Virus record (IMG/VR): IMGVR_UViG_3300047994_000374
Coordinates: 186,001-250,000 of that record
Reading direction: 5' to 3' (one strand)
Length of the DNA: 64,000 nt
Position 1 is the first letter of the stretch. Each line of letters starts with the position of its first letter. Shown one piece after another: positions 1 through 64,000 of this stretch. A program made the position numbers and the translations under genes. The notes below the pieces were generated by a model that worked only from the letters and a program-made list of their open reading frames with translations, made no database searches and had not been told where the DNA came from.

Positions 1-150
1 ATCATATAATAAAGAAAGTTGGGCTGCGGGACCTTCAATAAATAGATCGCGAGCTACTGAACCGGGCGAGGTCGTCATGTTAGGCTGCGCCAGACGAAAA
101 AAATCGAGCAGATTTAAAATAATTTCTGACGATGACCTTAAGTTTACCAA
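1..150 (-). CDS. 5' end of baseplate J/wedge-like protein (runs off window edge; absent from ORF track)
   Basis: TTG start at 150 preceded by AAGGAG. The frame is open to base 1: MVNLRSSSEIILNLLDFFRLAQPNMTTSPGSVARDLFIEGPAAQLSLLYD. It lies directly downstream of the gp25-like gene, the usual position of baseplate J. Confidence 0.65.
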   Translation of the reverse strand, partial: MVNLRSSSEIILNLLDFFRLAQPNMTTSPGSVARDLFIEGPAAQLSLLYD

Positions 151-168
151 AATCGCTCCTTATATAAC

Positions 169-176
169 TATATATC
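169..176 (-). promoter_or_regulatory. GATATATA upstream motif (putative late promoter)
   Basis: 18 nt upstream of the TTG at 150. Confidence 0.5.
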
Positions 177-192
177 GCTTACTTTCTTATAT

Positions 193-636
193 TTATTGAT
201 TTGTTTGGATATTTGAAACAGTAAATCCTGTAGAAACTTGTTGGAAGCCCTTGGTTATAACATTGATTGTGATGCTAAAAAGTCGCGGATCAATAGTGCT
301 TCGTCCAACATCTAATGCTAAAATTGCAGCTAACTGTTCATCTGCACTTACCTGTTGAAAAGATTTTACTTGAAGCGCTTGAAGCTGTTGTAAATTAGTG
401 AGCGCTGTATTAAGTTGTGATTTGGCAATTTGAACAAGAGCATCTGATGCCATAGCAGAACCAATAATCGAGCGAGACAAATAAGATCCATAGCCTGGCT
501 GACTTGGATTACTACCGATATCTGTTAAGCAAATTTTTAATATATCTTGTGTGAGTTTTGCCGCATCTTTAACGGTCTGTAATTGACCGTTTGCGATAAC
601 TAAGTCGCCATTCACCAATTGTAAGTCAAAAGACAT
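193..636 (-). CDS. gp25/GpW-like baseplate wedge / sheath initiator
   Basis: 147 aa. Patterns DLVIANGQL..KLTQDILKICLT..GSNPSQPGYGS and DPRLFSITINV resemble the gp25 family, and the gene sits in the baseplate cluster. Confidence 0.7.
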   Translation of the reverse strand: MSFDLQLVNGDLVIANGQLQTVKDAAKLTQDILKICLTDIGSNPSQPGYGSYLSRSIIGSAMASDALVQIAKSQLNTALTNLQQLQALQVKSFQQVSADEQLAAILALDVGRSTIDPRLFSITINVITKGFQQVSTGFTVSNIQTNQ

Positions 637-676
637 ATTTCCTCACAATGATGCAAAATTATTAGGACAGTCTTAA

Positions 677-2431
677 TTAAACGTTGGAGGCATTGTTATT
701 TAATGTGTCCGCAAATATAATGTCCATTATTTGATATAATCCTTGAATATTATAAGCTAAAGTAGCCATGGCACCTGGAAGATTGCCTGTGTTATCTACA
801 TTGGTTCCGAGAGCTTGGTTCATTCGGTTAATTGAATCGCTATCCAGAAATTCCAGTAAATCTGTTTCACTCATCAAATACAATCCGCCCATAATCGCAA
901 TAATATCGCAAAGACCAAATCCAGAATACTCGCCCATAATCTGCTCAATGGTTTGAAGGGCTTGTCCAGCTTGATTTAACTGCTGATCTCGTAATGAATT
1001 AAGTTTGTCCAAGGTTGTTGTAGCATTGTCACCATAAGATGAACTTGAATCTGTTCCAAAGGTTAATGAGAATGCCTTAAAAGCGAATGAACCAACATCA
1101 GGTGTAGAATTATCGGTTGAACCTGCGCTTGTTAAATTATTAATTGTGGTTTGTGCTGACTTAAAAATAATATCAATATCTTTAGGCGTAACTAAATTTG
1201 ATGACATTGTGGATGAGATAATTACTGGCTGGCTTGTAATACCACCCTCAACACCACTGGAAGAAACCTTGGGTAAGAAATAATAAAGACCCTGCGCTTT
1301 TTGGACGATCTTAAGTGATTCAACTAATTTCGTCATCATACTTTGAATAATAGATAAATATTGCGCGAAAGAATTTTGTTGTGAATAAATATTGGCAGAA
1401 CTTACTTGATTAACAAGCACGCTATCTTGAATTGTTTTTACCGACTTAATATAATCAATAATATTTTGATTTGCCGTCCCCACATCTTGACTTTGTGCAA
1501 ATTTTTCTCGAATAATCTTTTCAAGTAATGGTCGTTGAGCATAAGCCGTCGCACTTGCCTTTAAAAAAGTCTGATCTGGAACAAATGGAACAGCCACTCG
1601 TTTAGCTACATTGGCATGAGTTCCCGAATCAACCGGATAAACACTAAAGTCAATGCGAGGATCGACAATAAATGGTTTTATGATATGGCTATGTGATCCC
1701 AATAAATTTAGATTAGGGAAATTGCCATTTGCATCTTGAAAATTAGCTAATGGAACTTCAACATTTCCGACTAAACTTGACATTCCATTTTGATTTAAAG
1801 AGTATGACTGATTTAATGGATTGATATCAAATGCGTCAGAACTAATTGTAAATGGAGCGTTGAATTGACGAATATTAATTGTGCTATTAACGCCATAAGT
1901 CCCAGATGTTAATGCTAAAACACTTGAATCAATGCTGCCAGGAATAGAAAACACTTTCGCGTTATTTACTACATACTGTTCTCGTGCAAAAGATAATTTT
2001 TCGAAGCCTGCTATTGGATTGCTTGCGATTTTAATTTTATCTTGCAATCCAATTCTTCTTATGATTGGAGTTCCGTTGGTGTCAGTTTGTTTAACGATAT
2101 CGAAGCCAGGATTGTAAAAATTGTAATTAGCATCGACCACTGGGAATCCAATAATTCGATAAAAAGTATGACAACGACTTTCTTGAACCAATGATCCTGG
2201 CGTGGTTGTATTGGGAGTGCTATTTGATCCAGAGCCATCTATATTCAACGATGCAAACAGTTTAGCTCCAGTTTGTTGGGTAATAGAAATATTAATTTGG
2301 CTTCGTAAATCATCAATTGCGACATTATCATTGTTTCCGGTTTGACCAGAAATAAAATCTTCAAACATCGTCTTGACATCGATATTAAAATTCTGATTAT
2401 CTTGGAAATTATCCTGTGGAGTTGAAGCCAT
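677..2431 (-). CDS. hypothetical virion/baseplate-associated protein
   Basis: 584-aa ORF, N/S/T-rich like its structural neighbours, overlapping the upstream gene by 1 nt. No family motif recognised. Confidence 0.6.
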   Translation of the reverse strand: MASTPQDNFQDNQNFNIDVKTMFEDFISGQTGNNDNVAIDDLRSQINISITQQTGAKLFASLNIDGSGSNSTPNTTTPGSLVQESRCHTFYRIIGFPVVDANYNFYNPGFDIVKQTDTNGTPIIRRIGLQDKIKIASNPIAGFEKLSFAREQYVVNNAKVFSIPGSIDSSVLALTSGTYGVNSTINIRQFNAPFTISSDAFDINPLNQSYSLNQNGMSSLVGNVEVPLANFQDANGNFPNLNLLGSHSHIIKPFIVDPRIDFSVYPVDSGTHANVAKRVAVPFVPDQTFLKASATAYAQRPLLEKIIREKFAQSQDVGTANQNIIDYIKSVKTIQDSVLVNQVSSANIYSQQNSFAQYLSIIQSMMTKLVESLKIVQKAQGLYYFLPKVSSSGVEGGITSQPVIISSTMSSNLVTPKDIDIIFKSAQTTINNLTSAGSTDNSTPDVGSFAFKAFSLTFGTDSSSSYGDNATTTLDKLNSLRDQQLNQAGQALQTIEQIMGEYSGFGLCDIIAIMGGLYLMSETDLLEFLDSDSINRMNQALGTNVDNTGNLPGAMATLAYNIQGLYQIMDIIFADTLNNNASNV

Positions 2432-4590
2432 TAGCTATCCCTGCTTAAATCGCCACCGTCACGCAGCGGCTTGCCATCCGTATCGTCGTCTCCGGTTGGG
2501 CTGAGTGGGAACTTGCTGCCTGCTCCGAATCCAGTCTGAATGAATTTGTATGGAAGTGTTTGGATGGTATGGCTGGGCGCTGATCCATCTGTTGGCAAAA
2601 TATTTGTTGATAGTAAGTTATTATCAAAAGCTACTTGAATTTGTCCAGAACCACTAATGTCACTTGTGATTTGTGCATTGAAAGCTTGATATCCGTCGTA
2701 TGCGAAATTGGTTATTTTACCAAATGTTATATATGGAGTAATTCGAGCGGCCAAATCATCTGCAATTGTCGTAGGAATATTGGCTGTGAGTGAAGTGCCA
2801 TTAATTTCATTTAAATTGACAGTCACTTCAATGGGCAAGGTAGTAAATTGAACGGATGGATCGATTGCTAACGTGCTCTTGGAAGCATCAAAACCAATTC
2901 CGATAATTGCTCCGATAGCATTTGTAGTGTCATCCTGTAGCTTTGTTAAACAGGTCATTGCAGTGGCTTGAAATTGCGCCACGCCTTGTACGGTTAAGTT
3001 TCCTCTTAATCCAGAGATCGCCGTTTGAAGACATGCGAGGGCGGCATTTGGATCTGGGAAAGAAGGGCCGTTAACAAGATTGCCAAGATCTGCAAATTTT
3101 AAATTGACATCGGAGAAAATAACATTATTAACGAACGCGCGATTAAACGAAACGGTGGGCTCACAGCCAAGCGTAACTAAATTCTTTTGAAGAAGAACGG
3201 GCATATTTGGTTTAAAGGTGTATTGTGCATTTGCAAAAACATAGCCATCTGTGTTTGATAAAATTGGATTGGTTGCATACTCTGCTGGCATATGAAGAAA
3301 ATTATTTAAAGTTGCTTGATCGGAAACTGAAGAAATTCCATCTGAAGCAAATCCAGTTAATTTCGTAGTGCCATCCATTTCAAATCCTAAACCGCCTGCA
3401 ATTTCTAATACTCCATTCGTGATATTTGTCGTTCCGTTATCATATGTAATTAAATTTCTTGTTGGAGCAGATAATACAATGCAATCTTTAAAAACAATAT
3501 TGCGTGGAATGCCTGCACGACCCCAAGGCACTGGATTATAAAATAATTGAAGATCTACGGTATAGGCAGCTTGTGTTGGCGAGGTTGTTGCAGTATAAAC
3601 TGAATCGGTTGGGAAAAAGATTGGTTTTGGTGAAACGGTGACATCATAACCATCAACAATATTTATGAATGCTTGTGGTGCGGTCTGCTGAGCGTCATAG
3701 AGTTGCCAGGTTTCTGGACGAAGATCGACATTTAAATTATTAAGTGGTGGAGGCAGAACGATAGAAGTTTTATATCCTACTTCACTTAAATATTGAAGGG
3801 TGCCCGTCGTGTTTGTATAAATTGATTGAACAATGGAGGGGCAAACGGATGTGTCGCAACATGAATCAGCATCATCGCCTGCACAGGGCGGAATTTTGAA
3901 AACTAAACTCAGGATATCTTTAAATATCTGAATAATTATACCGAATAGAGCAAGAAGAACAAACATGTTTTGAAAGATGCATAAAAGAGATCCTAATTTC
4001 ATTGCAATAGCCAAAACGCCGTTTGCATCACTATTCTGGAATGCCTTATTGAGAGCATTAATGTTTCTTAATATGGCCTCGATTAATTTTAAAAGTTGTT
4101 CAATGAGGTAGATTATTAATTGAAGAATAAGTAGTAAAATACTTAGGATCATGATAATGATTGCCAGCACAGGAAATAAAGTCAAAAAATTTGGAAGGCA
4201 TTGTGTAAATAATCGATCCAATGCTTTTATCAGCTTGATTGGGTTAGGGATAGCGCATAAAATCTCGATAATACATAGTAATAATTCTATTACAGGAAGA
4301 ATCATTTTGTATGCCGCTAAGAAAGGAAGAAATTGATCAACAATTTTGATCAACGCATCTAATAAGTCGCGACCGGTATTCACTGGCAATTGAGCCCGAA
4401 TACTATTGCCAAACGGCATTAATACTGCTAGTTTTTGAAACAGATCTAGCAAGTCCTCGGGGACCCCAGTTGGAAATGGATTAAGATTCGGGATTGGTAA
4501 AGAAAACGGTATCCCGAAGCCCGGCAAACTAGGGCCGGAAGGTCCATCGGGGGGAGTTATAGAAATTGAATTCGGATCGCAAGGGCACAT
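2431..4590 (-). CDS. baseplate-region protein with very hydrophobic, Cys-containing N-terminal helical region
   Basis: 719 aa. Residues ~75-235 are long Leu/Ile runs (e.g. LFPVLAIIIMILSILLLILQLIIYLI); the C-terminal part looks beta-rich. Confidence 0.6.
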   Translation of the reverse strand: MCPCDPNSISITPPDGPSGPSLPGFGIPFSLPIPNLNPFPTGVPEDLLDLFQKLAVLMPFGNSIRAQLPVNTGRDLLDALIKIVDQFLPFLAAYKMILPVIELLLCIIEILCAIPNPIKLIKALDRLFTQCLPNFLTLFPVLAIIIMILSILLLILQLIIYLIEQLLKLIEAILRNINALNKAFQNSDANGVLAIAMKLGSLLCIFQNMFVLLALFGIIIQIFKDILSLVFKIPPCAGDDADSCCDTSVCPSIVQSIYTNTTGTLQYLSEVGYKTSIVLPPPLNNLNVDLRPETWQLYDAQQTAPQAFINIVDGYDVTVSPKPIFFPTDSVYTATTSPTQAAYTVDLQLFYNPVPWGRAGIPRNIVFKDCIVLSAPTRNLITYDNGTTNITNGVLEIAGGLGFEMDGTTKLTGFASDGISSVSDQATLNNFLHMPAEYATNPILSNTDGYVFANAQYTFKPNMPVLLQKNLVTLGCEPTVSFNRAFVNNVIFSDVNLKFADLGNLVNGPSFPDPNAALACLQTAISGLRGNLTVQGVAQFQATAMTCLTKLQDDTTNAIGAIIGIGFDASKSTLAIDPSVQFTTLPIEVTVNLNEINGTSLTANIPTTIADDLAARITPYITFGKITNFAYDGYQAFNAQITSDISGSGQIQVAFDNNLLSTNILPTDGSAPSHTIQTLPYKFIQTGFGAGSKFPLSPTGDDDTDGKPLRDGGDLSRDS

Positions 4591-5510
4591 TATTTAATTT
4601 CCTTCATATGCCTTACCCTATTAGTGCCATCTAATACATTTTGTTTACCAGATAGGGGGCGAATATTTTCTAATGCCCAACACTTCTTAAAATTATCATC
4701 TTTCATCGAAGTATAAGGAAGATCGCTTTGTAGAACAATGTGATCTATATGCCATACCCAAGTAGATTGATCATTATCGTTCCATGTATTAATATCATAT
4801 GGATTATTATTTGACCAGTTCATCCATGGTTCAAATAAATTTTCTAGATGTTTTACAAGACTCTTCATTGTATAGGGTAAAAATTTAGTTATAGAAGTTC
4901 CTGACTTACCATCTGGATTTTTACCATAATTTTTTATGGCTCGATTAATTTCAGTTGAGAATCTCTTCCTTAATTTATAAACCGGATCTAAATCTCTTCT
5001 ATTTTTTTCTCTTTTTCTTTCACTTGTATTTTTTTGAATACGATCGCAATCTCGACAAACCAATCTATTTTTAACAAGCATTTTTTCTACATCACATTTT
5101 TTGCAGACTCCGTTTTTTGGAACGGATTCTCGTCTATTTTTTGTTATTTTTTCTTTATTATTATAATATCTTGCTTTATTTGATAAGGCTAATGTTTCTT
5201 TATTATTTTGATAATAATTTCTTTTTGATGCTAAAACTGCTGGACGATTCTTTCGGCCATAAAAATAATCAGGATTGCCAGTAAAATTACAACAAATGCA
5301 AACTCTATCCAATTTTAATTTAATTGTTTTGGCTTCATTTCTTTCCGCTAGTTTTTGTTCTTTAGTTTTTCCGGAATTTTGTCGGCGTTTTGCATTTATA
5401 CTATCGCGATTTTCTTTTTGATATTTCTTATTGCACTCTCTGCAAAGATTACTGCCTTTACAAAATAAAGCTTCATCCCCACTAAACGAACATTTTGTGC
5501 ATGTTTTCAT
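4590..5510 (-). mobile_element. free-standing HNH homing endonuclease-like gene
   Basis: 306 aa, Lys-rich, with several CxxC pairs in the N-terminal half and a C-terminal WHIDHI...CWALENIRPL..KQN HNH-type motif. Inserted among structural genes. Confidence 0.75.
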
Positions 5511-5520
5511 ATCAACTAAC

Positions 5521-5528
5521 TATATATC
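5521..5528 (-). promoter_or_regulatory. GATATATA upstream motif (putative late promoter)
   Basis: 10 nt upstream of the HNH gene ATG. Confidence 0.5.
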
Positions 5529-5884
5529 CGTCAATTTTCAAACTTTTTTCAAATCGTTCCGCCCAACACACTAAGTATCATTGGCTTAAAAAATGTCGTA
5601 GGTCTAATTTAATTTAGCCATAAATATATTCTTTTATCATGTTTTATATTTAACTCTGTCGACTTTAATGCGCTTTTATAATAACAACTGCTTTAGCTCT
5701 TGACAAGAGGCAAAAGATTATTAAATTCAATATAAATGATCCGTTCGACTAAACATTATTTTCAACATGTCAATTCAGGAAAACTTCAATATGTTATTCA
5801 TAACTCCCAACTGCCGATATTTCATTGTTATTACTTGAGGAAATGGAATATGTTTAGAATGAATTGATCTTTTTGTTCTTTTCA

Positions 5885-7936
5885 TTAAATCGACCCTCCG
5901 AATACTTTCAATACCATTCGCTCTTGAAGTGTTAATGTTTCCGCTTGAATATCCAAATTACCGCCGGCAACTAATTTCATATCGCCCTTTGATTCAATGG
6001 AAATATTACCTGGGCTCAAAACAGTAATTCCATGACTATCTATGCGAATCATGTTGGAATATCCGCCGCCAGTAAAAATACGAAGGTCCAAAACTGCACC
6101 ATATGCGCCATCTTGACCTAAACTTGCAAACCGAGCATCCCCCGAAACTCCGAAACCACCAATCTGGAAATAAAAATCGCCGTCCATATTAATCATGGCG
6201 CTTCGTTGATTTTTATCACGCCCAATATTTGCCACCAAACCACCTGCGGCATCTAACCATAAACTCTGTCTATCTACAGTGTTCGCTCCGATTGACATTT
6301 CTAAAGAACCATCTAAATTAATGCTCCCTGATCTACCACCACTATTTGCATTGGGCCCAGTTGTTTGAATAGTTGTACTTACTATATTTTTAAGTTCTGG
6401 AATATAACTTAAATCAAGGGGATTTGCATCAATACCACTTTGATAACTAATGAAGTCTGAATTCTGGTGGACTAAACAAGTTTGCAAAATATCATGAAAG
6501 GGTTGTCCATGACGAATATGCGATCCAGTTAGGCGATCAATTGGAGTAGCAGGAGCATCACCAGCCATAATATTAATTGACCCGCGATCCGGAGTGGCAT
6601 CAAATCCACCTGATGCATTTGGAGTGAGCATAGGCGAGGCAATTGAATCCAAGAAAATATCTAAATTATCATCTCTGAACCATAATTTATTTGGATTGCC
6701 ATTATCTTCTGGACCAAATGTTGAGTAGTTCTCATATCGTGCTAATAATGGTATATTTCCAGTTTCAGAAGACGCGGGAACATTGACTTTGATTTGACCT
6801 TCTTTATCAATGTCCATAAAAAATCTTGAACGTTGTAATTTGGCGTTATAATTATCTGCATTGATATCAAGTGGTGGATTGGTATTTGTAAAAGTTGGAT
6901 TCGGGTCTTTTCTTGCATTAATTTCAAAATGATATGCCAATCCTTTTCTTTCAATACCACGGATATTAATAAAAGATTTCTCTTGATTGGTTGAAACATT
7001 AGATCGAATGGTAGATGACGGATCTTTTCCAATCGCCAATGGAGCCCTATTCATATCGAGAAGGTTGCCAAAAATATCGACAACCGTTCCCTTTACACTT
7101 TCCATCAAATAATTAGGAGCTACCAAACTTAAACTTAAAGTATCTGCACGAGATTTTCTACGATTGGGAGAAGTGTAATAAACATTTGAATTAGGCGATG
7201 AATTATATTTACTTGCCTCACTTAAATCGTCATCAACATTGGATTGATATTGAAATTCATAAACCATTTCCCGATGCTCTACGAAAGGAGGGTTCTTGGA
7301 CGACCCTGTAATTAAATCATTCGCCGTGGCAGATGGATCGAGCCCTATGAGTTTGTAAATAGGATCATAATTGTCATCTTCCAATTTGGTTTCAGGATCA
7401 AATTGGTTATTAGGCTTTAAATCTCTCTTGATTAATCCGCCAATAGATCGATAGGCTTGCGTCAGGTGATTTTCATTTTCAAAATTTAAAGTGATGAAAT
7501 TAGTTTTGGGAGACTTGGGGTTATTGGTATTGATATGAAGCTTACTTGTCGCCGAGCCAATAGAGATGTTATTTTGTAAGTCGAGTTTGATGGAAGTATC
7601 ATCATTCGATTGAATTAAAAGCTCACCCAAATTAAGTTGGGGGACGACGGATAAATTCTCGGCAAGGAATGAAACGAAATAATATTGACCGCCCGACGAA
7701 ATACCCACAATGACAGGAGTGTATTTAGCGGGCATAGAACCCATAAATAAGCCATTGTTATAAAATAAGGGAAAGGGGGCGGGGACCTGCACCGGAAGCG
7801 GTCTGGAGCCTTTCTGGGCTTGGGATTCGGCTAATTGAACATCCATCATCCCTGAAGAAGGATCATAAGAAACAATAAAGCCTCTTTTCAATAGTCCTGG
7901 AGGTGGGTCGAAAGAAGCTACGCCATTTTTAATCAT
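5885..7936 (-). CDS. baseplate central spike (gp5/gpV/VgrG-like)
   Basis: 683 aa. The N-terminal OB-fold-like GFIVSYDPSSGMMDVQL and the C-terminal short beta-strand repeats (GNISIESKGDMKLVAGGNLDIQAETL) are typical of spikes. Follows the hub gene. Confidence 0.6.
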   Translation of the reverse strand: MIKNGVASFDPPPGLLKRGFIVSYDPSSGMMDVQLAESQAQKGSRPLPVQVPAPFPLFYNNGLFMGSMPAKYTPVIVGISSGGQYYFVSFLAENLSVVPQLNLGELLIQSNDDTSIKLDLQNNISIGSATSKLHINTNNPKSPKTNFITLNFENENHLTQAYRSIGGLIKRDLKPNNQFDPETKLEDDNYDPIYKLIGLDPSATANDLITGSSKNPPFVEHREMVYEFQYQSNVDDDLSEASKYNSSPNSNVYYTSPNRRKSRADTLSLSLVAPNYLMESVKGTVVDIFGNLLDMNRAPLAIGKDPSSTIRSNVSTNQEKSFINIRGIERKGLAYHFEINARKDPNPTFTNTNPPLDINADNYNAKLQRSRFFMDIDKEGQIKVNVPASSETGNIPLLARYENYSTFGPEDNGNPNKLWFRDDNLDIFLDSIASPMLTPNASGGFDATPDRGSINIMAGDAPATPIDRLTGSHIRHGQPFHDILQTCLVHQNSDFISYQSGIDANPLDLSYIPELKNIVSTTIQTTGPNANSGGRSGSINLDGSLEMSIGANTVDRQSLWLDAAGGLVANIGRDKNQRSAMINMDGDFYFQIGGFGVSGDARFASLGQDGAYGAVLDLRIFTGGGYSNMIRIDSHGITVLSPGNISIESKGDMKLVAGGNLDIQAETLTLQERMVLKVFGGSI

Positions 7937-10900
7937 GGACCCGCCGAAGAGGTAGTCGAGCCATCAACTTGCTTAATTGAAACCCAACAATCAATAACAT
8001 AACCAAATAAAGCACCTCTTAATAATGTATTTTGATCTATAGCTTTTTGAGAATTCAAAGATATATTTGCCAATTGATTTCTGGCAGCATCGTGAGCTTT
8101 TTGGGATGGCGAACGGCGGTCATTCGGATCATCTAAATTAACAGAAACAATATTGACCGCATTAGATGGAAGGGTTGGGTTTTTAACCGGACTATTTCCA
8201 TCTAATTTAGGTCCCGTTGATCCGCCCGTTAAATATTGTTTCACCGTATTTGCGAAATCAAGAAGCTCGCCATCAGCAGAACCAGAAGTATTGTCATAAT
8301 ATAATCTCAATTCAACGGCAGCCTGAACATTGTTGCCAGCTGAATTGTTTTTATTAATAATATAGGCGGTTTGATAAAGAATATTATTCATAACAACATT
8401 ATTAGATGCGGCAACTGGATTTTGTGTATCGGTTTCATCGCCCGTATTAATTGAATTTAAAGAAAGAGATCCGTCTATTTGAACAACGCCCATATTTGTA
8501 TCGTTGCCTGAAGAATCTTGTCGCTGAATAATGGTTGAGCCACTTTCTTTGTTTTTATAAAGAAGCTTACCAACTGTATCCAAATAAGTAGGAATGTAAT
8601 CGCCTGGTGTATGACCGTATCCTAATTGAAGTGTTGTTGTAAAAGAAGTTCCTGATGCATATTCATGACTAACTGATGAAATGTAAAATAACATTCCCCG
8701 ATCTTCCAAATAAACAACCTCTCCTGGCTGCATAAATTCATTGCCAGAAATAAGGCATGTCCCTCCAAGAACCTCCGCTCGATTTCTTGATAAAACCATC
8801 GCCGCATAAGGACCGCATTGTGTTTCGGGGTCGCTTAAAAATGGAACTGGCAAAGAAGCTTGACTTTTAAAACCATAATTGCGCCACAAATCATAATCAA
8901 TTGCAACCGCTGATACTTGTCCGTTTCCTGATAACAATGAATTATCTAATCCGGCCGCACCTTGTCCCGCTCCAAATCCAAATCCAAGAGTTCCATGCAC
9001 TTCTACGGCTGTATATGGAGGTGCTTGCTCTGAAATGCTTAATGATTTTATTTGCGCGCGTTTAATCACATATCTTTGACCGGAACCAAAGCCATAATCA
9101 TCATAACTTTCATCTTCAATCATATGTTCATATACTTCTGGAATATAAGAATTATTATAATTTCCGGGAGTAATTAAGTTGTTACTTGTTGAGGAATCAT
9201 CATCTAATGATTTGTATTCCTGCGCATTTTTAACTGTATGATAAAAGAGTTTAACTGCGCGCTGCCATTGCTGAATATATGTTGTTATTTCTTGTGTGAC
9301 CTTAAAATAATCGATCGTTTGGGAAGAAGATATTTGAACGGGTGAATTTGGACCGTTTGAACTAACAATATAATCTTTTGTACTTAGTGATTGTCCTGAC
9401 TTGAAAGATATTCGACTAATTAAAGTTTGAACTACTGTCGATGATAAAATAGAAACATCTGGGGACAAAGATGTATTCAATCCGGCTTGGGCTGCATTTT
9501 GTTGTTGCAGTGCCTCAACCAAAATTGTATATCGAGCAGAATTATTAAATACTTGTTTTGTAGAACTTCCAACATCATTTAAATTTTGAGCGGTATTTGA
9601 AAGAGCAACATCTTGATTTGCCTGTTGAATAAGATTATTATAATCGTTAATGTTTCCAGAAGATGGGTCAGATAGAAAAATAAATATTCCTCCGAGACCC
9701 GAAGCTGCAGATGAAGAATTAATGTAGTTAGCTGAGTCTGAATCGTCATCTAAAAGAGATTTATGTCCCAAGATAGCGCAATCAAGTCTAATTTCATCTT
9801 CAAGAATTTCAATCTGTTGTTTTAAAGTATCTAATTGACTTTTAAACATATCATTTAAAAATTCTGGAAATACCTGAACACCGAGAGACTTCTTTAAATA
9901 CATCATCCGATAAAACACAGAGCTTGGCATTCGATTATATTGTGGAGAGCGAACTCGAATATGCCCTTGAGTATCAGCAAACACTTCAAGATTTAAAAGG
10001 TTAGCGACGTTCTCGATGTTTTGTTTAACAGATGTATAAGTGTTGCTATAAAGCTTCATCGCATTATTTGGAAGCTGATTAAATGCAGCTATATCATAAT
10101 CAACATCATAGTAATCATCTACGATAAATAAATTCTTGTCATCATTAGCCCTAACATCATAAGACATTCTACGCGTTAAGTAATTAAGTTGCTTGCGAAG
10201 ATTTTTTCTTGCGCCCGAATCAGATGGATCATATTTTGTATCTTGAAGGGAAGTGCTATCATAAGATGCATCTAAACCAGTATTGGCGGCAGTAGTTTTA
10301 TTATCATTTTGAATGCTTAAAAGTTGGCTTTGAATTTGTTTTTGTAAATTATTAATGGAGGCATTTAAATTTGTGATATCAGGACCGGCATTAGATTGAG
10401 CATTTGTGACTTTACTTGCCAATGCATTTACAGCTCCGAGCATTGCCGCCCGTTGATTGAGTTGAGAAAATTGTTGAAGTTGCGCATCCAAGGCAGCGTT
10501 CGTTTGAGATACCGATTGCTGTGCCTGCATGAATTGAGCAATAGCACTTTCATTCATGGTAAGATTTTTAAAAGGAATGAAATTTCCCCATAATGAATTT
10601 CTCTTTTGAAGTTCGTTCCTTAAATAACTGATAAATGATCCTGATGAACTTTGCTTGCTTTGTGGATCATTGCCCAAGCCGCCTAAACTTGATGCAGCAT
10701 TAAAAAATGTAGCAAAATTATAGGGGACACCAGAGATCAAAAGAGAAAGAACATTCATTACATCTAAACCGGCAAAAGGCTCAGTGAAAATATTAGGACT
10801 TCCAACTAAATTCGGATCATTATTCGTTGTTGTATTACCACTTTGAGTAAATACGCCGATGCCCTCTTTCCATTTATAAACTAATCCATCTGGAGCATAA

Positions 10901-12897
10901 AATACTTTTAATAATCTTCCCGTAACCGGATCGATACTCTTGTCTTGTAGATAATTAGTTTGTGTTACTTTTTCACCAGCGTAGGGTCCAATTTTATGTT
11001 TAGCTAAAGATTTTTTCCCAGTATCAGATAACAAATAAGTATTTTCATCCAATAAGTCCGGCGTGTTTGTCTTTGTGTTAGAGCTAATTGTATTAAAATT
11101 TGATTTGAACGGCGTTAATGGATCGAAAATAGCGCCATTGAAAGCATCAATGCCTGGATTGAAATTAATTTTACCCTGATCAAAATAATAAGTATTATCA
11201 AATCCATTTACATTAATTGTAAAAGCGCCTGCATTCCAACTATCCGTCGCTAAATTAACAACGCCCGCAAATACATGTGTGCCTTCTTTTTCCGTAACGA
11301 ACTGACTCCTTAATAATGTCCATAAATAATTTGGAAAATCGGGTCCAGCATAAATTGATTTTTCGGTTTGCAATTGAGTGCTTCCAGCAGGACGAAACAA
11401 AGCATCAAAACTATTCGTAATATCCGTCAATGTATTATTGACATTTTGGAGAACACCTAAGCCACTCATCATATTTTCTAAACCCGATAAGATTTTATTA
11501 TCAAATCGGCTTTTAGAATTCATGTAAATGTGCACAGTGTCCATAGGCTGAATGATAAGTTTGCCTGAAAAATTGAATCGTAATTTTTTGCGGGCGTAGT
11601 TCGTATCTTTATTCGTAGTTGTAAAATTATTGGCTGAATTTGCCATTAACGAAATTTTATTATAAATGGCTGCGATCAAACTTTGAAATAAAGAAAGTTC
11701 TGATTGAGAAACTAATGGAGTAATATTTTGATCTGGACCCAATGGAAGATTGCCGTTGCTTAATCCATCATACCCAGCAATTGTTCCGCCTTGTAAGTAA
11801 GGTGCTGGTACAGATACGCTATTTCCTGCTCCACCTAATCCTGGAAAACCCGTACCACCCGTTGAATCGTAAGTGAATGGAATTTCCAAAGCCAATTTAT
11901 CAATAATGGCAGTTACTCTTTTACCAAGCAATGTGTCCGGATCAGTATTGATTGTAATTGGACTTGCATTTCGGGAGGCTCTTGCTTGATTTAATTTATT
12001 TTGCGCATCGGCGATAACTTGTTCGGCTGATGTTACTCCGAACTGATAGCTCTTATCATTATAAAAAGCATTTGTTGCGTCTGATAAAGCTTTTTCAATA
12101 TCGAAATCTGTAATCAACATGGATTCATACGGATCGGAAATAGAAAAGTCAAATCTTCCATTATCCATCGTGGTACTAACCGTGGTTGAAATTCTTGTAA
12201 AATTTGTTATTTCCATTACACCAGTTCCTTGCCCAAGCGTACTTTGGAACATATCCGTTGAGTCTGTAATCCAAGTGGTATAAGGATTTGTTTGATTGTA
12301 TGCGTAAAGCACTCTTAATCGATCTACAATTTGCGTGAAACTCGATCCATTTGAAGAAGATGATAATGGATTCGTTGGACTTGATGTACCAAAAAGGTTT
12401 ATTCCATCACCATATGCATTTGTAAGTTGATCGGTCAAAGTAATGATAACGGGAACAAGTTGATCTGAAACATTACCAACTGCCGCTGTAATCTTCTGTA
12501 TCTTGGCAAGCTTCTCTAATATTTGAATTTGATTGCATTTATTTTGAAAGAGAACTTTCATTGCCTTATAATAAAGCTTCTCATCAGCATCCATAAAGTC
12601 AGGTCTAAAATTCTCTGCGATGGAGCTGAACATTCTTTTCTTTACGAGGACAGTTGCTGACGGCTCCTGCAGAAGAATTTCATATAATTTAGGGTCTGAG
12701 TTATAAGGATCGCGCCTTAAATAACCAGCTTCAATATAAGAGCGTTGGGCTGACTCGTCAAAGTTCCCGGCTAAACTACCTAGAGATCCGTATTTTTGTG
12801 TTTGTCCATCAACCACTGAATTAAGAGAGGTAGTGTCATTCTCACCTAAAGAGAATTGTGAAGATAAAGCTGATCCTAAATCATTTAAAAATGTCAT
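7933..12897 (-). CDS. baseplate hub (gp27/gpD-like), enlarged
   Basis: 1654 aa. Contains a hub-like segment GNEFMQPGEVVYLEDRGMLFYISSVSHEY...FTTTLQLGYG and lies between tube initiator and spike. ATGA overlap with the spike gene. Confidence 0.6.
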   Translation of the reverse strand: MTFLNDLGSALSSQFSLGENDTTSLNSVVDGQTQKYGSLGSLAGNFDESAQRSYIEAGYLRRDPYNSDPKLYEILLQEPSATVLVKKRMFSSIAENFRPDFMDADEKLYYKAMKVLFQNKCNQIQILEKLAKIQKITAAVGNVSDQLVPVIITLTDQLTNAYGDGINLFGTSSPTNPLSSSSNGSSFTQIVDRLRVLYAYNQTNPYTTWITDSTDMFQSTLGQGTGVMEITNFTRISTTVSTTMDNGRFDFSISDPYESMLITDFDIEKALSDATNAFYNDKSYQFGVTSAEQVIADAQNKLNQARASRNASPITINTDPDTLLGKRVTAIIDKLALEIPFTYDSTGGTGFPGLGGAGNSVSVPAPYLQGGTIAGYDGLSNGNLPLGPDQNITPLVSQSELSLFQSLIAAIYNKISLMANSANNFTTTNKDTNYARKKLRFNFSGKLIIQPMDTVHIYMNSKSRFDNKILSGLENMMSGLGVLQNVNNTLTDITNSFDALFRPAGSTQLQTEKSIYAGPDFPNYLWTLLRSQFVTEKEGTHVFAGVVNLATDSWNAGAFTINVNGFDNTYYFDQGKINFNPGIDAFNGAIFDPLTPFKSNFNTISSNTKTNTPDLLDENTYLLSDTGKKSLAKHKIGPYAGEKVTQTNYLQDKSIDPVTGRLLKVFYAPDGLVYKWKEGIGVFTQSGNTTTNNDPNLVGSPNIFTEPFAGLDVMNVLSLLISGVPYNFATFFNAASSLGGLGNDPQSKQSSSGSFISYLRNELQKRNSLWGNFIPFKNLTMNESAIAQFMQAQQSVSQTNAALDAQLQQFSQLNQRAAMLGAVNALASKVTNAQSNAGPDITNLNASINNLQKQIQSQLLSIQNDNKTTAANTGLDASYDSTSLQDTKYDPSDSGARKNLRKQLNYLTRRMSYDVRANDDKNLFIVDDYYDVDYDIAAFNQLPNNAMKLYSNTYTSVKQNIENVANLLNLEVFADTQGHIRVRSPQYNRMPSSVFYRMMYLKKSLGVQVFPEFLNDMFKSQLDTLKQQIEILEDEIRLDCAILGHKSLLDDDSDSANYINSSSAASGLGGIFIFLSDPSSGNINDYNNLIQQANQDVALSNTAQNLNDVGSSTKQVFNNSARYTILVEALQQQNAAQAGLNTSLSPDVSILSSTVVQTLISRISFKSGQSLSTKDYIVSSNGPNSPVQISSSQTIDYFKVTQEITTYIQQWQRAVKLFYHTVKNAQEYKSLDDDSSTSNNLITPGNYNNSYIPEVYEHMIEDESYDDYGFGSGQRYVIKRAQIKSLSISEQAPPYTAVEVHGTLGFGFGAGQGAAGLDNSLLSGNGQVSAVAIDYDLWRNYGFKSQASLPVPFLSDPETQCGPYAAMVLSRNRAEVLGGTCLISGNEFMQPGEVVYLEDRGMLFYISSVSHEYASGTSFTTTLQLGYGHTPGDYIPTYLDTVGKLLYKNKESGSTIIQRQDSSGNDTNMGVVQIDGSLSLNSINTGDETDTQNPVAASNNVVMNNILYQTAYIINKNNSAGNNVQAAVELRLYYDNTSGSADGELLDFANTVKQYLTGGSTGPKLDGNSPVKNPTLPSNAVNIVSVNLDDPNDRRSPSQKAHDAARNQLANISLNSQKAIDQNTLLRGALFGYVIDCWVSIKQVDGSTTSSAGP

Positions 12898-12904
12898 CTA
12901 TGGC

Positions 12905-12912
12905 TATATATC
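12905..12912 (-). promoter_or_regulatory. GATATATA upstream motif (putative late promoter)
   Basis: 7 nt upstream of the hub ATG. Confidence 0.5.
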
Positions 12913-12928
12913 CGCTTATTTTGTTTAT

Positions 12929-13828
12929 TTACTGATTTGAAAGCTTACCCGAAAAACTCCAAGGTTGATTATTTGGGGATATTGGACCTGAGTTGGGTGA
13001 CTTTTGAAAGGCGAATTGATTTGTTCGATATCCGCGTGTTTGAGTAACCGTAAAGTTAATCGTATACTGCATGCAAAAATCTGTTGCACTTTCAACAACT
13101 GACATATCTTCAAAAAAGCCCCGATAAATAATACCGTTATAAAACATTTCGACGCCGGCTGCTAATTGTGCTAATGATGTTATATTTCTAGCCGTAAGAT
13201 TATTGTTAGGGCTATTTAAACCTAAAATGCCTCCCAATATTCCTCCACCAACAGCTGCAGCAGTTCCATTTCCAGATTGAGCTGTTGGGGCAATTAATCC
13301 TCCAATAAGATTTCCAGCAGTTCCGCCCAAACCTTGAACTAAATTATTTGTCAAATCGGAGTTTGCATTATTAGCCGCTAAACTTAAACCTACGGCATCG
13401 AACGCATATTGTTCGGCGCGATACACTTCCTGTAAAGCATTAATTCCTTCAATGCCGGTTGATCCGGTGGTTCCACTAATCATCAGATGAGGTAATTCTT
13501 CTCCCCAATATTGAATTGTATATCCTCCTTTGGTTCTATCTTTTGTAATTAGTTTTTTATAAGCATAGTTAATATTTTGTGGATTAATAGACATATTAAC
13601 AACGCCAAATTGCGGCACAAACCAACTAATCACACTTCGTTTAAATTGAGAGTCTTGATTGGGAATAATCTTCGTGTATGGAAGTCCGTTGCCATCAGCT
13701 TGCGGAGTGGCGGCAACTAAAAATCCATTCGCCTGATAACTTGCTGCCGAACTTTGGTTTAATGGAGTAGAACCATTAAGATCATTTTGCACACTATTAA
13801 TTGAATTGACAATATCACTGATTCCCAT
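12929..13828 (-). CDS. tail tube initiator (gp48/gp54-like)
   Basis: 299 aa with INPQNINYAYKK..RTKGGYTIQYWGEEL..ISGTTG and FEDMSVVES..MQYTINFTV. Directly downstream of the tape measure gene. Confidence 0.6.
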   Translation of the reverse strand: MGISDIVNSINSVQNDLNGSTPLNQSSAASYQANGFLVAATPQADGNGLPYTKIIPNQDSQFKRSVISWFVPQFGVVNMSINPQNINYAYKKLITKDRTKGGYTIQYWGEELPHLMISGTTGSTGIEGINALQEVYRAEQYAFDAVGLSLAANNANSDLTNNLVQGLGGTAGNLIGGLIAPTAQSGNGTAAAVGGGILGGILGLNSPNNNLTARNITSLAQLAAGVEMFYNGIIYRGFFEDMSVVESATDFCMQYTINFTVTQTRGYRTNQFAFQKSPNSGPISPNNQPWSFSGKLSNQ

Positions 13829-16072
13829 TTATTTTCCTGCTGCTGGATTGATTATTGAAGCGTGCTGACTGGTTTCTGTTTTATTTCCGCAATGAGCGCA
13901 AGTAGAGGTGACGTTCACAGCAATTTGTGAATTACCTGACAAAACAACTGGAATAGGCATACCATTATTTTGTTGAACGCCTTGTCCTTGATTTTGTGTT
14001 TGATTTCTGTTTTGATTTTGTCGGGCTGAATTATTAACGACAGCACCTACTTGAGACCCTACGCCCATCATGTCGATGGATTTTTCCGCGGCGTTTATTC
14101 TATTTAATATGGCTGATTTTTGTGAATCTGGAAGCGATTGAACTTTTTGTTTTTCACTTTCAAAAATTGCTTTTAATTCTACAGCCGATTTTTCTGCTAA
14201 GTCTTTGTTGCCAGTTGTTAGCGCTTGTTTAAATGAGTCGGCGGTTCTTGCAACAGCACTTGGCAATGTTTTTATTTCATTAGACAGATCTCTTAAAGCT
14301 ATAACACTTGCCTGACCACGATCTCCGGTTTGTCCGCCTCGCTGGAAATTTCGAGTTTGTTCTTTAGCCGCTTCTGAAACATTACCTGTAGGTTGTGACG
14401 CTCCTGATCTTGCGGTAAGCATATTTTGTAAGGTGGTTAAGTTTGCTACGCCTGCGCCCATCTGAAGTCCGGATGTATTAATTGCAATCTTACTTAATTC
14501 AGTATAAGATAATTGTTGGATATCTGTTCCTTTATCAATTGTTCCTTTTAAAGCTTGTTGTGAATCTAATAGTTGAGTTGGAACGGACCCTTTTGCCATA
14601 GCCTCAATTACGCGATCGGCTTCACGATCATCTTTTACAATTGATCCTAATGGTCCTTGTTGAAGCATCATTCGTTGGCGTTCGTATTTTGAAGCGTCTT
14701 GTTGTGTATTTACTTGATCTAATGTAATAACAGGTCCGGTAAGTCGTTTCATTTCTGCTTGGACCTTATCAAACACGCCTTTAAGATCGCCTGCCTTTAA
14801 CTGTTTATCAATTTGCAAAGCCCCTAGTAATCCGCCTGGTCCGCCAGATTGACCTGACAAAAATCCTTTATTTGCGATACCCATTCCAGATATTGCTGTC
14901 GCCATTTCATTAAACATTCCGATTGCATTTTGAGCCGGGACACCAACTGCTTTTAACTGTGCAATATATTCTGCCATTGTTTCAGATATATTTTGTGTCA
15001 TATTAAATGCGCCGTCTCCACCTGCCGTGAACATTTTAAATGCATCGGCGGATTTTAATAAAGATTGGCGAACGTCATCAATCGTCGCTCCGTATTTGTT
15101 TGAAATATCTGTAATGCGAGATGTAAATTGAAGCGCTTCACTTAAGCTAACCCCATATTCAAGTACAGCTTGATTCATATCATTCGTGACCTCTTTATAT
15201 GCACGACCTGAACCTCTAGCATAAGTAATAGCGTCGGCTAAAATGTTCGTGCTTTTGCCCAACAATATTGTATCTGAATCCATCGCTTTTAAACCGCCAG
15301 GAATAGCTTGAAGTTCTTTTGCATAGGCAGCAATTTTATTTGCATCAATTTCACCAGTTGCCTTCATTACATCATAAAATAAAGTGGATTGTTTTTCTAA
15401 AATAGCATTCATATTTTGAAATTCGGTACCAGCCCCTTTATAAACATAATCTAAATTACCTGCTGCAGCTGCCGATTGAATCATTGATTCCTGTAATCTT
15501 GATTGACTATCGGCACTTTCAGCTACATTTTTCGCGTATGTAAAAAAACCAGAAGCTCCACTTGCAACTGCAGCCGCCACTTCACTTTGTGGTCTTCCCA
15601 TTCCCACTAAAGTTAATGACATTTTTTTAATAGCATCAGTGACAACGCCAAATCCCGTACCAGGTTGTGACAATAGTTCTTGCATTTTTTCAAATTGAGA
15701 ACTAAATGTAACCAATCCACCCGAGTCTATATGGGATAATCCTTTAAACGAAGATCCAACACCAATGGCAGCCGTAGTTAATAATCCAAATTTTGCAGTT
15801 TGATCGGTCGTTAATTTGTCAATGTTTTGTAATCCGGCACCTAAATTTGTAATATCTGTTGTGAATGAAGTTAATTTCGAATGTGTTGTATCAATTAAAT
15901 TATTGTGATTTGTTAGGTCGGTATTAACATTTTGGATGTCGGTATCTAAATTGACCCAGCTATCCAACACTGACTGATCAATGGGTGTGTTGGCAGGCGA
16001 GGTTGTGGAAGCAGTTGTATCTGTCGTGCTGCTTGTTGTCGCTATAACATTTGAATCAACTGTATCCGCCAT
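13829..16072 (-). CDS. tape measure protein
   Basis: 747 aa, Ala/Gly/Gln-rich and helical-looking. Follows the chaperone G/GT pair, the canonical TMP position. Confidence 0.7.
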   Translation of the reverse strand: MADTVDSNVIATTSSTTDTTASTTSPANTPIDQSVLDSWVNLDTDIQNVNTDLTNHNNLIDTTHSKLTSFTTDITNLGAGLQNIDKLTTDQTAKFGLLTTAAIGVGSSFKGLSHIDSGGLVTFSSQFEKMQELLSQPGTGFGVVTDAIKKMSLTLVGMGRPQSEVAAAVASGASGFFTYAKNVAESADSQSRLQESMIQSAAAAGNLDYVYKGAGTEFQNMNAILEKQSTLFYDVMKATGEIDANKIAAYAKELQAIPGGLKAMDSDTILLGKSTNILADAITYARGSGRAYKEVTNDMNQAVLEYGVSLSEALQFTSRITDISNKYGATIDDVRQSLLKSADAFKMFTAGGDGAFNMTQNISETMAEYIAQLKAVGVPAQNAIGMFNEMATAISGMGIANKGFLSGQSGGPGGLLGALQIDKQLKAGDLKGVFDKVQAEMKRLTGPVITLDQVNTQQDASKYERQRMMLQQGPLGSIVKDDREADRVIEAMAKGSVPTQLLDSQQALKGTIDKGTDIQQLSYTELSKIAINTSGLQMGAGVANLTTLQNMLTARSGASQPTGNVSEAAKEQTRNFQRGGQTGDRGQASVIALRDLSNEIKTLPSAVARTADSFKQALTTGNKDLAEKSAVELKAIFESEKQKVQSLPDSQKSAILNRINAAEKSIDMMGVGSQVGAVVNNSARQNQNRNQTQNQGQGVQQNNGMPIPVVLSGNSQIAVNVTSTCAHCGNKTETSQHASIINPAAGK

Positions 16073-16086
16073 GAATTATTATTTCC

Positions 16087-16446
16087 TTATATACTTTTTA
16101 ACTTAGATTTTCTCTTTCGCTTTCCTTTTTTTAACTTATCATCGTATTCTAATTTTAGGTTGGCATCTCTAACCATCTTCAATGATTCTTCGAAATCTTC
16201 ATCACTACTTTCGTGCGTATTATCATTCATCATCTGCTTTACTGCTTCTGGATTTACGAAACTACCGCCCAACATCGCGTGATTTTTTGCAAGCTCTGCT
16301 ATATCCCTATTATCAGCGATCAGTTGGTTATATAGATACGATTTTAGAACCGGGTCCATTTCAGTAAAGAACGGATCATTTGGCAGCTTTTGGTATATTT
16401 TACTTAATTCCCAAAGTAGCCTATGTTCCGGTTCATTTATGATTTT
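16087..16446 (-). CDS. -1 frame extension of tail assembly chaperone (T segment; G-T fusion about 333 aa)
   Basis: The 90-aa track ORF 16087..16359 is in the -1 frame of the chaperone and stays open up to the slippery site, adding KIINEPEHRLLWELSKIYQKLPNDPFFTE. Confidence 0.75.
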   Translation of the reverse strand, partial: KIINEPEHRLLWELSKIYQKLPNDPFFTEMDPVLKSYLYNQLIADNRDIAELAKNHAMLGGSFVNPEAVKQMMNDNTHESSDEDFEESLKMVRDANLKLEYDDKLKKGKRKRKSKLKSI

Positions 16447-17087
16447 TTTAAATCTTCGCCAACCTCCTTCGCGTCCATTTCAGTTTTAATGGCGTATTTA
16501 TTTTGCGAATCTTTGGCAAGGTTTGAATATTCAGAATAGAGTCGGCTTAAAAGTGCATGATCTATTTCTTCAATAAAATCAAGCTTGTCTTTTAATTCAT
16601 CTGAGCCTAAAAACGATGATAACTCAACTCCAGCCACATGTGTAATGGATCGGGCGAGAAGTTGTTTGCGTGTTTCAAAGATAAATTCTACTGTACCATC
16701 ATAAGGGGTCGTGGCTTTCATCGCCTCGCGTAACTCTGCTGATTTGAGCGTTTGAAGTGCATACATTTGACCATCAATCTCAACTTCTTTTGTGAGACGG
16801 GTCATTCCAATTAGCATTTCAATTCGTTTGCGAGCACCTTCGGACAATCTTTCACGACCTGAACGACGAGCTTCTTTGGCTTGCCTAATTGCATTCTCAG
16901 CTTCAAGATCTTGTTGGAAGTCAGGGGTTGCAGAGCCTTGAAATCGAGATTGAAAATCTTCTAATGCGCCAGATTGAAAATTATAAGTGCGCGTTTCAGT
17001 TTGTGTGCCTGCATCTGGAACATCTACTTGTTTAAGATTTGAATTGGGTACTTGTCGTTTTCCAATAGGTGAGTTGAATTCAGTCAT
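16437..17087 (-). CDS. tail assembly chaperone (G segment)
   Basis: 216 aa between tube and TMP, with a GGAG Shine-Dalgarno. Ends GAT TTA AAA AAA TCA TAA. Confidence 0.75.
   Translation of the reverse strand: MTEFNSPIGKRQVPNSNLKQVDVPDAGTQTETRTYNFQSGALEDFQSRFQGSATPDFQQDLEAENAIRQAKEARRSGRERLSEGARKRIEMLIGMTRLTKEVEIDGQMYALQTLKSAELREAMKATTPYDGTVEFIFETRKQLLARSITHVAGVELSSFLGSDELKDKLDFIEEIDHALLSRLYSEYSNLAKDSQNKYAIKTEMDAKEVGEDLKKS
16443..16452 (-). promoter_or_regulatory. programmed -1 ribosomal frameshift site (T TTA AAA / A AAA AAA)
   Basis: Two overlapping X XXY YYZ heptamers in the reading frame, within 3 codons of the chaperone stop. The -1 frame joins the next ORF. Confidence 0.75.
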
Positions 17088-17108
17088 TTATAAGCTCCAA
17101 AAATAAAA

Positions 17109-17143
17109 TTTCCTATAAAGCTATATATCGCCTAAATAGGAAA
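17109..17143 (-). terminator. putative intrinsic terminator after the tube gene
   Basis: 8-bp inverted repeat (tttcctat 17109-17116 / ataggaaa 17136-17143) followed on the minus strand by ATTTTATTTTT. Confidence 0.5.
17122..17129 (-). promoter_or_regulatory. GATATATA upstream motif (putative late promoter)
   Basis: 34 nt upstream of the chaperone ATG, inside a hairpin. Confidence 0.5.
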
Positions 17144-17170
17144 GTTTATTTTATAGTTTATTATAATTGA

Positions 17171-17815
17171 TCAGAAAATCGTGCCCGAACTTCCCAAATC
17201 AATTAGTCCGCTGGCGCTTAGTGATCCGCCTTGAATTGAAGTATCAGCTGCACGTTCAACTGGAATATTGCTGAATGGAATTGCAATCTCTCCACCGGTT
17301 GCTGCTGGAGAATTTGATCCATTATTGAGAATGCTGAAAATCTTCTCTGCTTGCCACTCCATTGTGTCCATGATAACCCAATCATTAGCCTGATAAGCAT
17401 ATTGCAAACTCTTAATCCAAACATTTTTAATAACCGTCGAAATTTGGCTGCCCTGGTTAAGTTTTTGTTTATCGAAAATAACGATGTCGAAAGGATAAGC
17501 TTGCGATGCGGCATGTAAGAAACCACGACCAAATGCCTCTGTAACACGAAGGCGGTCGAAACGAACTCTTTGACATGAACCAGTAATAACTGTTGATTCA
17601 TTTGGAGTTGAGTCGATCGACCCGTCTGTTCCTAATTCATTGACCATCTTAATGCTTCTTGTTTCTGAAACGCTAAGTTGTTGAATGGCGCCAACTGGAA
17701 TGTTTCCTTGAGGGCTTCGAACGGTCACTAAAATATTAGTGCTAATCGCCGTAGAGGTTTTGTTTTGACCTCCGGGGAATGTTAAAGTTGAGCCTGTGTT
17801 TTGAGCTTGAGCCAT
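17171..17815 (-). CDS. tail tube protein
   Basis: 214 aa with VGAIQQLSVSE.R...E.G and FDIVIFD...IKNVWIKS tube-like patterns. Immediately downstream of the sheath. Confidence 0.8.
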   Translation of the reverse strand: MAQAQNTGSTLTFPGGQNKTSTAISTNILVTVRSPQGNIPVGAIQQLSVSETRSIKMVNELGTDGSIDSTPNESTVITGSCQRVRFDRLRVTEAFGRGFLHAASQAYPFDIVIFDKQKLNQGSQISTVIKNVWIKSLQYAYQANDWVIMDTMEWQAEKIFSILNNGSNSPAATGGEIAIPFSNIPVERAADTSIQGGSLSASGLIDLGSSGTIF

Positions 17816-17844
17816 TAGTTTATCCTAAATTAGTTGATCTTATT

Positions 17845-17852
17845 ATTATATC
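17845..17852 (-). promoter_or_regulatory. GATATAAT motif variant
   Basis: 29 nt upstream of the tube ATG. Confidence 0.45.
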
Positions 17853-17877
17853 TTGTTATGCTTTTGAAACTTTATAC

Positions 17878-20664
17878 TTAGCTTATTGAACTAAAACTAC
17901 CGACACCGATCGAAAGGTATACCCAGTTGAGAGGTTCGGCTGGGCTAATTTCTACGCTGATATCGTATTGTCTTGGATCAACCGTATCTTGCGAAACACT
18001 TAGATTTCTATATGCTATGATCAATCCTTGTGACACCAATGAATTCAAAAGAACAACTGCTTCAGTATTAAGAACTGCTCCAGTATCAACGGTTTGTGGC
18101 GTGCCAATGAAACCACTGAACCCTGCTCGTAAAACCTTTGCTACGCGGTCTCTAATAAAGACAACCGATATCTCTTGTTCCTCTGGAAAACCACTTTGTG
18201 AAGTTGTGATACCCCATACAACTTTACCGCCACCTGCGACCGGCTGAAGCGTCGTAACGCCTGCAGCTGCCAAAGTTTGAAGCGTTGCATTTGAGTACAT
18301 CTTATTACTAAGAATTGTAAATCCAGAGAATACTTTATTTGTGATTGGATTTTGAAGAATGATATCCGCTGACTCATATCCAGCAGCGGCGGCGGCGATA
18401 TAGAATCCATCAATCAAGACATTGTCCGAACCTGCTTGAACAACGATCTGATCGGGATAGAAATAAACTACACGATAAGTATCTCCATAAGCATTTGATA
18501 CAGAATAATTTGCCAAATCCTCAATATTGCCAGCGAGGATTTCAGTTACCGTATTACCTTGGATGCCTTCGAGAATACCGATGTTTTCAACGGCAGCTAA
18601 TTTTGCACCACTAAGATTATCTGGAGTTAATCCTGCAATTGCGCCTATAAACAATACGCGTTCTTTTCGATTAACTACATTGCTCATATCCTTTACATGA
18701 TTGACGCCATTTTGAAAAATAACGCTAATAGTTTGTAATGGAAGTGGAACAACGATATCACACTCAATCGTTTCGAGCGCAGCATAAGCGTTTTCCCAGC
18801 CAGCATCATAAAATGAAGCATCTCTTGAATCAACAATCGTAACTCGTAATTGATTGCCATTTGGAACAACATTTTTATTCACAACTAAGAAATTACTAAC
18901 TGCAGCTGTATTTAATACTTCGAAACGCAGATTAGTTTCACTTACAATTGCCTTCGCGATTGTAAGTGTATTCGTTCCCGTGTTATTTCCTAAAATATCA
19001 TAGAGACCGTTATTATGTGCCGATCCAGTAATTTTTAGCTTTAAAGTAGTTAATAGTCCTGCAAATCCGCTCCAAGTAACTGCCGTACTTGTTAAAGTAG
19101 CATGACCCGTGCCAATTAAATTAACTAATGATCCATCTGTACCTGGGCTACCTGCTACAACAAGTCCAGTAGTCGTATCGATAAGTTCGAAGGAAGTTCC
19201 GGATTGAGTTGTAAAATCACCGAAAGTCGTTGGACCAGTGGCATAAAGTTTTCCACTTGAAACTGCGGTTACAGTAAATGTTCCGATATTGGCGACGTTT
19301 GCTGAATCAATAATTTTAAGAGTGGTTCCAACATAACTTGCATCATAGGTAATTGAAGAGCTAAATATTCCTCGATTATTGAATGCTGGGTCTCGCGCAA
19401 TATAGCCATCAAAGCCCGTGACTAAATCTTCTAAACTCTGAATTACCGAGTAAGAGAATGACCAACCAGCAGGAGGCTGAAGATTAGATTGAATGAATTG
19501 ATCATTTGTTGGTTGTCCAACAGTTCCAAGCGTGAAGTATGGAAACTTATTTGGAAGTAATTGCGTTTCAACATTGGTCGTTGGATCAGTTACGAAAAAA
19601 TGAACATCTGAATCAAGATCTGGTTCAACGCCAAGTGGGAAAGGGAAAATAAAATCATCGTCATTGGTTGAAAGTGAATTAACTGCCGGATCAAGAACAT
19701 AAGAAGTCCGGCGTGGCAATGAAGGTGCCGCTTGAAGTGCAATTAGTGATGAGGCACCGTTTGCATAAAAGAGTTGGGCTCCGAGACTTAAAGGATTGGT
19801 AACTGCTGGTGATCCGAATTGATTAACTACTGCGCCAATACCTTGGGTAAGTGTTGGATTATTAAGATTAGCTACTGGAATTTCAGTCGTGGTAAGTGAG
19901 TCGCCACGATTAAGAACACCGCTATAAGTTTTAATCGTAAACCCATCACCTTGAACGAATGGTGAGACGGCAACTGACATCACTGTAGCTTCAGAAATTG
20001 CAAAGCTTAAAATTCCGTTTGAAACAACCTGACCATTTGCAACCCATCGAATAGGATTACCATTTGCGTCAAGTAATGATCCTGATACTGAACCAATTGC
20101 TAAGAAGGTTGCGGTTCCGGCGACTGGCTGATTCATGGCATTGCGTTGAACTGAAACGCAACGAATGGTCCAAATTTCGGCGGGCGCATTCTTATCAACA
20201 AGTGATAGTGCTGATAAATAACCGTCACCTACATTGGTTGAAAGGGGAACATAATTTGTTCCGCCTTGATCGACAAGATGTGCAGTTTGAAGGGCTAAGC
20301 GACCTTGAGTAATATCAATGGCGTAATCATAGGAGCTTGAAAATGAAGGATCCGTGTTATTGAGTGGCATTTCAATACCAACAAGAGGGATACCGTTCTT
20401 AAATACTGTCGTGCGATTTGAAATTAGTGGGAAGTTTTGGAGTTGAAAGTGTCTGCCGTCCGAGCCCGAAGTCGATGAATAGGAGATATTTAATCCGTCT
20501 AAACCATTTCCTTGAGCGGAGGGGACTACAATTTCGTTGGCAAGTCCTTCACCAATCATTGCGGTAACTCGACTGCCACCTGGAACACTTACTCCAGAAC
20601 CGATAGTGGTGCTGGTTGAATAGACGCCGGGTAAAGCATTTTGTGCACCATTTATATTCGCCAT
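17878..20664 (-). CDS. contractile tail sheath protein
   Basis: 928 aa. N-terminal PGVYS motif and C-terminal sheath signature (VVWGITT..EEQEISVVFIRDRV...DPRQYDISVEISPAEPLNWVYLSI). Confidence 0.9.
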   Translation of the reverse strand: MANINGAQNALPGVYSTSTTIGSGVSVPGGSRVTAMIGEGLANEIVVPSAQGNGLDGLNISYSSTSGSDGRHFQLQNFPLISNRTTVFKNGIPLVGIEMPLNNTDPSFSSSYDYAIDITQGRLALQTAHLVDQGGTNYVPLSTNVGDGYLSALSLVDKNAPAEIWTIRCVSVQRNAMNQPVAGTATFLAIGSVSGSLLDANGNPIRWVANGQVVSNGILSFAISEATVMSVAVSPFVQGDGFTIKTYSGVLNRGDSLTTTEIPVANLNNPTLTQGIGAVVNQFGSPAVTNPLSLGAQLFYANGASSLIALQAAPSLPRRTSYVLDPAVNSLSTNDDDFIFPFPLGVEPDLDSDVHFFVTDPTTNVETQLLPNKFPYFTLGTVGQPTNDQFIQSNLQPPAGWSFSYSVIQSLEDLVTGFDGYIARDPAFNNRGIFSSSITYDASYVGTTLKIIDSANVANIGTFTVTAVSSGKLYATGPTTFGDFTTQSGTSFELIDTTTGLVVAGSPGTDGSLVNLIGTGHATLTSTAVTWSGFAGLLTTLKLKITGSAHNNGLYDILGNNTGTNTLTIAKAIVSETNLRFEVLNTAAVSNFLVVNKNVVPNGNQLRVTIVDSRDASFYDAGWENAYAALETIECDIVVPLPLQTISVIFQNGVNHVKDMSNVVNRKERVLFIGAIAGLTPDNLSGAKLAAVENIGILEGIQGNTVTEILAGNIEDLANYSVSNAYGDTYRVVYFYPDQIVVQAGSDNVLIDGFYIAAAAAGYESADIILQNPITNKVFSGFTILSNKMYSNATLQTLAAAGVTTLQPVAGGGKVVWGITTSQSGFPEEQEISVVFIRDRVAKVLRAGFSGFIGTPQTVDTGAVLNTEAVVLLNSLVSQGLIIAYRNLSVSQDTVDPRQYDISVEISPAEPLNWVYLSIGVGSFSSIS

Positions 20665-20702
20665 GAAAAGTCCTTATTATTACTAAAAGTAGGTGGGTCG
20701 AT

Positions 20703-20710
20703 ATTATATC
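20703..20710 (-). promoter_or_regulatory. GATATAAT motif variant
   Basis: 38 nt upstream of the sheath ATG. Confidence 0.45.
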
Positions 20711-20780
20711 TTTTTATTCACTTATTTATTAAACTTTCTTATTTTACTGGCTATATATTAGGGGATTTTTATATTTCATT

Positions 20781-21608
20781 TCACATGCTTAAAATATTGT
20801 CTATTAGACTGACTTCCGTATTTATCGTCAAATTTGGGTCTGGGATGGCATTTGGATTATTAAAATCGACAAACTGAGCAGTAAATAATATACTATCTAT
20901 AACCGAATTGATTGGAATTTCGCGGCGCCATTCACTTCGTATATTTAGTGTTATAGTTTGCGAGAATAACTTATCATTTCGATCATCGGATTCAGTGGGA
21001 GTTCCAACTGACATGGGTTTTACAATTAATCCAACTTCATAAAGAGCATCAAAATTTACTTCTGTAAAACACATTCCAATCGCTTCAATTAAATCGTCCC
21101 TTGACCTCAAGCTTCGTGTCTTTACATCAATATATATGCTTCCTTCCCAGGCTCCTGCTGTTACGAAAGTAGATGGCGTGCGAATAAGTTTTTGATTCCC
21201 ATACCCATCTTCATAAAGAGTTTCAGAATAACTGACGGTTCCTTTATTTCGATTGATAGAAATCGGAACATAGGTAGTTCCGCCGTTTTTTACCAGAATG
21301 GATGGATAATAAATGCCATCATATCTATAATTTTCGCCAATAAATAAACGAGTTGATAGATTTGGAAATGGATTTAATTGTGGATTTGCACCTGGACCAG
21401 ATGGTAAATCTGCTCCTGGCAATAAATCGGTGTGATCTGTGGTGTTTGCGAATCCCCATTGATCTTTTGAAAAATGGTAGTAACTTGAGTGAGAAAAATA
21501 ATCTCTAAGAGTAGCAATAATAATTTCTTTAGGATAAACGATCATCGAATTTTGGATGATATTATGAATATCCGGTAAATCATCCTTGTAAAAATTATTC
21601 GTGCTCAT
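20781..21608 (-). CDS. tail completion/terminator-like protein
   Basis: 275 aa directly upstream of the sheath; YPSILVK...IDVKTRSLRSRDDL pattern. Call rests mainly on gene order. Confidence 0.45.
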   Translation of the reverse strand: MSTNNFYKDDLPDIHNIIQNSMIVYPKEIIIATLRDYFSHSSYYHFSKDQWGFANTTDHTDLLPGADLPSGPGANPQLNPFPNLSTRLFIGENYRYDGIYYPSILVKNGGTTYVPISINRNKGTVSYSETLYEDGYGNQKLIRTPSTFVTAGAWEGSIYIDVKTRSLRSRDDLIEAIGMCFTEVNFDALYEVGLIVKPMSVGTPTESDDRNDKLFSQTITLNIRSEWRREIPINSVIDSILFTAQFVDFNNPNAIPDPNLTINTEVSLIDNILSM

Positions 21609-24600
21609 TTACCACCTGTACTTAATAAATAGTGGTGAAAATATAACTTCAATTCCAGGATCACCCAAACGTGAATAGGATAAACAAATATTAACGGCTG
21701 ATGTTCCAGACTGTCCTGATACGAAATATCTGGATTGGTCAGTTCCTGGTACTCCATGTAATGTTTGATTTGTAAAATCTATCGTATTTACAATTGTTGG
21801 CGTGGTATTTAAAGCTCCAGCCAATACTATAACAGGAGCAGTAATTGAATTAGCCGGAATTATTACGTTGGTATCTTGTGTATTATTTGATGTGGTAAAA
21901 TAATCTAAATTAACATAACTCGAAGGATTGTTATAATGATATACCTCAATCAATAGGAAGGATCCCGCGGCAAATTGGGCTGCATAAGATTTAAAACCTA
22001 ACTGTAATAATACTGGTCTTGTGCCAATTGGAATTTTGGAATCTAATGTTTCTAACCAATTGAGATTAATTGTTTGACTTTCCGTTGTTGTTTGAGCATC
22101 ATGATAGCCAAGCGCTAGTGAATAAGATGCACCGCCGTTTGCGATGGCGCCTGGATTAAAGAAATATTTAGCGACGGGCGACGCACCTTGTCCTGCTGGA
22201 ATAGCTATTTGATAGCCGTCAAGCTGATAACCTTTTAATGGAATCGATAAGTATCCTGTTTGATTTTTATTATTTGTGACAGTCCAATTAAATGCGTTCG
22301 GATTAACTGTATTGTATTTAACTACAGCTTCAGTCCTTAAATTATTATCTGTATTAAGTGTAGCATTATCACAAAATGGACTATCAAAAATATTTCCGGT
22401 AACAATTCCTTTAGATTCAAAACCATTCCATGATTGAGCTTGTACGGATAAAGTATCATAGTTTGCAAATAATACATATGAAGATACTGTCTTTCCATTT
22501 CTGTATATTTTGTTACCAGTGATTATATTATTAAGTCCGCTTACTAATATTAAATTTCCCAAGTTGGATGTTTCTGCAACTCCCTTTAAATTATTATTTT
22601 GAATGGTACAAGACCCTTGAGAAAATATATATCCAAGTGCATACTGATAATTGAAATTGAGTCCGCTGCTTAACCAATATCCTGTTGCAGTGATATTAGA
22701 GGAAATATTAATAGCTGAATCGTTTCCTTCGCCGGGAAGTTGTGCAGATGGAATGCTTGCCCTATTAGTTCCTACGAAAATTGCATAATTTGTCGATAAG
22801 TTCGCGCCCAAAGCAGGGAGAAGCGGCGAACCAAATGGATTAGGATACGGATTATAAATAGCATTTACATAACCGTCTGCATTTGAGTATCCATCTTTAA
22901 AAGAAGTTATGTAATTTATATCGTAAGCAACCAGATAGTTATTGTTAATATCTATAGAGCTTGTCTCTTCAAATGAAATTCCAGTATGTATCCAATTACA
23001 AGAGTTATTTTTAATATTTACATAACCTGTTGGATAAGCGCAAAAGTTTGTAGATACTCCTGCTACAATTTTAGATGGCAAAAAATAAGTTGCGGTGTGA
23101 TCTAGGCTCGCAATATAATGACAAGTGTTATTTGTAATATTTAATCCGGTTGTTTTGTCACTTGCTGGATTTACATTTGGTGGCGTAGAAATCGTTCGTA
23201 ATCCTGACGATGTCCAATGCCCAATCGTGCCGCAGGTATTATTTGATACTTGCCCATTTTTAACCGACAAGCCTGGATATACCATATTCCCACTTCCATT
23301 TGTTTTGGAAGTTAAAAGAATGGATTGATTTCGATTACATGAGTTATTGCTAATCGTTAAGTTTTGAGCAATTGGCTGCGCAACGGTTGAAATAGATGCT
23401 GGTGAAGTATTGATAATTGCAATTGCGGGGCGAACATCTTCAATAGATGAAGAAGTGTTATTGCTTCTGAATTGGCAATTTGTTATTTGAGTATTGCTGA
23501 GAATAGATGAGTTTGTTGTTAATTCAAAATTAATAAAACTAAATCTATGATAGCCGGCAGTAGGCGAGGGTTGATTGCATGTAAAAATAACACGATCAAT
23601 AATAATTTGATCAAGTGTGCCAGCAACATTAGAATAAATGCAACCTCTCCCCGTATTTACTAAATCTCCTCCAGCAATTGGCAATGCCGTGTTATATGTG
23701 ACAGATGGAAGACCGTCAATGGCGCCCAATGGATCGGTTGGAGCTAATCCTGATACTGTGTAAGAATCCGCCGTTCCTGAGCCATTATATGGTGTGTACG
23801 TGGATGTTACAACGATATTTTGTATAAACATATTGCTAGAATTTGTATTTCTAACAAACTGATTAAAATTACCACTAAACCCTGAATTAATCAATTTAAA
23901 TCCAGGGCTATTACGAATAATAAATACATCGCCAGGAACACTAACGCCTTGGGAAACCACATAAGTGACAGTAAGCGCTTGGCAATTTTCATAAGTAAAG
24001 CCAGTTGTATTTGTAACATAGAATACAGCTCCGCCTGTGAAGGTCGGACCGGCAATATTTGTATAATTGATAGTAAAATTACATCCATCAATTTTAATGT
24101 TAGCACAATTATTAATATTAAATGTTATATTATTTCCCGCGGGCGTTCCACTTGATGGATTATTAACTATGATGTTGCAGTTAATGAGATTAATATTTGA
24201 AGCTGCATTATCTACCGTGACTCCGCCATTAAAAATAATTGTTGTATTTTTAATTGTTAGATTAGATCCTAATGAAACAAATCCATTCATCGTTAGGGTG
24301 GCGTTATTTTCACCATCAATAAGGACTGAATTTAAATCTAATGAAGTGGATACGGTTCCATTTGTAGAATTTGCACCCTTTACAATGGCTACACTATTGA
24401 AAGTATTATTGTACTTAATCCAATTGAATATTGCTGATGCGTTTTTAAAATTACCTTGTGCCTTACCTGTCGTCAATTGAAGTGGTAAATTTGTATCACC
24501 ATCATTTATATATTTGCGAACATCATTTAAGCTCAAACTGATAGATGCTGGCGTAGATCCTGCTGGCGGAATAACGGTAGCAGCAATAATATAAAGTGGT

Positions 24601-27600
24601 GTTAAATCTTTACGATTGTTAATTAAATCCGAAAAGGTGGTCGCATCAGCTAAATAAGTAGATCCATTATTTACATTTATTAAGCTCACTAATCTTGTAG
24701 GATTATTTGGAGTGCTTAATGCGGGATCAAAATCCAATAAAGGTATAGGCTGATATTCACTTTTATCATTAACACAAAGCAACCAATTTATATTAAATAG
24801 TGAGCTTGCGTAATTTTCTTTAACCAATGGAATGGTCACCGTGTCGGCGTTCATTTGGATAAATTTGCCGTTTGATAATACTAAACCGCCGGTAAGATAA
24901 ATTTGCGATGAAACTGGATTTGTTGCTCCATTTGAATCTAAATCAAATCCACGAATAATACCATTGCCGTGTAATAGTTTTTCGGGCAATGATAAATAGG
25001 ATAGCGCCGATGTACTTAATTCTTCTTCACTAATATTCCCGAACTGTCTTTGATCAAGAAAATGATCAACTAAATTGCTACTGTCATTTAGCTGACAGGA
25101 AGACAATAACATTAACTCTTCGTCCAATGAAAGCGTTGGAAATAATTGGAAATCAATTGGCGTTGGAGATGAAATGGTGTGTATGTTTGCATTGACATTT
25201 AAATCAAATACAACATCAATATAATCAACATTTGTTTCATCATAAAAACGAGTAACTTGACCGCGTTTCCCGAATGTTAATGGACCGCAGTTTAGATAAT
25301 TCGTTCCATTATAATTTGCTAAATAGCCATCATAAATTCCCGAAGCTGAATCATATGAACTCATTAAAAGAGTTATTTTATTTGTAAATCCAAATTGATA
25401 ACCCCTTAATTTTGGAGAGATGCGAATAAAATTCATTTGATTTAACGACGAATCTGTAAATAGTGGGACTGTACCATTCACCATTCCTGGATTTGACCCC
25501 AAGAACATTCGACCTCGCTCGTGTGTAAATGTTTCACCGTTTTGATTTACATAAACCTCGAAGTGTCGTTTAAATGGTCCAATAGAGCTGGAGTCAGTTG
25601 CGCTTTCCAAATTAAATGAAACGCTATCTGAGTTAAAATAAATAGCCACTTGTGTTCCCACAGGGGCAACTGAAAATGGAGATATACCGGTTGCATGAAC
25701 TCCGTCATAAACCGTTATTCTTGTTCCAATAGCAAGTGAAGGGCTACAATCAACAAACTCAATATCTTCAATAATAAATCTACCATAATCTGTTAATCCA
25801 GTGCCACCTAAAGATTGAACGACAAGTGTTTTACCAATTTTAAGATTGGATGCTGATAGATCGAGCGGAATAAAATAAGTAACTGGCACTCTACCGACAA
25901 CAGGTCCTGGAATAGCGGTATAACCATCGATAGTAGCTTCCCAATAACCATCACCATAGCCGTCTATTATTTGACCAACTTCTAAAGTCAATCTTTCTTT
26001 TTCCGCGCCGTCAACATAATAATTATTTCGCTTTAATGGAACGAATAGTTTGGTTGGAACTAATGCGGACTGCGCCGATCCATATGAAGCCATGTAAGGT
26101 GGGCTTGCCATATTTCCCGTAGTTGGTCCGAAACCAAGAGGATCGTTTGGAGCCGCATATCCATCTGGAAATACATCTACAACATTGTTTGTAAAATTAA
26201 TTGCAGTGCCAGTGGGGTCATACGCACCTAATAAATTTACGACACCACTAAGAATTGAGAAACTCGCGTTATTATATGAATCTGCTAACATTACGCCAAA
26301 TTGACCTTCAAAGGAAAATGCGGTAAAACGATAATTGAATCCGGGCATACGAAATGCGTTATTTGTTGCATTTACTACACTGCTTAAAGTATAAGACCCT
26401 GGCGTTGTCCCTTGATTTCCAGTAACATCAATCGAAGGAAGTATGACATACCCATCATTCGGATTTCCGGTAGGATAAAGAGCTAAGTACAACGCATAGT
26501 GTGAGCTATCTAATTGATCTGGATTAAAACCTACGCCTAAAGCCTGTGCGGCTCGTGGACTTGACACAATTAAGCTTGAAATTGGTGAAGTCGTATTATT
26601 TGGAGTATTTCGAACTGGATAATTTGCAGCAGCAGTTGAAAGAACACCATATTTATTGATATTATAAAGCGGTCGATCAATTCGTGCTGTTGCGGTAGTT
26701 GTGTAAAGTAAATTTTTACCAGCAATTCTTACTACGAAATTTTTGTTTGAGCCGCTTTGAGTATAAAGTTTTTCTTTAATTACAAATTGCGTTTCAACTG
26801 TTCCATAATTAATTCTTAAAATGTCACCCGACTTAACTTGTGCGAATTTGGCATCAAAAGTATTTGCAGTTAAATCTGCAGATGATGGTTGAAATTCAAT
26901 AAGATCATCTCCGCCAGAAGTGCCAGTAAATATAGAATCAACAGGGTAACTCGCAGCGCCGTTGGATCGTAAGAATGCTGTAACTGCAGTAACTGGAACA
27001 ACCGCCTGACCATAACCATCTGTATTTAAAGTAGAAGAGCTTGATTTACGAGAAATGCCATTTGAATAAAGATTTTGAATTCTGGTTCCATAAAGAAATA
27101 TTCCAGAGCTATCAATATAATCTGCGAAAGTTTGAATATCTTGAACAGTTTGCGGAATGGTTACGAAACCGCCACTTTGTAAATAAATACCACTAGCAGT
27201 GTGCCCATAATTTGAAGGATATGTTGACCCATTATTTGTGAAAACATTTTGAATGGCACCGAAAGGAGATCCATCTGCCCATTGATGCGATAAAAATTCT
27301 GAGTTTAAATCATTGATCGCTGTATATGCATTACTATTATCTCTCGCAGATCTAAATTTATTATTTAAGAATTGCGCAGTCTGATCGGCAACATCGATAG
27401 CTGATAAAGTATGTCGATAGAAAGCTCCCATCAAGTGAGGTTCTAATTTAGTGCCCGTTACTGATATCCATCCAGAAACAGAATTTACCCCTCTTGACAA
27501 TTCTAAAATATAATTATAAAGATCTATTGTTTTATAATCTAAAGATAATTTAGATTCTGGAATTTGTGCATTATCAATGATTTGACTATTAGTGATTGGA

Positions 27601-27845
27601 AGTGTAACAAGTCCAAGCGTAGTCAAAGCTGATGAACGAATATAGCCGTCTGGTCCAATGCTTACGCCCAGTCGAGCAGCAATAGACCCCGAAGAACCGG
27701 ACCCGCCTAAACCAACTTCATGTTCAATATTGAAAATTGCATCTCTCACCGCATTGATTGACTCTTCACCTAAATCAGTTATGTTATCATTAATTGGCGG
27801 TAAATTGCTGTCATCATCATAGGCGTTTGGAAAATTTGAACTCAT
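21609..27845 (-). CDS. large tail fibre/tailspike-like protein with parallel beta-helix-like region
   Basis: 2078 aa, Asn-rich, with repeats such as ISNNSCN, VSNNTCG, ITNNTCH, IKNNSCN and ITGNKI in the C-terminal half. Confidence 0.65.
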   Translation of the reverse strand: MSSNFPNAYDDDSNLPPINDNITDLGEESINAVRDAIFNIEHEVGLGGSGSSGSIAARLGVSIGPDGYIRSSALTTLGLVTLPITNSQIIDNAQIPESKLSLDYKTIDLYNYILELSRGVNSVSGWISVTGTKLEPHLMGAFYRHTLSAIDVADQTAQFLNNKFRSARDNSNAYTAINDLNSEFLSHQWADGSPFGAIQNVFTNNGSTYPSNYGHTASGIYLQSGGFVTIPQTVQDIQTFADYIDSSGIFLYGTRIQNLYSNGISRKSSSSTLNTDGYGQAVVPVTAVTAFLRSNGAASYPVDSIFTGTSGGDDLIEFQPSSADLTANTFDAKFAQVKSGDILRINYGTVETQFVIKEKLYTQSGSNKNFVVRIAGKNLLYTTTATARIDRPLYNINKYGVLSTAAANYPVRNTPNNTTSPISSLIVSSPRAAQALGVGFNPDQLDSSHYALYLALYPTGNPNDGYVILPSIDVTGNQGTTPGSYTLSSVVNATNNAFRMPGFNYRFTAFSFEGQFGVMLADSYNNASFSILSGVVNLLGAYDPTGTAINFTNNVVDVFPDGYAAPNDPLGFGPTTGNMASPPYMASYGSAQSALVPTKLFVPLKRNNYYVDGAEKERLTLEVGQIIDGYGDGYWEATIDGYTAIPGPVVGRVPVTYFIPLDLSASNLKIGKTLVVQSLGGTGLTDYGRFIIEDIEFVDCSPSLAIGTRITVYDGVHATGISPFSVAPVGTQVAIYFNSDSVSFNLESATDSSSIGPFKRHFEVYVNQNGETFTHERGRMFLGSNPGMVNGTVPLFTDSSLNQMNFIRISPKLRGYQFGFTNKITLLMSSYDSASGIYDGYLANYNGTNYLNCGPLTFGKRGQVTRFYDETNVDYIDVVFDLNVNANIHTISSPTPIDFQLFPTLSLDEELMLLSSCQLNDSSNLVDHFLDQRQFGNISEEELSTSALSYLSLPEKLLHGNGIIRGFDLDSNGATNPVSSQIYLTGGLVLSNGKFIQMNADTVTIPLVKENYASSLFNINWLLCVNDKSEYQPIPLLDFDPALSTPNNPTRLVSLINVNNGSTYLADATTFSDLINNRKDLTPLYIIAATVIPPAGSTPASISLSLNDVRKYINDGDTNLPLQLTTGKAQGNFKNASAIFNWIKYNNTFNSVAIVKGANSTNGTVSTSLDLNSVLIDGENNATLTMNGFVSLGSNLTIKNTTIIFNGGVTVDNAASNINLINCNIIVNNPSSGTPAGNNITFNINNCANIKIDGCNFTINYTNIAGPTFTGGAVFYVTNTTGFTYENCQALTVTYVVSQGVSVPGDVFIIRNSPGFKLINSGFSGNFNQFVRNTNSSNMFIQNIVVTSTYTPYNGSGTADSYTVSGLAPTDPLGAIDGLPSVTYNTALPIAGGDLVNTGRGCIYSNVAGTLDQIIIDRVIFTCNQPSPTAGYHRFSFINFELTTNSSILSNTQITNCQFRSNNTSSSIEDVRPAIAIINTSPASISTVAQPIAQNLTISNNSCNRNQSILLTSKTNGSGNMVYPGLSVKNGQVSNNTCGTIGHWTSSGLRTISTPPNVNPASDKTTGLNITNNTCHYIASLDHTATYFLPSKIVAGVSTNFCAYPTGYVNIKNNSCNWIHTGISFEETSSIDINNNYLVAYDINYITSFKDGYSNADGYVNAIYNPYPNPFGSPLLPALGANLSTNYAIFVGTNRASIPSAQLPGEGNDSAINISSNITATGYWLSSGLNFNYQYALGYIFSQGSCTIQNNNLKGVAETSNLGNLILVSGLNNIITGNKIYRNGKTVSSYVLFANYDTLSVQAQSWNGFESKGIVTGNIFDSPFCDNATLNTDNNLRTEAVVKYNTVNPNAFNWTVTNNKNQTGYLSIPLKGYQLDGYQIAIPAGQGASPVAKYFFNPGAIANGGASYSLALGYHDAQTTTESQTINLNWLETLDSKIPIGTRPVLLQLGFKSYAAQFAAGSFLLIEVYHYNNPSSYVNLDYFTTSNNTQDTNVIIPANSITAPVIVLAGALNTTPTIVNTIDFTNQTLHGVPGTDQSRYFVSGQSGTSAVNICLSYSRLGDPGIEVIFSPLFIKYRW

Positions 27846-28345
27846 TGCTGCCCTCGATTTGGAAGCTGATCTTGTGGGATATTATCACCGCTGGCTGGCA
27901 CGCTATTTACTTGGATCTGTTGCGTCGTTGTGCTCGCCGGAGTTTGAACAATAGTTGTAGTCGTTGTATTTACTGCTGGAAGTGCCGCCTGAACATCCTG
28001 AATTACTGATGTAATTTTAGATGCTAATATTGAATTTAAAACACGATAAAGAATTCCGGAAACCGAACCCGCGACCAAACCAAAAATTATCCGACTACTT
28101 GCGCTAGTTAATCCATTAGGATATGGAAAACTTGTAATAAAAAAAGCAAATACTGTTCCTACAAAAATTGGAAGTAGTGGCAATATAATTTCTCGCCAAG
28201 CTTTCATTTTGCTATTTACTCTTGGTAATGTTGGCGAATCTAATATGTATTCAACAATAGTTCGAATAACCCATACAACTGTGGCGATCGCTAAGCTAAA
28301 TAGCATAAATTGCCAGCTCAAAAGTGTTTGTAAAATTGGGTCCAA
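27842..28345 (-). CDS. membrane protein with three predicted TM helices (holin-like)
   Basis: 167 aa, TTG start with GGAG SD, three hydrophobic segments and a Thr/Gln-rich polar tail. Confidence 0.5.
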   Translation of the reverse strand: MDPILQTLLSWQFMLFSLAIATVVWVIRTIVEYILDSPTLPRVNSKMKAWREIILPLLPIFVGTVFAFFITSFPYPNGLTSASSRIIFGLVAGSVSGILYRVLNSILASKITSVIQDVQAALPAVNTTTTTIVQTPASTTTQQIQVNSVPASGDNIPQDQLPNRGQQ

Positions 28346-28378
28346 AGCAACTCCTATGTAATATGCGGAATTATTATA

Positions 28379-29776
28379 TTAGGATGCAAAAGTAAGCTTA
28401 ATTCTTGCGGTCCAATCAATAATTGCAGTGCTTGCAGCTCCCGTTGTAATAACTAAATTATTACTGCTAACTCCAATAGAACCGACAGTCCATGTAGTTC
28501 CTGACATACTTCTTGGATCAGTTGAAGTTAATGTTCCTACGGCGGAAGGCGCGGAAGAAAATCTTTCATAACCCATCGTTAAGTGGTATTGTGCCGACAA
28601 TCCTCCGGAAGGGGCGGCTCCCGTATTTGCAGATGAATAGTGCCCTACCATTACGACATCAACGTGCGTAGCTGTTAAATCTGGTAAAGCTACTGTAAAG
28701 ATGATTGTTGGAGTTCCTATAGCGCTGGATATTACTGCGCGTGCTTCATAAACTTGACCACCAGATGTAAAAGTAGGCGCTAATGTATTGGTATTTCCCC
28801 AGCTATCTGGATTAGGTGTTGATCCTACAGCGAAATCATTTCCATCTTTTTGTTTAACCCTTAATTTTCCATCGGTTGATGAAGAATATAATATAGTTCC
28901 GCCTGCAGGAACGCCTGTTGTTGGGTTGACTGTGGCGTCACGAATAAAAACGACATCTGATCCGGTTGCTGCTGGCATAAAACCATTTGTTAAATCTTCG
29001 TGCATAGCTAAAGCTGACACCCTTTGTGTGGATGAAGGGTTAGATACTTGAATGCTCGGAGTACCATCAGCTTGAACTAGAGCGGCATTACCAGGTGCAC
29101 CTCCAGTGCCACCCAAACCGGCCATAAGTCTAGCACGTCCGCCACTTAAACCTGTTGCTGTGGTAGATTGTGCCTGTATCCAAATATCATTGCCATAATC
29201 AGTGCTAGTGGGGTACGCTGTAAGCAATAACGGATGCCCAGAATTTGTTACAATGTCCCAGGCTAAAATTCGACAATGAATATTTAAAATTCCTGCATCT
29301 CCAATTGCACTTCCGGTAATTCCAGTAATTGTTTGAGATACATTTGACCCAGCTAAATCCCCATTTGCAGTAAATGAAGTAGTTGGAAGCACTGGTATCC
29401 AAGATGTGCCATTAAAAGTCAAAACATCACCATTAACTGGTAAGGTGGAACTAATTGGAATACCTTGGATATTAACAACTCGTAAAAGATTAGCCGTCCC
29501 CTGAACATCACCAAATGTAGAAAGTTTAACTATACCGGAGACCAGAGACGAAGCTACCGGTATAATTGGATTAGAAATTTGTGCTAAAACATTTACCGCA
29601 TCTTGTACCGTATGAATAGTTGGATAACCGTCAATTGTAATGGTTGGAACTACATCAACAGTAGATGCAGCTTGTCTGAATCCTGATCCTGTTATATGAT
29701 CCTCAAAATCAAATCGATCAGTTACAAGTCTTGCGCCAGTTTGTGGGTTAAAATTAGGCGTTAAAGGATTGGACAT
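28379..29776 (-). CDS. tail fibre/virion appendage protein
   Basis: 465 aa, Thr/Gly-rich. Contains the fibre-type repeat NIQGIPISSTLPVNGDVLTFNGTSWIP. Confidence 0.6.
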   Translation of the reverse strand: MSNPLTPNFNPQTGARLVTDRFDFEDHITGSGFRQAASTVDVVPTITIDGYPTIHTVQDAVNVLAQISNPIIPVASSLVSGIVKLSTFGDVQGTANLLRVVNIQGIPISSTLPVNGDVLTFNGTSWIPVLPTTSFTANGDLAGSNVSQTITGITGSAIGDAGILNIHCRILAWDIVTNSGHPLLLTAYPTSTDYGNDIWIQAQSTTATGLSGGRARLMAGLGGTGGAPGNAALVQADGTPSIQVSNPSSTQRVSALAMHEDLTNGFMPAATGSDVVFIRDATVNPTTGVPAGGTILYSSSTDGKLRVKQKDGNDFAVGSTPNPDSWGNTNTLAPTFTSGGQVYEARAVISSAIGTPTIIFTVALPDLTATHVDVVMVGHYSSANTGAAPSGGLSAQYHLTMGYERFSSAPSAVGTLTSTDPRSMSGTTWTVGSIGVSSNNLVITTGAASTAIIDWTARIKLTFAS

Positions 29777-29798
29777 AAAAAAATACGATATTATTCGG

Positions 29799-30029
29799 TC
29801 ACTTTATAATTACATATTGAACATTAACCAAAGAATGCCCTGATGGAGGCACTGATCCTTTCGTATTATAAGTGATCCAATATTCATAAACTGAGCCTGT
29901 AACATAATATCCGGAATTCAAATATTTTGTAACACTTAGGTTTAATTGCTGAAAAGCAAAAGAATCACTGGCGTCTGTGGTTTCTTGTGAGGTTGGTATT
30001 GTGTATACTACTCCTGTAAAATTTGCCAT
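29799..30029 (-). CDS. small hypothetical virion protein
   Basis: 76 aa with AAGGA SD, co-oriented in the structural operon. Confidence 0.55.
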   Translation of the reverse strand: MANFTGVVYTIPTSQETTDASDSFAFQQLNLSVTKYLNSGYYVTGSVYEYWITYNTKGSVPPSGHSLVNVQYVIIK

Positions 30030-30039
30030 AAATATCCTT

Positions 30040-30999
30040 TTACTGTACTATTTGATTTCCATTCCACGGAAAAGAAAAGTATCCCAAAATAATTCTATCT
30101 CTTTTTGTATTAACCGTTTGATAACTAAAAGATGTATGAATAACTGAAGATCCTAACATAAAAGAACTAACTCCTTTGACTCCAAAGGGCGGAGTTTGAA
30201 AGGGGTCTCTTATCCAAACAATAGGAAATAATTCATCTTTTGTATTAAAAGGATTTTGAACAGATTTATTTCCAACAGAAGCCGGAAAAATATAAGTTGA
30301 ATTTGAATAAAGCGCCGCAGCAGCATGGCCTACGTATGAAACATTTAATAGTCCTTTTGCAGTAGCCGCGCCGGTTAAACTTGTACCAAGTGAGCTAGTT
30401 GATTGAGAAGTATAAATGATACATGGATCTGTATCTAAACTATTATATGAGCCTATTTGTAAAACATCAAAAATAAAACATGCATTTAAAGCGTTCGCAG
30501 GTTGCGCACCACCAGTATTTGCAAAAAAATAAAAACTATATCCAATACTTGAATCGCCGGCCATCATATGAAAGTGATAAGTTGCATCTGTGCTAAACTG
30601 CGATGAAAAAGTAGGAGCAGCGTCCGTTCCGGCGCCAAGAATAATTACTTCATCCGTTGCACTGGGCGTTTGAATGGCACCTGGAGAGCCACCAATAAAT
30701 CCTGCGGATGCACTATATTTAATTCTAAAACTCGCGTTTGTAGAACTAGAAGTTTGGAAAATTAATTCTCTTGTTTGCGAATTAAATAATGGGGCTTGAA
30801 TTCGAAACCAAGCTTTTGAATTAGCTAGCCCGCCGGCCCCTGAGTTACCGCTTGTAATTTGATTACCAGTAGAATTATAAGTCGTTCCATCAGAAGAAGA
30901 CTTTACTGTCCAGCCTGCAGATACTAGTAAAGTCATTGCAATATACATCGCAATGTTGCCTGTAGCCGGAGAATTATTTACTGAGTATTGATAGGTCAT
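30040..30999 (-). CDS. tandem paralogue 3 of a ~320-aa virion protein family
   Basis: Shares the N-terminus LVxAGWTVKSSxDGTTY...NxxAWFRIQAP and the motifs DxDPCxI and NPF..D.L.P..W with its two neighbours. Confidence 0.75.
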   Translation of the reverse strand: MTYQYSVNNSPATGNIAMYIAMTLLVSAGWTVKSSSDGTTYNSTGNQITSGNSGAGGLANSKAWFRIQAPLFNSQTRELIFQTSSSTNASFRIKYSASAGFIGGSPGAIQTPSATDEVIILGAGTDAAPTFSSQFSTDATYHFHMMAGDSSIGYSFYFFANTGGAQPANALNACFIFDVLQIGSYNSLDTDPCIIYTSQSTSSLGTSLTGAATAKGLLNVSYVGHAAAALYSNSTYIFPASVGNKSVQNPFNTKDELFPIVWIRDPFQTPPFGVKGVSSFMLGSSVIHTSFSYQTVNTKRDRIILGYFSFPWNGNQIVQ

Positions 31000-31011
31000 T
31001 TATTTCCATAA

Positions 31012-31995
31012 TTAAGTTAGTGGCGTGGAACCATCCCAGGGCAAAACATAATGTCCAAACAATATATGATCTTTTGCTGTTGATACGGTAAATGTATCCA
31101 AGCTACTTCTTCTAGTTGTTGGAGATAATAGCATTGAGCTTGTTCCCTTATATCCTTGAGATGTTGATGATGAAACAAATCTTCCCCAAAAAGTAGGCAA
31201 CAAATCATCATTACCTGTAAAAGGATTAGGTAAAGCATTTGTTCCAGCCAAAGCAGGTGCCAAAAAATATAATACGCCAGTATATGCATTAGAAGATAAT
31301 CCAATAATTGATGTAGAAATGCCTAAATATGTTGTTCCAAGTAGCCCAAAAGTATTTGTATATCCTCCGATCCCTGGAGATGAAGATATTGCTGTAAATA
31401 CTCCGGTGCCATATCCATCATAAATAACGCATGGATCTGTATCTCCTGAAGAATAAGATCCTATAGTCATAACGTCCATTAAAAACCCAGTTGTAACTGT
31501 TGTGGTAGTTGAATTGCTGCCTGCCCAATAAAATGAATAACCTACAGTTGAATCGCCTGCGACAACTGAAAAACGATATTGACCATCTGTTCCAAATTGA
31601 GTGGCGCCAGTTGGAGATGCATTTGTTCCCGATCCAAAAATAACGACTTCATCAGTGGCAGATGGAACAATAGTGGCGCTTGGCGATCCACCTGTAAAAT
31701 TTGCAGATGCGCTATATTTTACTCTCCATAATAAATTGGTCGTTGTTCTTTGAAAACATAATTCTCTTTTTTGTGATCCAACTACGGGGGCTTGAATTCG
31801 AAACCAAGCATTATTGTTTCCTAATCCTCCTGCACCCGTGCCGCCGCCCGTAATCCCGTTTCCTGAAGAAGTGTAGGTTGTACCGTCGCCTGTAGATTTT
31901 ACTGTCCACCCTGCCGCCACAAGCGTGGTCATAACACTATAAATGGCAACCGATCCTGCAGAAGGTAATGTATTTGTAGAGTAATGATAAGTCAT
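31012..31995 (-). CDS. tandem paralogue 2 of a ~320-aa virion protein family
   Basis: True start is probably MTYHYSTN at 31995, giving an ATGA overlap with the upstream gene and matching the paralogue N-termini. The track starts at 32019. Confidence 0.75.
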   Translation of the reverse strand: MTYHYSTNTLPSAGSVAIYSVMTTLVAAGWTVKSTGDGTTYTSSGNGITGGGTGAGGLGNNNAWFRIQAPVVGSQKRELCFQRTTTNLLWRVKYSASANFTGGSPSATIVPSATDEVVIFGSGTNASPTGATQFGTDGQYRFSVVAGDSTVGYSFYWAGSNSTTTTVTTGFLMDVMTIGSYSSGDTDPCVIYDGYGTGVFTAISSSPGIGGYTNTFGLLGTTYLGISTSIIGLSSNAYTGVLYFLAPALAGTNALPNPFTGNDDLLPTFWGRFVSSSTSQGYKGTSSMLLSPTTRRSSLDTFTVSTAKDHILFGHYVLPWDGSTPLT

Positions 31996-32957
31996 AATAC
32001 TGGCACTGCTCCTGTCCAAAGAAAAACTATATTTCCTAAAAAAATATGATCGCTTGTTGTAGTTGTAGTTAAGGTATCTAAAGTTGCCCTTAAAGTTGAA
32101 GGTAATGTAATTAAAGAACTAATACCTTTATATCCAAATGGGGATGTTTGATCTGAACTTCTGCCCCATATAGCTGGCAATAAATTATCACCATATGTGA
32201 ATGGATTTGTAACGCTATATGTAGTTGCTAATCCAGGCGGGAATGCCAAATCATTTGAATTAGGCACAGAATTAAATAATACTACATTTAAAACTACCGC
32301 AACATAAGTTGTATTTAATAGGGCTTTTGAATTTCCATAAAGGAAAGGGGCGGTCGTGATCGAGTTGCTTCCTTGCGCGGCAAATACAACGCATGGATCC
32401 GTATCAGAGATAGAATATGATCCTGATTTCAATACGTCCATTAAAAATGCGGATGTAATAGATTGTGTTCCATATGAGTTCGCAAACCAATAAAAACTAT
32501 AACTTAATGAAGAGTCACAAGCGACGATAGAAAAACGATAAGAAGCATCGGTATTAAACATGGTGGCGCCAGTTGGAGCTGCATCGGTTCCACTTCCTAA
32601 AATAATTGTTTCATCTGTAGCGGTGGGGGTTTGAGTAGCTCCTGGCGATCCTCCTATAAAACCAGCCGATGCGCTATATTTAATTCGCCATACAGGATTT
32701 GATGTTGTTCTTTGAAATGTAAACTCTCTCTTTTGTGTTCCAACGATAGGAGCTTGAATGCGAAACCAGGCATTCGTATTTCCCAATCCAGCTGCCCCTG
32801 AATTTCCACTTGTAATTTGGTTACCTGTAGAGTTATAAGTAGTTCCGTCAGATGATGATTTTACTGTCCAGCCCGCAGCCACTAGTGTAGCCATAACCGT
32901 ATACATGGCTACGGTGCCGGTTGCTGGAAAATTATTTATACTAGAAGTAAAAGCCAT
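31992..32957 (-). CDS. tandem paralogue 1 of a ~320-aa virion protein family
   Basis: Same conserved blocks as the two downstream genes. Confidence 0.75.
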   Translation of the reverse strand: MAFTSSINNFPATGTVAMYTVMATLVAAGWTVKSSSDGTTYNSTGNQITSGNSGAAGLGNTNAWFRIQAPIVGTQKREFTFQRTTSNPVWRIKYSASAGFIGGSPGATQTPTATDETIILGSGTDAAPTGATMFNTDASYRFSIVACDSSLSYSFYWFANSYGTQSITSAFLMDVLKSGSYSISDTDPCVVFAAQGSNSITTAPFLYGNSKALLNTTYVAVVLNVVLFNSVPNSNDLAFPPGLATTYSVTNPFTYGDNLLPAIWGRSSDQTSPFGYKGISSLITLPSTLRATLDTLTTTTTSDHIFLGNIVFLWTGAVPVL

Positions 32958-32970
32958 TTGATATTTCTCT

Positions 32971-34560
32971 TTATACGATAATTTTATGCGTGTGATTTAC
33001 TGCATCCATTACTACCAACTGTCCTAAATTTGCATCCCAATAAACAGGGTGTGTATGACCTTGCGAGATTTGTGTTGTTTGTCCCCACTGAGAAGGATCG
33101 CTCTCGTTGCGCTGTATGGAATGTGTATGTGGAGGTATTAATCCCGGAACACTTGAAAGCGTTGTCTGAATAGTTTGTGGAAAATTAGCTGTATCTCTAA
33201 ATACTTTAATTTGATAAGCTGGATCAAATTTACGAACACGTGCAACTCTCATTTTTTGAGCGCCAACATTTGTTAATACAGTATCATTTCGGGTAACTTG
33301 TTGAACTTCATATCGAAAACTTTCATTGTCATTTTGATCGAACAGCACTAATATGTCACGTGTTTTAATAGTTGGAACAGTGAGCGTCCACATATCAATT
33401 GGAAATTCTGATTCTAAGCCTGCTTCATACATTTTTAAATTTTCATCAGTGGGTCCAAGACGAACTAAAATTCTTCCATCTGCTCTTCTTGGATTAAAAA
33501 ATTGCTGATACCCGAAGACAAACTTAGTCCCATTACAGAAAACACATCTGTCATCTTGATATTCACTTGATGATAAATAACAGCTACATATAATCCCTGT
33601 TTGTTGGCGCCGAATCAAACATGCTGGCACTCCCGTAACAGAAAGTAATACATCTTGGCGTTGTGTATTGGCATCTTGTAAATTAAAACCGCGATATCGA
33701 TTATAATTTCCATAACCATCAATACATCCTTGTTCGCCGCCAATATAACTTCCAACACAAGTTCCATTTAAAAGTAAAACAGGATCCGTTCTATGATAGC
33801 CTGAATAATCATAAGTTGGAAAATCTTCATTAATAGCATCGGAGGCGCTCATGTCCATGCTCAACAAATCTACGGTAGTTTGTCGATATCCATCTTGTAC
33901 AGTTGCGGCAAAATTAGGATATTCGAAACGAGATTGACAGCTATAAATGCGATCCCATCTTCGATCTTCACCTAATGTAAAAATAACAACTTCTGGGTTC
34001 CAAGTATAATATCCATCATAACCAGAAGTTGTATGAAGCGTGTCTGGCGTTAAATTATATCCTCTTTGAGAGATATTTGTGAGAACTAAATTTTGATTGG
34101 TATTATCAACGGCTAAATATTGAATTAACTCGGCGCCAATTTTAATAATGCCAGTTGAAGGAAAATCAGATGTATCAAGTAATGGAATTAGTAGATCTGT
34201 TGCTGAAATATCTTCTCTCAAAATGCTGGTTGGATAAATTTTGAGCCCATCGTTAGCAGTAGGCAATGCAGTTAAATTATAAACGGCAGGATTATATTCA
34301 ACGGGGCGGACTGAAAAGAAATAATCTTGTCCAGGTATTAAATTAATAATATTTGCTTCTAAACTTCCATCAATTGAAATATATTTAACGCCATCTGAAA
34401 AAATTGTTTCTCGGGAAGTAGAATAATATATGTGATAAGCGATGGAATTTGTATAACCATCGGGATAAGCTTGCCACCATGAAATATTAATGCTTGACCC
34501 ATCACCAAGGGAAGCAACTTTATTTAAGCTGACATTTATAGGAGAAGCGTATTGAACCAT
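32971..34560 (-). CDS. head-closure/neck-like protein with N-terminal FN3-like domain
   Basis: 529 aa. N-terminal INISW..YHIYYST..LIPGQDYFFSVRPV; CSC..CVFC cluster; TVPTIKTRDILV..FRYEV; three C-terminal HTH tripeptides. Confidence 0.5.
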   Translation of the reverse strand: MVQYASPINVSLNKVASLGDGSSINISWWQAYPDGYTNSIAYHIYYSTSRETIFSDGVKYISIDGSLEANIINLIPGQDYFFSVRPVEYNPAVYNLTALPTANDGLKIYPTSILREDISATDLLIPLLDTSDFPSTGIIKIGAELIQYLAVDNTNQNLVLTNISQRGYNLTPDTLHTTSGYDGYYTWNPEVVIFTLGEDRRWDRIYSCQSRFEYPNFAATVQDGYRQTTVDLLSMDMSASDAINEDFPTYDYSGYHRTDPVLLLNGTCVGSYIGGEQGCIDGYGNYNRYRGFNLQDANTQRQDVLLSVTGVPACLIRRQQTGIICSCYLSSSEYQDDRCVFCNGTKFVFGYQQFFNPRRADGRILVRLGPTDENLKMYEAGLESEFPIDMWTLTVPTIKTRDILVLFDQNDNESFRYEVQQVTRNDTVLTNVGAQKMRVARVRKFDPAYQIKVFRDTANFPQTIQTTLSSVPGLIPPHTHSIQRNESDPSQWGQTTQISQGHTHPVYWDANLGQLVVMDAVNHTHKIIV

Positions 34561-34590
34561 CTCTATAATACAAGCTTATTATCAGTGGGT

Positions 34591-35682
34591 TTACATTAAA
34601 AATTCCAGTAGTTTGTAGCAAAAATCAAACTCTATTCTTTTTCTATCATTGTCTCTAAAATTCGTCATAAATAACGAACAGTAATTATTTCTTAATTTCG
34701 ATAAATAATCATTGAATTTAAGGATAAGTTTTTCCTGATCTTTTATAGATATCTCGTCCATTATAATATGAGCAATATTTCTTGATGTATTTTTACCGAT
34801 TAGACATTTTTTATCCAGCTCCCTAATATCTTGGGCGCGGATTTTATCAACCTTACCATCAATGCAATGAATTAAAATAATATTATTATCTATTATAGAT
34901 TTCATTTCACTATTAACAAATGCATTTTTTATTGTTTTTGTGTCATTAATAAAGCAAGATATAAAATTGTCGCCTGATTTTAACTGAATTTCTTTTTCAG
35001 TTAAACGATGTATTTTAGTGGTTCGAGATTTTATTTCGTGTATTTCTTTACCAGCGATTGAATAATTATATTTTCTTTCAACTATAACTTCTTTTACAAA
35101 GTTATCTGGATAAATATGAATAAATAATTTCTCTATTTCATTTGGTTTGCATTTTCGTTCGGCATATATTGCACAAACATTATATGTAGTGTCTGCGAAC
35201 ACTCTCTCTTTAAAATAATTAAAAGCTACAATATTATAATTATCAATAAACGACTTTCTTATTTTTGCTGAAACCGTGGACGATAAAAAATTAATAGGAA
35301 CAATAATAATTACTTTATTTGTTCCACTTTTTATAATTCGATCTATCGCAACTAAATATAAATCTTCCTGTTCTTTTAGATATTTTAAACGAGTCGCGGG
35401 GTCGGCTTTGTTTTTTGCGAGATACGGTGGATTTGTTAAAATAAAGTCAGATTTTTCAATATTCAATAAACTATCATTATAAGATATATTATTTTTAATA
35501 AGGGATGCGTCTATGTCAAACCCTCTAATATTTTTAGCAGACGAGCCCAATGCCCATCGTAACAAATCTTCATTGCCAGCGAATGGATCAATAATAGAAC
35601 AATTTTTTACATAACCATCAAAATTAGATAGTATATAGTCTGCATTTGTTGTAAAAAATTGCCCTAATTCTTTTTTATCCAT
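34591..35682 (-). CDS. N6-adenine DNA methyltransferase (gamma-type motif order)
   Basis: LGQFFT, motif I IIDPFAGNEDLL, then motif IV ILTNPPY. Confidence 0.85.
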   Translation of the reverse strand: MDKKELGQFFTTNADYILSNFDGYVKNCSIIDPFAGNEDLLRWALGSSAKNIRGFDIDASLIKNNISYNDSLLNIEKSDFILTNPPYLAKNKADPATRLKYLKEQEDLYLVAIDRIIKSGTNKVIIIVPINFLSSTVSAKIRKSFIDNYNIVAFNYFKERVFADTTYNVCAIYAERKCKPNEIEKLFIHIYPDNFVKEVIVERKYNYSIAGKEIHEIKSRTTKIHRLTEKEIQLKSGDNFISCFINDTKTIKNAFVNSEMKSIIDNNIILIHCIDGKVDKIRAQDIRELDKKCLIGKNTSRNIAHIIMDEISIKDQEKLILKFNDYLSKLRNNYCSLFMTNFRDNDRKRIEFDFCYKLLEFLM

Positions 35683-36244
35683 TTATTATATATTTTTCGT
35701 AGAAAGAACATTTGCGATTTTTCCACTTTAAATCGTCGTCACCCAAAATAATAACAGCTTTCTTTAGTCTTTTGGCGTAATTTTTAAAATAATCGATAAA
35801 GCTCACCGGCGTATCAGGTATAACACCCATCATTTTGGTATGAATTTGTGTGTAAAAAGTTCCTGACAAATAAATTAATAAATAGGTATCCGTATCGCCA
35901 TCTAATGTCGGAGCATGATCAATATAAGCTTCGATTTCTCTGGCGTTCAAATTTTGCGCACCGCCTAAACCACATTGATCTTTTAAAATTATTCCAATGA
36001 GTTTTCCAGAGTTTTCTGAAGTCATCATTGCATCAAGATCGTGAGCAAAATGTGTAAATTCATAATCATTACCGTTTGTATTGATAAATTTATTTCTGCG
36101 ATTATAATCTTTAAAAATTAAATTGCCATTTTCAATGAATTGAGAATGTGGGGCGGCTTTTGTAGTTTTTTCACAAAAATTTCTATTTAAAATTTGAAGT
36201 TGACGTTTTTCACCCTCTTGTAATCTTCTATTTCCTGAAGCCAT
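35675..36244 (-). CDS. putative PD-(D/E)xK restriction-endonuclease-like protein
   Basis: 189 aa overlapping the MTase start by 8 nt. Pattern DLD...ILKDQCGLGGAQN..E. Confidence 0.45.
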   Translation of the reverse strand: MASGNRRLQEGEKRQLQILNRNFCEKTTKAAPHSQFIENGNLIFKDYNRRNKFINTNGNDYEFTHFAHDLDAMMTSENSGKLIGIILKDQCGLGGAQNLNAREIEAYIDHAPTLDGDTDTYLLIYLSGTFYTQIHTKMMGVIPDTPVSFIDYFKNYAKRLKKAVIILGDDDLKWKNRKCSFYEKYIING

Positions 36245-36316
36245 GGTCTCAAAATTCTTTCTTGGTAAAACTGTTAGAATTTTAATTTAATTCGTATAAA
36301 ATATAAGTCAATGGTT

Positions 36317-36850
36317 TTAGATTTTTTTGAGCAGCACTTCTTCTAATTCGTTTCGATCTTTTTTCTTTTCAATTTCATGATGATCTAATAAATTATCCAC
36401 ATAGTCTTCTGCATGCTCTTTGCCAAATTGATCGTCTATGTATTCAACTTGGACCTGAAATGCTTTTTGTTCAAAAGTATTTTTCAAATATTCGCCATCA
36501 TCTGAAGACTTTGTTGCTTTTTTCCCAAAACACTGATCCAATAAGTGCTGATACTCGTGAATAAGATAACTAAAATCCATACGATCGAAATATCCATCTG
36601 CTAACAATTTGTAATTTAATGTAACAATGCCTTTGGTTGTTGTAGCACTTACATCAATATCACCAAAAGTAGTTGGAAATAAATCAATTATATCAACATC
36701 TTGCCCATACTCTTTGCAAATGTTAATCATAACTTCATTGGTTTTTAAAAACTTCTTTGCTTTATTTAACATTCGCAATAAAGAGTGAGGCGGAAGTTTT
36801 TTAAGCTCTTTGATGGATAACTCTTTTTTCGGCATATATACATACGACAA
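36317..36850 (-). CDS. HExxH (zincin-like) protein
   Basis: YLIHEYQHLLDQ followed by a downstream E (EQKAF). Start may be MPKK at 36835. Confidence 0.55.
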   Translation of the reverse strand: MSYVYMPKKELSIKELKKLPPHSLLRMLNKAKKFLKTNEVMINICKEYGQDVDIIDLFPTTFGDIDVSATTTKGIVTLNYKLLADGYFDRMDFSYLIHEYQHLLDQCFGKKATKSSDDGEYLKNTFEQKAFQVQVEYIDDQFGKEHAEDYVDNLLDHHEIEKKKDRNELEEVLLKKI

Positions 36851-36860
36851 TAGAGGTAAG

Positions 36861-37424
36861 ATGGCATTCGCAGGAGTTAAGGTACCAGAAGATTTGGGCA
36901 GATTGATAGCAGGCTTAGATGTTCCTGGTGAAAAAGAAACTCCATCAGAATATCACATTACGCTCTGTTGCTTTGGAGATGATTGGCCCATTAAAAAAGC
37001 GTCCAAAGCCATGGAAATTATATTAGATGTTGTAAAAGATATCGAACCATTTACTATTAAAGCAGATAAAATTTCTCATTTCGAGCCAAGAGAAGGAAAG
37101 CCCACCCCAATTATCATTCTCGTTAAATCGCTTGAACTTGAAAAATTGCATAAAAAAATAACAAAAGCTTTCGATAAATACAATGTTAAATACAATAAAA
37201 CATTTAAAGATTTCAAACCACATATTACATTAGCTTATTCAGAAGGTGGGCATGATGATTGTAGGATGGATGAAATTCAATTTACGGTCAATTCTATGGT
37301 TCTTTGGTGTGGCGATTCGGGAGATGAAAGATTATTTATTACATTTCCATTTAAAGCGCCTGAAAAACACGCAATACTTTTAAATAAAATTGATATGTTC
37401 GAAAAGTTTGCTTTAAAATTATAA
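36861..37424 (+). CDS. 2H phosphoesterase (Acb1/gp57B- or LigT-like)
   Basis: Two HxT motifs (EYHITL, KPHITLAY). Likely start is ATG 36861 after GAGGT; the track start at 36810 overlaps the divergent gene. Confidence 0.8.
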   Translation: MAFAGVKVPEDLGRLIAGLDVPGEKETPSEYHITLCCFGDDWPIKKASKAMEIILDVVKDIEPFTIKADKISHFEPREGKPTPIIILVKSLELEKLHKKITKAFDKYNVKYNKTFKDFKPHITLAYSEGGHDDCRMDEIQFTVNSMVLWCGDSGDERLFITFPFKAPEKHAILLNKIDMFEKFALKL

Positions 37425-37658
37425 GTTAAGTTTCTCTTCTCTTGACATTTGTTTAATTTTATATTCCATTTTCAACGCAGAAGACTTGTCAGGCACTTCA
37501 AATGATTTTAAAAGTTTTACTGGCGTTCTTCCTCGACAAAATTTAGCTCCGCGGTTTGTATTATGTTTGATAATTCGTTTTTCTAAATTATTAGTAATTC
37601 CAGTATAAAGGGTATCATCAGAGCAGGTTAAAATATACACGACCCATTGTTTATTCAT
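37419..37658 (-). CDS. small GIY-YIG nuclease (UPF0213-like)
   Basis: VYILTCSDDTLYTGITNNLEKRI..HN..GAK..R.P..ALKMEYKIK. Confidence 0.85.
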   Translation of the reverse strand: MNKQWVVYILTCSDDTLYTGITNNLEKRIIKHNTNRGAKFCRGRTPVKLLKSFEVPDKSSALKMEYKIKQMSREEKLNL

Positions 37659-37694
37659 CGCTGTATTCTCGTATAAGGTTGAACGGAGAAAAAT

Positions 37695-37859
37695 ATGGTA
37701 TTTGTAGCCACAATGTTAGTGCCTTTTTTAGTAAGTATGGTTGGATTAATTTTATATTTAGCAACAGAAGGTAAAATTTCAGAAGCTGGTCGGATTTCCT
37801 TTTTCACAGGATTATTTTGGTTGGTCTTCTTATTTGCGAAAAGCGTCGTTACTTTCTAA
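37695..37859 (+). CDS. 54-aa two-TM membrane protein (absent from ORF track)
   Basis: GGAG SD. MVFVATMLVPFLVSMVGLILYLATEGKISEAGRISFFTGLFWLVFLFAKSVVTF. Confidence 0.6.
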   Translation: MVFVATMLVPFLVSMVGLILYLATEGKISEAGRISFFTGLFWLVFLFAKSVVTF

Positions 37860-37922
37860 TCATATCAAATCATAAAAATATAATAACCGAGTTGCCTTTA
37901 ATGTGCTTCTCGGTTATTTTTT

Positions 37923-38213
37923 TTATAAATGTAATTGAGTATCATTCATTCCTATTTCGACGCCGGTCAGATCATATACAAATTCAAGAGCTGACAAGAT
38001 ATCTTCCTTGAATGATCTTAAAAGTTGTACAGTAATATGTTGATGAATAAACCTTGCATTTATTTTATCCATCTGATTTATAAGTGTATCAATGGCTTCT
38101 TTTTCATATGGATATAACTCTCTATCTTGTTGATGAGAAAAATCCATATTGAGAGCTTGTGCTATTGGTGAATAAGATAAATTGAGGGTGATATTTTTTG
38201 ATAGGTGAGGCAT
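37923..38213 (-). CDS. hypothetical protein
   Basis: 96-aa ORF preceded by AATATATAA, a variant of the upstream motif. Confidence 0.5.
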   Translation of the reverse strand: MPHLSKNITLNLSYSPIAQALNMDFSHQQDRELYPYEKEAIDTLINQMDKINARFIHQHITVQLLRSFKEDILSALEFVYDLTGVEIGMNDTQLHL

Positions 38214-38229
38214 TGTATAGTGTTATATA

Positions 38230-39531
38230 TTAGAGCTTTTTCTTTTTAAAATCTCCAAATTGATTTCTCGGCGTCTTGTTGTAAGGGATGCCGAATTTAT
38301 CCATTCGATATTTTACTTTCGTCTTATCAACTCCCAACTCCTTTGCTATTTTTCTTATTGAACCAAGTTTATTGTATATTTCTTGTAAATCTACTTTAGA
38401 AATAGTTAGGTGTTCATTTATGCGCCAATCAATATTTAATTTGTTTAAGGCTCTTTGAACGGTCAAATCGGCTAAATTGTATTTTTCAGCAATTAATCGA
38501 ACTGATCCTAGCAATTCAAACTCTTCTTTTAATCTTGTGGGACCTAATATTTCTATTAATTTATTTTCAATAATTTGCTTTTTAAAAAGACCAAATTCTT
38601 TTAATCTTCTTCTCAAAACAATAGTGGACATATGTAGATCTGCCGCCATTAATTTGAATTTTTCTACATTTTGAAATTGTTTATATTTATCAAGGAGCAA
38701 TTCTAATTCTTCTTTTGTTACTTCTATTTTTCTGGGTTTTTGATTTAGAATAATGTCTGCTGCAGCTTTTTTACGATCTAAAAATACTGGGCACCCATCA
38801 TAAATATAATGAATAATTTTAATATTATCTTCTAGATTAGAGCAAGACTGTGCATATAGCGTCGGCTTCCTTTCTTGCAATTGACTTGGATAAATATTTA
38901 ATTTTTTTATTAAATGATTAAAAGCGGACTCTACGCAGTGTTTTGTTCCATATAAAGATATTCTGGAAGAATTATTTTCTTGAAAAATACTTCCGTCGCC
39001 ATCAATTAATCCGGCAATAAAATATCTAATGTTAGGATTATTTTCTAAATGTGTGGGAAACGTATATGTTAAACTTTTAGCTGGGACAATATTGAAGTTT
39101 TTTAAATCTTTGACTATTTGCCGAGAAGTAAATCGTACAGCAGACTGATAGTAGAATTCTTTTTTAAATTCTATCCTTTCATCTGATCTAATTGAATTGA
39201 CAATAGGGGCATTTGTTTTTAAACTGATTTTATATTTTTCTAAATGGGAAATATCTTTTGAAGCTAATTTTAAAGAAATTCTTGGCTTAGTACTATCTAT
39301 ATTTCTATCGGCTGCTAAAAATCCAGCCCAATAAAAAGTTTCAGGAGTATCTCTGCGAAAAAAATCATGATCTACATCATATACAAGTTGTTTCGTATAT
39401 GTAATATTATTCTTTTTGAATAGAATTCGAATAGTTTCTATATTTACATTATAGAATTTGGCAGTTTTTGTTAGCGTTTTTAATTCTTGATATTTTTGAA
39501 TAATTTCATTAATTGGGACGTTTAATTTCAT
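38230..39531 (-). mobile_element. LAGLIDADG homing-endonuclease-like protein with flanking HTH-like repeats
   Basis: Motifs YWAGFLAADRNI and YFIAGLIDGDGSI. HTH-like segments at the N-terminus and several at the C-terminus (e.g. GSIRKIAKELGVDKTKVKYRM). Confidence 0.8.
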
Positions 39532-39574
39532 ACAATAAATGTATGGATTTTTTATATTTTTGTCAATACCTCGT

Positions 39575-40477
39575 TCAAATAATTCTTCGCTCTCTTAATG
39601 AGCGTAATCTTCTGAATGCTGGGTTGTTACCAGAGTTCATGCTGAAGACTCCCAGTCCTAATGGTCCAGGACGAATAGAATTTTTAATGTATTTTAATTT
39701 ATCGAAATAAACTGTAAGCAGCGTAGAATATTGAGTTTCTAAAAGATCAGATACTGTTGGAGGGACGAAATTAATTCCATTATCAGTAATACTGTATTCT
39801 AAGCCTCTCTGAATTAACGCTTGTGACGCCAAAGCATAAAGTGTAGCTCCCTCAACCAAAATTTCACCAAACTGTTCAACGAAATAATCTTCATCAAAAG
39901 TAAAGTGTGTAAAATAAGGAACCTGATTAAAATCCCATAAGGCTGTTGCTAAAAAGCTAACCAGCATATCAACCGAAAAAATATCACAACTCACATAGAT
40001 TGTATTACCATAACCGTCTGTGCTTTTTGCTTTACCAGAACTATTTAATCTTGCCTTTAAAGATTTCAAAAGTTTATTGATATTATGAATGGCGCACTGA
40101 GAATAATCAAATCCGGGGTCGTTGCCAAGCTTCTCATATCCGTCCGAATTAACTTGTGGCAACTGTGTATTATTTACGATATATTCGAACTGAACTTGAA
40201 TTCGAAATCCGTTTACATATCCTACCCAAATATCATTCCAAACACCTAACGGACCGTTGTATGGAGCGGTAAAGGTATAGGAATATAATCCGGTAGCTAA
40301 TTGGCTAACGCCCGAAGAAGTGGGAGCCAACATCACTAATCCGGTAGGCTGCACAATCGAAATTTGAGGAAATGAATCCGTATTGATAGGATTACCAGAA
40401 GGATCGCGGAATTGAACCGTCAAATCCACTTGATCAGTCAGCCCGATTATTTGACCGCGATTCTTTATAAAAGACAT
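39575..40477 (-). CDS. neck/head-tail adaptor-like protein with N-terminal Ig-like domain
   Basis: Likely start MSFIK at 40477 after GAGG. The N-terminus looks like a beta-sandwich (DLTVQFRD..GLYSYTFTAP..GVWNDIW) and the C-terminus is helical. Function inferred from context. Confidence 0.45.
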   Translation of the reverse strand: MSFIKNRGQIIGLTDQVDLTVQFRDPSGNPINTDSFPQISIVQPTGLVMLAPTSSGVSQLATGLYSYTFTAPYNGPLGVWNDIWVGYVNGFRIQVQFEYIVNNTQLPQVNSDGYEKLGNDPGFDYSQCAIHNINKLLKSLKARLNSSGKAKSTDGYGNTIYVSCDIFSVDMLVSFLATALWDFNQVPYFTHFTFDEDYFVEQFGEILVEGATLYALASQALIQRGLEYSITDNGINFVPPTVSDLLETQYSTLLTVYFDKLKYIKNSIRPGPLGLGVFSMNSGNNPAFRRLRSLRERRII

Positions 40478-40504
40478 ATTGACCCTCAATAAGATGCGAG
40501 TTTA

Positions 40505-40846
40505 TTAAAAGGTGCCTGCAGAATATGTCCCAAAAGGCGCACTCACAATCACTTGAAATGTTCTAAAATTTTCTAAATGTGTATCAGGGTTACCATAACT
40601 ACAATCAACCAAATAACTTCCCACTGCAGAAGCACCTTGAGGCAATACGAATTGATAATAATAAAGTCCAGTATCTAATCTTGTCATTAAAGCTGGATAA
40701 CCTAAAGCTAATGTAAACCCTGGAAAAATAATACGATTTACTGCGGGCGGCGTATAGCCATCCATTCGATAGCCATCTGTTCCAACAATATCTAAATAGA
40801 TTGTCGCTTCCATTCCAGGTAAATATTGTAAAATTTCAGTCATCAT
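40505..40846 (-). CDS. small Ig-like virion protein (hypothetical)
   Basis: 113 aa. GLYYYQFVLP..VGSYLVDCSY resembles the Ig-like part of the adjacent gene. Confidence 0.5.
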   Translation of the reverse strand: MMTEILQYLPGMEATIYLDIVGTDGYRMDGYTPPAVNRIIFPGFTLALGYPALMTRLDTGLYYYQFVLPQGASAVGSYLVDCSYGNPDTHLENFRTFQVIVSAPFGTYSAGTF

Positions 40847-40888
40847 TCCTCTATCAAATGCAATAATATCACATTATTACAAGGGACG

Positions 40889-41287
40889 ATGAGCAATAAA
40901 AAAATCGAACGGGCATTTTGGGTTTCAAATATATCAAACAGAAATGTTAGTTTGGGCGATCTTGCATTAACCATTCCAGCCTTTTCTTCGGTTAATTTAA
41001 TGGATACTCGGCATTATCACTATACATTAGAGCAAGTAACAAAATCGGCGGTTTCAGGTTCCATTTTCGCAAAAAGAAACAAAATACTTATTCGACACGC
41101 CGCTCCGATTATCATTCAAGAGAAAAAATTAAATATTCCAAATAATATTCCATCACGAGGACGATCCACTTTTGAAATTAAAGAAGAAAAATACGACGAA
41201 CTTATTACGACAGATGATGAATGGGAAGAAGAAAATTTTGAAACAGCAGATATGGATCAACAAAAGCAGTATTTCGTAAAGGAATAA
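40889..41287 (+). CDS. hypothetical protein
   Basis: 132 aa with acidic C-terminus; first gene of a three-gene plus-strand unit. Confidence 0.6.
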   Translation: MSNKKIERAFWVSNISNRNVSLGDLALTIPAFSSVNLMDTRHYHYTLEQVTKSAVSGSIFAKRNKILIRHAAPIIIQEKKLNIPNNIPSRGRSTFEIKEEKYDELITTDDEWEEENFETADMDQQKQYFVKE

Positions 41288-41290
41288 TTA

Positions 41291-41440
41291 ATGTCAAATA
41301 AAGAAGAAGCGTTAAACTCACTAAATGAAAAAGATGAAGAGACGAAGGATAGTGAAATTATGAAAGAATATCGCATATTAGGAGAAAAGTGCGATGACGT
41401 AATTAAAAAAATTAGACGACGAAAGAACCGTAAAAATTAA
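41291..41440 (+). CDS. 49-aa charged protein (absent from ORF track)
   Basis: Exactly fills the gap between two plus-strand genes, after AAGGA. MSNKEEALNSLNEKDEETKDSEIMKEYRILGEKCDDVIKKIRRRKNRKN. Confidence 0.55.
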   Translation: MSNKEEALNSLNEKDEETKDSEIMKEYRILGEKCDDVIKKIRRRKNRKN

Positions 41441-41455
41441 ACTTAAGGCAACAAC

Positions 41456-41752
41456 ATGACTGATCGACTAGGTGGCGAGAATAACAATATAAGTAAAAGC
41501 GACCTGGAAACAATTCTTCAAGTCAATAAAAAGGCTATTGAAATCGGCGATGAAGTTAGCGTTCAAAACGAAGAAATTCTCGATCAACTGTCCGCATCTA
41601 ATCATACACAAGAAAATATAGTAAAGAAGATAGATAAAACGATTGAACAAAATGAAAGCATTTCTCGCGATTTATTCATTATCAAAGCGTTCTTCGTGCT
41701 TGGTGGGGTCAATTTAATTCTTCAAGTTATTACTCTTATTTTACATAAATAA
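41456..41752 (+). CDS. coiled-coil protein with C-terminal TM helix
   Basis: 98 aa. Heptad-like middle and terminal LFIIKAFFVLGGVNLILQVITLIL. Confidence 0.55.
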   Translation: MTDRLGGENNNISKSDLETILQVNKKAIEIGDEVSVQNEEILDQLSASNHTQENIVKKIDKTIEQNESISRDLFIIKAFFVLGGVNLILQVITLILHK

Positions 41753-41992
41753 TTAATTATCAAGAACGGTGACATTAATCGCTTTGGGTTGACCAGAATG
41801 ATTTTGTCCTATTTGGTAGCTTACTTTTTGTCCCTTGTATAAAATCTTATATCCTTCTGCCTTGATATCAGAGTAATGAACAAAAATATCGGGATCGTTT
41901 TCTGTTGCATTTTCTTTTGCAATAAAACCATAACCTTTTTTTGTGAAAATAACAACTGACCCATAAAATACCTCTAAATCATTTGAACTCAT
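41753..41992 (-). CDS. cspA: cold-shock domain protein
   Basis: RNP1 KGYGFI, RNP2 DIFVHYSDI, and the GQKVSYQIG..G.PKAINV pattern. Confidence 0.9.
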   Translation of the reverse strand: MSSNDLEVFYGSVVIFTKKGYGFIAKENATENDPDIFVHYSDIKAEGYKILYKGQKVSYQIGQNHSGQPKAINVTVLDN

Positions 41993-42363
41993 TTTGTATA
42001 ATCCTTATTTGGCGATATGATTAAATTATCTTCGCCTGGCTTCTTATCTTCGTAACAAACTTTTCCATTGACAACTAGTTTGGCACCAGTTGATTCTCCG
42101 CCCATATGCTTGGCTGATTTTAACATTTGGAAAACTTCAACGCACCCCAATTCAGACATGTGTTTTCTTTCCTGATCGTTGGTGCAGTTTTTCATTCGCA
42201 TTTCCCACTTTGTAAGGATAGCGAAAATTTCTTTTTTACATCCTAATGATTCGGCATAATTAAAAAGTCGTTTGCGTGTTTCTTTTTCATCTAATACTTT
42301 ATCGTTATAATTATCTGGATTATTTCCATCAATTAAAAAATCGTCGCCTAATTTACTTGCCAT
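41989..42363 (-). CDS. hypothetical protein
   Basis: 124 aa with GGAG SD and a GATATATA motif upstream. Confidence 0.6.
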   Translation of the reverse strand: MASKLGDDFLIDGNNPDNYNDKVLDEKETRKRLFNYAESLGCKKEIFAILTKWEMRMKNCTNDQERKHMSELGCVEVFQMLKSAKHMGGESTGAKLVVNGKVCYEDKKPGEDNLIISPNKDYTK

Positions 42364-42382
42364 TTACTTTCTCCACACTAAT

Positions 42383-42390
42383 TATATATC
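42383..42390 (-). promoter_or_regulatory. GATATATA upstream motif (putative late promoter)
   Basis: 19 nt upstream of the ATG at 42363. Confidence 0.5.
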
Positions 42391-42405
42391 AAATATATGA
42401 ATTAT

Positions 42406-42762
42406 TTACCGATTGCCCCAGGCTGTTAAAGTAATAGTAGCTGGTCCACCACCAGATTTAATTCTAAACCAAATCATAGAAACTGGTCGATTATTAAAAG
42501 TGACGACACGGGTTGTACTTGTAGTAAGTCCGTCAAGTACGCCATGAACGGTATTTCCATTTAACGAATATTCAACTACTTGCCCTGATGTTTCATTTGT
42601 TAACATAATTCCATAAGTAGGAAACGTTATAATGTAACTGGGTTGATACCCATCCACAGAATCGCCGCCGAATGTTGAAGCAGATACTGTTATGACTTGA
42701 TAAGTATTAAAGTCGTGCCCTAATGATTTTGGTGTTACACCGGGATAGTTATTTGTTGCCAT
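42406..42762 (-). CDS. small beta-rich virion-type protein (hypothetical)
   Basis: 118 aa, Thr/Gly-rich, beta-sandwich-like. Confidence 0.55.
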   Translation of the reverse strand: MATNNYPGVTPKSLGHDFNTYQVITVSASTFGGDSVDGYQPSYIITFPTYGIMLTNETSGQVVEYSLNGNTVHGVLDGLTTSTTRVVTFNNRPVSMIWFRIKSGGGPATITLTAWGNR

Positions 42763-42776
42763 ACTACTATATTAAA

Positions 42777-43637
42777 TTATGGGGTATTAATTTTCTTTGC
42801 CTCTTGATATCCAGCTTCCATCATTTCAAGAATAGTTTCATGCTTAAAATCAAGCATGTCTTCAATTAAATTATGTTTTGGTCGAATAACAGTTAATTTT
42901 ACGATTTTTTTATCAATTAGCCCTGCCGAAGCTAATTTATTATACATTTCTACTTTTTCCAAATCATTTGCCATTATTTTATCGGTACTTAAATCGAAAG
43001 CTCGTTTCAAAACATCGACAGTGGTTGGTTTGTGTAGAAATTTATTAACCCTTATTTCAGGGGAAGTGATAATCAAATCGATTTCAGTAGCGCCAGCTTC
43101 AATGGCATCCTTTAAAGGAGACATGGTTTTCAATCCACCGTCGATCCAAAGATGTCCATTAAATTTAACCGGCGTGAACATTCCTGGAAAAGTAGCCGAA
43201 GCAACTACGGCTTCTAAAAACTTGTCATTTGTTTGATCAAAAATATGATACTTGCCCGAACTTAATGAAACAGTTCCGGTGCTGGAATATTTACCTGAAG
43301 CCCTAATTTTATCCAAAGAGATGTGAGTTTTGATCAAGCTCATCAAGGGCGAGCTATCATACATACTTGTTTTCCAAATACCCTGAATACGCCCTAAAAT
43401 TCCCCAGCTCTTATAGATGTCTGACTTTTTTAAATTTTTCCAAAGCTCACTTAATTGAATGGCACCAAGAAATCGCTCTTCGGTCGTAAATTGAGATAGG
43501 AAGGCACAACAAATGGCACCTGAAGAGATGCCACACATGATTTGATAATCGTTTCCAAGGTCATTTATGAGGTGTGATAGGGCTCCGCAGGCGAATGCGG
43601 CTTTTGACCCTCCGCCAGAAATTACTAATGCTCTCAA
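42777..43637 (-). CDS. patatin-like phospholipase
   Basis: Gly-rich SGGGSKA, nucleophile elbow GISSG, and DGG catalytic motif. Confidence 0.9.
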   Translation of the reverse strand: MRALVISGGGSKAAFACGALSHLINDLGNDYQIMCGISSGAICCAFLSQFTTEERFLGAIQLSELWKNLKKSDIYKSWGILGRIQGIWKTSMYDSSPLMSLIKTHISLDKIRASGKYSSTGTVSLSSGKYHIFDQTNDKFLEAVVASATFPGMFTPVKFNGHLWIDGGLKTMSPLKDAIEAGATEIDLIITSPEIRVNKFLHKPTTVDVLKRAFDLSTDKIMANDLEKVEMYNKLASAGLIDKKIVKLTVIRPKHNLIEDMLDFKHETILEMMEAGYQEAKKINTP

Positions 43638-43645
43638 ATAACCTC

Positions 43646-44449
43646 CTATCCTATTTTTTCAATCGTTTCCATAATTTTTTCACTTAGCGATAAATCAAAT
43701 AATAATTTTTCGCCACCAATTACATTTACAAAATGTTCCACTACACAATTTAATGGCTTTTTATCAGATATTTGAATCGGCTCTCCATTTACAGTTAATT
43801 TATTTTCAACCAAATCATCATAAATGAAACACTTCCCATCAAGATCATTTACCTCAAAATACCTTCTTTTTTTTCCAGAATTACCAATCAACATATGATG
43901 ACGAACTTTATTACTATATTCTATATTAATACAATGTTGTTTTCCCGGATAATCATCAATTGTGAAGCCCCTTAATACATTTTTTACATCACCCATTAAA
44001 TCTATGCCCATTGACAAATCATGAGGCGCATAATCTAATAAAGAAGAGTAATTGCGATAAGGTCCGTAATTATGTCCATACGAATCAATTCTTTTTACAT
44101 TAATTGGATCAACTAATGATTTTAACTTTTGGTAAGCGGGGGAAAATAAATGGATATAATTTACAAGAATTGGCGCATGTTTTTCAAATGATTTTATTCG
44201 ATTTATTTCTTGTAAAGATAGGCTGATTGGCTTTTCAATAAGAGTTGGCAAATGATTGGATAAACAGTATTCAGCAATATCTATATGTGATGATGGTGAA
44301 GTTGCAACAATTACAGCATCGCATTTTTTTATAACCTGTTGCCAATCTCTTCGATCGCCCACTTCAAATGGTATTTTTAATTTTCGAAAAACAGAGATAT
44401 AATTTTTACCCCAGGCTCCATTACCGATTAAACATATTGTGGGAAGCAT
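43646..44449 (-). CDS. Gfo/Idh/MocA-family oxidoreductase
   Basis: IGNGAWGK Rossmann motif, H..IA, LIEKPI, DYAPHDLS. Confidence 0.85.
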   Translation of the reverse strand: MLPTICLIGNGAWGKNYISVFRKLKIPFEVGDRRDWQQVIKKCDAVIVATSPSSHIDIAEYCLSNHLPTLIEKPISLSLQEINRIKSFEKHAPILVNYIHLFSPAYQKLKSLVDPINVKRIDSYGHNYGPYRNYSSLLDYAPHDLSMGIDLMGDVKNVLRGFTIDDYPGKQHCINIEYSNKVRHHMLIGNSGKKRRYFEVNDLDGKCFIYDDLVENKLTVNGEPIQISDKKPLNCVVEHFVNVIGGEKLLFDLSLSEKIMETIEKIG

Positions 44450-45496
44450 TTAATAAGTATAATTTTCTTTTGCCCAATTATAAAATCTTTTTAATCCATC
44501 TTCTAAAGAAACTTTTGGAGAGTAATCTAATTCTTTACGAGCTTTTGTAATATCTGGACATCTGCGGTTTGGTTCATCTGCTGGATAACATGCCGGATGA
44601 TTAATAATTTCTCGTTTATTTTTTTGACCCAAAACTGTTTCAAGTGTATTTGCCAATTCAATCATAGAAAGTTCAGGCGTAGGATTTCCAATATTATAGG
44701 GCTGCCCCGCTTTCCCTTTTACGAGAACTCTTAAAAACCCCTCTATTGCATCAGTGACATAACAAAAAGTTCTTGTCTGATTTCCATTACCATAAATAGA
44801 AATGCTTTCATTAGACAATATTTTAGACATGAAATTTGGAAGCACGCGATAATCTTTTTGAAGCATACCAGGTCCAAAAACATTGAATGGGCGGCACATA
44901 TTTGCAGAAACACCGTAAGTTTTATGATAAACGCTAATCATCGTTTCACCTAATCTTTTACTTTCGTCATAGCAGGCTCTTGGTCCTGTACATGAAACGA
45001 AACCTTTATAATCTTCTTTGGTGGGGACGAATTTGGGATCAGGATCGCCATAAATTTCAGATGAGCTAAAAAATAAAAGTTTTGCGTGATTTTGTTTTGC
45101 AAGTTCAAGTGCATGTTTTAATCCGAGCGTCACACATTCCATTGTTTGCAGCGGGAAACTCTGATATTGTTCGGGAGAAGCTATACCCGCAGCTGCCAAA
45201 ACAAAATCAATCTTTTGCTCTGGTTCAAATGGTTTAGTTACATCGTATTGAAGAAATGATAGATTTGCATTTGGTGGAAATTCATTTTTATTAGATGTGA
45301 TAAAATTGTCAAGAGCTACAATTTTACATGGCGTATTTAAAGCCGTTTCATTTAGCTTTATAAAGACACTTGTAAAATATTTACCTAAAAATCCAGAGGC
45401 GCCCGTAATTAAAATTGTTTTACCTTCAAAAGCAGAAGTTAAGTCTTTAATATTGCTACAAATTTCCGTTATATCCGAATCCAATAAAAATGACAT
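44450..45496 (-). CDS. UDP-glucuronate decarboxylase (UDP-xylose synthase)-like SDR
   Basis: GASGFLG, ASPEQY, SSSEIYGDP, GPRACYDESKRLGET, RPFNVFGPGM, QTRTFCYVTD, NIGNP. Confidence 0.85.
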   Translation of the reverse strand: MSFLLDSDITEICSNIKDLTSAFEGKTILITGASGFLGKYFTSVFIKLNETALNTPCKIVALDNFITSNKNEFPPNANLSFLQYDVTKPFEPEQKIDFVLAAAGIASPEQYQSFPLQTMECVTLGLKHALELAKQNHAKLLFFSSSEIYGDPDPKFVPTKEDYKGFVSCTGPRACYDESKRLGETMISVYHKTYGVSANMCRPFNVFGPGMLQKDYRVLPNFMSKILSNESISIYGNGNQTRTFCYVTDAIEGFLRVLVKGKAGQPYNIGNPTPELSMIELANTLETVLGQKNKREIINHPACYPADEPNRRCPDITKARKELDYSPKVSLEDGLKRFYNWAKENYTY

Positions 45497-45498
45497 GA

Positions 45499-46818
45499 TT
45501 ATCTTTCCTCTATAATTGGCAATGGAATAATAAATTTACCACCGAATTTTGAATGGTTTTTAATAATTGATTCAGCAAAATTCCATGCAAGTATTAATAT
45601 AACATCTGCATCTCTATTTTGTGATAGATTGAATCCATAATCATAAATTTGGTTAGTTGTCCAAATACGAATGTGTGTGCCAGGTGTTAATAAATTTTGT
45701 TTTAATGGGCTATCATCAACTATATAATCAATTAATTCATTATCAATACCCAAATAATGTAAAAGCGTAGTTGATTTCGCTGGAGCACCATAACCTACAA
45801 TTCTATTACCTTGTGCTTTAAGTTCTTTTAATCGAGCTTTTAATTCAAATTTAATATCCTTCATTTTATCTGCAAATTCTAAAAATGGTGATACAAAATT
45901 TTTTCCTATAATGTTAAAATTGTTTTTACTTCGCAGCTCGTCCGAAACTTTTAATCCCATATCACTTTCTAACTGTAATAATTTTCCGATAGCTTCTATA
46001 TTAACTGATCGTTCATTCCGATCTTGTCTATATTTATTTTCAACATAAACTCGAATAGAACCGCCGTGAGTATTTACCCTTTCAACATCAAATACTTTCA
46101 TGTGATGTTTATTAAAAAATTCTATCAGGGGCGCGAGATGATGAAAAGAAACGTGTTCATGATAAATATTGTCGAAGTATAATCCATTAATTAAATCTGG
46201 TAAATAAGAAACTTCAAATACAAATACGCCTTCTTTAAATCGAATCAAGTGACTTATATTTTTCGCCATATCATTTAATTTACTTGAATGAGCAAAAACG
46301 TTATTTGCTACAACCACTTTAGCTCCACCATATCCCTCAAATACTTGTTTTTTAGATTTCTCATTTAAAAAATCGGGAATGGTCGGAATACCACGATCTG
46401 TAGCTTGTTTTGCTATATCTTCAGCAGGATCAATGCCAACAACTTTTAAATCAGCATTTTTGAAAAATTGCAAAAGAGTTCCATCATTACTTCCAACATC
46501 AACGACTAAATCATTTCCTTTTAAATCAAGTTTGTTTATTACGGTGGTGGCATAATTTTCAAAATGTTTAACGAAAACTTGACTTGTGCCAGAGACATAT
46601 AAATAATCTTTAAACATCAACTCCGGATTAATAATAACCGATAATTGAACATGACCGCAATCTTGACACTCTAATAAATCAAGTGGATATTTTTTTTGCT
46701 CTAACGGCTCTTTTACAAATGAATTGGCTAATGGTGACTGTGTAACGTGAAGTACATGCTTTAAATTTTGTTTTTCGCATAAATTACAATGCGAAACATA
46801 TGCAAAATCTGAATTCAT
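45499..46818 (-). CDS. NDP-sugar C-methyltransferase (NovU/EryBIII/TcaB9-type)
   Basis: Zn-site CNLC..CQDCGHVQL, DVGSNDGTLL, NNVFAH, IYHEHVSF, HGGSIR, GYGAPAKS, ILAWNF. Confidence 0.9.
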   Translation of the reverse strand: MNSDFAYVSHCNLCEKQNLKHVLHVTQSPLANSFVKEPLEQKKYPLDLLECQDCGHVQLSVIINPELMFKDYLYVSGTSQVFVKHFENYATTVINKLDLKGNDLVVDVGSNDGTLLQFFKNADLKVVGIDPAEDIAKQATDRGIPTIPDFLNEKSKKQVFEGYGGAKVVVANNVFAHSSKLNDMAKNISHLIRFKEGVFVFEVSYLPDLINGLYFDNIYHEHVSFHHLAPLIEFFNKHHMKVFDVERVNTHGGSIRVYVENKYRQDRNERSVNIEAIGKLLQLESDMGLKVSDELRSKNNFNIIGKNFVSPFLEFADKMKDIKFELKARLKELKAQGNRIVGYGAPAKSTTLLHYLGIDNELIDYIVDDSPLKQNLLTPGTHIRIWTTNQIYDYGFNLSQNRDADVILILAWNFAESIIKNHSKFGGKFIIPLPIIEER

Positions 46819-47231
46819 TTTGATCTGACAACCGTTTTTTCATAATTGACGTGATTTTTTGCAATTCCATTCATTGTAATAAATGTGGTATCTTCAAGGA
46901 ATTCCATTTTGTGCCATTTTTCTGGAGGTGAAAAAAACATGTCACCTTGGTTAAAGGTATATTCTTTTAAATTAGAACCATCAATTTCAGATTCAGAATA
47001 TTTAATAGAACCAGAAACAACATAAGCTGAATGCCAATCGCCACCTGTATGATGATGTTGGGCACGAATGCTATCTTTTTTAGATGTAATGATTGTAACA
47101 GACCCTGAATTAGCCAGCCATAAATTCTGAATCACTCCACGATCATCTACGAATGGTTTGTCCAATGGAACTTTAATATCTTCTGGAAATTGACCTGCAT
47201 TAACTAAATCAGCGTATTCTTTATTGTCCAT
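46815..47231 (-). CDS. cupin-fold sugar epimerase/isomerase
   Basis: FVDDRGVI, IRAQHHH, and PPEKWHKMEFLEDT cupin motifs. Confidence 0.75.
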   Translation of the reverse strand: MDNKEYADLVNAGQFPEDIKVPLDKPFVDDRGVIQNLWLANSGSVTIITSKKDSIRAQHHHTGGDWHSAYVVSGSIKYSESEIDGSNLKEYTFNQGDMFFSPPEKWHKMEFLEDTTFITMNGIAKNHVNYEKTVVRSK

Positions 47232-48366
47232 TTTTACCTTTATAGTTTTCGATCATCTTTTCCAATGTAATGATTTGCTTATGAAAAGTAAAGTCCTGCG
47301 CAAAAGAAATTGTTTGTTTTGTGCAGTTATCCCTATATTCTTTATTTTTTAATCCTTTTACTACAAGTTCCGTAAATTCAGACATATATTTTGTGGTTGG
47401 CGTCTTCACTATATGGACTCCACTGTCTTTGTAAATTTGCCCTAAACTATCTTGCTCTGAAATTACGGTATAGCACTCTGCATACATATTTTCTAATATT
47501 GAGCTTGAAAATCCTTCGGTAAAAGTAGGTGTTGATGTCGGGTATGCTAATACTTCTGTTTTCAACATCGCTTTATACATGTCCAATTTACTTGTATTTT
47601 TATGATGATTAATATTTAAATCTTTCATTTTATTTAAGGCATATTTAATATATTCTGCCCTATTTTTAAATTCACGCATTATTAAAGAGCTATTTCTATC
47701 TACTGATTTCAAAGAACCATACCACTTGTCAAAATCGTAATAAATATTTAATGAGCTATATGGAATTTCTTTATTAATCTTTGGGAATTCTTGAAGCAAA
47801 AGATGAAGTCCTCGATCGGGTGAAGAACAATATAAAATACTTCCTGGTATTTTCTCATAATCGTAAAGTTCTTTTTTTGCCCGCTCAAATATTTCCTCAT
47901 CAATACAATTTGGCATTACTTTCCACTTGTTATGACTATGAGGTGTAAATTGTTTAATATATTCTTGATGACTTTCCGATGGGCTAATGAAAATATCTAC
48001 AAAATTTTCGAATCCGCTTTGACAATATCCAAAATCATTAAGTTGCTGAAAACAAATTTTTAATGCTTGTTTGGGTGAATAACGCATCATATCGGGTTCA
48101 TTAAAAGAAATTACGACATCGGGAGGCACTCTTCCTAAATATAAATCTTGAAGTTGATGAAGTCCAATATTTTCCCAATTTTTTAATGAGCGCTCTGAAA
48201 TATTTGTATATAATGAAACTTGATGAGCAGAATTTTTAGCAAGGTATTTTGCAACTCCAAAACATTGTCCCTCTGAACCTGTAAGACTTTGATTTGCATA
48301 TAAGTCGGTAAAATCAAATTTTTTAGAGCCAGATGAAAATGGGCCATAAATAATTTCTATTTTCAT
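47221..48366 (-). CDS. GT-B (GT4-like) glycosyltransferase
   Basis: GSE motif, YCSSPDRGLHLL, EGFSSSILE (ExF..E). Paralogous to the C-terminal domain of the adjacent 1141-aa gene. Confidence 0.8.
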   Translation of the reverse strand: MKIEIIYGPFSSGSKKFDFTDLYANQSLTGSEGQCFGVAKYLAKNSAHQVSLYTNISERSLKNWENIGLHQLQDLYLGRVPPDVVISFNEPDMMRYSPKQALKICFQQLNDFGYCQSGFENFVDIFISPSESHQEYIKQFTPHSHNKWKVMPNCIDEEIFERAKKELYDYEKIPGSILYCSSPDRGLHLLLQEFPKINKEIPYSSLNIYYDFDKWYGSLKSVDRNSSLIMREFKNRAEYIKYALNKMKDLNINHHKNTSKLDMYKAMLKTEVLAYPTSTPTFTEGFSSSILENMYAECYTVISEQDSLGQIYKDSGVHIVKTPTTKYMSEFTELVVKGLKNKEYRDNCTKQTISFAQDFTFHKQIITLEKMIENYKGKNGQ

Positions 48367-51300
48367 TCTCTATCCATAATTGGTTTATATGGTTTTAAAA
48401 AATAATTGTTTACAGATTTATTAAACATTTCATTCCACGACTTAGCAACATCATTCCAATTAAAATGTTCGCTTGCATATTTTATTAATTCTTCTCTGTC
48501 TTCACCTTTGGTATTTTTCATGGCGTGAATAATAGCTTTGGCGAAATTATTTTGATATTCTTCAGATAGCCAATCACCAGCAATCATATCTCCACGTAAC
48601 CCTACCGTTTCATTTAATGCGGCAATTGGAGATGTTACAATTTTTAATCCTGCCATCTGAGCTTCGATGGCGCCGATGCAAGATGTCTCAGTAAACCATG
48701 TAGAAAATGGCCACACTCCAGCTGATTTATAAGCCTTCGCTAATTGATGTTGATTCACTCTTCCATGATAATGAATTCCCATATGAGACATTGATTTTAT
48801 TTGATTTTCTAGATCTTCAATTAATTTTAGTTGTCCAGCATCAACGGTTGCTTTTTTCCAATAATCAAAACCATAATAAATGTGTAACTCGGCATCATTA
48901 ACGGCTTCTCTTACTTTTGGCCAAATTTTTAATAAAGATGGCAAATATCTATCTGGTGAACTGCTTATCACTGCTTTATGAGGATTTCTTTCTACATCAA
49001 CATTAAATCTTTCTAGATCAATTCCATTTTGTGTAATAATAATTTGATCTTCTTTTAAAAATTTATGATGATGCAGTATATTTTGTTTATGCCATTCAGT
49101 TAAAGCAAAAATTTTATACGCTTCATTTGCAAGTTCTTCAGTTAATCCTTTTGGAACAACATCATGAACCCATAAATATTTCGCTTTTGCTTTAATATTC
49201 AACTTGCTATTTAAAGCTTGAGCAAAACGAGATACAACTAAAATGTCACATTTAATATCGTGAAATTTAGCTGTTTTATAATATTCTACGCCCGAATAAA
49301 TTCCTTCTCCCCATTCTCCGCAAGAAGAATAAACGCGAACTTTATTTCCTAATGCTGCTAATCTTTTTGACATTTCAATTGCCGCTAATTCAGATCCACC
49401 AATACCATGAATGTCAACTGAATGAGGCGTCCAATTTTCAAGTCCGTCCCCAATAAAAAATACAATATCTTTTGATTGATCAGTAGTTGGTGGATTTGGC
49501 CAAGCTTCGACGCAAACATTACCTTGATCGGGAACGTCTGGATACCATTGAGGTACTGCTGTACAATCTTTTACCCACCAGCCTGCTTTTCTAAAATGTG
49601 CTGCCACGCTCCAAACGGAAGGCGCGACTAAGTGTCCTCTATTTTTATCAGCGAGCCAATGATTACCCTCATTTGCCCATAACCAAGGATGTGCATGTTC
49701 TGAAAACTGTCCTCTAAACCAGGCGCCATGAGGAGTGACCATCATCATTTTGCCGTCGTCTTTAACTAATTTCCGTGCGGGCGCTAATAAATCTTTTACA
49801 GGGTCGATTAAATGTTCATACACATCTCCACAAGTAATGTAATCAAATTTCTCGCCATTTAAAGTTTCAGGGGCGGCTTCGAAATAAGTCTGAATGTGTC
49901 TTGCCCCAGTATTAAATTCAATTGCTTTTTCATTTGCAATTTTAATCGAATTCGTGCAACAATCAACTCCGGTAACATTTTTCCAGCCCTTCATTCCCCA
50001 TCGATTCGTCATCTGTCCATCGATACAAGCCATATCGAGCAATTTTTTATTTTTATCTGGAATACGATCTGTGAGCCACACATATCTTGCATACGCTCCC
50101 CCCTGCAATTCCATCGTTAAGGGCGTCATATCTGTTTTTAACAAATCCCCATTATTATCAATAGTAGAGTTGCCCTTATCATAAGCCTCTTCATCGTTAA
50201 TCCAAGATGTAAATGCTCTTGTCTTCTTTAATAATGTTTCAGTTTCATTGGTATGTCTAACACGATAGGGCGCATTTTCCAATAAACTAATTGCTGATAA
50301 CACTTCATCATGCAACATATACTCTTTCCACATTGCAACCAATAATGTTTGCAACTGTGCGTCTGTCATTTTAAGTGGCAAATCATCATACACAAATGTC
50401 TCAGGAATGCCCCAAGCCTGTGAATGCGGCGTAACTTTAGCAGTTGGAAAGTCTGATGCTGTTACATTTTTTGGATAACCATTTGGACGATGATACTTTG
50501 GCCAATCATATTCAGACATAACTTCGCCTTCATTCATAGTAATAGTTGAATCAGTGTTTGTAATAAGACTAATAATTTGATTCTTTTTACTATCTGATAA
50601 TTGATTTAAGTTAATTAAATTTTCTAATCCTTCGACAACTTTAAATTTTGCTATTTCAGTTTCATAAATTCTTTTATTTAATAATAAAGCTTCGTCGTCT
50701 GGTGCAACTTTTAATGCTGTATCGACCATAGCCAAAGCTTCCGTAATATTACCGACACGATTTAATGCAAAGTTTAAATATCTATATATTTCTAAATCTC
50801 TTTCAGAATTATTAACAAAAAGAAGTGTGTTTGTCCGTGGTAAAGATAATCCAATTTTTCCATAATTAATACATTTGTTCCAATTATTATTTTCTTGCGC
50901 CCCACCTTTTTGAGCAATAAAATAATAAGCTTTGGAAAGTGAAAAGTAAGCCTCTGCCCAATTTTCTTTAATTCGAATCGCCTTAAAAGCTAATTCAATT
51001 ACTTCTTCATAATTACTTGTAAATATAGCATAATCAATTAATTTTAAAATTGCCATATACTTTTCATCATCCCAACCGCTTAATTCAAGATAACGATTTA
51101 AAAACTTTTTAGATGTTTCAAGATCTCCAACATTTCCATATTCAAGTCCTAAATAATACAAATGACGAGCATCACTTTCACCCATGTCTTCATACATTTT
51201 TTTAAGAATCCGAAGATTACGATTTTGTTCAATTGGTTTTTGAATTATATCTCGTTTGTGATCGAAAACTACATCATCCATTTGTTGAATGTAATTTCCC

Positions 51301-51788
51301 TTGCTACCATCTTTTGGAATTAATACTTCATGAACGCGATTAACCCATTTATAAACATGTTTATTATTTATTAAACGCTCTCGATAATGACGACATGTTA
51401 CATTTCCATGTTTATCTTTTGAATATAAATAAGGAAATGCAATACAAACGTCTCCTTGATGACTTTCAAATTTTTTAATAATAGCGTTTAATTTTTCAGC
51501 ATGTAAAATCTGGTCGTCTGAATCTGCCCAAAAAATCCACTTTTTTGTAGCTAAATCAAAGCTTCGTTGACGAGCTTTGGAAAAATCGGCTATTAAACCG
51601 TTTTCATCATTACATTCCGTATACACTTCAAAAATATCAGCATATTTTCGTGCAATATTTGGCGTGTCATCCGAGGATCCAGTATCTACTATAACCAATT
51701 CTTCTACATATGGGCGAATTGATTTGAGACACTCTTCTAAATATGGTTCATTTTTAACAATTATACAGCAACTTACTGGAGCTTTCAT
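48363..51788 (-). CDS. multidomain GT2 - TPR - SAM methyltransferase - GT4-like protein
   Basis: GT2 (SCCIIVKNE, IVDTGSSD, WADSDD, VHEVL). TPR-like helices (ARHLYYLGLEY.., WAEAYFSLSKAY). MTase (LLDMACIDG, VTGVD, DVYEHLIDP). GT-B (GIGGSE, SSSPDR, ETSCIGAIEAQMAG). Confidence 0.85.
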   Translation of the reverse strand: MKAPVSCCIIVKNEPYLEECLKSIRPYVEELVIVDTGSSDDTPNIARKYADIFEVYTECNDENGLIADFSKARQRSFDLATKKWIFWADSDDQILHAEKLNAIIKKFESHQGDVCIAFPYLYSKDKHGNVTCRHYRERLINNKHVYKWVNRVHEVLIPKDGSKGNYIQQMDDVVFDHKRDIIQKPIEQNRNLRILKKMYEDMGESDARHLYYLGLEYGNVGDLETSKKFLNRYLELSGWDDEKYMAILKLIDYAIFTSNYEEVIELAFKAIRIKENWAEAYFSLSKAYYFIAQKGGAQENNNWNKCINYGKIGLSLPRTNTLLFVNNSERDLEIYRYLNFALNRVGNITEALAMVDTALKVAPDDEALLLNKRIYETEIAKFKVVEGLENLINLNQLSDSKKNQIISLITNTDSTITMNEGEVMSEYDWPKYHRPNGYPKNVTASDFPTAKVTPHSQAWGIPETFVYDDLPLKMTDAQLQTLLVAMWKEYMLHDEVLSAISLLENAPYRVRHTNETETLLKKTRAFTSWINDEEAYDKGNSTIDNNGDLLKTDMTPLTMELQGGAYARYVWLTDRIPDKNKKLLDMACIDGQMTNRWGMKGWKNVTGVDCCTNSIKIANEKAIEFNTGARHIQTYFEAAPETLNGEKFDYITCGDVYEHLIDPVKDLLAPARKLVKDDGKMMMVTPHGAWFRGQFSEHAHPWLWANEGNHWLADKNRGHLVAPSVWSVAAHFRKAGWWVKDCTAVPQWYPDVPDQGNVCVEAWPNPPTTDQSKDIVFFIGDGLENWTPHSVDIHGIGGSELAAIEMSKRLAALGNKVRVYSSCGEWGEGIYSGVEYYKTAKFHDIKCDILVVSRFAQALNSKLNIKAKAKYLWVHDVVPKGLTEELANEAYKIFALTEWHKQNILHHHKFLKEDQIIITQNGIDLERFNVDVERNPHKAVISSSPDRYLPSLLKIWPKVREAVNDAELHIYYGFDYWKKATVDAGQLKLIEDLENQIKSMSHMGIHYHGRVNQHQLAKAYKSAGVWPFSTWFTETSCIGAIEAQMAGLKIVTSPIAALNETVGLRGDMIAGDWLSEEYQNNFAKAIIHAMKNTKGEDREELIKYASEHFNWNDVAKSWNEMFNKSVNNYFLKPYKPIMDRE

Positions 51789-51796
51789 TACCTTGC

Positions 51797-51804
51797 TATA
51801 TATC
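51797..51804 (-). promoter_or_regulatory. GATATATA upstream motif (putative late promoter)
   Basis: 8 nt upstream of the first gene of the glycosylation operon. Confidence 0.5.
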
Positions 51805-51822
51805 GAAGATTTTTATTTATTT

Positions 51823-52260
51823 TTAATAAAATGGCAAAAATCTGAAAGTTCCGTTAATTGTTACTTCAAGATATCCAGTGGGTAATGTTGGAAGAGCATC
51901 AGCTGATCCTGGAGGCGGAGCGGTTGGAACAATTCCATTCGGTGGTACAGTTAAATATAAACCACTATCATCACTGAATTGTGAATCTTTTATTACAAGA
52001 CTTACATCTCCATCAGCGGTTCCTAATGTCACTACTGCTCCGCTTATATTTGTAAAATTTCCACCTTGAAGAGTTAGTCCATTGTTTGCTATCACTCCAG
52101 GAGCGCTAATATTACCAGTACAACCTAAACTTGTTAAAGTTAAACCGGTAATTGTGGTTGGCGAATACTCTGATCCATCCCGCATTATAAATTGACCGCC
52201 TGCGGGGCGATTTGGTGAAACTGGAAAGCCTTGAATTGCTGATACAACTTTATTCCTTAT
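51823..52260 (-). CDS. small fibre-type protein; 5' end ambiguous
   Basis: The track ORF starts at 52185, but the frame is open and protein-like from at least 52260 (IRNKVVSAIQGFPVSPNRPAGGQFIM). Ends with the fibre-like GYLEVTINGTFRFLPFY. Confidence 0.55.
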   Translation of the reverse strand: MRNKVVSAIQGFPVSPNRPAGGQFIMRDGSEYSPTTITGLTLTSLGCTGNISAPGVIANNGLTLQGGNFTNISGAVVTLGTADGDVSLVIKDSQFSDDSGLYLTVPPNGIVPTAPPPGSADALPTLPTGYLEVTINGTFRFLPFY

Positions 52261-52350
52261 AAATCTGACATGCTTGCCTTAAAGTATTTAGTGAATAGCG
52301 AAAATTGCTATTGATACTTTAAATATATCGAGGTGATTTAGAAATTTTTA

Positions 52351-53811
52351 TTAAATCCAATAACTATCAAATGTTGCGGTCATTAGAAAGCTACCCGAGC
52401 CTGGTAATGCGGTTGCAACGTTCTTTGCGACGATGGCAACGAATTCGCCCGGATTAACGGCAATTGGTGAGTTAAAGGGCATATAAATACCTTCTTGGCT
52501 TCCTACAGTTGCTGCGGTCGCTGTGCTTGAGTACACTTCAATTCCAAGTGGTACTCGGCGAGGAGCTTTAGTTGTTGGATTAGTAGTGAAGCTTGTACCT
52601 TCTGCAGTTACCATTGAAACTGCTGTATGACCGAAAGCTAATGAATAAACATAAATTATTGGGTTAGTTGTTACCGCCACATAACATACAGACATAATTT
52701 TAACACCCGTTATCATTAAAATACGAGGTTTAATTGCTACAGTGGGAAGTGAATTTTGATAACTAAAAACAATACCATCAGTTCCTATTGGCGGGTTCGC
52801 TGCGGCGGAGATCAAAGCTTGTCCACCTAAACCGGTTACAAGCGCCCCTGTATTATTAAGAACGTTACCGGCGCCGATCGCTCCTACAGCATTAGGAAAG
52901 TTAGCCGATGAACCTTGCGTGGAGCCTGCAATGCCCTGTTGTCCGGTCAATCCTTCCGCACATTGTTGATGGGCGAATGGCATTGCAAGTTGCATTTCTA
53001 AATAAGTAAGATGACAATTTCCAACTTTTAATTGAGCGGGTGTTCCAACTACTACGCCACTATTTCTTTGTTGAAAACAAATTGGTAAACCACCAGATAA
53101 AAATGGCTCTGCATTTCCTGATGGAACTGTCATTATAGCATATAAAACGCCATCAATCCAAAACTCTACACCTCGGATTGTCATTTCTATTACAAATGCG
53201 CTAGCGCTCCCTACAGTATATGGAGTTCCAGTAAATTGTTGTGCAGTTTCGGCTCCATTATAGTTAAGAACGCCAAATACTCCGGCAGATGTTATTCTAT
53301 AATAAACTCCGTCGGCGGGTGCAGATGTATTTGTTGCTAAAAATAATCCAAACTCAATTATTTGGTTTGCAAGCATAGGTAAAGAAATAATACATGTTGC
53401 TTCAAATCTTTGCCCACCATGACCTTCAATTTCAAAAGTACGCCAAGTTTGTAAAGATACGCCCGTAGTTGTAGCAAGTGTGCTATTGGCATTTAATTGT
53501 AAAAAACCGCCAGATTGGGAGGCAGTCATTGTAGTAAATGAATATTTCCAAACGCCAGTATCTTGGGCAGTTGCATTGAATAAATAATCAAAAATACCAG
53601 TATCAATACCAACAAATAGACGTTCTCCGCGAGATGTATTTGGAGATCTTCTTAATGGAGTTCCCGTTACTGTTCCAGTATCTAACTCACTAACTGCGAC
53701 GGCATAACCAGCTTTTTCGATGTCAGTTGCAAGGTTAACTTTTAAATTATTCTCACTATCAACTTCTGCTACGTTACCTGAGGTATTTCCTTCAATTCTA
53801 AAACCTGCCAT
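52351..53811 (-). CDS. virion protein with putative concanavalin/LamG-like beta-sandwich
   Basis: 486 aa, beta-rich (GVYYRITSAGVFGVLNY..FVIEMTIRGVEFWIDG), located within the fibre gene cluster. Confidence 0.5.
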   Translation of the reverse strand: MAGFRIEGNTSGNVAEVDSENNLKVNLATDIEKAGYAVAVSELDTGTVTGTPLRRSPNTSRGERLFVGIDTGIFDYLFNATAQDTGVWKYSFTTMTASQSGGFLQLNANSTLATTTGVSLQTWRTFEIEGHGGQRFEATCIISLPMLANQIIEFGLFLATNTSAPADGVYYRITSAGVFGVLNYNGAETAQQFTGTPYTVGSASAFVIEMTIRGVEFWIDGVLYAIMTVPSGNAEPFLSGGLPICFQQRNSGVVVGTPAQLKVGNCHLTYLEMQLAMPFAHQQCAEGLTGQQGIAGSTQGSSANFPNAVGAIGAGNVLNNTGALVTGLGGQALISAAANPPIGTDGIVFSYQNSLPTVAIKPRILMITGVKIMSVCYVAVTTNPIIYVYSLAFGHTAVSMVTAEGTSFTTNPTTKAPRRVPLGIEVYSSTATAATVGSQEGIYMPFNSPIAVNPGEFVAIVAKNVATALPGSGSFLMTATFDSYWI

Positions 53812-53847
53812 ATTATTCCTCGCTTATTTAATACAAAAAAATTACTA

Positions 53848-54243
53848 TTAGTTCCATATCCAATTAACTAAAAATTGTCCCGTTAATCTTAATTGCGTTA
53901 CAGCTGTAATTGTAAAACCAACTCCTGGCACAATCGTATTACAATTAAAAATTACTCCAGTTGATACAAGGATATGTTCCGTAATATTATGATCTGCCGT
54001 ATGCCCATCCATCATAAAAGCCTGCACTAATGATGTCGATAAAATGCCAGTTTGACCCGTTACAATAGTTGTTACTACGTTTGTTCCTGGAGCAGATCCA
54101 AAACTTATTATGGCTGTACCTTTATTGCCAATGCCTGCCCCAGTTGCGCCTGTAGGTCCAATTGATCCTGTAACACCCTGAGGTCCAATTGCTCCAGTAA
54201 CTCCTTGTGGTCCAATATTACTTTTAGCTGATCCTTGACTCAT
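53848..54243 (-). CDS. short collagen-stalk fibre protein
   Basis: 131 aa with about 9 GXY triplets followed by a ~90-aa beta domain. Confidence 0.7.
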   Translation of the reverse strand: MSQGSAKSNIGPQGVTGAIGPQGVTGSIGPTGATGAGIGNKGTAIISFGSAPGTNVVTTIVTGQTGILSTSLVQAFMMDGHTADHNITEHILVSTGVIFNCNTIVPGVGFTITAVTQLRLTGQFLVNWIWN

Positions 54244-54244
54244 G

Positions 54245-54574
54245 TTATGTTAATTCCACTCCAAAAATAGAAAATGAAAGAGTACCTAAATCAGCATAAA
54301 CCCTTACAACATCTGTAGTAGCTAATGTTATACCAATTGTTGCAATGAAAGTGTCATTACCAGCTATTGGAAGATCATAATATAAATACTGGCTTGCTGT
54401 ATCTGCTGCACCTGCTGTTGCAACAGATATTCTAAATGCTGTGGTAGTGCCAGATTGATTGCAAACTACAATAGATGAAACCGTCGTTGAAGTAACTGAT
54501 GGTACGGTATATAAAGCAGTTAATGTTGCCGCGACTGGAAATGCTTGTCCCAGCACTTTGATTGAATCCGTCAT
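54245..54574 (-). CDS. 109-aa beta-sandwich protein adjacent to collagen (fibre tip/partner candidate)
   Basis: KVLGQAFP..LYTVP..IVVCNQ..YLYYD..ITLATTDVVRVYA..SFSIFGVE. Starts immediately after the collagen stop. Confidence 0.6.
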   Translation of the reverse strand: MTDSIKVLGQAFPVAATLTALYTVPSVTSTTVSSIVVCNQSGTTTAFRISVATAGAADTASQYLYYDLPIAGNDTFIATIGITLATTDVVRVYADLGTLSFSIFGVELT

Positions 54575-56068
54575 TTATGCTCCCATTAGTAAGAAAGTTC
54601 GTTCAAAAGAATTATTACTTGTTCCACCGCCAGCTGGTCCAGTTACACCTGGTGATCCTTGAATGCCTTGTGCTCCAGTTGTTCCTCGCGGACCTGTGGC
54701 GCCAGTAACACCAGGATTCCCTTGTGGACCGGTAAAACCAGTAAATCCTGTAACTCCAGGAATACCCTGTGAACCTTGTGCTCCTTGAGGTCCTGTTGCT
54801 CCTGTAATACCCTGAATGCCTGTTGCTCCTTGAATTCCAGCTGCGCCTTGAGGTCCTGTTACGCCTTGAATTCCTTGAGCACCAGTAGGTCCTGTAACCC
54901 CAGTTACACCTTGAATACCTTGAGGTCCAGTAGGTCCAGTTAGTCCAGTTACACCTTGAATACCCTGAATACCTTGAACACCAGTCACTCCTTGAGAGCC
55001 AGTTACACCTTGAATTCCTTGAGTGCCTTGAGGTCCGGTAGCACCTGTTAATCCTTGAATGCCAGTTGCTCCTTGAGGACCAATAGATCCAGTTACACCC
55101 TGTATTCCTTGATTCCCTTGAGCACCAGTGTTTCCCTGAATTCCCTGGGATCCTTGCGGACCTGTACTACCAGTAACTCCTTGTATTCCTTGAACACCTT
55201 GTGGTCCAGTTGAACCGGTAACTCCTTGTATTCCTTGAACACCTTGTGGTCCAATAGATCCTTGAGGTCCTATTGAACCTTGAGGTCCGGTAGGTCCTGT
55301 GGCTCCAGTTATGCCTTGTATACCTTGCGCTCCCTGAACCCCAGTGGCTCCTTGTGGTCCCGTTGCTCCTGTAATACCTTGAACTCCTTGTGGTCCTACC
55401 GATCCTGTTGGACCTTGAGCGCCAGTTGCGCCAACTGGACCTATTGCACCAGTTAAGCCAGTAATTCCTGGAGATCCTTGGATGCCTTGAATTCCAGCTC
55501 CAGTGACTCCGGGCGATCCTTGAATACCTTGTGATCCCGTTGGCCCAGTAGCGCCAGTAACTCCCTGTATACCTTGAATTCCTTGAATGCCTGTAAGTCC
55601 AATAGGTCCCTGTGGGCCAGTTGCTCCTGTTAAACCTGTAACTCCAGGTGAACCTTGATTGCCTTGTGGCCCAGTTGATCCAGTTACACCCTGAATACCT
55701 TGGGGTCCTTGAATTCCAGTAGCCCCCTGAATACCTTGAATGCCGGTAGCTCCTTGTGGTCCTGTTGCACCAGTTAAGCCTTGAATGCCAGTAGCTCCAA
55801 TTGGGCCCGTATATCCTGGACCAGTTGCACCTTGAGGTCCAGTTGCTCCAGTTAAACCCGGATTTCCTTGAGGACCTTGAACTCCTTGGGCGCCTTGAGG
55901 TCCAATAACTCCCTGAAGACCTTCAATACCTTGAGGTCCTTGAGGCCCTTGAATACCTTGAGGTCCAGTAGGTCCGCCCGGTGGTCCAATAGGTCCAGTA
56001 GCTCCTTGAGGTCCCGTAAAACCAGAAGTAGAGCCTTTAATTTGATCGGAATTTACGCGAGTTACCAT
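54575..56068 (-). CDS. collagen-like fibre protein
   Basis: 497 aa; ~465 residues of continuous Gly-X-Y (Y mostly Thr/Gln) with short terminal peptides, ending [10 protein letters not shown]. Confidence 0.9.
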
Positions 56069-56153
56069 TTAAATTATTTGTATTATACAATCGCATATAA
56101 TACTCTCTATATTAATACTATGATAGTGGTAAGTTTATTTTATAAATAAAAAA

Positions 56154-57883
<1,730 letters not shown>

Positions 57884-57884
<1 letters not shown>

Positions 57885-58771
57885 TATAAATAATAAATCA
57901 GGAATAACAAACCCGACCCTCCCGTTCCACCTGCGCCACCATTACCTGAGGTGCTACTTGAATTTCCACCGCCTCCGCCGCCGCCACCTCCTGCGCCAGT
58001 ATTTGCAAATGGAGATCCGCCACCTGTTCCTGCACTTGCAGTACCTCCGTTAGATCCATTTCCACCAGTGCCGCCATTACCGCCGACTCCAAAATCAGAT
58101 GAACCGCCTCCGCCACCTCCATCGCCACCTAAACCTGTGACAGTAGTTCCAGAAGCTGCGCCTGTAGAAATGCTTGAATTCATGGCGGAAGGAAACCCAT
58201 TTTGTCCAGAAATATTTGCACTCTGTAACCAAGTGTTTCCACCATTTCCACCAGATCCTAATGTTGGCCATAAGAGAATTCCTGGAGTTCCCTGTGTTCC
58301 AACACCATTATTTGCAATAGTTCTATTTGGATAGCCGCCAATGGCAAATCCACCACCCGACGCAAATGAAAGATTATCTTGACCTGGGCCACCACCGCCA
58401 CCACCTGCACCAGGAAAGACAACAGTAAACGACCCGTTAACAAATAATGTATCTCCACCCGATCCTCCACCACCACCAGTTGAGTTATTAGCAGAAGCAC
58501 CAGCCCCAGAAGTTCCTCCAGTACCAATTGTAATAGTATAAACAAGTCCAGGAGTAACAGAAACGGGTATTAATCTAGTAATTGCCCCTCCTCCACCAGA
58601 CCCTCCCCCGGCGCGTTGAGTAGTAGAAACAGTATTAGCCCCACGTCCTCCGCCACCACCACCGCCACCACCACCACAAGCTTTAAGATAAATACTTTTA
58701 ATACCCATAGGACAAGTCCAACTGCCAGATGTAAGATATGTAATAACTACAGTCATTGTATTATCCACCAA
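57884..58771 (-). CDS. glycine-rich protein, single module
   Basis: Same module as the downstream gene ([30 protein letters not shown]...GLLFLIYYL). The start may be the second Met, 58756. Confidence 0.85.
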
Positions 58772-61700
58772 TTGGTACCATCATTGCCAAACCAAATTTC
58801 ACCAAAAGGATTCATATAATAATTCGCAGCGCCGGTTGTTCCTTCAATAAGTTCAGTATTATTAGGTTTAAAGTTCATAGTTGGTCCGGTTGGGCCAGAA
58901 ATTCCTAATGCTCCAGTTATATCTTTAAATCCTATTATTCTATAAGTTGCTACGGCGGGCATTATATATGTTGCTCCAGCCGAATGATTATGATAAATTA
59001 AATAATCACCTCCAGATGCCCCTACAGAATATGTGGCGTTATTATTAGTTCGAAAAGTAATTATTACTGGTGGAGTTAGATTTCCAGATGGCCCTGTTGG
59101 ACCGGTAACTCCTTGAATACCCTGCGCGCCAGTTGGTCCAGTAGCTCCTGTTAATCCCTGAATTCCCTGTACACCTTGAGGTCCTGTAGATCCGGTTACA
59201 CCCTGAATTCCCTGAGCACCTTGAGGTCCGGTTGACCCAGTAACTCCCTGAATACCTTGAACGCCGGTCGAGCCCTGTGGTCCTTGCGGTCCTGTTGCTC
59301 CAGTTACACCCTGAATACCTTGTGAACCTTGTGGTCCAGTTGCGCCAGTTAATCCTGTAACTCCAGGTGATCCCTGTGCACCTTGAGGTCCGATTGCGCC
59401 GGTAAGGCCAGTGACTCCAGGAATCCCTTGCGGGCCCGTGACACCTGTTGTTCCTGGAATTCCTTGAGGACCAATAGGTCCTGTTGCGCCCGTTAAACCA
59501 GTCACCCCTGGAGAACCTTGCGCACCTTGAGGACCAGTAGCTCCTGTTAAACCTGTAATTCCCTGGACACCAGTAGCACCTTGAGGTCCAGTTGCGCCTG
59601 TTAGACCTGTAACTCCTGGGCTTCCCTGAATACCTTGAGGTCCTATGCTACCTGTTAATCCTGTTACACCAGGTGAACCTTGGTTGCCTTGAGGCCCTGT
59701 AGCGCCAGTAAGTCCTGTTACACCTGGAATACCCTGCACTCCAGTTGCGCCTTGTGGACCAGTAGATCCAGTTACACCAGTTATTCCTGGAGATCCTTGA
59801 GCGCCCTGAGATCCTGTAGATCCAGTTAACCCAGTGACTCCTGGAGATCCTTGATTTCCTTGTGGCCCAGTTGATCCTGTTACACCCTGAATGCCTTGAG
59901 GTCCTGTAGCGCCTGTTAAACCAGTTATTCCGGGAGATCCTTGCGCACCCTGAGGTCCGGTTGGTCCTGTTGGGTCGGCAATAAAAATATTAGCTATACC
60001 ACCAGTAGCTGAACCAGAAACACCAGGACCTTGAAAATTAATTACTGAAAATAAACCTACAGTAGCAACGCCGTTACGAACAATAATACCTGAAAATCCA
60101 ATACCTGTAATACCTTGAGGTCCAGTAAATCCTGGAATGCCTTGAATTCCTGTTGCGCCTTGTGGGCCTGTTGCTCCGGTAACACCTGGCGAACCTTGCG
60201 GTCCCGTACTTCCTGTTAAACCGGTAATGCCTGGAGATCCTTGTACTCCTTGTGGACCTGTTGATCCTGTTAGTCCTGTAATACCCGGTGTCCCCTGTAA
60301 ACCCTGTGGTCCTGTAGCTCCAGTAATACCTGGGCTTCCCTGATTACCTTGTGGTCCTTGTGCGCCAGTTAAACCTGTTACACCAGGTGAACCTTGATTT
60401 CCTTGAGGTCCTGTAGCTCCAGTTAGGCCTGTAACTCCCGGAGATCCTTGTATACCCTGAATGCCTGTTGCTCCTTGTGGTCCTGTTGCACCAGTAAGTC
60501 CCGTAATACCAGGCGATCCTTGTACGCCTTGTGGTCCAGTCGAGCCCGTAAGACCTGTAACTCCTGGATTTCCTTGAGGACCTGTAGCACCTTGTGGACC
60601 TGTTGATCCTGTAACTCCTGGACTTCCCTGATTTCCCTGTGGGCCAGTAGCACCGGTCAAACCTGTAGTTCCTGGGATACCCTGAATTCCTTGGGGACCA
60701 GTAGGTCCGGTGACCCCTGTTAAGCCGGTAACTCCGGGTGATCCTTGTTGACCCTGAGGTCCAGTGACGCCCGTAAGTCCTGTAACTCCTGGAATGCCCT
60801 GCGCTCCAGTAGCACCTTGAGGTCCCGTAAATCCGGTTAACCCGGGAGCGCCCTGAGGTCCCGTGGCACCTGTTAATCCAGTTATACCCGGTGATCCTTG
60901 GAGACCCTGAATTCCTTGTGGCCCTGTTGGACCTGTAGCTCCAGTTAAACCTGTAACTCCTGGAGATCCCTGTACGCCTTGCGGTCCAATTGGACCAGTA
61001 GCTCCGGTTAAACCCGTAACACCTGGAGAACCTTGAATGCCTTGAGGACCAACTGGTCCAGTAGCGCCTGTTAGTCCAGTGACACCTGGATTTCCTTGAC
61101 TTCCCTGTGGTCCCGTAGCTCCAGTTAAGCCTGGATTACCTTGCGGTCCTGTTGAGCCTGTTGCGCCTTGAGGTCCAGTCGCTCCCGTTAAACCGGTGAT
61201 TCCCTGAATTCCTTGAACGCCTGTTGCTCCTTGCGGTCCAATTGCGCCAGTTAATCCAGTTACACCTGGACTTCCTTGCAAACCTTGTGCACCGCCAGGT
61301 CCTGTAGCGCCAGTTAACCCAGTAACTCCAGGTGAGCCTTGAGCGCCTTGCAGACCCGTTGCTCCTTGAATTCCTTGAGAACCTGTTGAGCCTGTAACTC
61401 CTGGCGAACCTTGATTGCCCTGAGGTCCTGTTGCTCCCGTTAAACCAGTAATACCTGGTGAACCTTGTGAACCTTGTGTGCCTTGGGGACCGGCACTTCC
61501 TGTAACACCTGGACTTCCCTGACTACCTTGAGGTCCAATAGGTCCCGTGCTGCCAGTTAATCCCGTTACACCTGGTGACCCTTGAGAACCTTGAGTCCCA
61601 GTTGCGCCAGTAACTCCTTGTAAACCTGTAGTTCCTTGGGGTCCAGTACTTCCTGTAACACCAGGAATACCTTGAACACCAGTAGACCCCTGCAAACCCG

Positions 61701-63999
61701 TCGCTCCTGTTAGTCCTGGCGATCCTTGAACGCCTTGAGGTCCAGTCGAGCCTGTAACTCCTGGAATGCCCTGAGAACCTTGGGGACCAGTAGCTCCTGT
61801 TAAGCCTGTAAATCCTGGAGAACCTTGAATTCCTTGAGAACCGGTTGATCCAGTAACACCTTGAATTCCTGTAGCTCCCTGGGGACCTGTAAAGCCAGTC
61901 ACTCCAGTAATACCAGGAGAACCTTGAGGTCCTTGCGCTCCACCTGGACCTGTAGCACCAGTTAACCCAGTTACACCAGGTGAGCCTTGTACACCGCCCG
62001 GACCTGTAGCGCCCGTTAATCCTTGAATGCCAGTTGCTCCTTGAGGTCCAGTTGCACCAGTTAAGCCCGTAATACCTGGAGATCCCTGCGATCCTTGAGG
62101 TCCTGTTAAACCTATTACGCCTTGACTACCTGTCGCTCCCTGTGGACCAGTACTTCCAGTTACACCTGGACTTCCTTGATTACCCTGCAATCCAGCTGCG
62201 CCAGTAATACCCGGCGAGCCTTGTAAACCTTGTGCGCCGATGGGTCCCATTGCTCCAGTGACGCCAGTAACACCTTGAACTCCAGTCGCTCCTTGAATTC
62301 CTGTAACACCTTGGAGTCCAGTTACACCTGGCGAACCTTGTGGTCCATTAGATCCCGTAACTCCAGGTGAGCCTTGAGGTCCAGTAGATCCGATTAAACC
62401 AGTTACACCTGGAGATCCCTGAAGTCCTTGTGCTCCACCTGGACCAGTAGCTCCAGTTACTCCCTGTACACCTTGTGATCCTTGCGGTCCTGTAGCTCCT
62501 GTTAAACCAGTAATACCTGGGCTTCCCTGTAATCCTTGAGGTCCTGTAGATCCTTGTGAACCAGTACTACCAGTTACACCAGGTGAACCTTGAGGTCCTT
62601 GTGCTCCTGTAGAGCCAGTTATACCTTGACTGCCAGTTGAACCTGTAACGCCTTGAAGTCCAGTAACTCCCTGTGGACCAGTTGCTCCTTGAGGTCCGGT
62701 CGCTCCAGTTATACCCTGCAATCCTTGTGGACCAGTAGGTCCTGTAACACCCGTAATACCCTGCGGTCCAATTGAACCAGTTGCACCTTGAATTCCTGCG
62801 CTTCCTGTTGGTCCCTGTAAACCTGTTGCGCCTTGAGATCCTGTTGAACCTTGTGGTCCAGTTGATCCTGTTACACCTGGTGATCCTTGAAGCCCTTGTG
62901 CACCTGCAGGTCCAGTGGCACCTGTGATGCCTTGTAGTCCTGTAGCGCCTTGTGGACCAGTAACTCCTTGTTGACCTTGCGGACCAGTTGATCCAGTTAC
63001 GCCTTGAATTCCAGCAGCACCTTGTTGACCTTGAGATCCTATAGATCCTGTAGCTCCCTGAAGTCCTGTAACTCCTTGAGGTCCAATAGACCCGGTTGAT
63101 CCTTGTGAACCGGTTGCTCCCTGAATTCCAGTAGCTCCTTGAATGCCTGTAGCTCCTTGAGGTCCAGTTGCGCCCTGAATGCCTTGTGGACCAGTTGAAC
63201 CGGTAACTCCTTGAACTCCCGTTGCTCCTTGTAATCCCTGAGGTCCTGTTGGTCCAGTAGTTCCTTGCGCTCCAACAGGCCCTGTAGAACCCGTTACACC
63301 TTGAATACCTTGAACTCCGGTCGCACCTTGTGATCCTGTGCTGCCAACACTTCCTGTCGAACCAATAGCTCCAGTTGAACCTTGTAATCCAGTAGATCCT
63401 TGTGATCCAGTAGCGCCTTGAGGTCCTGTAGGTCCTGTAGCTCCGATTAATCCCGTAGCTCCTTGTGCGCCTGTTGGTCCAGTAACTCCCTGAATACCTT
63501 GAGAACCTGTAGGTCCTGTAGCTCCAGTAGCGCCTTGTATACCTTGTGGACCAGTAGCACCAATGCTACCTGTAACACCAGTAACTCCTTGAATACCCTG
63601 TGGACCAATTGATCCTGTTGGTCCTTGGGCACCAGTATTTCCTTGAGCGCCAGTAGGTCCTTGAGATCCTGTTGGTCCCGTTGAACCTGTTGCGCCTTGT
63701 ATTCCTTGTGGTCCAGTAGATCCTTGAATACCTTGAGCACCAGTTAAGCCTTGTGATCCTGTTGGACCAATAGCTCCTGTTGGACCAGGTGCACCTGCAG
63801 GTCCCGTTGCGCCTTGCGTTCCTGCAGGACCAGTTGGACCTGTAGCACCAGTAGCTCCTTGCAACCCAAATCCCGCTGGACCTGTAGCTCCAGTTACACC
63901 AGGTAAACCTTGTGCGCCAGTTGGTCCTGGAAGACCTGTAGCTCCTTGTTGACCAGTAGCACCAAATCCTGCTGGTCCAGTTGGTCCTGTAGGTCCTGG
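58753..63999 (-). CDS. giant collagen-like fibre protein (5'-truncated by window; at least 1748 aa)
   Basis: The frame is open beyond the track's TTG at 63864 to the window edge ([16 protein letters not shown]...). About 1600 GXY residues, one non-collagen insert, and a C-terminal domain ending [11 protein letters not shown]. Confidence 0.9.
59083..63999 (-). repeat. Gly-X-Y codon repeat with higher-order 15-18 aa units
   Basis: Recurrent unit such as [15 protein letters not shown], with heavy synonymous variation at the DNA level. Confidence 0.9.
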
Positions 64000-64000
64000 T

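What the first reader, a model, noticed from the sequence alone, without database searches (positions are those of the whole stretch)
43646..47231. Unusual sugar pathway: UDP-xylose-synthase-like decarboxylase paired with a C-methyltransferase, cupin and reductase
Seen: a clear UXS-type signature (GPRACYDESKR) beside a NovU/EryBIII-type C-methyltransferase, a cupin and a Gfo/Idh/MocA enzyme. No 4,6-dehydratase gene is visible in the window. Established: these C-methyltransferases act on NDP-4-keto sugars, usually 6-deoxyhexoses, and UXS/ArnA-type enzymes pass through a UDP-4-keto-pentose. Inference: the 4-keto-pentose could be C-methylated, epimerised and reduced to a branched methyl-pentose, a rare sugar for a virion glycan.
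Basis: partly seen in the sequence, partly recalled or inferred. Interest (0 to 1): 0.65.

Follow-up and report, generated by a model that had tools for sequence, protein, structure and literature searches.

The report
Phage cassette for a methyl-branched pentose
A 394-kb jumbo phage carries a four-gene cassette, also found unstudied in bacteria of many phyla, that most likely turns UDP-glucuronic acid into a methyl-branched five-carbon sugar, which neighbouring phage glycosyltransferases probably attach to collagen-like tail fibres.

Summary
Window 43646-47231 (minus strand) holds four abutting genes: cupin, sugar C-methyltransferase, UXS-like SDR and Gfo/Idh/MocA oxidoreductase. The motif GPRACYDESKR lies at 44954-44986. 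The window is part of a 394-kb tailed jumbo phage, not a giant virus.

The four genes are a conserved cassette. The same order occurs in 51 of 80 bacterial or archaeal loci from many phyla, and in at least 9 otherwise unrelated large phage contigs. C-MT and SDR stay adjacent in about 74 of 80 loci, whereas cupin or Gfo is often missing.

The SDR belongs to a clade sister to canonical UDP-xylose synthase and keeps the decarboxylase residues. Some related phage modules also carry a canonical UXS and a UDP-glucose 6-dehydrogenase, which points to UDP-GlcA as the feedstock. The cupin folds like the C3-epimerase domain of CapF. The Gfo enzyme is closest to a UDP-sugar 3-dehydrogenase.

In phages the cassette travels with a GT2-TPR-methyltransferase-GT4 protein and a GT-B enzyme. 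It often lies beside giant Thr-rich collagen-like genes.

The product, the methylated carbon and the acceptor are inferred, not shown. I found no published characterisation.

The parts
43646..44449 (-). Gfo/Idh/MocA oxidoreductase, 267 aa (P0004). It has GNGAWG at residues 9-14, EKP at 72-74 and D139xxxH143. It is the last gene of the cassette.
   Evidence: PF01408 scores 41 bits. The AF2 model has pLDDT 95.9. The best fold match is 3c1a, an uncharacterised Magnetospirillum oxidoreductase (TMq 0.87), followed by the UDP-GlcNAc 3-dehydrogenase GnnA (TMq 0.80). G9, G11, W13, E72, K73, P74 and H143 are invariant across 26 cassette homologs.
44450..45496 (-). UXS-like extended SDR, 348 aa (P0001), a predicted UDP-glucuronate 4-oxidase/decarboxylase. 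It has GASGFLG at 32-38, SSSE at 144-147, Y176/K180, N205 and R242.
   Evidence: Human UXS1 matches at E 1.5e-59 (205 bits), well ahead of every epimerase or dehydratase. A family of about 350-aa bacterial proteins is 50-60% identical. The clade is sister to canonical UXS, with support 96*/98*.
44954..44986 (-). Codons of the motif GPRACYDESKR, which carries the catalytic Tyr176 and Lys180.
45499..46818 (-). NDP-sugar C-methyltransferase, 439 aa (P0002). It has a Zn ribbon (C11, C14, C51, C54), a SAM motif VDVGSNDG at 106-113 and YHEH at 219-222.
   Evidence: PF08421 scores 54.9 bits and PF08484 scores 135 bits. The MtmC 3-C-methyltransferase 4rv9 matches at E 1.5e-69; KijD1 and TcaB9 match at about 1e-47.
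46815..47231 (-). Small cupin, 138 aa (P0003), a predicted metal-dependent epimerase acting on the keto-sugar.
   Evidence: H59, H61, D65, H67 and H107 are invariant in 25 cassette cupins. The AF2 model has pLDDT 92.6. The top five Foldseek hits are all the cupin domain of S. aureus CapF (E 1.7e-9, TMq 0.71-0.75).
47221..48366 (-). GT-B (GT1-like) glycosyltransferase, 381 aa. It is the phage-specific partner of the cassette.
   Evidence: The PF00534 match is weak (23.9 bits). Homologs lie directly upstream of the cupin in phage loci L086, L088-L090, L092 and L093. There are none in the bacterial loci.
48363..51788 (-). Multidomain protein of 1141 aa. Its domains are GT2 (6-143), TPR (about 190-380), a SAM methyltransferase (577-737) and GT4/GT1 (870-1125).
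   Evidence: Residues 5-232 match the SunS-family peptide S-glycosyltransferase model at E 3.5e-12. Full-length homologs at 42-45% identity precede the cassette in L089 and L092, and partial homologs do so in L086, L088, L090 and L093.
54575..56068 (-). Collagen-like fibre protein, 497 aa, made of G-X-Y repeats with Thr at about 40% of Y positions. It is a candidate acceptor.
   Evidence: Many PHROG tail-fibre families match, with E values down to 1e-134. The sequence is and the triplet statistics.
58753..64000 (-). Giant collagen-like protein, 1946 aa in the genome, which runs past the end of the window. Thr occupies about 46% of Y positions. It is a candidate acceptor.
   Evidence: PF01391 Collagen matches at E 1.7e-232. 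All 741 GXY triplets of the genome lie in these two genes.

Best explanation
The four genes form one conserved biosynthetic cassette for a UDP-linked, C-methyl-branched pentose.

Proposed steps:
1. The UXS-like SDR oxidises UDP-glucuronic acid at C4 and decarboxylates it to UDP-4-keto-xylose. The phage has no UDP-glucose dehydrogenase, so the host must supply UDP-GlcA.
2. The TcaB9/MtmC-type C-methyltransferase uses SAM to methylate a carbon next to the keto group. By similarity this is most likely C3.
3. The CapF-like metal cupin epimerises an alpha carbon. This either supplies the epimer that the methyltransferase accepts or sets the final configuration.
4. The Gfo/Idh/MocA enzyme reduces the remaining keto group with NAD(P)H.

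The two phage-specific glycosyltransferase genes directly upstream (GT-B, and GT2-TPR-MT-GT4) then use the product. The most likely target is threonine in the G-X-T repeats of the adjacent collagen-like tail fibres.

Shown here: gene identities, catalytic motifs, folds, clade placement and conserved synteny. Inferred: substrate, order of steps, methylated carbon, stereochemistry and acceptor.
For: - Motifs and best matches: the SDR hits hUXS1 at E 1.5e-59, and it keeps the S-S-E, Y/K, N205 and R242 residues, which are invariant in its family.
- The NCBIfam 'dehydratase' top hit says nothing, because a canonical UXS gives the same pattern.
- Tree: the cassette SDRs form a starred clade sister to canonical UXS.
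- Synteny: cupin>C-MT>SDR>Gfo occurs in 51 of 80 genome loci from many phyla. C-MT and SDR stay adjacent in about 74 of 80, and most exceptions are cut by a contig end. Forms without cupin and forms without Gfo both exist.
- Feedstock: a UDP-glucose 6-dehydrogenase (TIGR03026 403 bits; TuaD 377 bits) directly follows the Gfo gene in phage G002/L088. A weaker family member (143 bits, below the cut-off) lies in the L120 module, and other UGDH-like genes lie next to the cassette in L017, L057 and L091. A canonical UXS (370 bits to hUXS1) sits in the L087 and L088 modules beside the divergent SDR.
- Precedent: UXS-family enzymes such as ArnA, CalS9, AtmS9, RsU4kpxs and EvdS6 release UDP-4-keto-xylose for downstream tailoring, including a branched pentose (PMC10338323).
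- Cupin: its fold matches the CapF epimerase domain.
- Acceptor: BIG GT + GT-B + cassette move together among unrelated phages. The GT2-TPR part resembles the SunS peptide glycosyltransferases. Collagen-like genes abut the module here and in G001 and G002, lie inside it in L091, and lie within 6-17 kb in G003 and G004.
Against: - No enzyme of this cassette has been assayed.
- Whether a UXS-type enzyme releases the keto sugar or finishes to UDP-xylose cannot be read from sequence or structure (PMC10338323).
- The only consistent active-site difference from canonical UXS is Thr to Ser at position 145. That is a weak hint at most.
- The closest characterised fold of the Gfo enzyme is a C3 dehydrogenase, not a 4-ketoreductase.
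- A C3 epimerase is redundant after C3 methylation, so the order of steps or the methylated carbon may differ from the proposal.
- All solved C-MT relatives use dTDP-6-deoxyhexoses.
- Five of ten phage loci have no collagen-like gene within 8 kb, and one phage contig (G005) has none at all.
- The own genome has no UGDH.
Confidence: 0.5

Rival explanations
1. Same feedstock, different route. The SDR is a complete UXS that makes UDP-xylose. The GnnA-like Gfo enzyme re-oxidises it at C3. The C-MT methylates C2 or C4 next to that 3-keto group. The cupin epimerises or isomerises, and the Gfo enzyme reduces C3 again. The product is still a methyl-branched pentose, branched at C2 or C4.
For: The nearest characterised fold of the Gfo enzyme is UDP-GlcNAc 3-dehydrogenase, and NCBIfam's best hit is the archaeal UDP-GlcNAc 3-dehydrogenase. 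From general knowledge, Gfo-family enzymes in sugar pathways mostly act at C3. The SDR keeps all residues needed for the reductive half-reaction.
Against: Cassettes without any Gfo gene (cupin-C-MT-SDR-GT2 in L028, L039, L057, L061 and L079) still keep C-MT and SDR together, so the SDR itself must be able to give the C-MT its keto substrate. L087 and L088 carry a separate canonical UXS beside the cassette SDR, which would be redundant if both make UDP-xylose.
Confidence: 0.15
2. The C-MT methylates C5 of the 4-keto-pentose, as NovU does. The product is then a 6-deoxyhexose (or a 5,5-dimethyl sugar) made by decarboxylation followed by re-methylation, not a sugar with a quaternary branch at C3. 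The cupin would act as a genuine C3 epimerase, as NovW does in noviose synthesis.
For: The gene set (4-keto generator, cupin 3-epimerase, C-MT, reductase) mirrors the noviose pathway NovT/NovW/NovU/NovS (general knowledge). A C3 epimerase makes more chemical sense if C3 is not the methylated carbon. The cupin's best fold match is a C3 epimerase.
Against: All solved relatives of the C-MT are 3-C-methyltransferases, with MtmC the closest at E 1.5e-69. A 4,6-dehydratase makes 6-deoxyhexoses in one step, so this route would be roundabout. No 5-C-methyltransferase sequence was available for comparison.
Confidence: 0.1
3. The SDR is not a decarboxylase. It oxidises or dehydrates a UDP-hexose, or an N-acetylated uronic acid, and the cassette makes a classical C-methyl-6-deoxyhexose or a C-methyl-XylNAc.
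For: NCBIfam's top hit is dTDP-glucose 4,6-dehydratase (114 bits, far below the cut-off). Characterised C-MTs use 6-deoxyhexoses. No equivalog model is met.
Against: The dehydratase acid/base pair (T-D-E) is S-S-E here. A canonical UXS control gives the same NCBIfam pattern. The SDR clade is sister to UXS and far from the RmlB-like rows. UGDH of the UDP-glucose type, not the UDP-ManNAc type, lies next to the cassette. hUXS1 scores 205 bits, against 82 bits or less for the dehydratases.
Confidence: 0.08
4. The sugar pathway is as proposed, but the glycan does not go onto collagen-like fibres. Instead it decorates another virion protein or the host envelope, for example as surface conversion against superinfection.
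For: In bacteria the cassette sits in envelope-glycan loci with a small GT2, WecA-like, Wzy and ArnT-like (PMT_2) genes. Five of ten phage loci have no collagen-like gene within 8 kb.
Against: The phage glycosyltransferases have essentially no homologs in the bacterial loci. The phage lacks the lipid-carrier GT2/ArnT-like set. The GT2-TPR part resembles peptide glycosyltransferases. The module abuts or contains collagen-like genes in four independent phages and lies in the structural gene block.
Confidence: 0.25

Closest known systems
UDP-xylose synthase / UDP-glucuronate decarboxylases that release UDP-4-keto-xylose (hUXS1, ArnA, RsU4kpxs, CalS9, AtmS9, EvdS6)
   Same: It is an extended SDR with a GxxGxxG motif, S/T-S-E, YxxxK, Asn and Arg in the same places. 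hUXS1 is the best solved match. In the known pathways the 4-keto-pentose is handed to tailoring enzymes (PMC10338323).
   Different: It forms a separate clade at about 37-43% identity to canonical UXS. It has a 25-residue N-terminal extension, family-wide Ser145 in place of Thr, and Tyr216 in place of Gly. Its partner is a C-methyltransferase, not an aminotransferase (Arn, calicheamicin) and not an acetyl-branching enzyme (eurekanate).
NDP-4-keto-6-deoxyhexose C-methylation pathways (TcaB9, MtmC, KijD1, TylC3/EryBIII; NovT-W-U-S for noviose; the Bacillus cereus CDP-cereose/cillose operon)
   Same: The logic is the same: make a 4-keto sugar, C-methylate with SAM, epimerise, reduce. The C-MT architecture is the same: Zn ribbon, SAM domain and C-terminal domain.
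   Different: The keto sugar comes from a decarboxylase rather than a 4,6-dehydratase. The substrate would therefore be a UDP-pentose rather than a dTDP/CDP/GDP-6-deoxyhexose. The epimerase is a small metal cupin rather than RmlC-like, and the reductase is Gfo/Idh/MocA rather than an SDR.
CapF (Cap5F) of Staphylococcus aureus, cupin domain
   Same: It is the best fold match (TMq 0.71-0.75). The His/Asp cluster lies at the cupin metal site. Both act in a UDP-4-keto-sugar pathway.
   Different: Here it is a free-standing 138-aa protein, not fused to an SDR reductase. Identity is only 20-23%, and it matches no shared Pfam family above threshold.
Collagen-like glycoproteins decorated with rare sugars (Bacillus BclA with anthrose)
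   Same: Thr-rich G-X-Y repeats lie next to genes for a rare sugar and glycosyltransferases. BclA is a collagen-like glycoprotein capped with a unique sugar (PMC10050317, PMC7793302).
   Different: This is a phage tail-fibre setting with a different sugar pathway. Glycosylation has not been shown here.

Membership tests
UDP-glucuronate decarboxylase (UXS/ArnA type) | Extended-SDR fold with an N-terminal GxxGxxG NAD site | tested here: met
   GASGFLG lies at residues 32-38. PF01370 scores 152 bits and PF16363 scores 118 bits.
UDP-glucuronate decarboxylase (UXS/ArnA type) | Catalytic S/T...YxxxK, plus the Glu after S/T-S, the Asn and the conserved Arg (hUXS1 T118/E120/Y147/K151/N176/R277) | tested here: met
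   S145, E147, Y176, K180, N205 and R242 align with the hUXS1 motifs STSE, YDEGK, FNTFGP and QTR. They are invariant in the family. The Thr is a Ser in at least 90% of cassette SDRs.
UDP-glucuronate decarboxylase (UXS/ArnA type) | Closest relatives are bona fide UXS rather than dehydratases or epimerases | tested here: met
   hUXS1 scores 205 bits, against 122 bits or less for any other solved SDR. The clade is sister to canonical UXS with starred support. It is nevertheless a separate clade: a canonical phage UXS scores 370 bits to hUXS1.
UDP-glucuronate decarboxylase (UXS/ArnA type) | Curated equivalog model met | tested here: not met
   The best relevant model, PRK11908 (UDP-4-keto-pentose/UDP-xylose synthase), scores 107 bits against a cut-off of 294. 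A canonical UXS also fails it at 105 bits, so this library has no model that could decide.
UDP-glucuronate decarboxylase (UXS/ArnA type) | Converts UDP-GlcA to UDP-4-keto-xylose or UDP-xylose with loss of CO2 | not testable with these tools
   This needs an enzyme assay. Indirect support comes from UGDH genes next to the cassette in L088, L120, L017, L057 and L091.
NDP-sugar C-methyltransferase (TcaB9/MtmC/NovU family) | Three-part architecture: Zn-ribbon (PF08421), class I SAM domain and C-terminal domain (PF08484) | tested here: met
   PF08421 scores 54.9 bits (cut-off 31.3), PF08484 scores 135.3 bits (cut-off 23.5), and PF13489 and PF08242 score above their cut-offs.
NDP-sugar C-methyltransferase (TcaB9/MtmC/NovU family) | Four Zn-binding Cys and the Y-x-E-H catalytic segment | tested here: met
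   C11, C14, C51, C54 and YHEH at 219-222 align with the same residues of MtmC.
NDP-sugar C-methyltransferase (TcaB9/MtmC/NovU family) | Substrate is an NDP-4-keto sugar; position of methylation (C3 or C5) | not testable with these tools
   All solved relatives are 3-C-methyltransferases on dTDP sugars. No 5-C-methyltransferase was available to compare.
CapF-type cupin epimerase | Cupin fold with a His/Asp metal site, acting on a UDP-4-keto sugar | tested here: inconclusive
   The fold and the conserved H59/H61/D65/H107 fit. Sequence similarity is marginal: profile E 0.06 to CapF and 0.07 to the FdtA ketoisomerase. Activity is untested.
Gfo/Idh/MocA oxidoreductase | Rossmann GxGxxG, EKP motif and DxxxH in the C-terminal domain | tested here: met
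   GNGAWG at 9-14, EKP at 72-74 and D139...H143 are present. PF01408 scores above its cut-off, and the fold has TMq 0.87 to 3c1a. The phage copy is about 50 residues shorter than the bacterial ones, partly because of a gap of about 25 residues in the Rossmann domain.

The most novel reading that the evidence does not exclude
The cassette makes a nucleotide sugar that has never been described, a UDP-C-methyl-pentose. It is isobaric with deoxyhexose, so it would be easy to overlook by mass spectrometry. The cassette is spread over at least ten bacterial phyla, marine picocyanobacteria and an archaeon. Jumbo phages have captured it together with their own protein glycosyltransferases to O-glycosylate collagen-like tail fibres. 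That would make it a phage-encoded, self-sufficient virion glycosylation system using a branched sugar.
Probability: 0.4. Interest if true: 0.75.

Novelty: new variant of a known kind. Interest (0 to 1): 0.62.

Why it matters
If the prediction holds, it defines a new branch of nucleotide-sugar metabolism: C-methylation of a decarboxylase-derived 4-keto-pentose. It would assign a function to a four-gene cassette present in hundreds of genomes, and to a solved structure of unknown function (3c1a).

It would also predict a sugar with the same mass as fucose or rhamnose, which mass-spectrometry surveys would mis-assign.

For phage biology, it would be a clear case of a tailed phage bringing both the sugar pathway and the transferases to decorate its own fibres. 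That bears on host recognition and on immune or defence evasion.

All of this can be tested directly with four recombinant enzymes and commercial UDP-GlcA.

Tried and rejected
- Giant-virus origin was rejected. PHROGs tail sheath and tail-fibre hits, and the IMG/VR record, show a tailed jumbo phage. The only cultured relative is Bacillus phage G, at 29% identity over 17% of the sheath.
- The NCBIfam top hit 'dTDP-glucose 4,6-dehydratase' for the SDR carries no information. A canonical UXS control gives the same ranking.
- The cupin as an FdtA-type 3,4-ketoisomerase or an RmlC epimerase: the profile hit to FdtA is only marginal (E 0.07), and Foldseek ranks CapF first. This was not excluded, and it is kept as part of the rivals.
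- S179 in YDESKR as a family marker was rejected, because viral canonical UXS share it.
- Huge phage LR756502.1 has a cupin and a C-MT but a different SDR, so it is not the same cassette.
- The patatin gene and the 120-aa and 486-aa genes as module members were rejected. They are absent from all related loci.
- Seven literature searches for this gene combination or for a phage C-methyltransferase pathway found no characterisation.
- Not used, because not needed: read mapping, the large representative-protein search, complex prediction and alternative genetic codes.

Full report
**1. What is there**

The window is bases 186001-250000 of a 394,192-bp IMG/VR virus record, classed as linear with CheckV completeness 92%. 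Genes are tightly packed on the minus strand. They include a tail-sheath homolog (17878-20664), tail-fibre-like proteins and two collagen-like proteins. This is therefore a tailed jumbo phage, not a giant eukaryotic virus. It is remote from cultured phages: the sheath matches only Bacillus phage G, at 29% identity over 17% of its length.

The finding's coordinates hold exactly four abutting minus-strand genes:

| Gene | Coordinates | Length |
|---|---|---|
| cupin | 46815-47231 | 138 aa |
| C-methyltransferase | 45499-46818 | 439 aa |
| SDR | 44450-45496 | 348 aa |
| Gfo/Idh/MocA | 43646-44449 | 267 aa |

Two glycosyltransferase genes precede them with 4-11 nt overlaps. One is a GT-B enzyme (47221-48366). 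The other is a 1141-aa GT2-TPR-methyltransferase-GT4 protein (48363-51788). Upstream of these lie small ORFs, a 486-aa protein of a phage-only family, and collagen-like proteins of 497 aa and 1946 aa.

**2. The individual enzymes**

*SDR.* The motif GPRACYDESKR is residues 171-181.
- The best solved relative is human UDP-xylose synthase (E 1.5e-59, 205 bits). The next best SDR scores 122 bits, and dTDP-glucose dehydratases score about 82 bits or less.
- The alignment shows STSE/SSSE, ACYDEGKR/ACYDESKR, FNTFGP/FNVFGP and QTRAF/QTRTF. The decarboxylase set S/T, Glu, Tyr, Lys, Asn and Arg is therefore kept, and it is invariant across the family.
- The 4,6-dehydratase pair Asp-Glu is absent.
- NCBIfam ranks a dehydratase model first. 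A canonical UXS gives the same ranking, so that library cannot decide.

*C-MT.* It has all three domains of the TcaB9/MtmC family above their thresholds. It also has the four Zn cysteines and the YHEH segment. MtmC is the closest solved structure (E 1.5e-69).

*Cupin.* It has an invariant H-x-H...D.H...H cluster. A confident model (pLDDT 92.6) matches the cupin domain of S. aureus CapF best (E 1.7e-9, TMq 0.71-0.75). That domain is the C3-epimerase part of a UDP-4-keto-sugar enzyme.

*Gfo protein.* It keeps the GxGxxG, EKP and DxxxH motifs. Its model (pLDDT 95.9) matches first an uncharacterised Magnetospirillum oxidoreductase (3c1a) and then the UDP-GlcNAc 3-dehydrogenase GnnA.

**3. The four genes are a conserved cassette**

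Proteins 50-60% identical to the SDR are abundant in bacteria. In the 80 best genome loci, all four genes occur in the same order in 51. Most of the remaining loci are cut by contig ends. Two loci were checked independently with called genes and Pfam.

The hosts span Acidobacteriota, Myxococcota, Rhodospirillales, Magnetospirillum, Elusimicrobiota, Omnitrophota, Desulfovibrio, Nonomuraea, Prochlorococcus single cells, SAR11-like Alphaproteobacteria and a Nitrosopelagicus archaeon.

Variants exist without the Gfo gene (cupin-C-MT-SDR-GT2) and without the cupin (GT2-C-MT-SDR-Gfo). C-MT and SDR stay adjacent in about 74 of 80 loci. This is the strongest argument that the SDR supplies the keto substrate of the methyltransferase.

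Frequent bacterial neighbours are a roughly 232-aa GT2 (35 loci), WecA-like and GT1 enzymes, and an ArnT-like PMT_2 protein (10 loci). This set is reminiscent of the Ara4N route, which runs from a decarboxylase through a lipid carrier to a periplasmic transferase.

**4. Clade and feedstock**

In a FastTree of 143 SDRs, the cassette SDRs form a clade of 103 rows with starred support. This clade is sister to a starred clade of canonical UXS, and both are separated from RmlB/GalE-like rows. The window's protein falls in a starred subclade of 9 phage and 3 bacterial rows.

Compared with canonical UXS, the only consistent differences are:
- Ser145 for Thr;
- Tyr216 for Gly;
- Thr243 for Ser;
- Glu308 for Asp;
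- Leu37 for Ile and Phe41 for Leu;
- three positions (8, 49, 301) that are gaps in canonical UXS, including one in the 25-residue N-terminal extension.

The Thr at position 145 is the residue whose mutation in EvdS6 abolished the reductive half-reaction (PMC10338323). This is a lead only.

Related phage modules add further support. L087 and L088 carry a canonical UXS (370 bits to hUXS1) beside the divergent SDR. In L088 a UDP-glucose 6-dehydrogenase (TIGR03026 403 bits; TuaD 377 bits, against 130 bits for UDP-ManNAc dehydrogenase) directly follows the Gfo gene. Further UGDH-like genes lie next to the cassette in L120, L091, L017 and L057.

The window's own genome has no UGDH, so the host must supply UDP-GlcA.

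**5. The phage context**

At least nine large phage contigs (up to 427 kb) carry the cassette with homologs of the GT-B enzyme, most also with homologs of the large multidomain GT. Their flanking genes share nothing with this genome, so the module is mobile among phages. The phage GTs have essentially no homologs in the bacterial loci.

The N-terminal GT2-TPR part of the large protein matches the SunS family of peptide glycosyltransferases (E 3.5e-12). It gives faint hits to collagen prolyl-hydroxylase peptide-binding TPR domains.

All 741 G-X-Y triplets of this genome lie in the two genes next to the module, with Thr at about 45% of Y positions. Collagen-like genes also occur as follows:
- inside the module in L091;
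- abutting it in G002;
- 3.7 kb from it in G001;
- 6-17 kb away in G003 and G004;
- absent from the 81-kb contig G005.

Thr-rich collagen-like glycoproteins decorated with rare sugars are known from Bacillus exosporia (PMC10050317, PMC7793302). Glycosylation of the fibres is therefore a reasonable inference, but it is unproven.

**6. Mechanism and rivals**

The best-supported route runs as follows: UDP-GlcA is converted by the SDR to UDP-4-keto-xylose, which is C-methylated by the C-MT with SAM, epimerised by the cupin and reduced by the Gfo enzyme.

UXS-family enzymes that hand a 4-keto-pentose to tailoring enzymes are established. The pentose-derived branched sugar eurekanate is a precedent (PMC10338323).

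The uncertain points are:
- whether the SDR releases the keto sugar;
- which carbon is methylated, since C3 fits the similarity data but C5 would make better sense of a C3 epimerase;
- whether the Gfo enzyme works at C4 or C3.

The rival routes are scored in the report sections: a 3-keto route through UDP-xylose, C5 methylation, a non-decarboxylase SDR, and a different acceptor.

A C-methyl-pentose has the same formula as a deoxyhexose (residue mass 146.058 Da). Only NMR, or a methyl singlet versus doublet, will identify it.

**7. Novelty**

Seven full-text searches found no description of this gene combination or of a phage C-methyl sugar pathway. Each enzyme family is known, and so is the make-keto, methylate, epimerise, reduce logic. 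Coupling that logic to a glucuronate decarboxylase, and packaging it with protein glycosyltransferases in jumbo phages, is new. I rate it a new variant of a known kind.

Noticed in passing
G000:C1:157587-158516 (outside the window, 72 kb upstream; locus L002:1450-2379): A second SDR of 309 aa (P0124) lies next to a GT2 gene. Its best solved matches are dTDP-glucose 4,6-dehydratases (E 3.5e-29). It reads SSDQ and YKLDE where dehydratases have TDE and YxxxK, so it is probably not a working 4,6-dehydratase. Its role is unknown.
   Followed up: partly
L120:7998-11435 (phage contig IMGVR_UViG_3300032516_000001): The cassette SDR of this 242-kb phage contig is 1145 aa because it carries two inteins (LAGLIDADG and intein-splicing domains). 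One is inserted just before the catalytic CYDESKR segment and one just after the PFN motif, so they bracket the active-site piece.
   Followed up: partly
window 42777-43637 (-): A patatin-like phospholipase (PF01734, 89 bits; a weak CBASS-lipase-like hit) lies directly downstream of the Gfo gene on the same strand. It is not present next to the cassette in any related phage or bacterial locus.
   Followed up: partly
window 54000-64000: G+C jumps from about 32-39% to 48-53%. The whole rise coincides with the two collagen-like genes, whose G-X-Y codons are G+C-rich. It is not a sign of chimerism.
   Followed up: yes
window 52351-53811 (-): A 486-aa protein (P0125) lies between the collagen-like genes and the glycosyltransferases. 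It has no Pfam or PHROG hit. It belongs to a family of about 470-490-aa hypothetical proteins found almost only in tailed phages.
   Followed up: partly
Bacterial loci, e.g. L039:625-5134, L079:47-5244, L017:4577-5272: In bacteria the cassette is usually preceded or followed by a roughly 232-aa GT2 (35 loci), and in 10 loci by a PMT_2/ArnT-like membrane transferase. This suggests transfer through a lipid carrier to an envelope target, parallel to the Ara4N system.
   Followed up: partly
PDB 3c1a (Magnetospirillum magnetotacticum MS-1): This structural-genomics 'putative oxidoreductase' is the closest solved relative of the cassette Gfo enzyme (E 4.5e-19; TMq 0.87). It comes from a genus that carries the cassette, so it may be the cassette enzyme itself, solved but never assigned a function.
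   Followed up: no
L101, L103, L104 (IMG/VR contigs): A sister group of phage SDRs (43-44% identical) is followed directly by a UGDH gene and then by a distant C-methyltransferase (24-26% identity). This looks like a second, differently arranged version of the same idea.
   Followed up: no
L086:4428-5093, L091:5377-6084; own genome G000:49333-50049: An FkbM-type methyltransferase (PF05050) sits inside the glycosylation module in two related phages. This phage has a homolog (43% identity) about 180 kb away from the module.
   Followed up: no
window 38230-39531 (-): A 433-aa protein has an endonuclease domain and a C-terminal HNH-like domain (PHROG 4645, E 6e-43). It is a possible homing endonuclease in the low-G+C stretch next to the sugar genes.
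   Followed up: no

What the first reader, a model, noticed from the sequence alone, without database searches (positions are those of the whole stretch)
48363..51788. Four-module glycan assembly enzyme: GT2 + TPR + SAM methyltransferase + GT4 in one chain
Seen: the four motif sets occur in this order in 1141 aa. Established: GT2-TPR architectures occur in bacterial protein O-glycosyltransferases (flagellin and spore-surface types), and chlorovirus PBCV-1 A064R fuses two GTs with a methyltransferase to build and cap its capsid glycan. Inference: the protein initiates on protein Thr/Ser (GT2-TPR), extends (GT4) and methylates (MTase), an assembly line analogous to the giant-virus enzyme but in a tailed phage. 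The MTase motif I reads DMACIDG rather than the usual DxGCxxG.
Basis: partly seen in the sequence, partly recalled or inferred. Interest (0 to 1): 0.7.

Follow-up and report, generated by a model that had tools for sequence, protein, structure and literature searches.

The report
Huge-phage fibre glycan assembly enzyme
A 394-kb tailed phage encodes one 1141-residue protein joining two sugar-transferases, a TPR-like helical domain and a methyltransferase. It sits in an operon directly after the phage's only collagen-like fibre genes, so it most likely sugar-coats those fibres; this is inferred, not demonstrated.

Summary
Window 48363-51788 (-) is one intact 1141-aa ORF. Its domains, in order, are a GT2/GT-A domain, a TPR-like helical domain, a helical plus class I SAM-methyltransferase module, and a GT4-type GT-B domain. 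Pfam, PDB sequence searches and a confident AlphaFold model (pLDDT 89.8) agree. Catalytic motifs are invariant across 39 relatives: DxDD, GIGGSE and EX7E. The odd motif I (DMACIDG) is real. It is a subclade variant of a family-wide DxGCxDG, and the methyltransferase is the best-conserved domain in that subclade.

The protein is not a one-off. More than 250 full-length relatives exist, mostly on phage contigs of up to about 480 kb.

The GT2-TPR half is closest to enzymes that glycosylate proteins or peptides (GmaR, SunS, ThuS).

The genome's only two collagen-like genes lie just upstream. Their repeats are G-X-T/G-X-Q. In 25 of 31 close relatives a collagen-like gene sits upstream on the same strand, and almost never downstream.

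A further glycosyltransferase and a C-methyl-sugar pathway follow downstream.

Best reading (about 0.55): a cytoplasmic prime-extend-cap enzyme that O-glycosylates the phage's collagen-like fibres. It is analogous to BclA/SgtA and to chlorovirus A064R, but not homologous to A064R. The acceptor and sugars are untested.

The parts
48363..51788 (-). Whole ORF, 1141 aa (P0001): GT2 - TPR-like - helical+MTase - GT4
51234..51788 (-). GT2 / GT-A domain, aa 1-185. DTGSSDD is at aa 35-41. The DxDD motif is at aa 89-92 (window 51513-51524).
   Evidence: Pfam E 2.4e-17. GmaR 1.5e-16, ThuS and SunS. D89/D91/D92 are invariant in 39 sequences.
50556..51233 (-). TPR-like all-helical domain, aa 186-411. The invariant SGWDDE loop is at aa 237-242 (window 51063-51080).
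   Evidence: AF2 helices H190-H409. Foldseek alignment to whole SunS/ThuS chains and to P42460. Pfam TPR is sub-threshold.
50508..50555 (-). Disordered linker, aa 412-427
   Evidence: pLDDT below 50
49479..50507 (-). Helical sub-domain (segment aa 428-575; the helices lie at ~476-575) plus class I SAM methyltransferase (aa 576-770). Motif I DMACIDG is at aa 585-591 (window 50016-50036).
   Evidence: Five Pfam MTase families above cut-off. Domain model pLDDT 94. Foldseek hits UbiG, RebM, AtmM. The module occurs as a separate ORF in L036, L041 and L043.
48366..49478 (-). GT4-type GT-B domain, aa 771-1141. GIGGSE is at aa 795-800. EX7E is at aa 1034-1042 (window 48663-48689).
   Evidence: Pfam. 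Foldseek hits MshA, PimA, BshA, PIG-A. E1034 and E1042 are invariant.
47221..48366 (-). Stand-alone GT-B glycosyltransferase, 381 aa. Its start overlaps the stop of the main ORF by 4 nt.
   Evidence: conserved downstream partner in most loci
46815..47231 (-). Cupin protein, 138 aa; probable sugar-nucleotide isomerase or epimerase
45499..46818 (-). NDP-sugar 3-C-methyltransferase homologue, 439 aa
   Evidence: Methyltransf_13/14. MtmC 1.5e-69, KijD1, TcaB9.
44450..45496 (-). Short-chain dehydrogenase (SDR), 348 aa, closest to UDP-glucuronate decarboxylase (UDP-xylose synthase)
   Evidence: E 1.5e-59
43646..44449 (-). GFO/IDH/MocA oxidoreductase, 267 aa; probable sugar ketoreductase or dehydrogenase
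42777..43637 (-). Patatin-like phospholipase, 286 aa. It is syntenic with the cluster in many relatives; its role is unknown.
54575..56068 (-). Collagen-like protein, 497 aa. Y position is Q 46% and T 38%. Proposed acceptor.
58753..64000 (-). Giant collagen-like protein. The frame is about 1951 aa in the genome and runs off the window. Y position is T 47% and Q 37%, with a globular C-terminal domain. Proposed acceptor.
51823..54574 (-). Four ORFs between the collagen genes and the enzyme: 109 aa (tail-fibre-like), 131 aa, 486 aa (phage-only, possibly a lectin-like beta-sandwich) and 120 aa. The 109-, 131- and 486-aa ORFs recur in related loci.
56154..58771 (-). Two tail-fibre / minor-tail-like genes (576 and 295 aa) between the two collagen genes

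Best explanation
The ORF encodes a soluble, cytoplasmic, single-chain glycan assembly enzyme of a huge (394 kb) contractile-tailed phage. It is co-transcribed with the phage's collagen-like fibre genes and with a small sugar-nucleotide and glycosyltransferase operon.

Most likely mechanism:
1. The N-terminal GT2 domain, held against its TPR-like domain as in GmaR, SunS and ThuS, recognises the unassembled collagen-like fibre protein. It transfers the first sugar to threonines in the Y position of the G-X-T repeats. GT2 enzymes invert, so the linkage would be beta (established family knowledge).
2. The C-terminal GT4 domain extends the glycan. GT4 enzymes retain, so the linkage would be alpha. 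The neighbouring 381-aa GT-B enzyme also extends it, probably with a C-methyl-branched sugar made by the downstream genes.
3. The central methyltransferase O-methylates a sugar hydroxyl, probably as a chain cap.

Shown here: the domain identities, the intact catalytic motifs, the conserved synteny, and the fusion/fission of the MTase module.

Inferred: the acceptor, the linkage, the donor sugars, the order of steps and the capping role.
For: Architecture and intact active sites:
- Pfam and the AF2 model at pLDDT 89.8.
- DxDD, GIGGSE and EX7E are invariant in 39 relatives.

The GT2-TPR half resembles protein and peptide glycosyltransferases:
- Apart from consensus/designed TPR proteins, the PDB sequence matches at E<=0.01 were GmaR (1.5e-16), ThuS, SunS and, weakly (E 0.008), GalT1.
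- SunS and ThuS are the top Foldseek hits over about 400 columns.
- The best NCBIfam hit is the SunS family.

The enzyme is soluble and has no export machinery nearby:
- The maximum 19-residue Kyte-Doolittle hydropathy average is 1.15, so no transmembrane helix is predicted.
- No transporter or lipid-carrier genes are nearby.

Context:
- The gene sits in the structural module, with the tail sheath at 17878-20664 and tail-fibre-like genes close by.
- All 47 collagen Pfam matches in the 394-kb genome fall in two ORFs directly upstream.
- Their Y positions are 38-47% Thr.
- In 25 of 31 close relatives with at least 4 kb of upstream sequence, a collagen-like ORF lies upstream on the same strand. 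Across all 62 loci with at least 4 kb of downstream sequence, 1 has a collagen-like ORF downstream.
- Pooled Y-position Thr is 44% over 9873 triplets.

Precedent:
- C. difficile SgtA, a GT-A enzyme encoded next to bclA3, adds beta-O-GlcNAc to Thr of GPT collagen repeats (PMC7157674).

MTase coupling:
- The same helical+MTase module is internal in this protein, C-terminal in L091, and a separate downstream ORF in L036, L041 and L043.
- Four-module and three-module forms are interleaved on the tree.

Capping precedents: A064R domain 3 and WsaE.
Against: - There is no biochemical or proteomic evidence of any kind.
- Synteny shows functional linkage, not enzyme-substrate identity.
- In 6 of 31 close relatives, and in nearly all distant relatives (smaller phages), no collagen-like gene lies within 10 kb upstream. 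The family as a whole therefore cannot be tied to collagen acceptors.
- The nearest structural relatives, SunS and ThuS, are S-glycosyltransferases acting on Cys, and the collagen repeats contain no Cys.
- Motif I is non-canonical (DMACIDG), so SAM binding is assumed rather than shown.
- Relative domain placement in the model is uncertain (pTM 0.63).
- The complex prediction gave no answer.
Confidence: 0.55

Rival explanations
1. The enzyme glycosylates other virion proteins (capsid, decoration, sheath or tail tube) rather than the collagen-like fibres, or in addition to them. This would resemble mycobacteriophage virion glycosylation.
For: - A three-module relative in a 42.6-kb podovirus lies directly after the scaffold-like protein, the major capsid protein and a 165-aa ORF, with no collagen gene nearby.
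- Distant relatives mostly lack collagen neighbours.
- Phage capsid and tail-tube glycosylation is documented (Freeman et al. 2023, as cited in PMC12619734).
Against: In the huge-phage clade that contains this window, collagen adjacency is near-universal and directional. The only collagen genes of the genome flank the operon.
Confidence: 0.15
2. The operon remodels a host surface polysaccharide (LPS O-antigen or capsule) to block superinfection. This is how glycosyltransferase clusters of jumbo phages have been interpreted.
For: - A published interpretation of jumbo-phage sugar and GT clusters reads them this way (PMC7824862).
- GT4 and GT2 enzymes and methyl caps are typical of ABC-transporter-dependent O-antigen assembly. 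WsaE is one precedent.
- Bacteroidota genomes carry five-module relatives.
Against: - No polyprenyl-phosphate priming enzyme, flippase, ABC transporter or ligase was found among the neighbours scanned.
- The gene sits inside the structural and fibre module, not among early or moron genes.
- The GT2-TPR half is nearest to protein-acting enzymes.
Confidence: 0.13
3. The enzyme builds a free or small-molecule-linked methylated oligosaccharide. That product would be a secondary metabolite or a polymer like the methylmannose polysaccharide, not a protein glycan.
For: - The MTase is nearest to small-molecule and sugar O-methyltransferases: UbiG, RebM, AtmM, MitM.
- The GT-B domain matches the methylmannose-polysaccharide mannosyltransferase 7qsg, among many other GT4 enzymes.
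- The C-methyl sugar genes resemble antibiotic deoxysugar pathways.
Against: - This reading does not explain the TPR-like domain.
- It does not explain the tight, directional collagen synteny or the position in the structural module.
Confidence: 0.07
4. The enzyme hypermodifies phage DNA bases with methylated sugars.
For: Phage glycosyltransferases often act on DNA (as cited in PMC12619734).
Against: - No base-hydroxymethylation or DNA-metabolism genes lie in the operon.
- The location is structural, and the TPR and GmaR/SunS affinities point to protein acceptors.
Confidence: 0.03

Closest known systems
GmaR (Listeria flagellin O-GlcNAc transferase, by general knowledge) and the glycocin S-glycosyltransferases SunS and ThuS
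   Same: An N-terminal GT2/GT-A domain is directly followed by a TPR-like helical domain. These are the best sequence matches (E 1.5e-16, 5e-10 and 1e-8) and fold matches for aa 1-400. The DxD motif is conserved.
   Different: - Those enzymes are about 420-640 aa with one catalytic domain; here an MTase and a GT4 domain are fused on.
- Identity is only 17-30%.
- The score against the SunS equivalog model is far below its cut-off (45.9 against 350 bits).
- SunS and ThuS act on Cys, and GmaR also serves as an anti-repressor.
BclA / BclA3 collagen-like spore glycoproteins with SgtA (Bacillus, C. difficile)
   Same: A collagen-like surface fibre with Thr-rich G-X-T repeats is encoded next to a soluble GT-A glycosyltransferase. 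SgtA is shown to O-glycosylate those threonines (PMC7157674). BclA also appears among the PDB matches of the collagen protein (1wck).
   Different: - SgtA is a 358-aa single-GT enzyme with no TPR, MTase or GT4 module.
- The system here is viral, and its fibres reach about 1950 aa.
- Homology between SgtA and this GT2 domain was not tested.
Chlorovirus PBCV-1 A064R
   Same: A virus-encoded single chain with two glycosyltransferase domains plus a class I methyltransferase. It extends and methyl-caps the virus's own structural-protein glycan (PMC9614988).
   Different: - A064R has 638 aa, its domain order is GT-GT-MTase, and it has no TPR domain.
- Its GT domains belong to other families (one GT-A described as GT34-like, and one novel family).
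- It acts on N-glycans of a capsid protein in a eukaryotic host.
- No A064R chain appeared among the PDB sequence matches. The likeness is convergent design, not membership.
Geobacillus stearothermophilus WsaE (S-layer glycan)
   Same: A soluble trifunctional enzyme with one methyltransferase and two glycosyltransferase domains. The 2-O-methylation caps the chain (PMC2943079).
   Different: - In WsaE the MTase is N-terminal and there is no TPR domain.
- It works on a lipid-linked glycan that is exported and then transferred by an oligosaccharyltransferase. None of that machinery is present here.
Five-module GT2-TPR-MTase-GT2-GT4 proteins of Bacteroidota and Acidobacteriota (uncharacterised)
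   Same: The same end domains are about 35-39% identical, and TPR and MTase modules lie between them.
   Different: - They carry an extra internal GT2 domain.
- They are chromosomal, with no collagen synteny (only small opposite-strand collagen-like ORFs in two loci).
- Their function is unknown.

Membership tests
GT2 (GT-A fold, inverting) glycosyltransferases | Pfam PF00535 above the gathering score | tested here: met
   63.8 bits against 23.3
GT2 (GT-A fold, inverting) glycosyltransferases | DxD metal / nucleotide-sugar motif conserved | tested here: met
   D89-S-D91-D92; D89/D91/D92 are invariant in 39 sequences
GmaR/SunS-type GT2-TPR protein glycosyltransferases | GT-A domain contiguous with a TPR-like helical domain, matching over both | tested here: met
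   Foldseek aligns 383-404 columns to whole SunS/ThuS chains, E about 2e-14
GmaR/SunS-type GT2-TPR protein glycosyltransferases | Reaches the curated equivalog score (TIGR04195 SunS family) | tested here: not met
   45.9 bits against a cut-off of 350. It is a distant relative, not an orthologue.
GmaR/SunS-type GT2-TPR protein glycosyltransferases | Acceptor is a protein or peptide side chain | not testable with these tools
   Only synteny with collagen-like genes is available
TPR repeats | Pfam TPR model above the gathering score | tested here: not met
   The best hit is TPR_14 at 19.3 against 23.5. Some relatives do pass.
TPR repeats | Stack of antiparallel helix pairs | tested here: met
   Ten helices between aa 190 and 409 at pLDDT about 90. 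Matches consensus TPR proteins at E 2e-4 and P42460.
Class I SAM-dependent methyltransferases | Pfam MTase models above the gathering score, and the Rossmann-like seven-strand fold | tested here: met
   Five families pass. The strand-helix order fits. Foldseek hits UbiG, RebM and AtmM.
Class I SAM-dependent methyltransferases | Canonical motif I (D/E-x-G-x-G-x-G) | tested here: not met
   The motif reads D-M-A-C-I-D-G. The family consensus is D-x-G-C-x-D-G. Only D585, D590 and G591 are invariant.
Class I SAM-dependent methyltransferases | Acidic residue at the end of strand 2 (ribose binding) | tested here: met
   D609 is conserved in at least 90% of sequences
GT4 (GT-B fold, retaining) glycosyltransferases | Glycos_transf_1 / Glyco_trans_1_4 above the gathering score, and a two-Rossmann GT-B fold | tested here: met
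   27.9 against 26.4 and 30.6 against 27. Foldseek hits MshA, PimA and BshA with target-normalised TM-scores up to about 0.7.
GT4 (GT-B fold, retaining) glycosyltransferases | EX7E motif | tested here: met
   E1034 and E1042 are invariant
Chlorovirus A064R-like enzymes | Sequence homology of the catalytic domains | tested here: not met
   No A064R chain appeared among the PDB matches at E<=0.01. Only the design principle is shared.
BclA/SgtA-type collagen-like glycoprotein systems | Thr-rich G-X-T collagen-like protein encoded next to a soluble GT-A enzyme | tested here: met
BclA/SgtA-type collagen-like glycoprotein systems | O-glycan actually present on the collagen threonines | not testable with these tools
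   Needs virion glycoproteomics

The most novel reading that the evidence does not exclude
A large clade of huge phages (about 150-480 kb) runs a self-contained glycoprotein-fibre system like that of BclA. The virions would carry collagen-like 'hairs' up to about 2000 residues long. Their G-X-T threonines would be decorated in the host cytoplasm with methyl-capped glycans containing C-branched sugars. A single-chain enzyme would prime, extend and cap the glycan, using a phage-made sugar nucleotide. This would be the bacteriophage counterpart of the autonomous glycosylation machinery of giant eukaryotic viruses.
Probability: 0.45. Interest if true: 0.75.

Novelty: new variant of a known kind. 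Interest (0 to 1): 0.62.

Why it matters
Virus-encoded glycosylation of a virus's own structural proteins is well documented for giant eukaryotic viruses and for a few mycobacteriophages. It has not been described for the collagen-like fibres of huge phages.

If the inference holds, this family gives a compact, soluble enzyme for making methyl-capped O-glycans on collagen-like scaffolds.

It would also offer an explanation for the role of the very long collagen-like genes in huge phages, such as glycan-mediated adhesion, shielding or host recognition.

It challenges the default reading that sugar gene clusters in jumbo phages serve to remodel the host surface.

The repeated fusion and fission of the methyltransferase module is a natural experiment on how such assembly lines are built.

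Tried and rejected
- Near-identical DNA search against the phage collection found nothing.
- The complex prediction of GT2-TPR (aa 1-411) with the first 120 residues of the 497-aa collagen-like protein gave a 'no answer' verdict with score 0.00. The partner's own fold was uncertain. This is not evidence either way.
- The PDB sequence search with the GT-B domain alone found nothing at E<=0.01. The fold search was needed instead.
- I tested whether the odd motif I marks a decaying MTase and rejected the idea. The MTase is the best-conserved domain among the closest relatives, at 64-84% identity against 46-66% for GT2.
- I tested whether the Swiss-Prot top hit P42460 (Synpcc7942_0270) is the characterised cyanobacterial pilin Ogt. 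It is not: that enzyme is Synpcc7942_0051, a GT41.
- I considered whether the phage belongs to the published 'moraphage' lineage. This was not established; those genomes reach only 307 kb.
- Literature searches for a description of this collagen-plus-GT module in jumbo phages found none.
- The 486-aa upstream ORF has no Pfam, PHROG, NCBIfam or PDB match. Only a weak lectin / GH16-like structural lead emerged.

Full report
**1. The observation**

Window 48363-51788 on the minus strand is one uninterrupted ATG-started ORF of 1141 aa, kept as P0001. An AAGG lies two bases before the ATG. The stop overlaps the next gene's start by 4 nt.

Pfam finds the following:
- Glycos_transf_2 at aa 6-143 (E 2.4e-17).
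- Five class I methyltransferase families at aa 577-737, all above their cut-offs.
- Glyco_trans_1_4 and Glycos_transf_1 at aa 952-1107, both just above cut-off.
- Only sub-threshold TPR hits at aa 208-377.

An AlphaFold2 model built on 39 relatives is confident, with mean pLDDT 89.8. It resolves these parts:
- a GT-A domain, aa 1-~180;
- ten paired helices, aa 190-410;
- a disordered linker, aa 412-427;
- a helical sub-domain (aa ~476-575) packed before a Rossmann-type MTase (aa 577-765);
- a two-lobed GT-B domain, aa 774-1128.

**2. Are the catalytic sites intact?**

In an alignment of 39 full-length relatives at 41-69% identity, the following are invariant or nearly so:
- the GT2 nucleotide-binding DTGS-D and the DxDD motif (D89, D91, D92);
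- the GT-B glycine loop GIGGSE (aa 795-800);
- the GT4 EX7E motif (E1034, E1042).

The wider family reads D-x-G-C/S-x-D-G, so the whole family lacks the middle glycine of the canonical motif. The window's protein and its five nearest relatives additionally have Ala for the first Gly.

This is not decay. Within that subclade the MTase is the most conserved domain, at 64-84% identity against 46-66% for GT2. The ribose-binding acidic residue D609 is also kept.

A domain-only model (pLDDT 94) matches UbiG, the sugar O-methyltransferases RebM and AtmM, and other small-molecule MTases.

**3. What are the parts related to?**

For aa 1-420, apart from consensus/designed TPR proteins, the PDB sequence matches at E<=0.01 were:
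- GmaR, 1.5e-16 (known from the literature as the Listeria flagellin O-GlcNAc transferase);
- ThuS and SunS, S-glycosyltransferases that glycosylate Cys of glycocin peptides;
- weakly (E 0.008), a chain deposited as 'putative glycosyltransferase (GalT1)'.

By fold, whole SunS and ThuS chains, including their helical C-terminal domains, are the top PDB hits. An uncharacterised cyanobacterial GT2-TPR protein is the top Swiss-Prot hit.

The C-terminal domain matches retaining GT4 enzymes: MshA, PimA, BshA, PIG-A, Agl16 and CotSA.

The protein has no hydrophobic segment long enough for a membrane helix.

**4. The genome and the neighbourhood**

The window is bases 186001-250000 of a 394,192-bp IMG/VR virus record estimated 92% complete. 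A tail-sheath homologue and several tail-fibre-like genes lie in the window.

All genes from about 64000 down to about 42800 are on the minus strand with short or overlapping junctions. In transcription order they are:
- a giant collagen-like protein, about 1951 aa in the genome;
- two tail-fibre / minor-tail-like proteins;
- a 497-aa collagen-like protein;
- four small or unknown ORFs;
- the 1141-aa enzyme;
- a 381-aa GT-B enzyme;
- a cupin;
- a sugar 3-C-methyltransferase (MtmC 1.5e-69);
- an SDR closest to UDP-glucuronate decarboxylase (1.5e-59);
- a GFO/IDH/MocA oxidoreductase;
- a patatin-like protein.

No transporter, flippase or lipid-carrier glycosyltransferase was found nearby.

All 47 collagen Pfam matches in the whole 394-kb genome fall in the two ORFs just upstream. 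Their G-X-Y triplets carry Thr (38-47%) and Gln (37-46%) in the Y position.

**5. The family and its synteny**

More than 250 protein clusters match full-length, many on contigs of 120-480 kb. I analysed 74 IMG/VR loci and four assembly loci with 10-kb flanks.

| Set of loci | Collagen-like ORF upstream, same strand | Collagen-like ORF downstream |
|---|---|---|
| Close relatives (GT2 domain at least 45% identical), at least 4 kb upstream | 25 of 31 | not split by this set |
| Four-module form | 13 of 15 | 0 of 16 |
| Three-module form | 15 of 41 | 1 of 46 |

Here 'collagen-like' means at least 45 residues of G-X-Y.

Pooled over 9873 triplets, the Y position is 44% Thr. Downstream, the GT-B enzyme, cupin, C-methyltransferase, SDR, GFO oxidoreductase and patatin genes recur.

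Two architectures coexist: the four-module form and a three-module form of about 800-890 aa without the MTase. In L036, L041 and L043 the helical+MTase module is a separate downstream ORF. In L091 it is fused at the C-terminus instead.

On a tree of the shared domains, the two forms are interleaved within one supported clade. This kind of fusion and fission is the classic sign that the MTase acts in the same pathway as the two transferases.

More distant three-module relatives sit in smaller phages, mostly without collagen genes. In a 42.6-kb podovirus the gene follows the scaffold-like and major capsid genes.

In bacterial genome collections, the close hits are phage-like contigs binned into MAGs, with the same synteny. 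Chitinophaga and other Bacteroidota and Acidobacteriota carry five-module GT2-TPR-MTase-GT2-GT4 relatives at about 35-39% identity in the shared GT2 and GT-B domains.

**6. Mechanism**

The best-supported reading is that the enzyme glycosylates the phage's own collagen-like fibre proteins in the cytoplasm before or during assembly:
1. GT2-TPR primes Thr.
2. GT4 and the neighbouring GT-B enzyme extend the chain.
3. The MTase caps it.

Precedents exist for each step:
- SgtA, a GT-A enzyme encoded beside bclA3, puts beta-O-GlcNAc on Thr of GPT collagen repeats (PMC7157674).
- A064R of chlorovirus combines two transferases with a capping MTase (PMC9614988).
- WsaE of Geobacillus does the same for an S-layer glycan (PMC2943079).

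The domain identities, motif conservation, synteny and fusion/fission are shown here. The acceptor, sugars, linkage, order and capping role are inferred. I put the collagen-fibre reading at about 0.55.

**7. Rivals**

- Other virion proteins as acceptors (0.15). This fits the small-phage relatives.
- Host surface-polysaccharide remodelling (0.13). This is how jumbo-phage sugar clusters have been read (PMC7824862). However, no export or lipid-carrier genes are present, and the gene lies in the fibre module.
- A free or small-molecule-linked methylated glycan (0.07).
- DNA hypermodification (0.03).

**8. Comparison and novelty**

The protein works like a GmaR/SunS-type protein glycosyltransferase fused to a GT4 extender and a capping MTase.
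- It is a member of GT2, of GT4 and of the class I MTases.
- It is not an orthologue of SunS (45.9 against 350 bits).
- It is not homologous to A064R.

I found no paper describing this module in phages. I rate it a new variant of a known kind: virus-encoded, multi-domain glycosylation of the virus's own structural proteins. It is widespread, uncharacterised, and readily testable.

Noticed in passing
P0005 (and P0002, P0013, P0014, P0026, P0067, P0093 by their Pfam lists), aligned to window aa 1036/1037 = window ~48678-48683: Several homologues of about 1500 aa carry an intein with a homing-endonuclease domain. In P0005 it is inserted exactly inside the GT4 EX7E catalytic motif (TETS | intein | C-I-x-x-x-E). 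An intein in a glycosyltransferase active site is unusual and marks that site as highly constrained.
   Followed up: partly
window 43646-47231 (-): The downstream genes combine an SDR closest to UDP-glucuronate decarboxylase (E 1.5e-59), a cupin, an MtmC/TcaB9/KijD1-type sugar 3-C-methyltransferase (E 1.5e-69) and a GFO/IDH/MocA oxidoreductase. This suggests the phage makes a C-methyl-branched sugar nucleotide, possibly from a 4-keto-pentose intermediate. No nucleotidyltransferase is present in the cluster.
   Followed up: partly
window 42777-43637 (-): A patatin-like phospholipase gene is syntenic with the glycosylation cluster in many related phage loci (L002, L015, L017, L018, L037, L038, L043; upstream of the enzyme in L024, L025, L041). 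Its role is unknown.
   Followed up: no
window 58753-64000 (-) and PDB 8zxl / 9ius: In a PDB sequence search with the last 174 residues of the giant collagen-like protein, the collagen repeats at their start match best a solved 780-aa chain named 'spindlefibril | axialfibril' (E 4e-68). I could not establish the biological context of that entry. BclA (1wck) is also among the matches.
   Followed up: partly
window 54000-64000: GC content rises from about 33% to about 50% across the collagen-like genes. This is expected from the GGN/CCN/ACN-rich repeats and need not mean foreign origin.
   Followed up: no
L091:9989-13300; L100, L096, L098, L095: Domain shuffling occurs in the family. One phage-like contig has the order GT2-TPR-GT4-MTase. 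Chromosomal proteins of Chitinophaga, other Bacteroidota and Blastocatellia have GT2-TPR-MTase-GT2-GT4.
   Followed up: partly
window 38230-39531 (-) and 34591-35682 (-): An endonuclease with an HNH-like C-terminus and an Eco57I / N6-type DNA methyltransferase lie a few kb downstream of the glycosylation cluster, in a low-GC stretch (about 30%).
   Followed up: no
window 52351-53811 (-): The 486-aa ORF between the collagen genes and the enzyme is phage-specific and recurs in related loci (L001, L024, L091). Atlas structure neighbours hint at a GH16 / concanavalin-like beta-sandwich, possibly a fibre-tip lectin. This is a lead only.
   Followed up: partly
G000:C1 158786-159277, 163024-163338, 390721-391116: The same phage genome carries three further small glycosyltransferase genes (two GT2, one GT-B) outside the window.
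   Followed up: no
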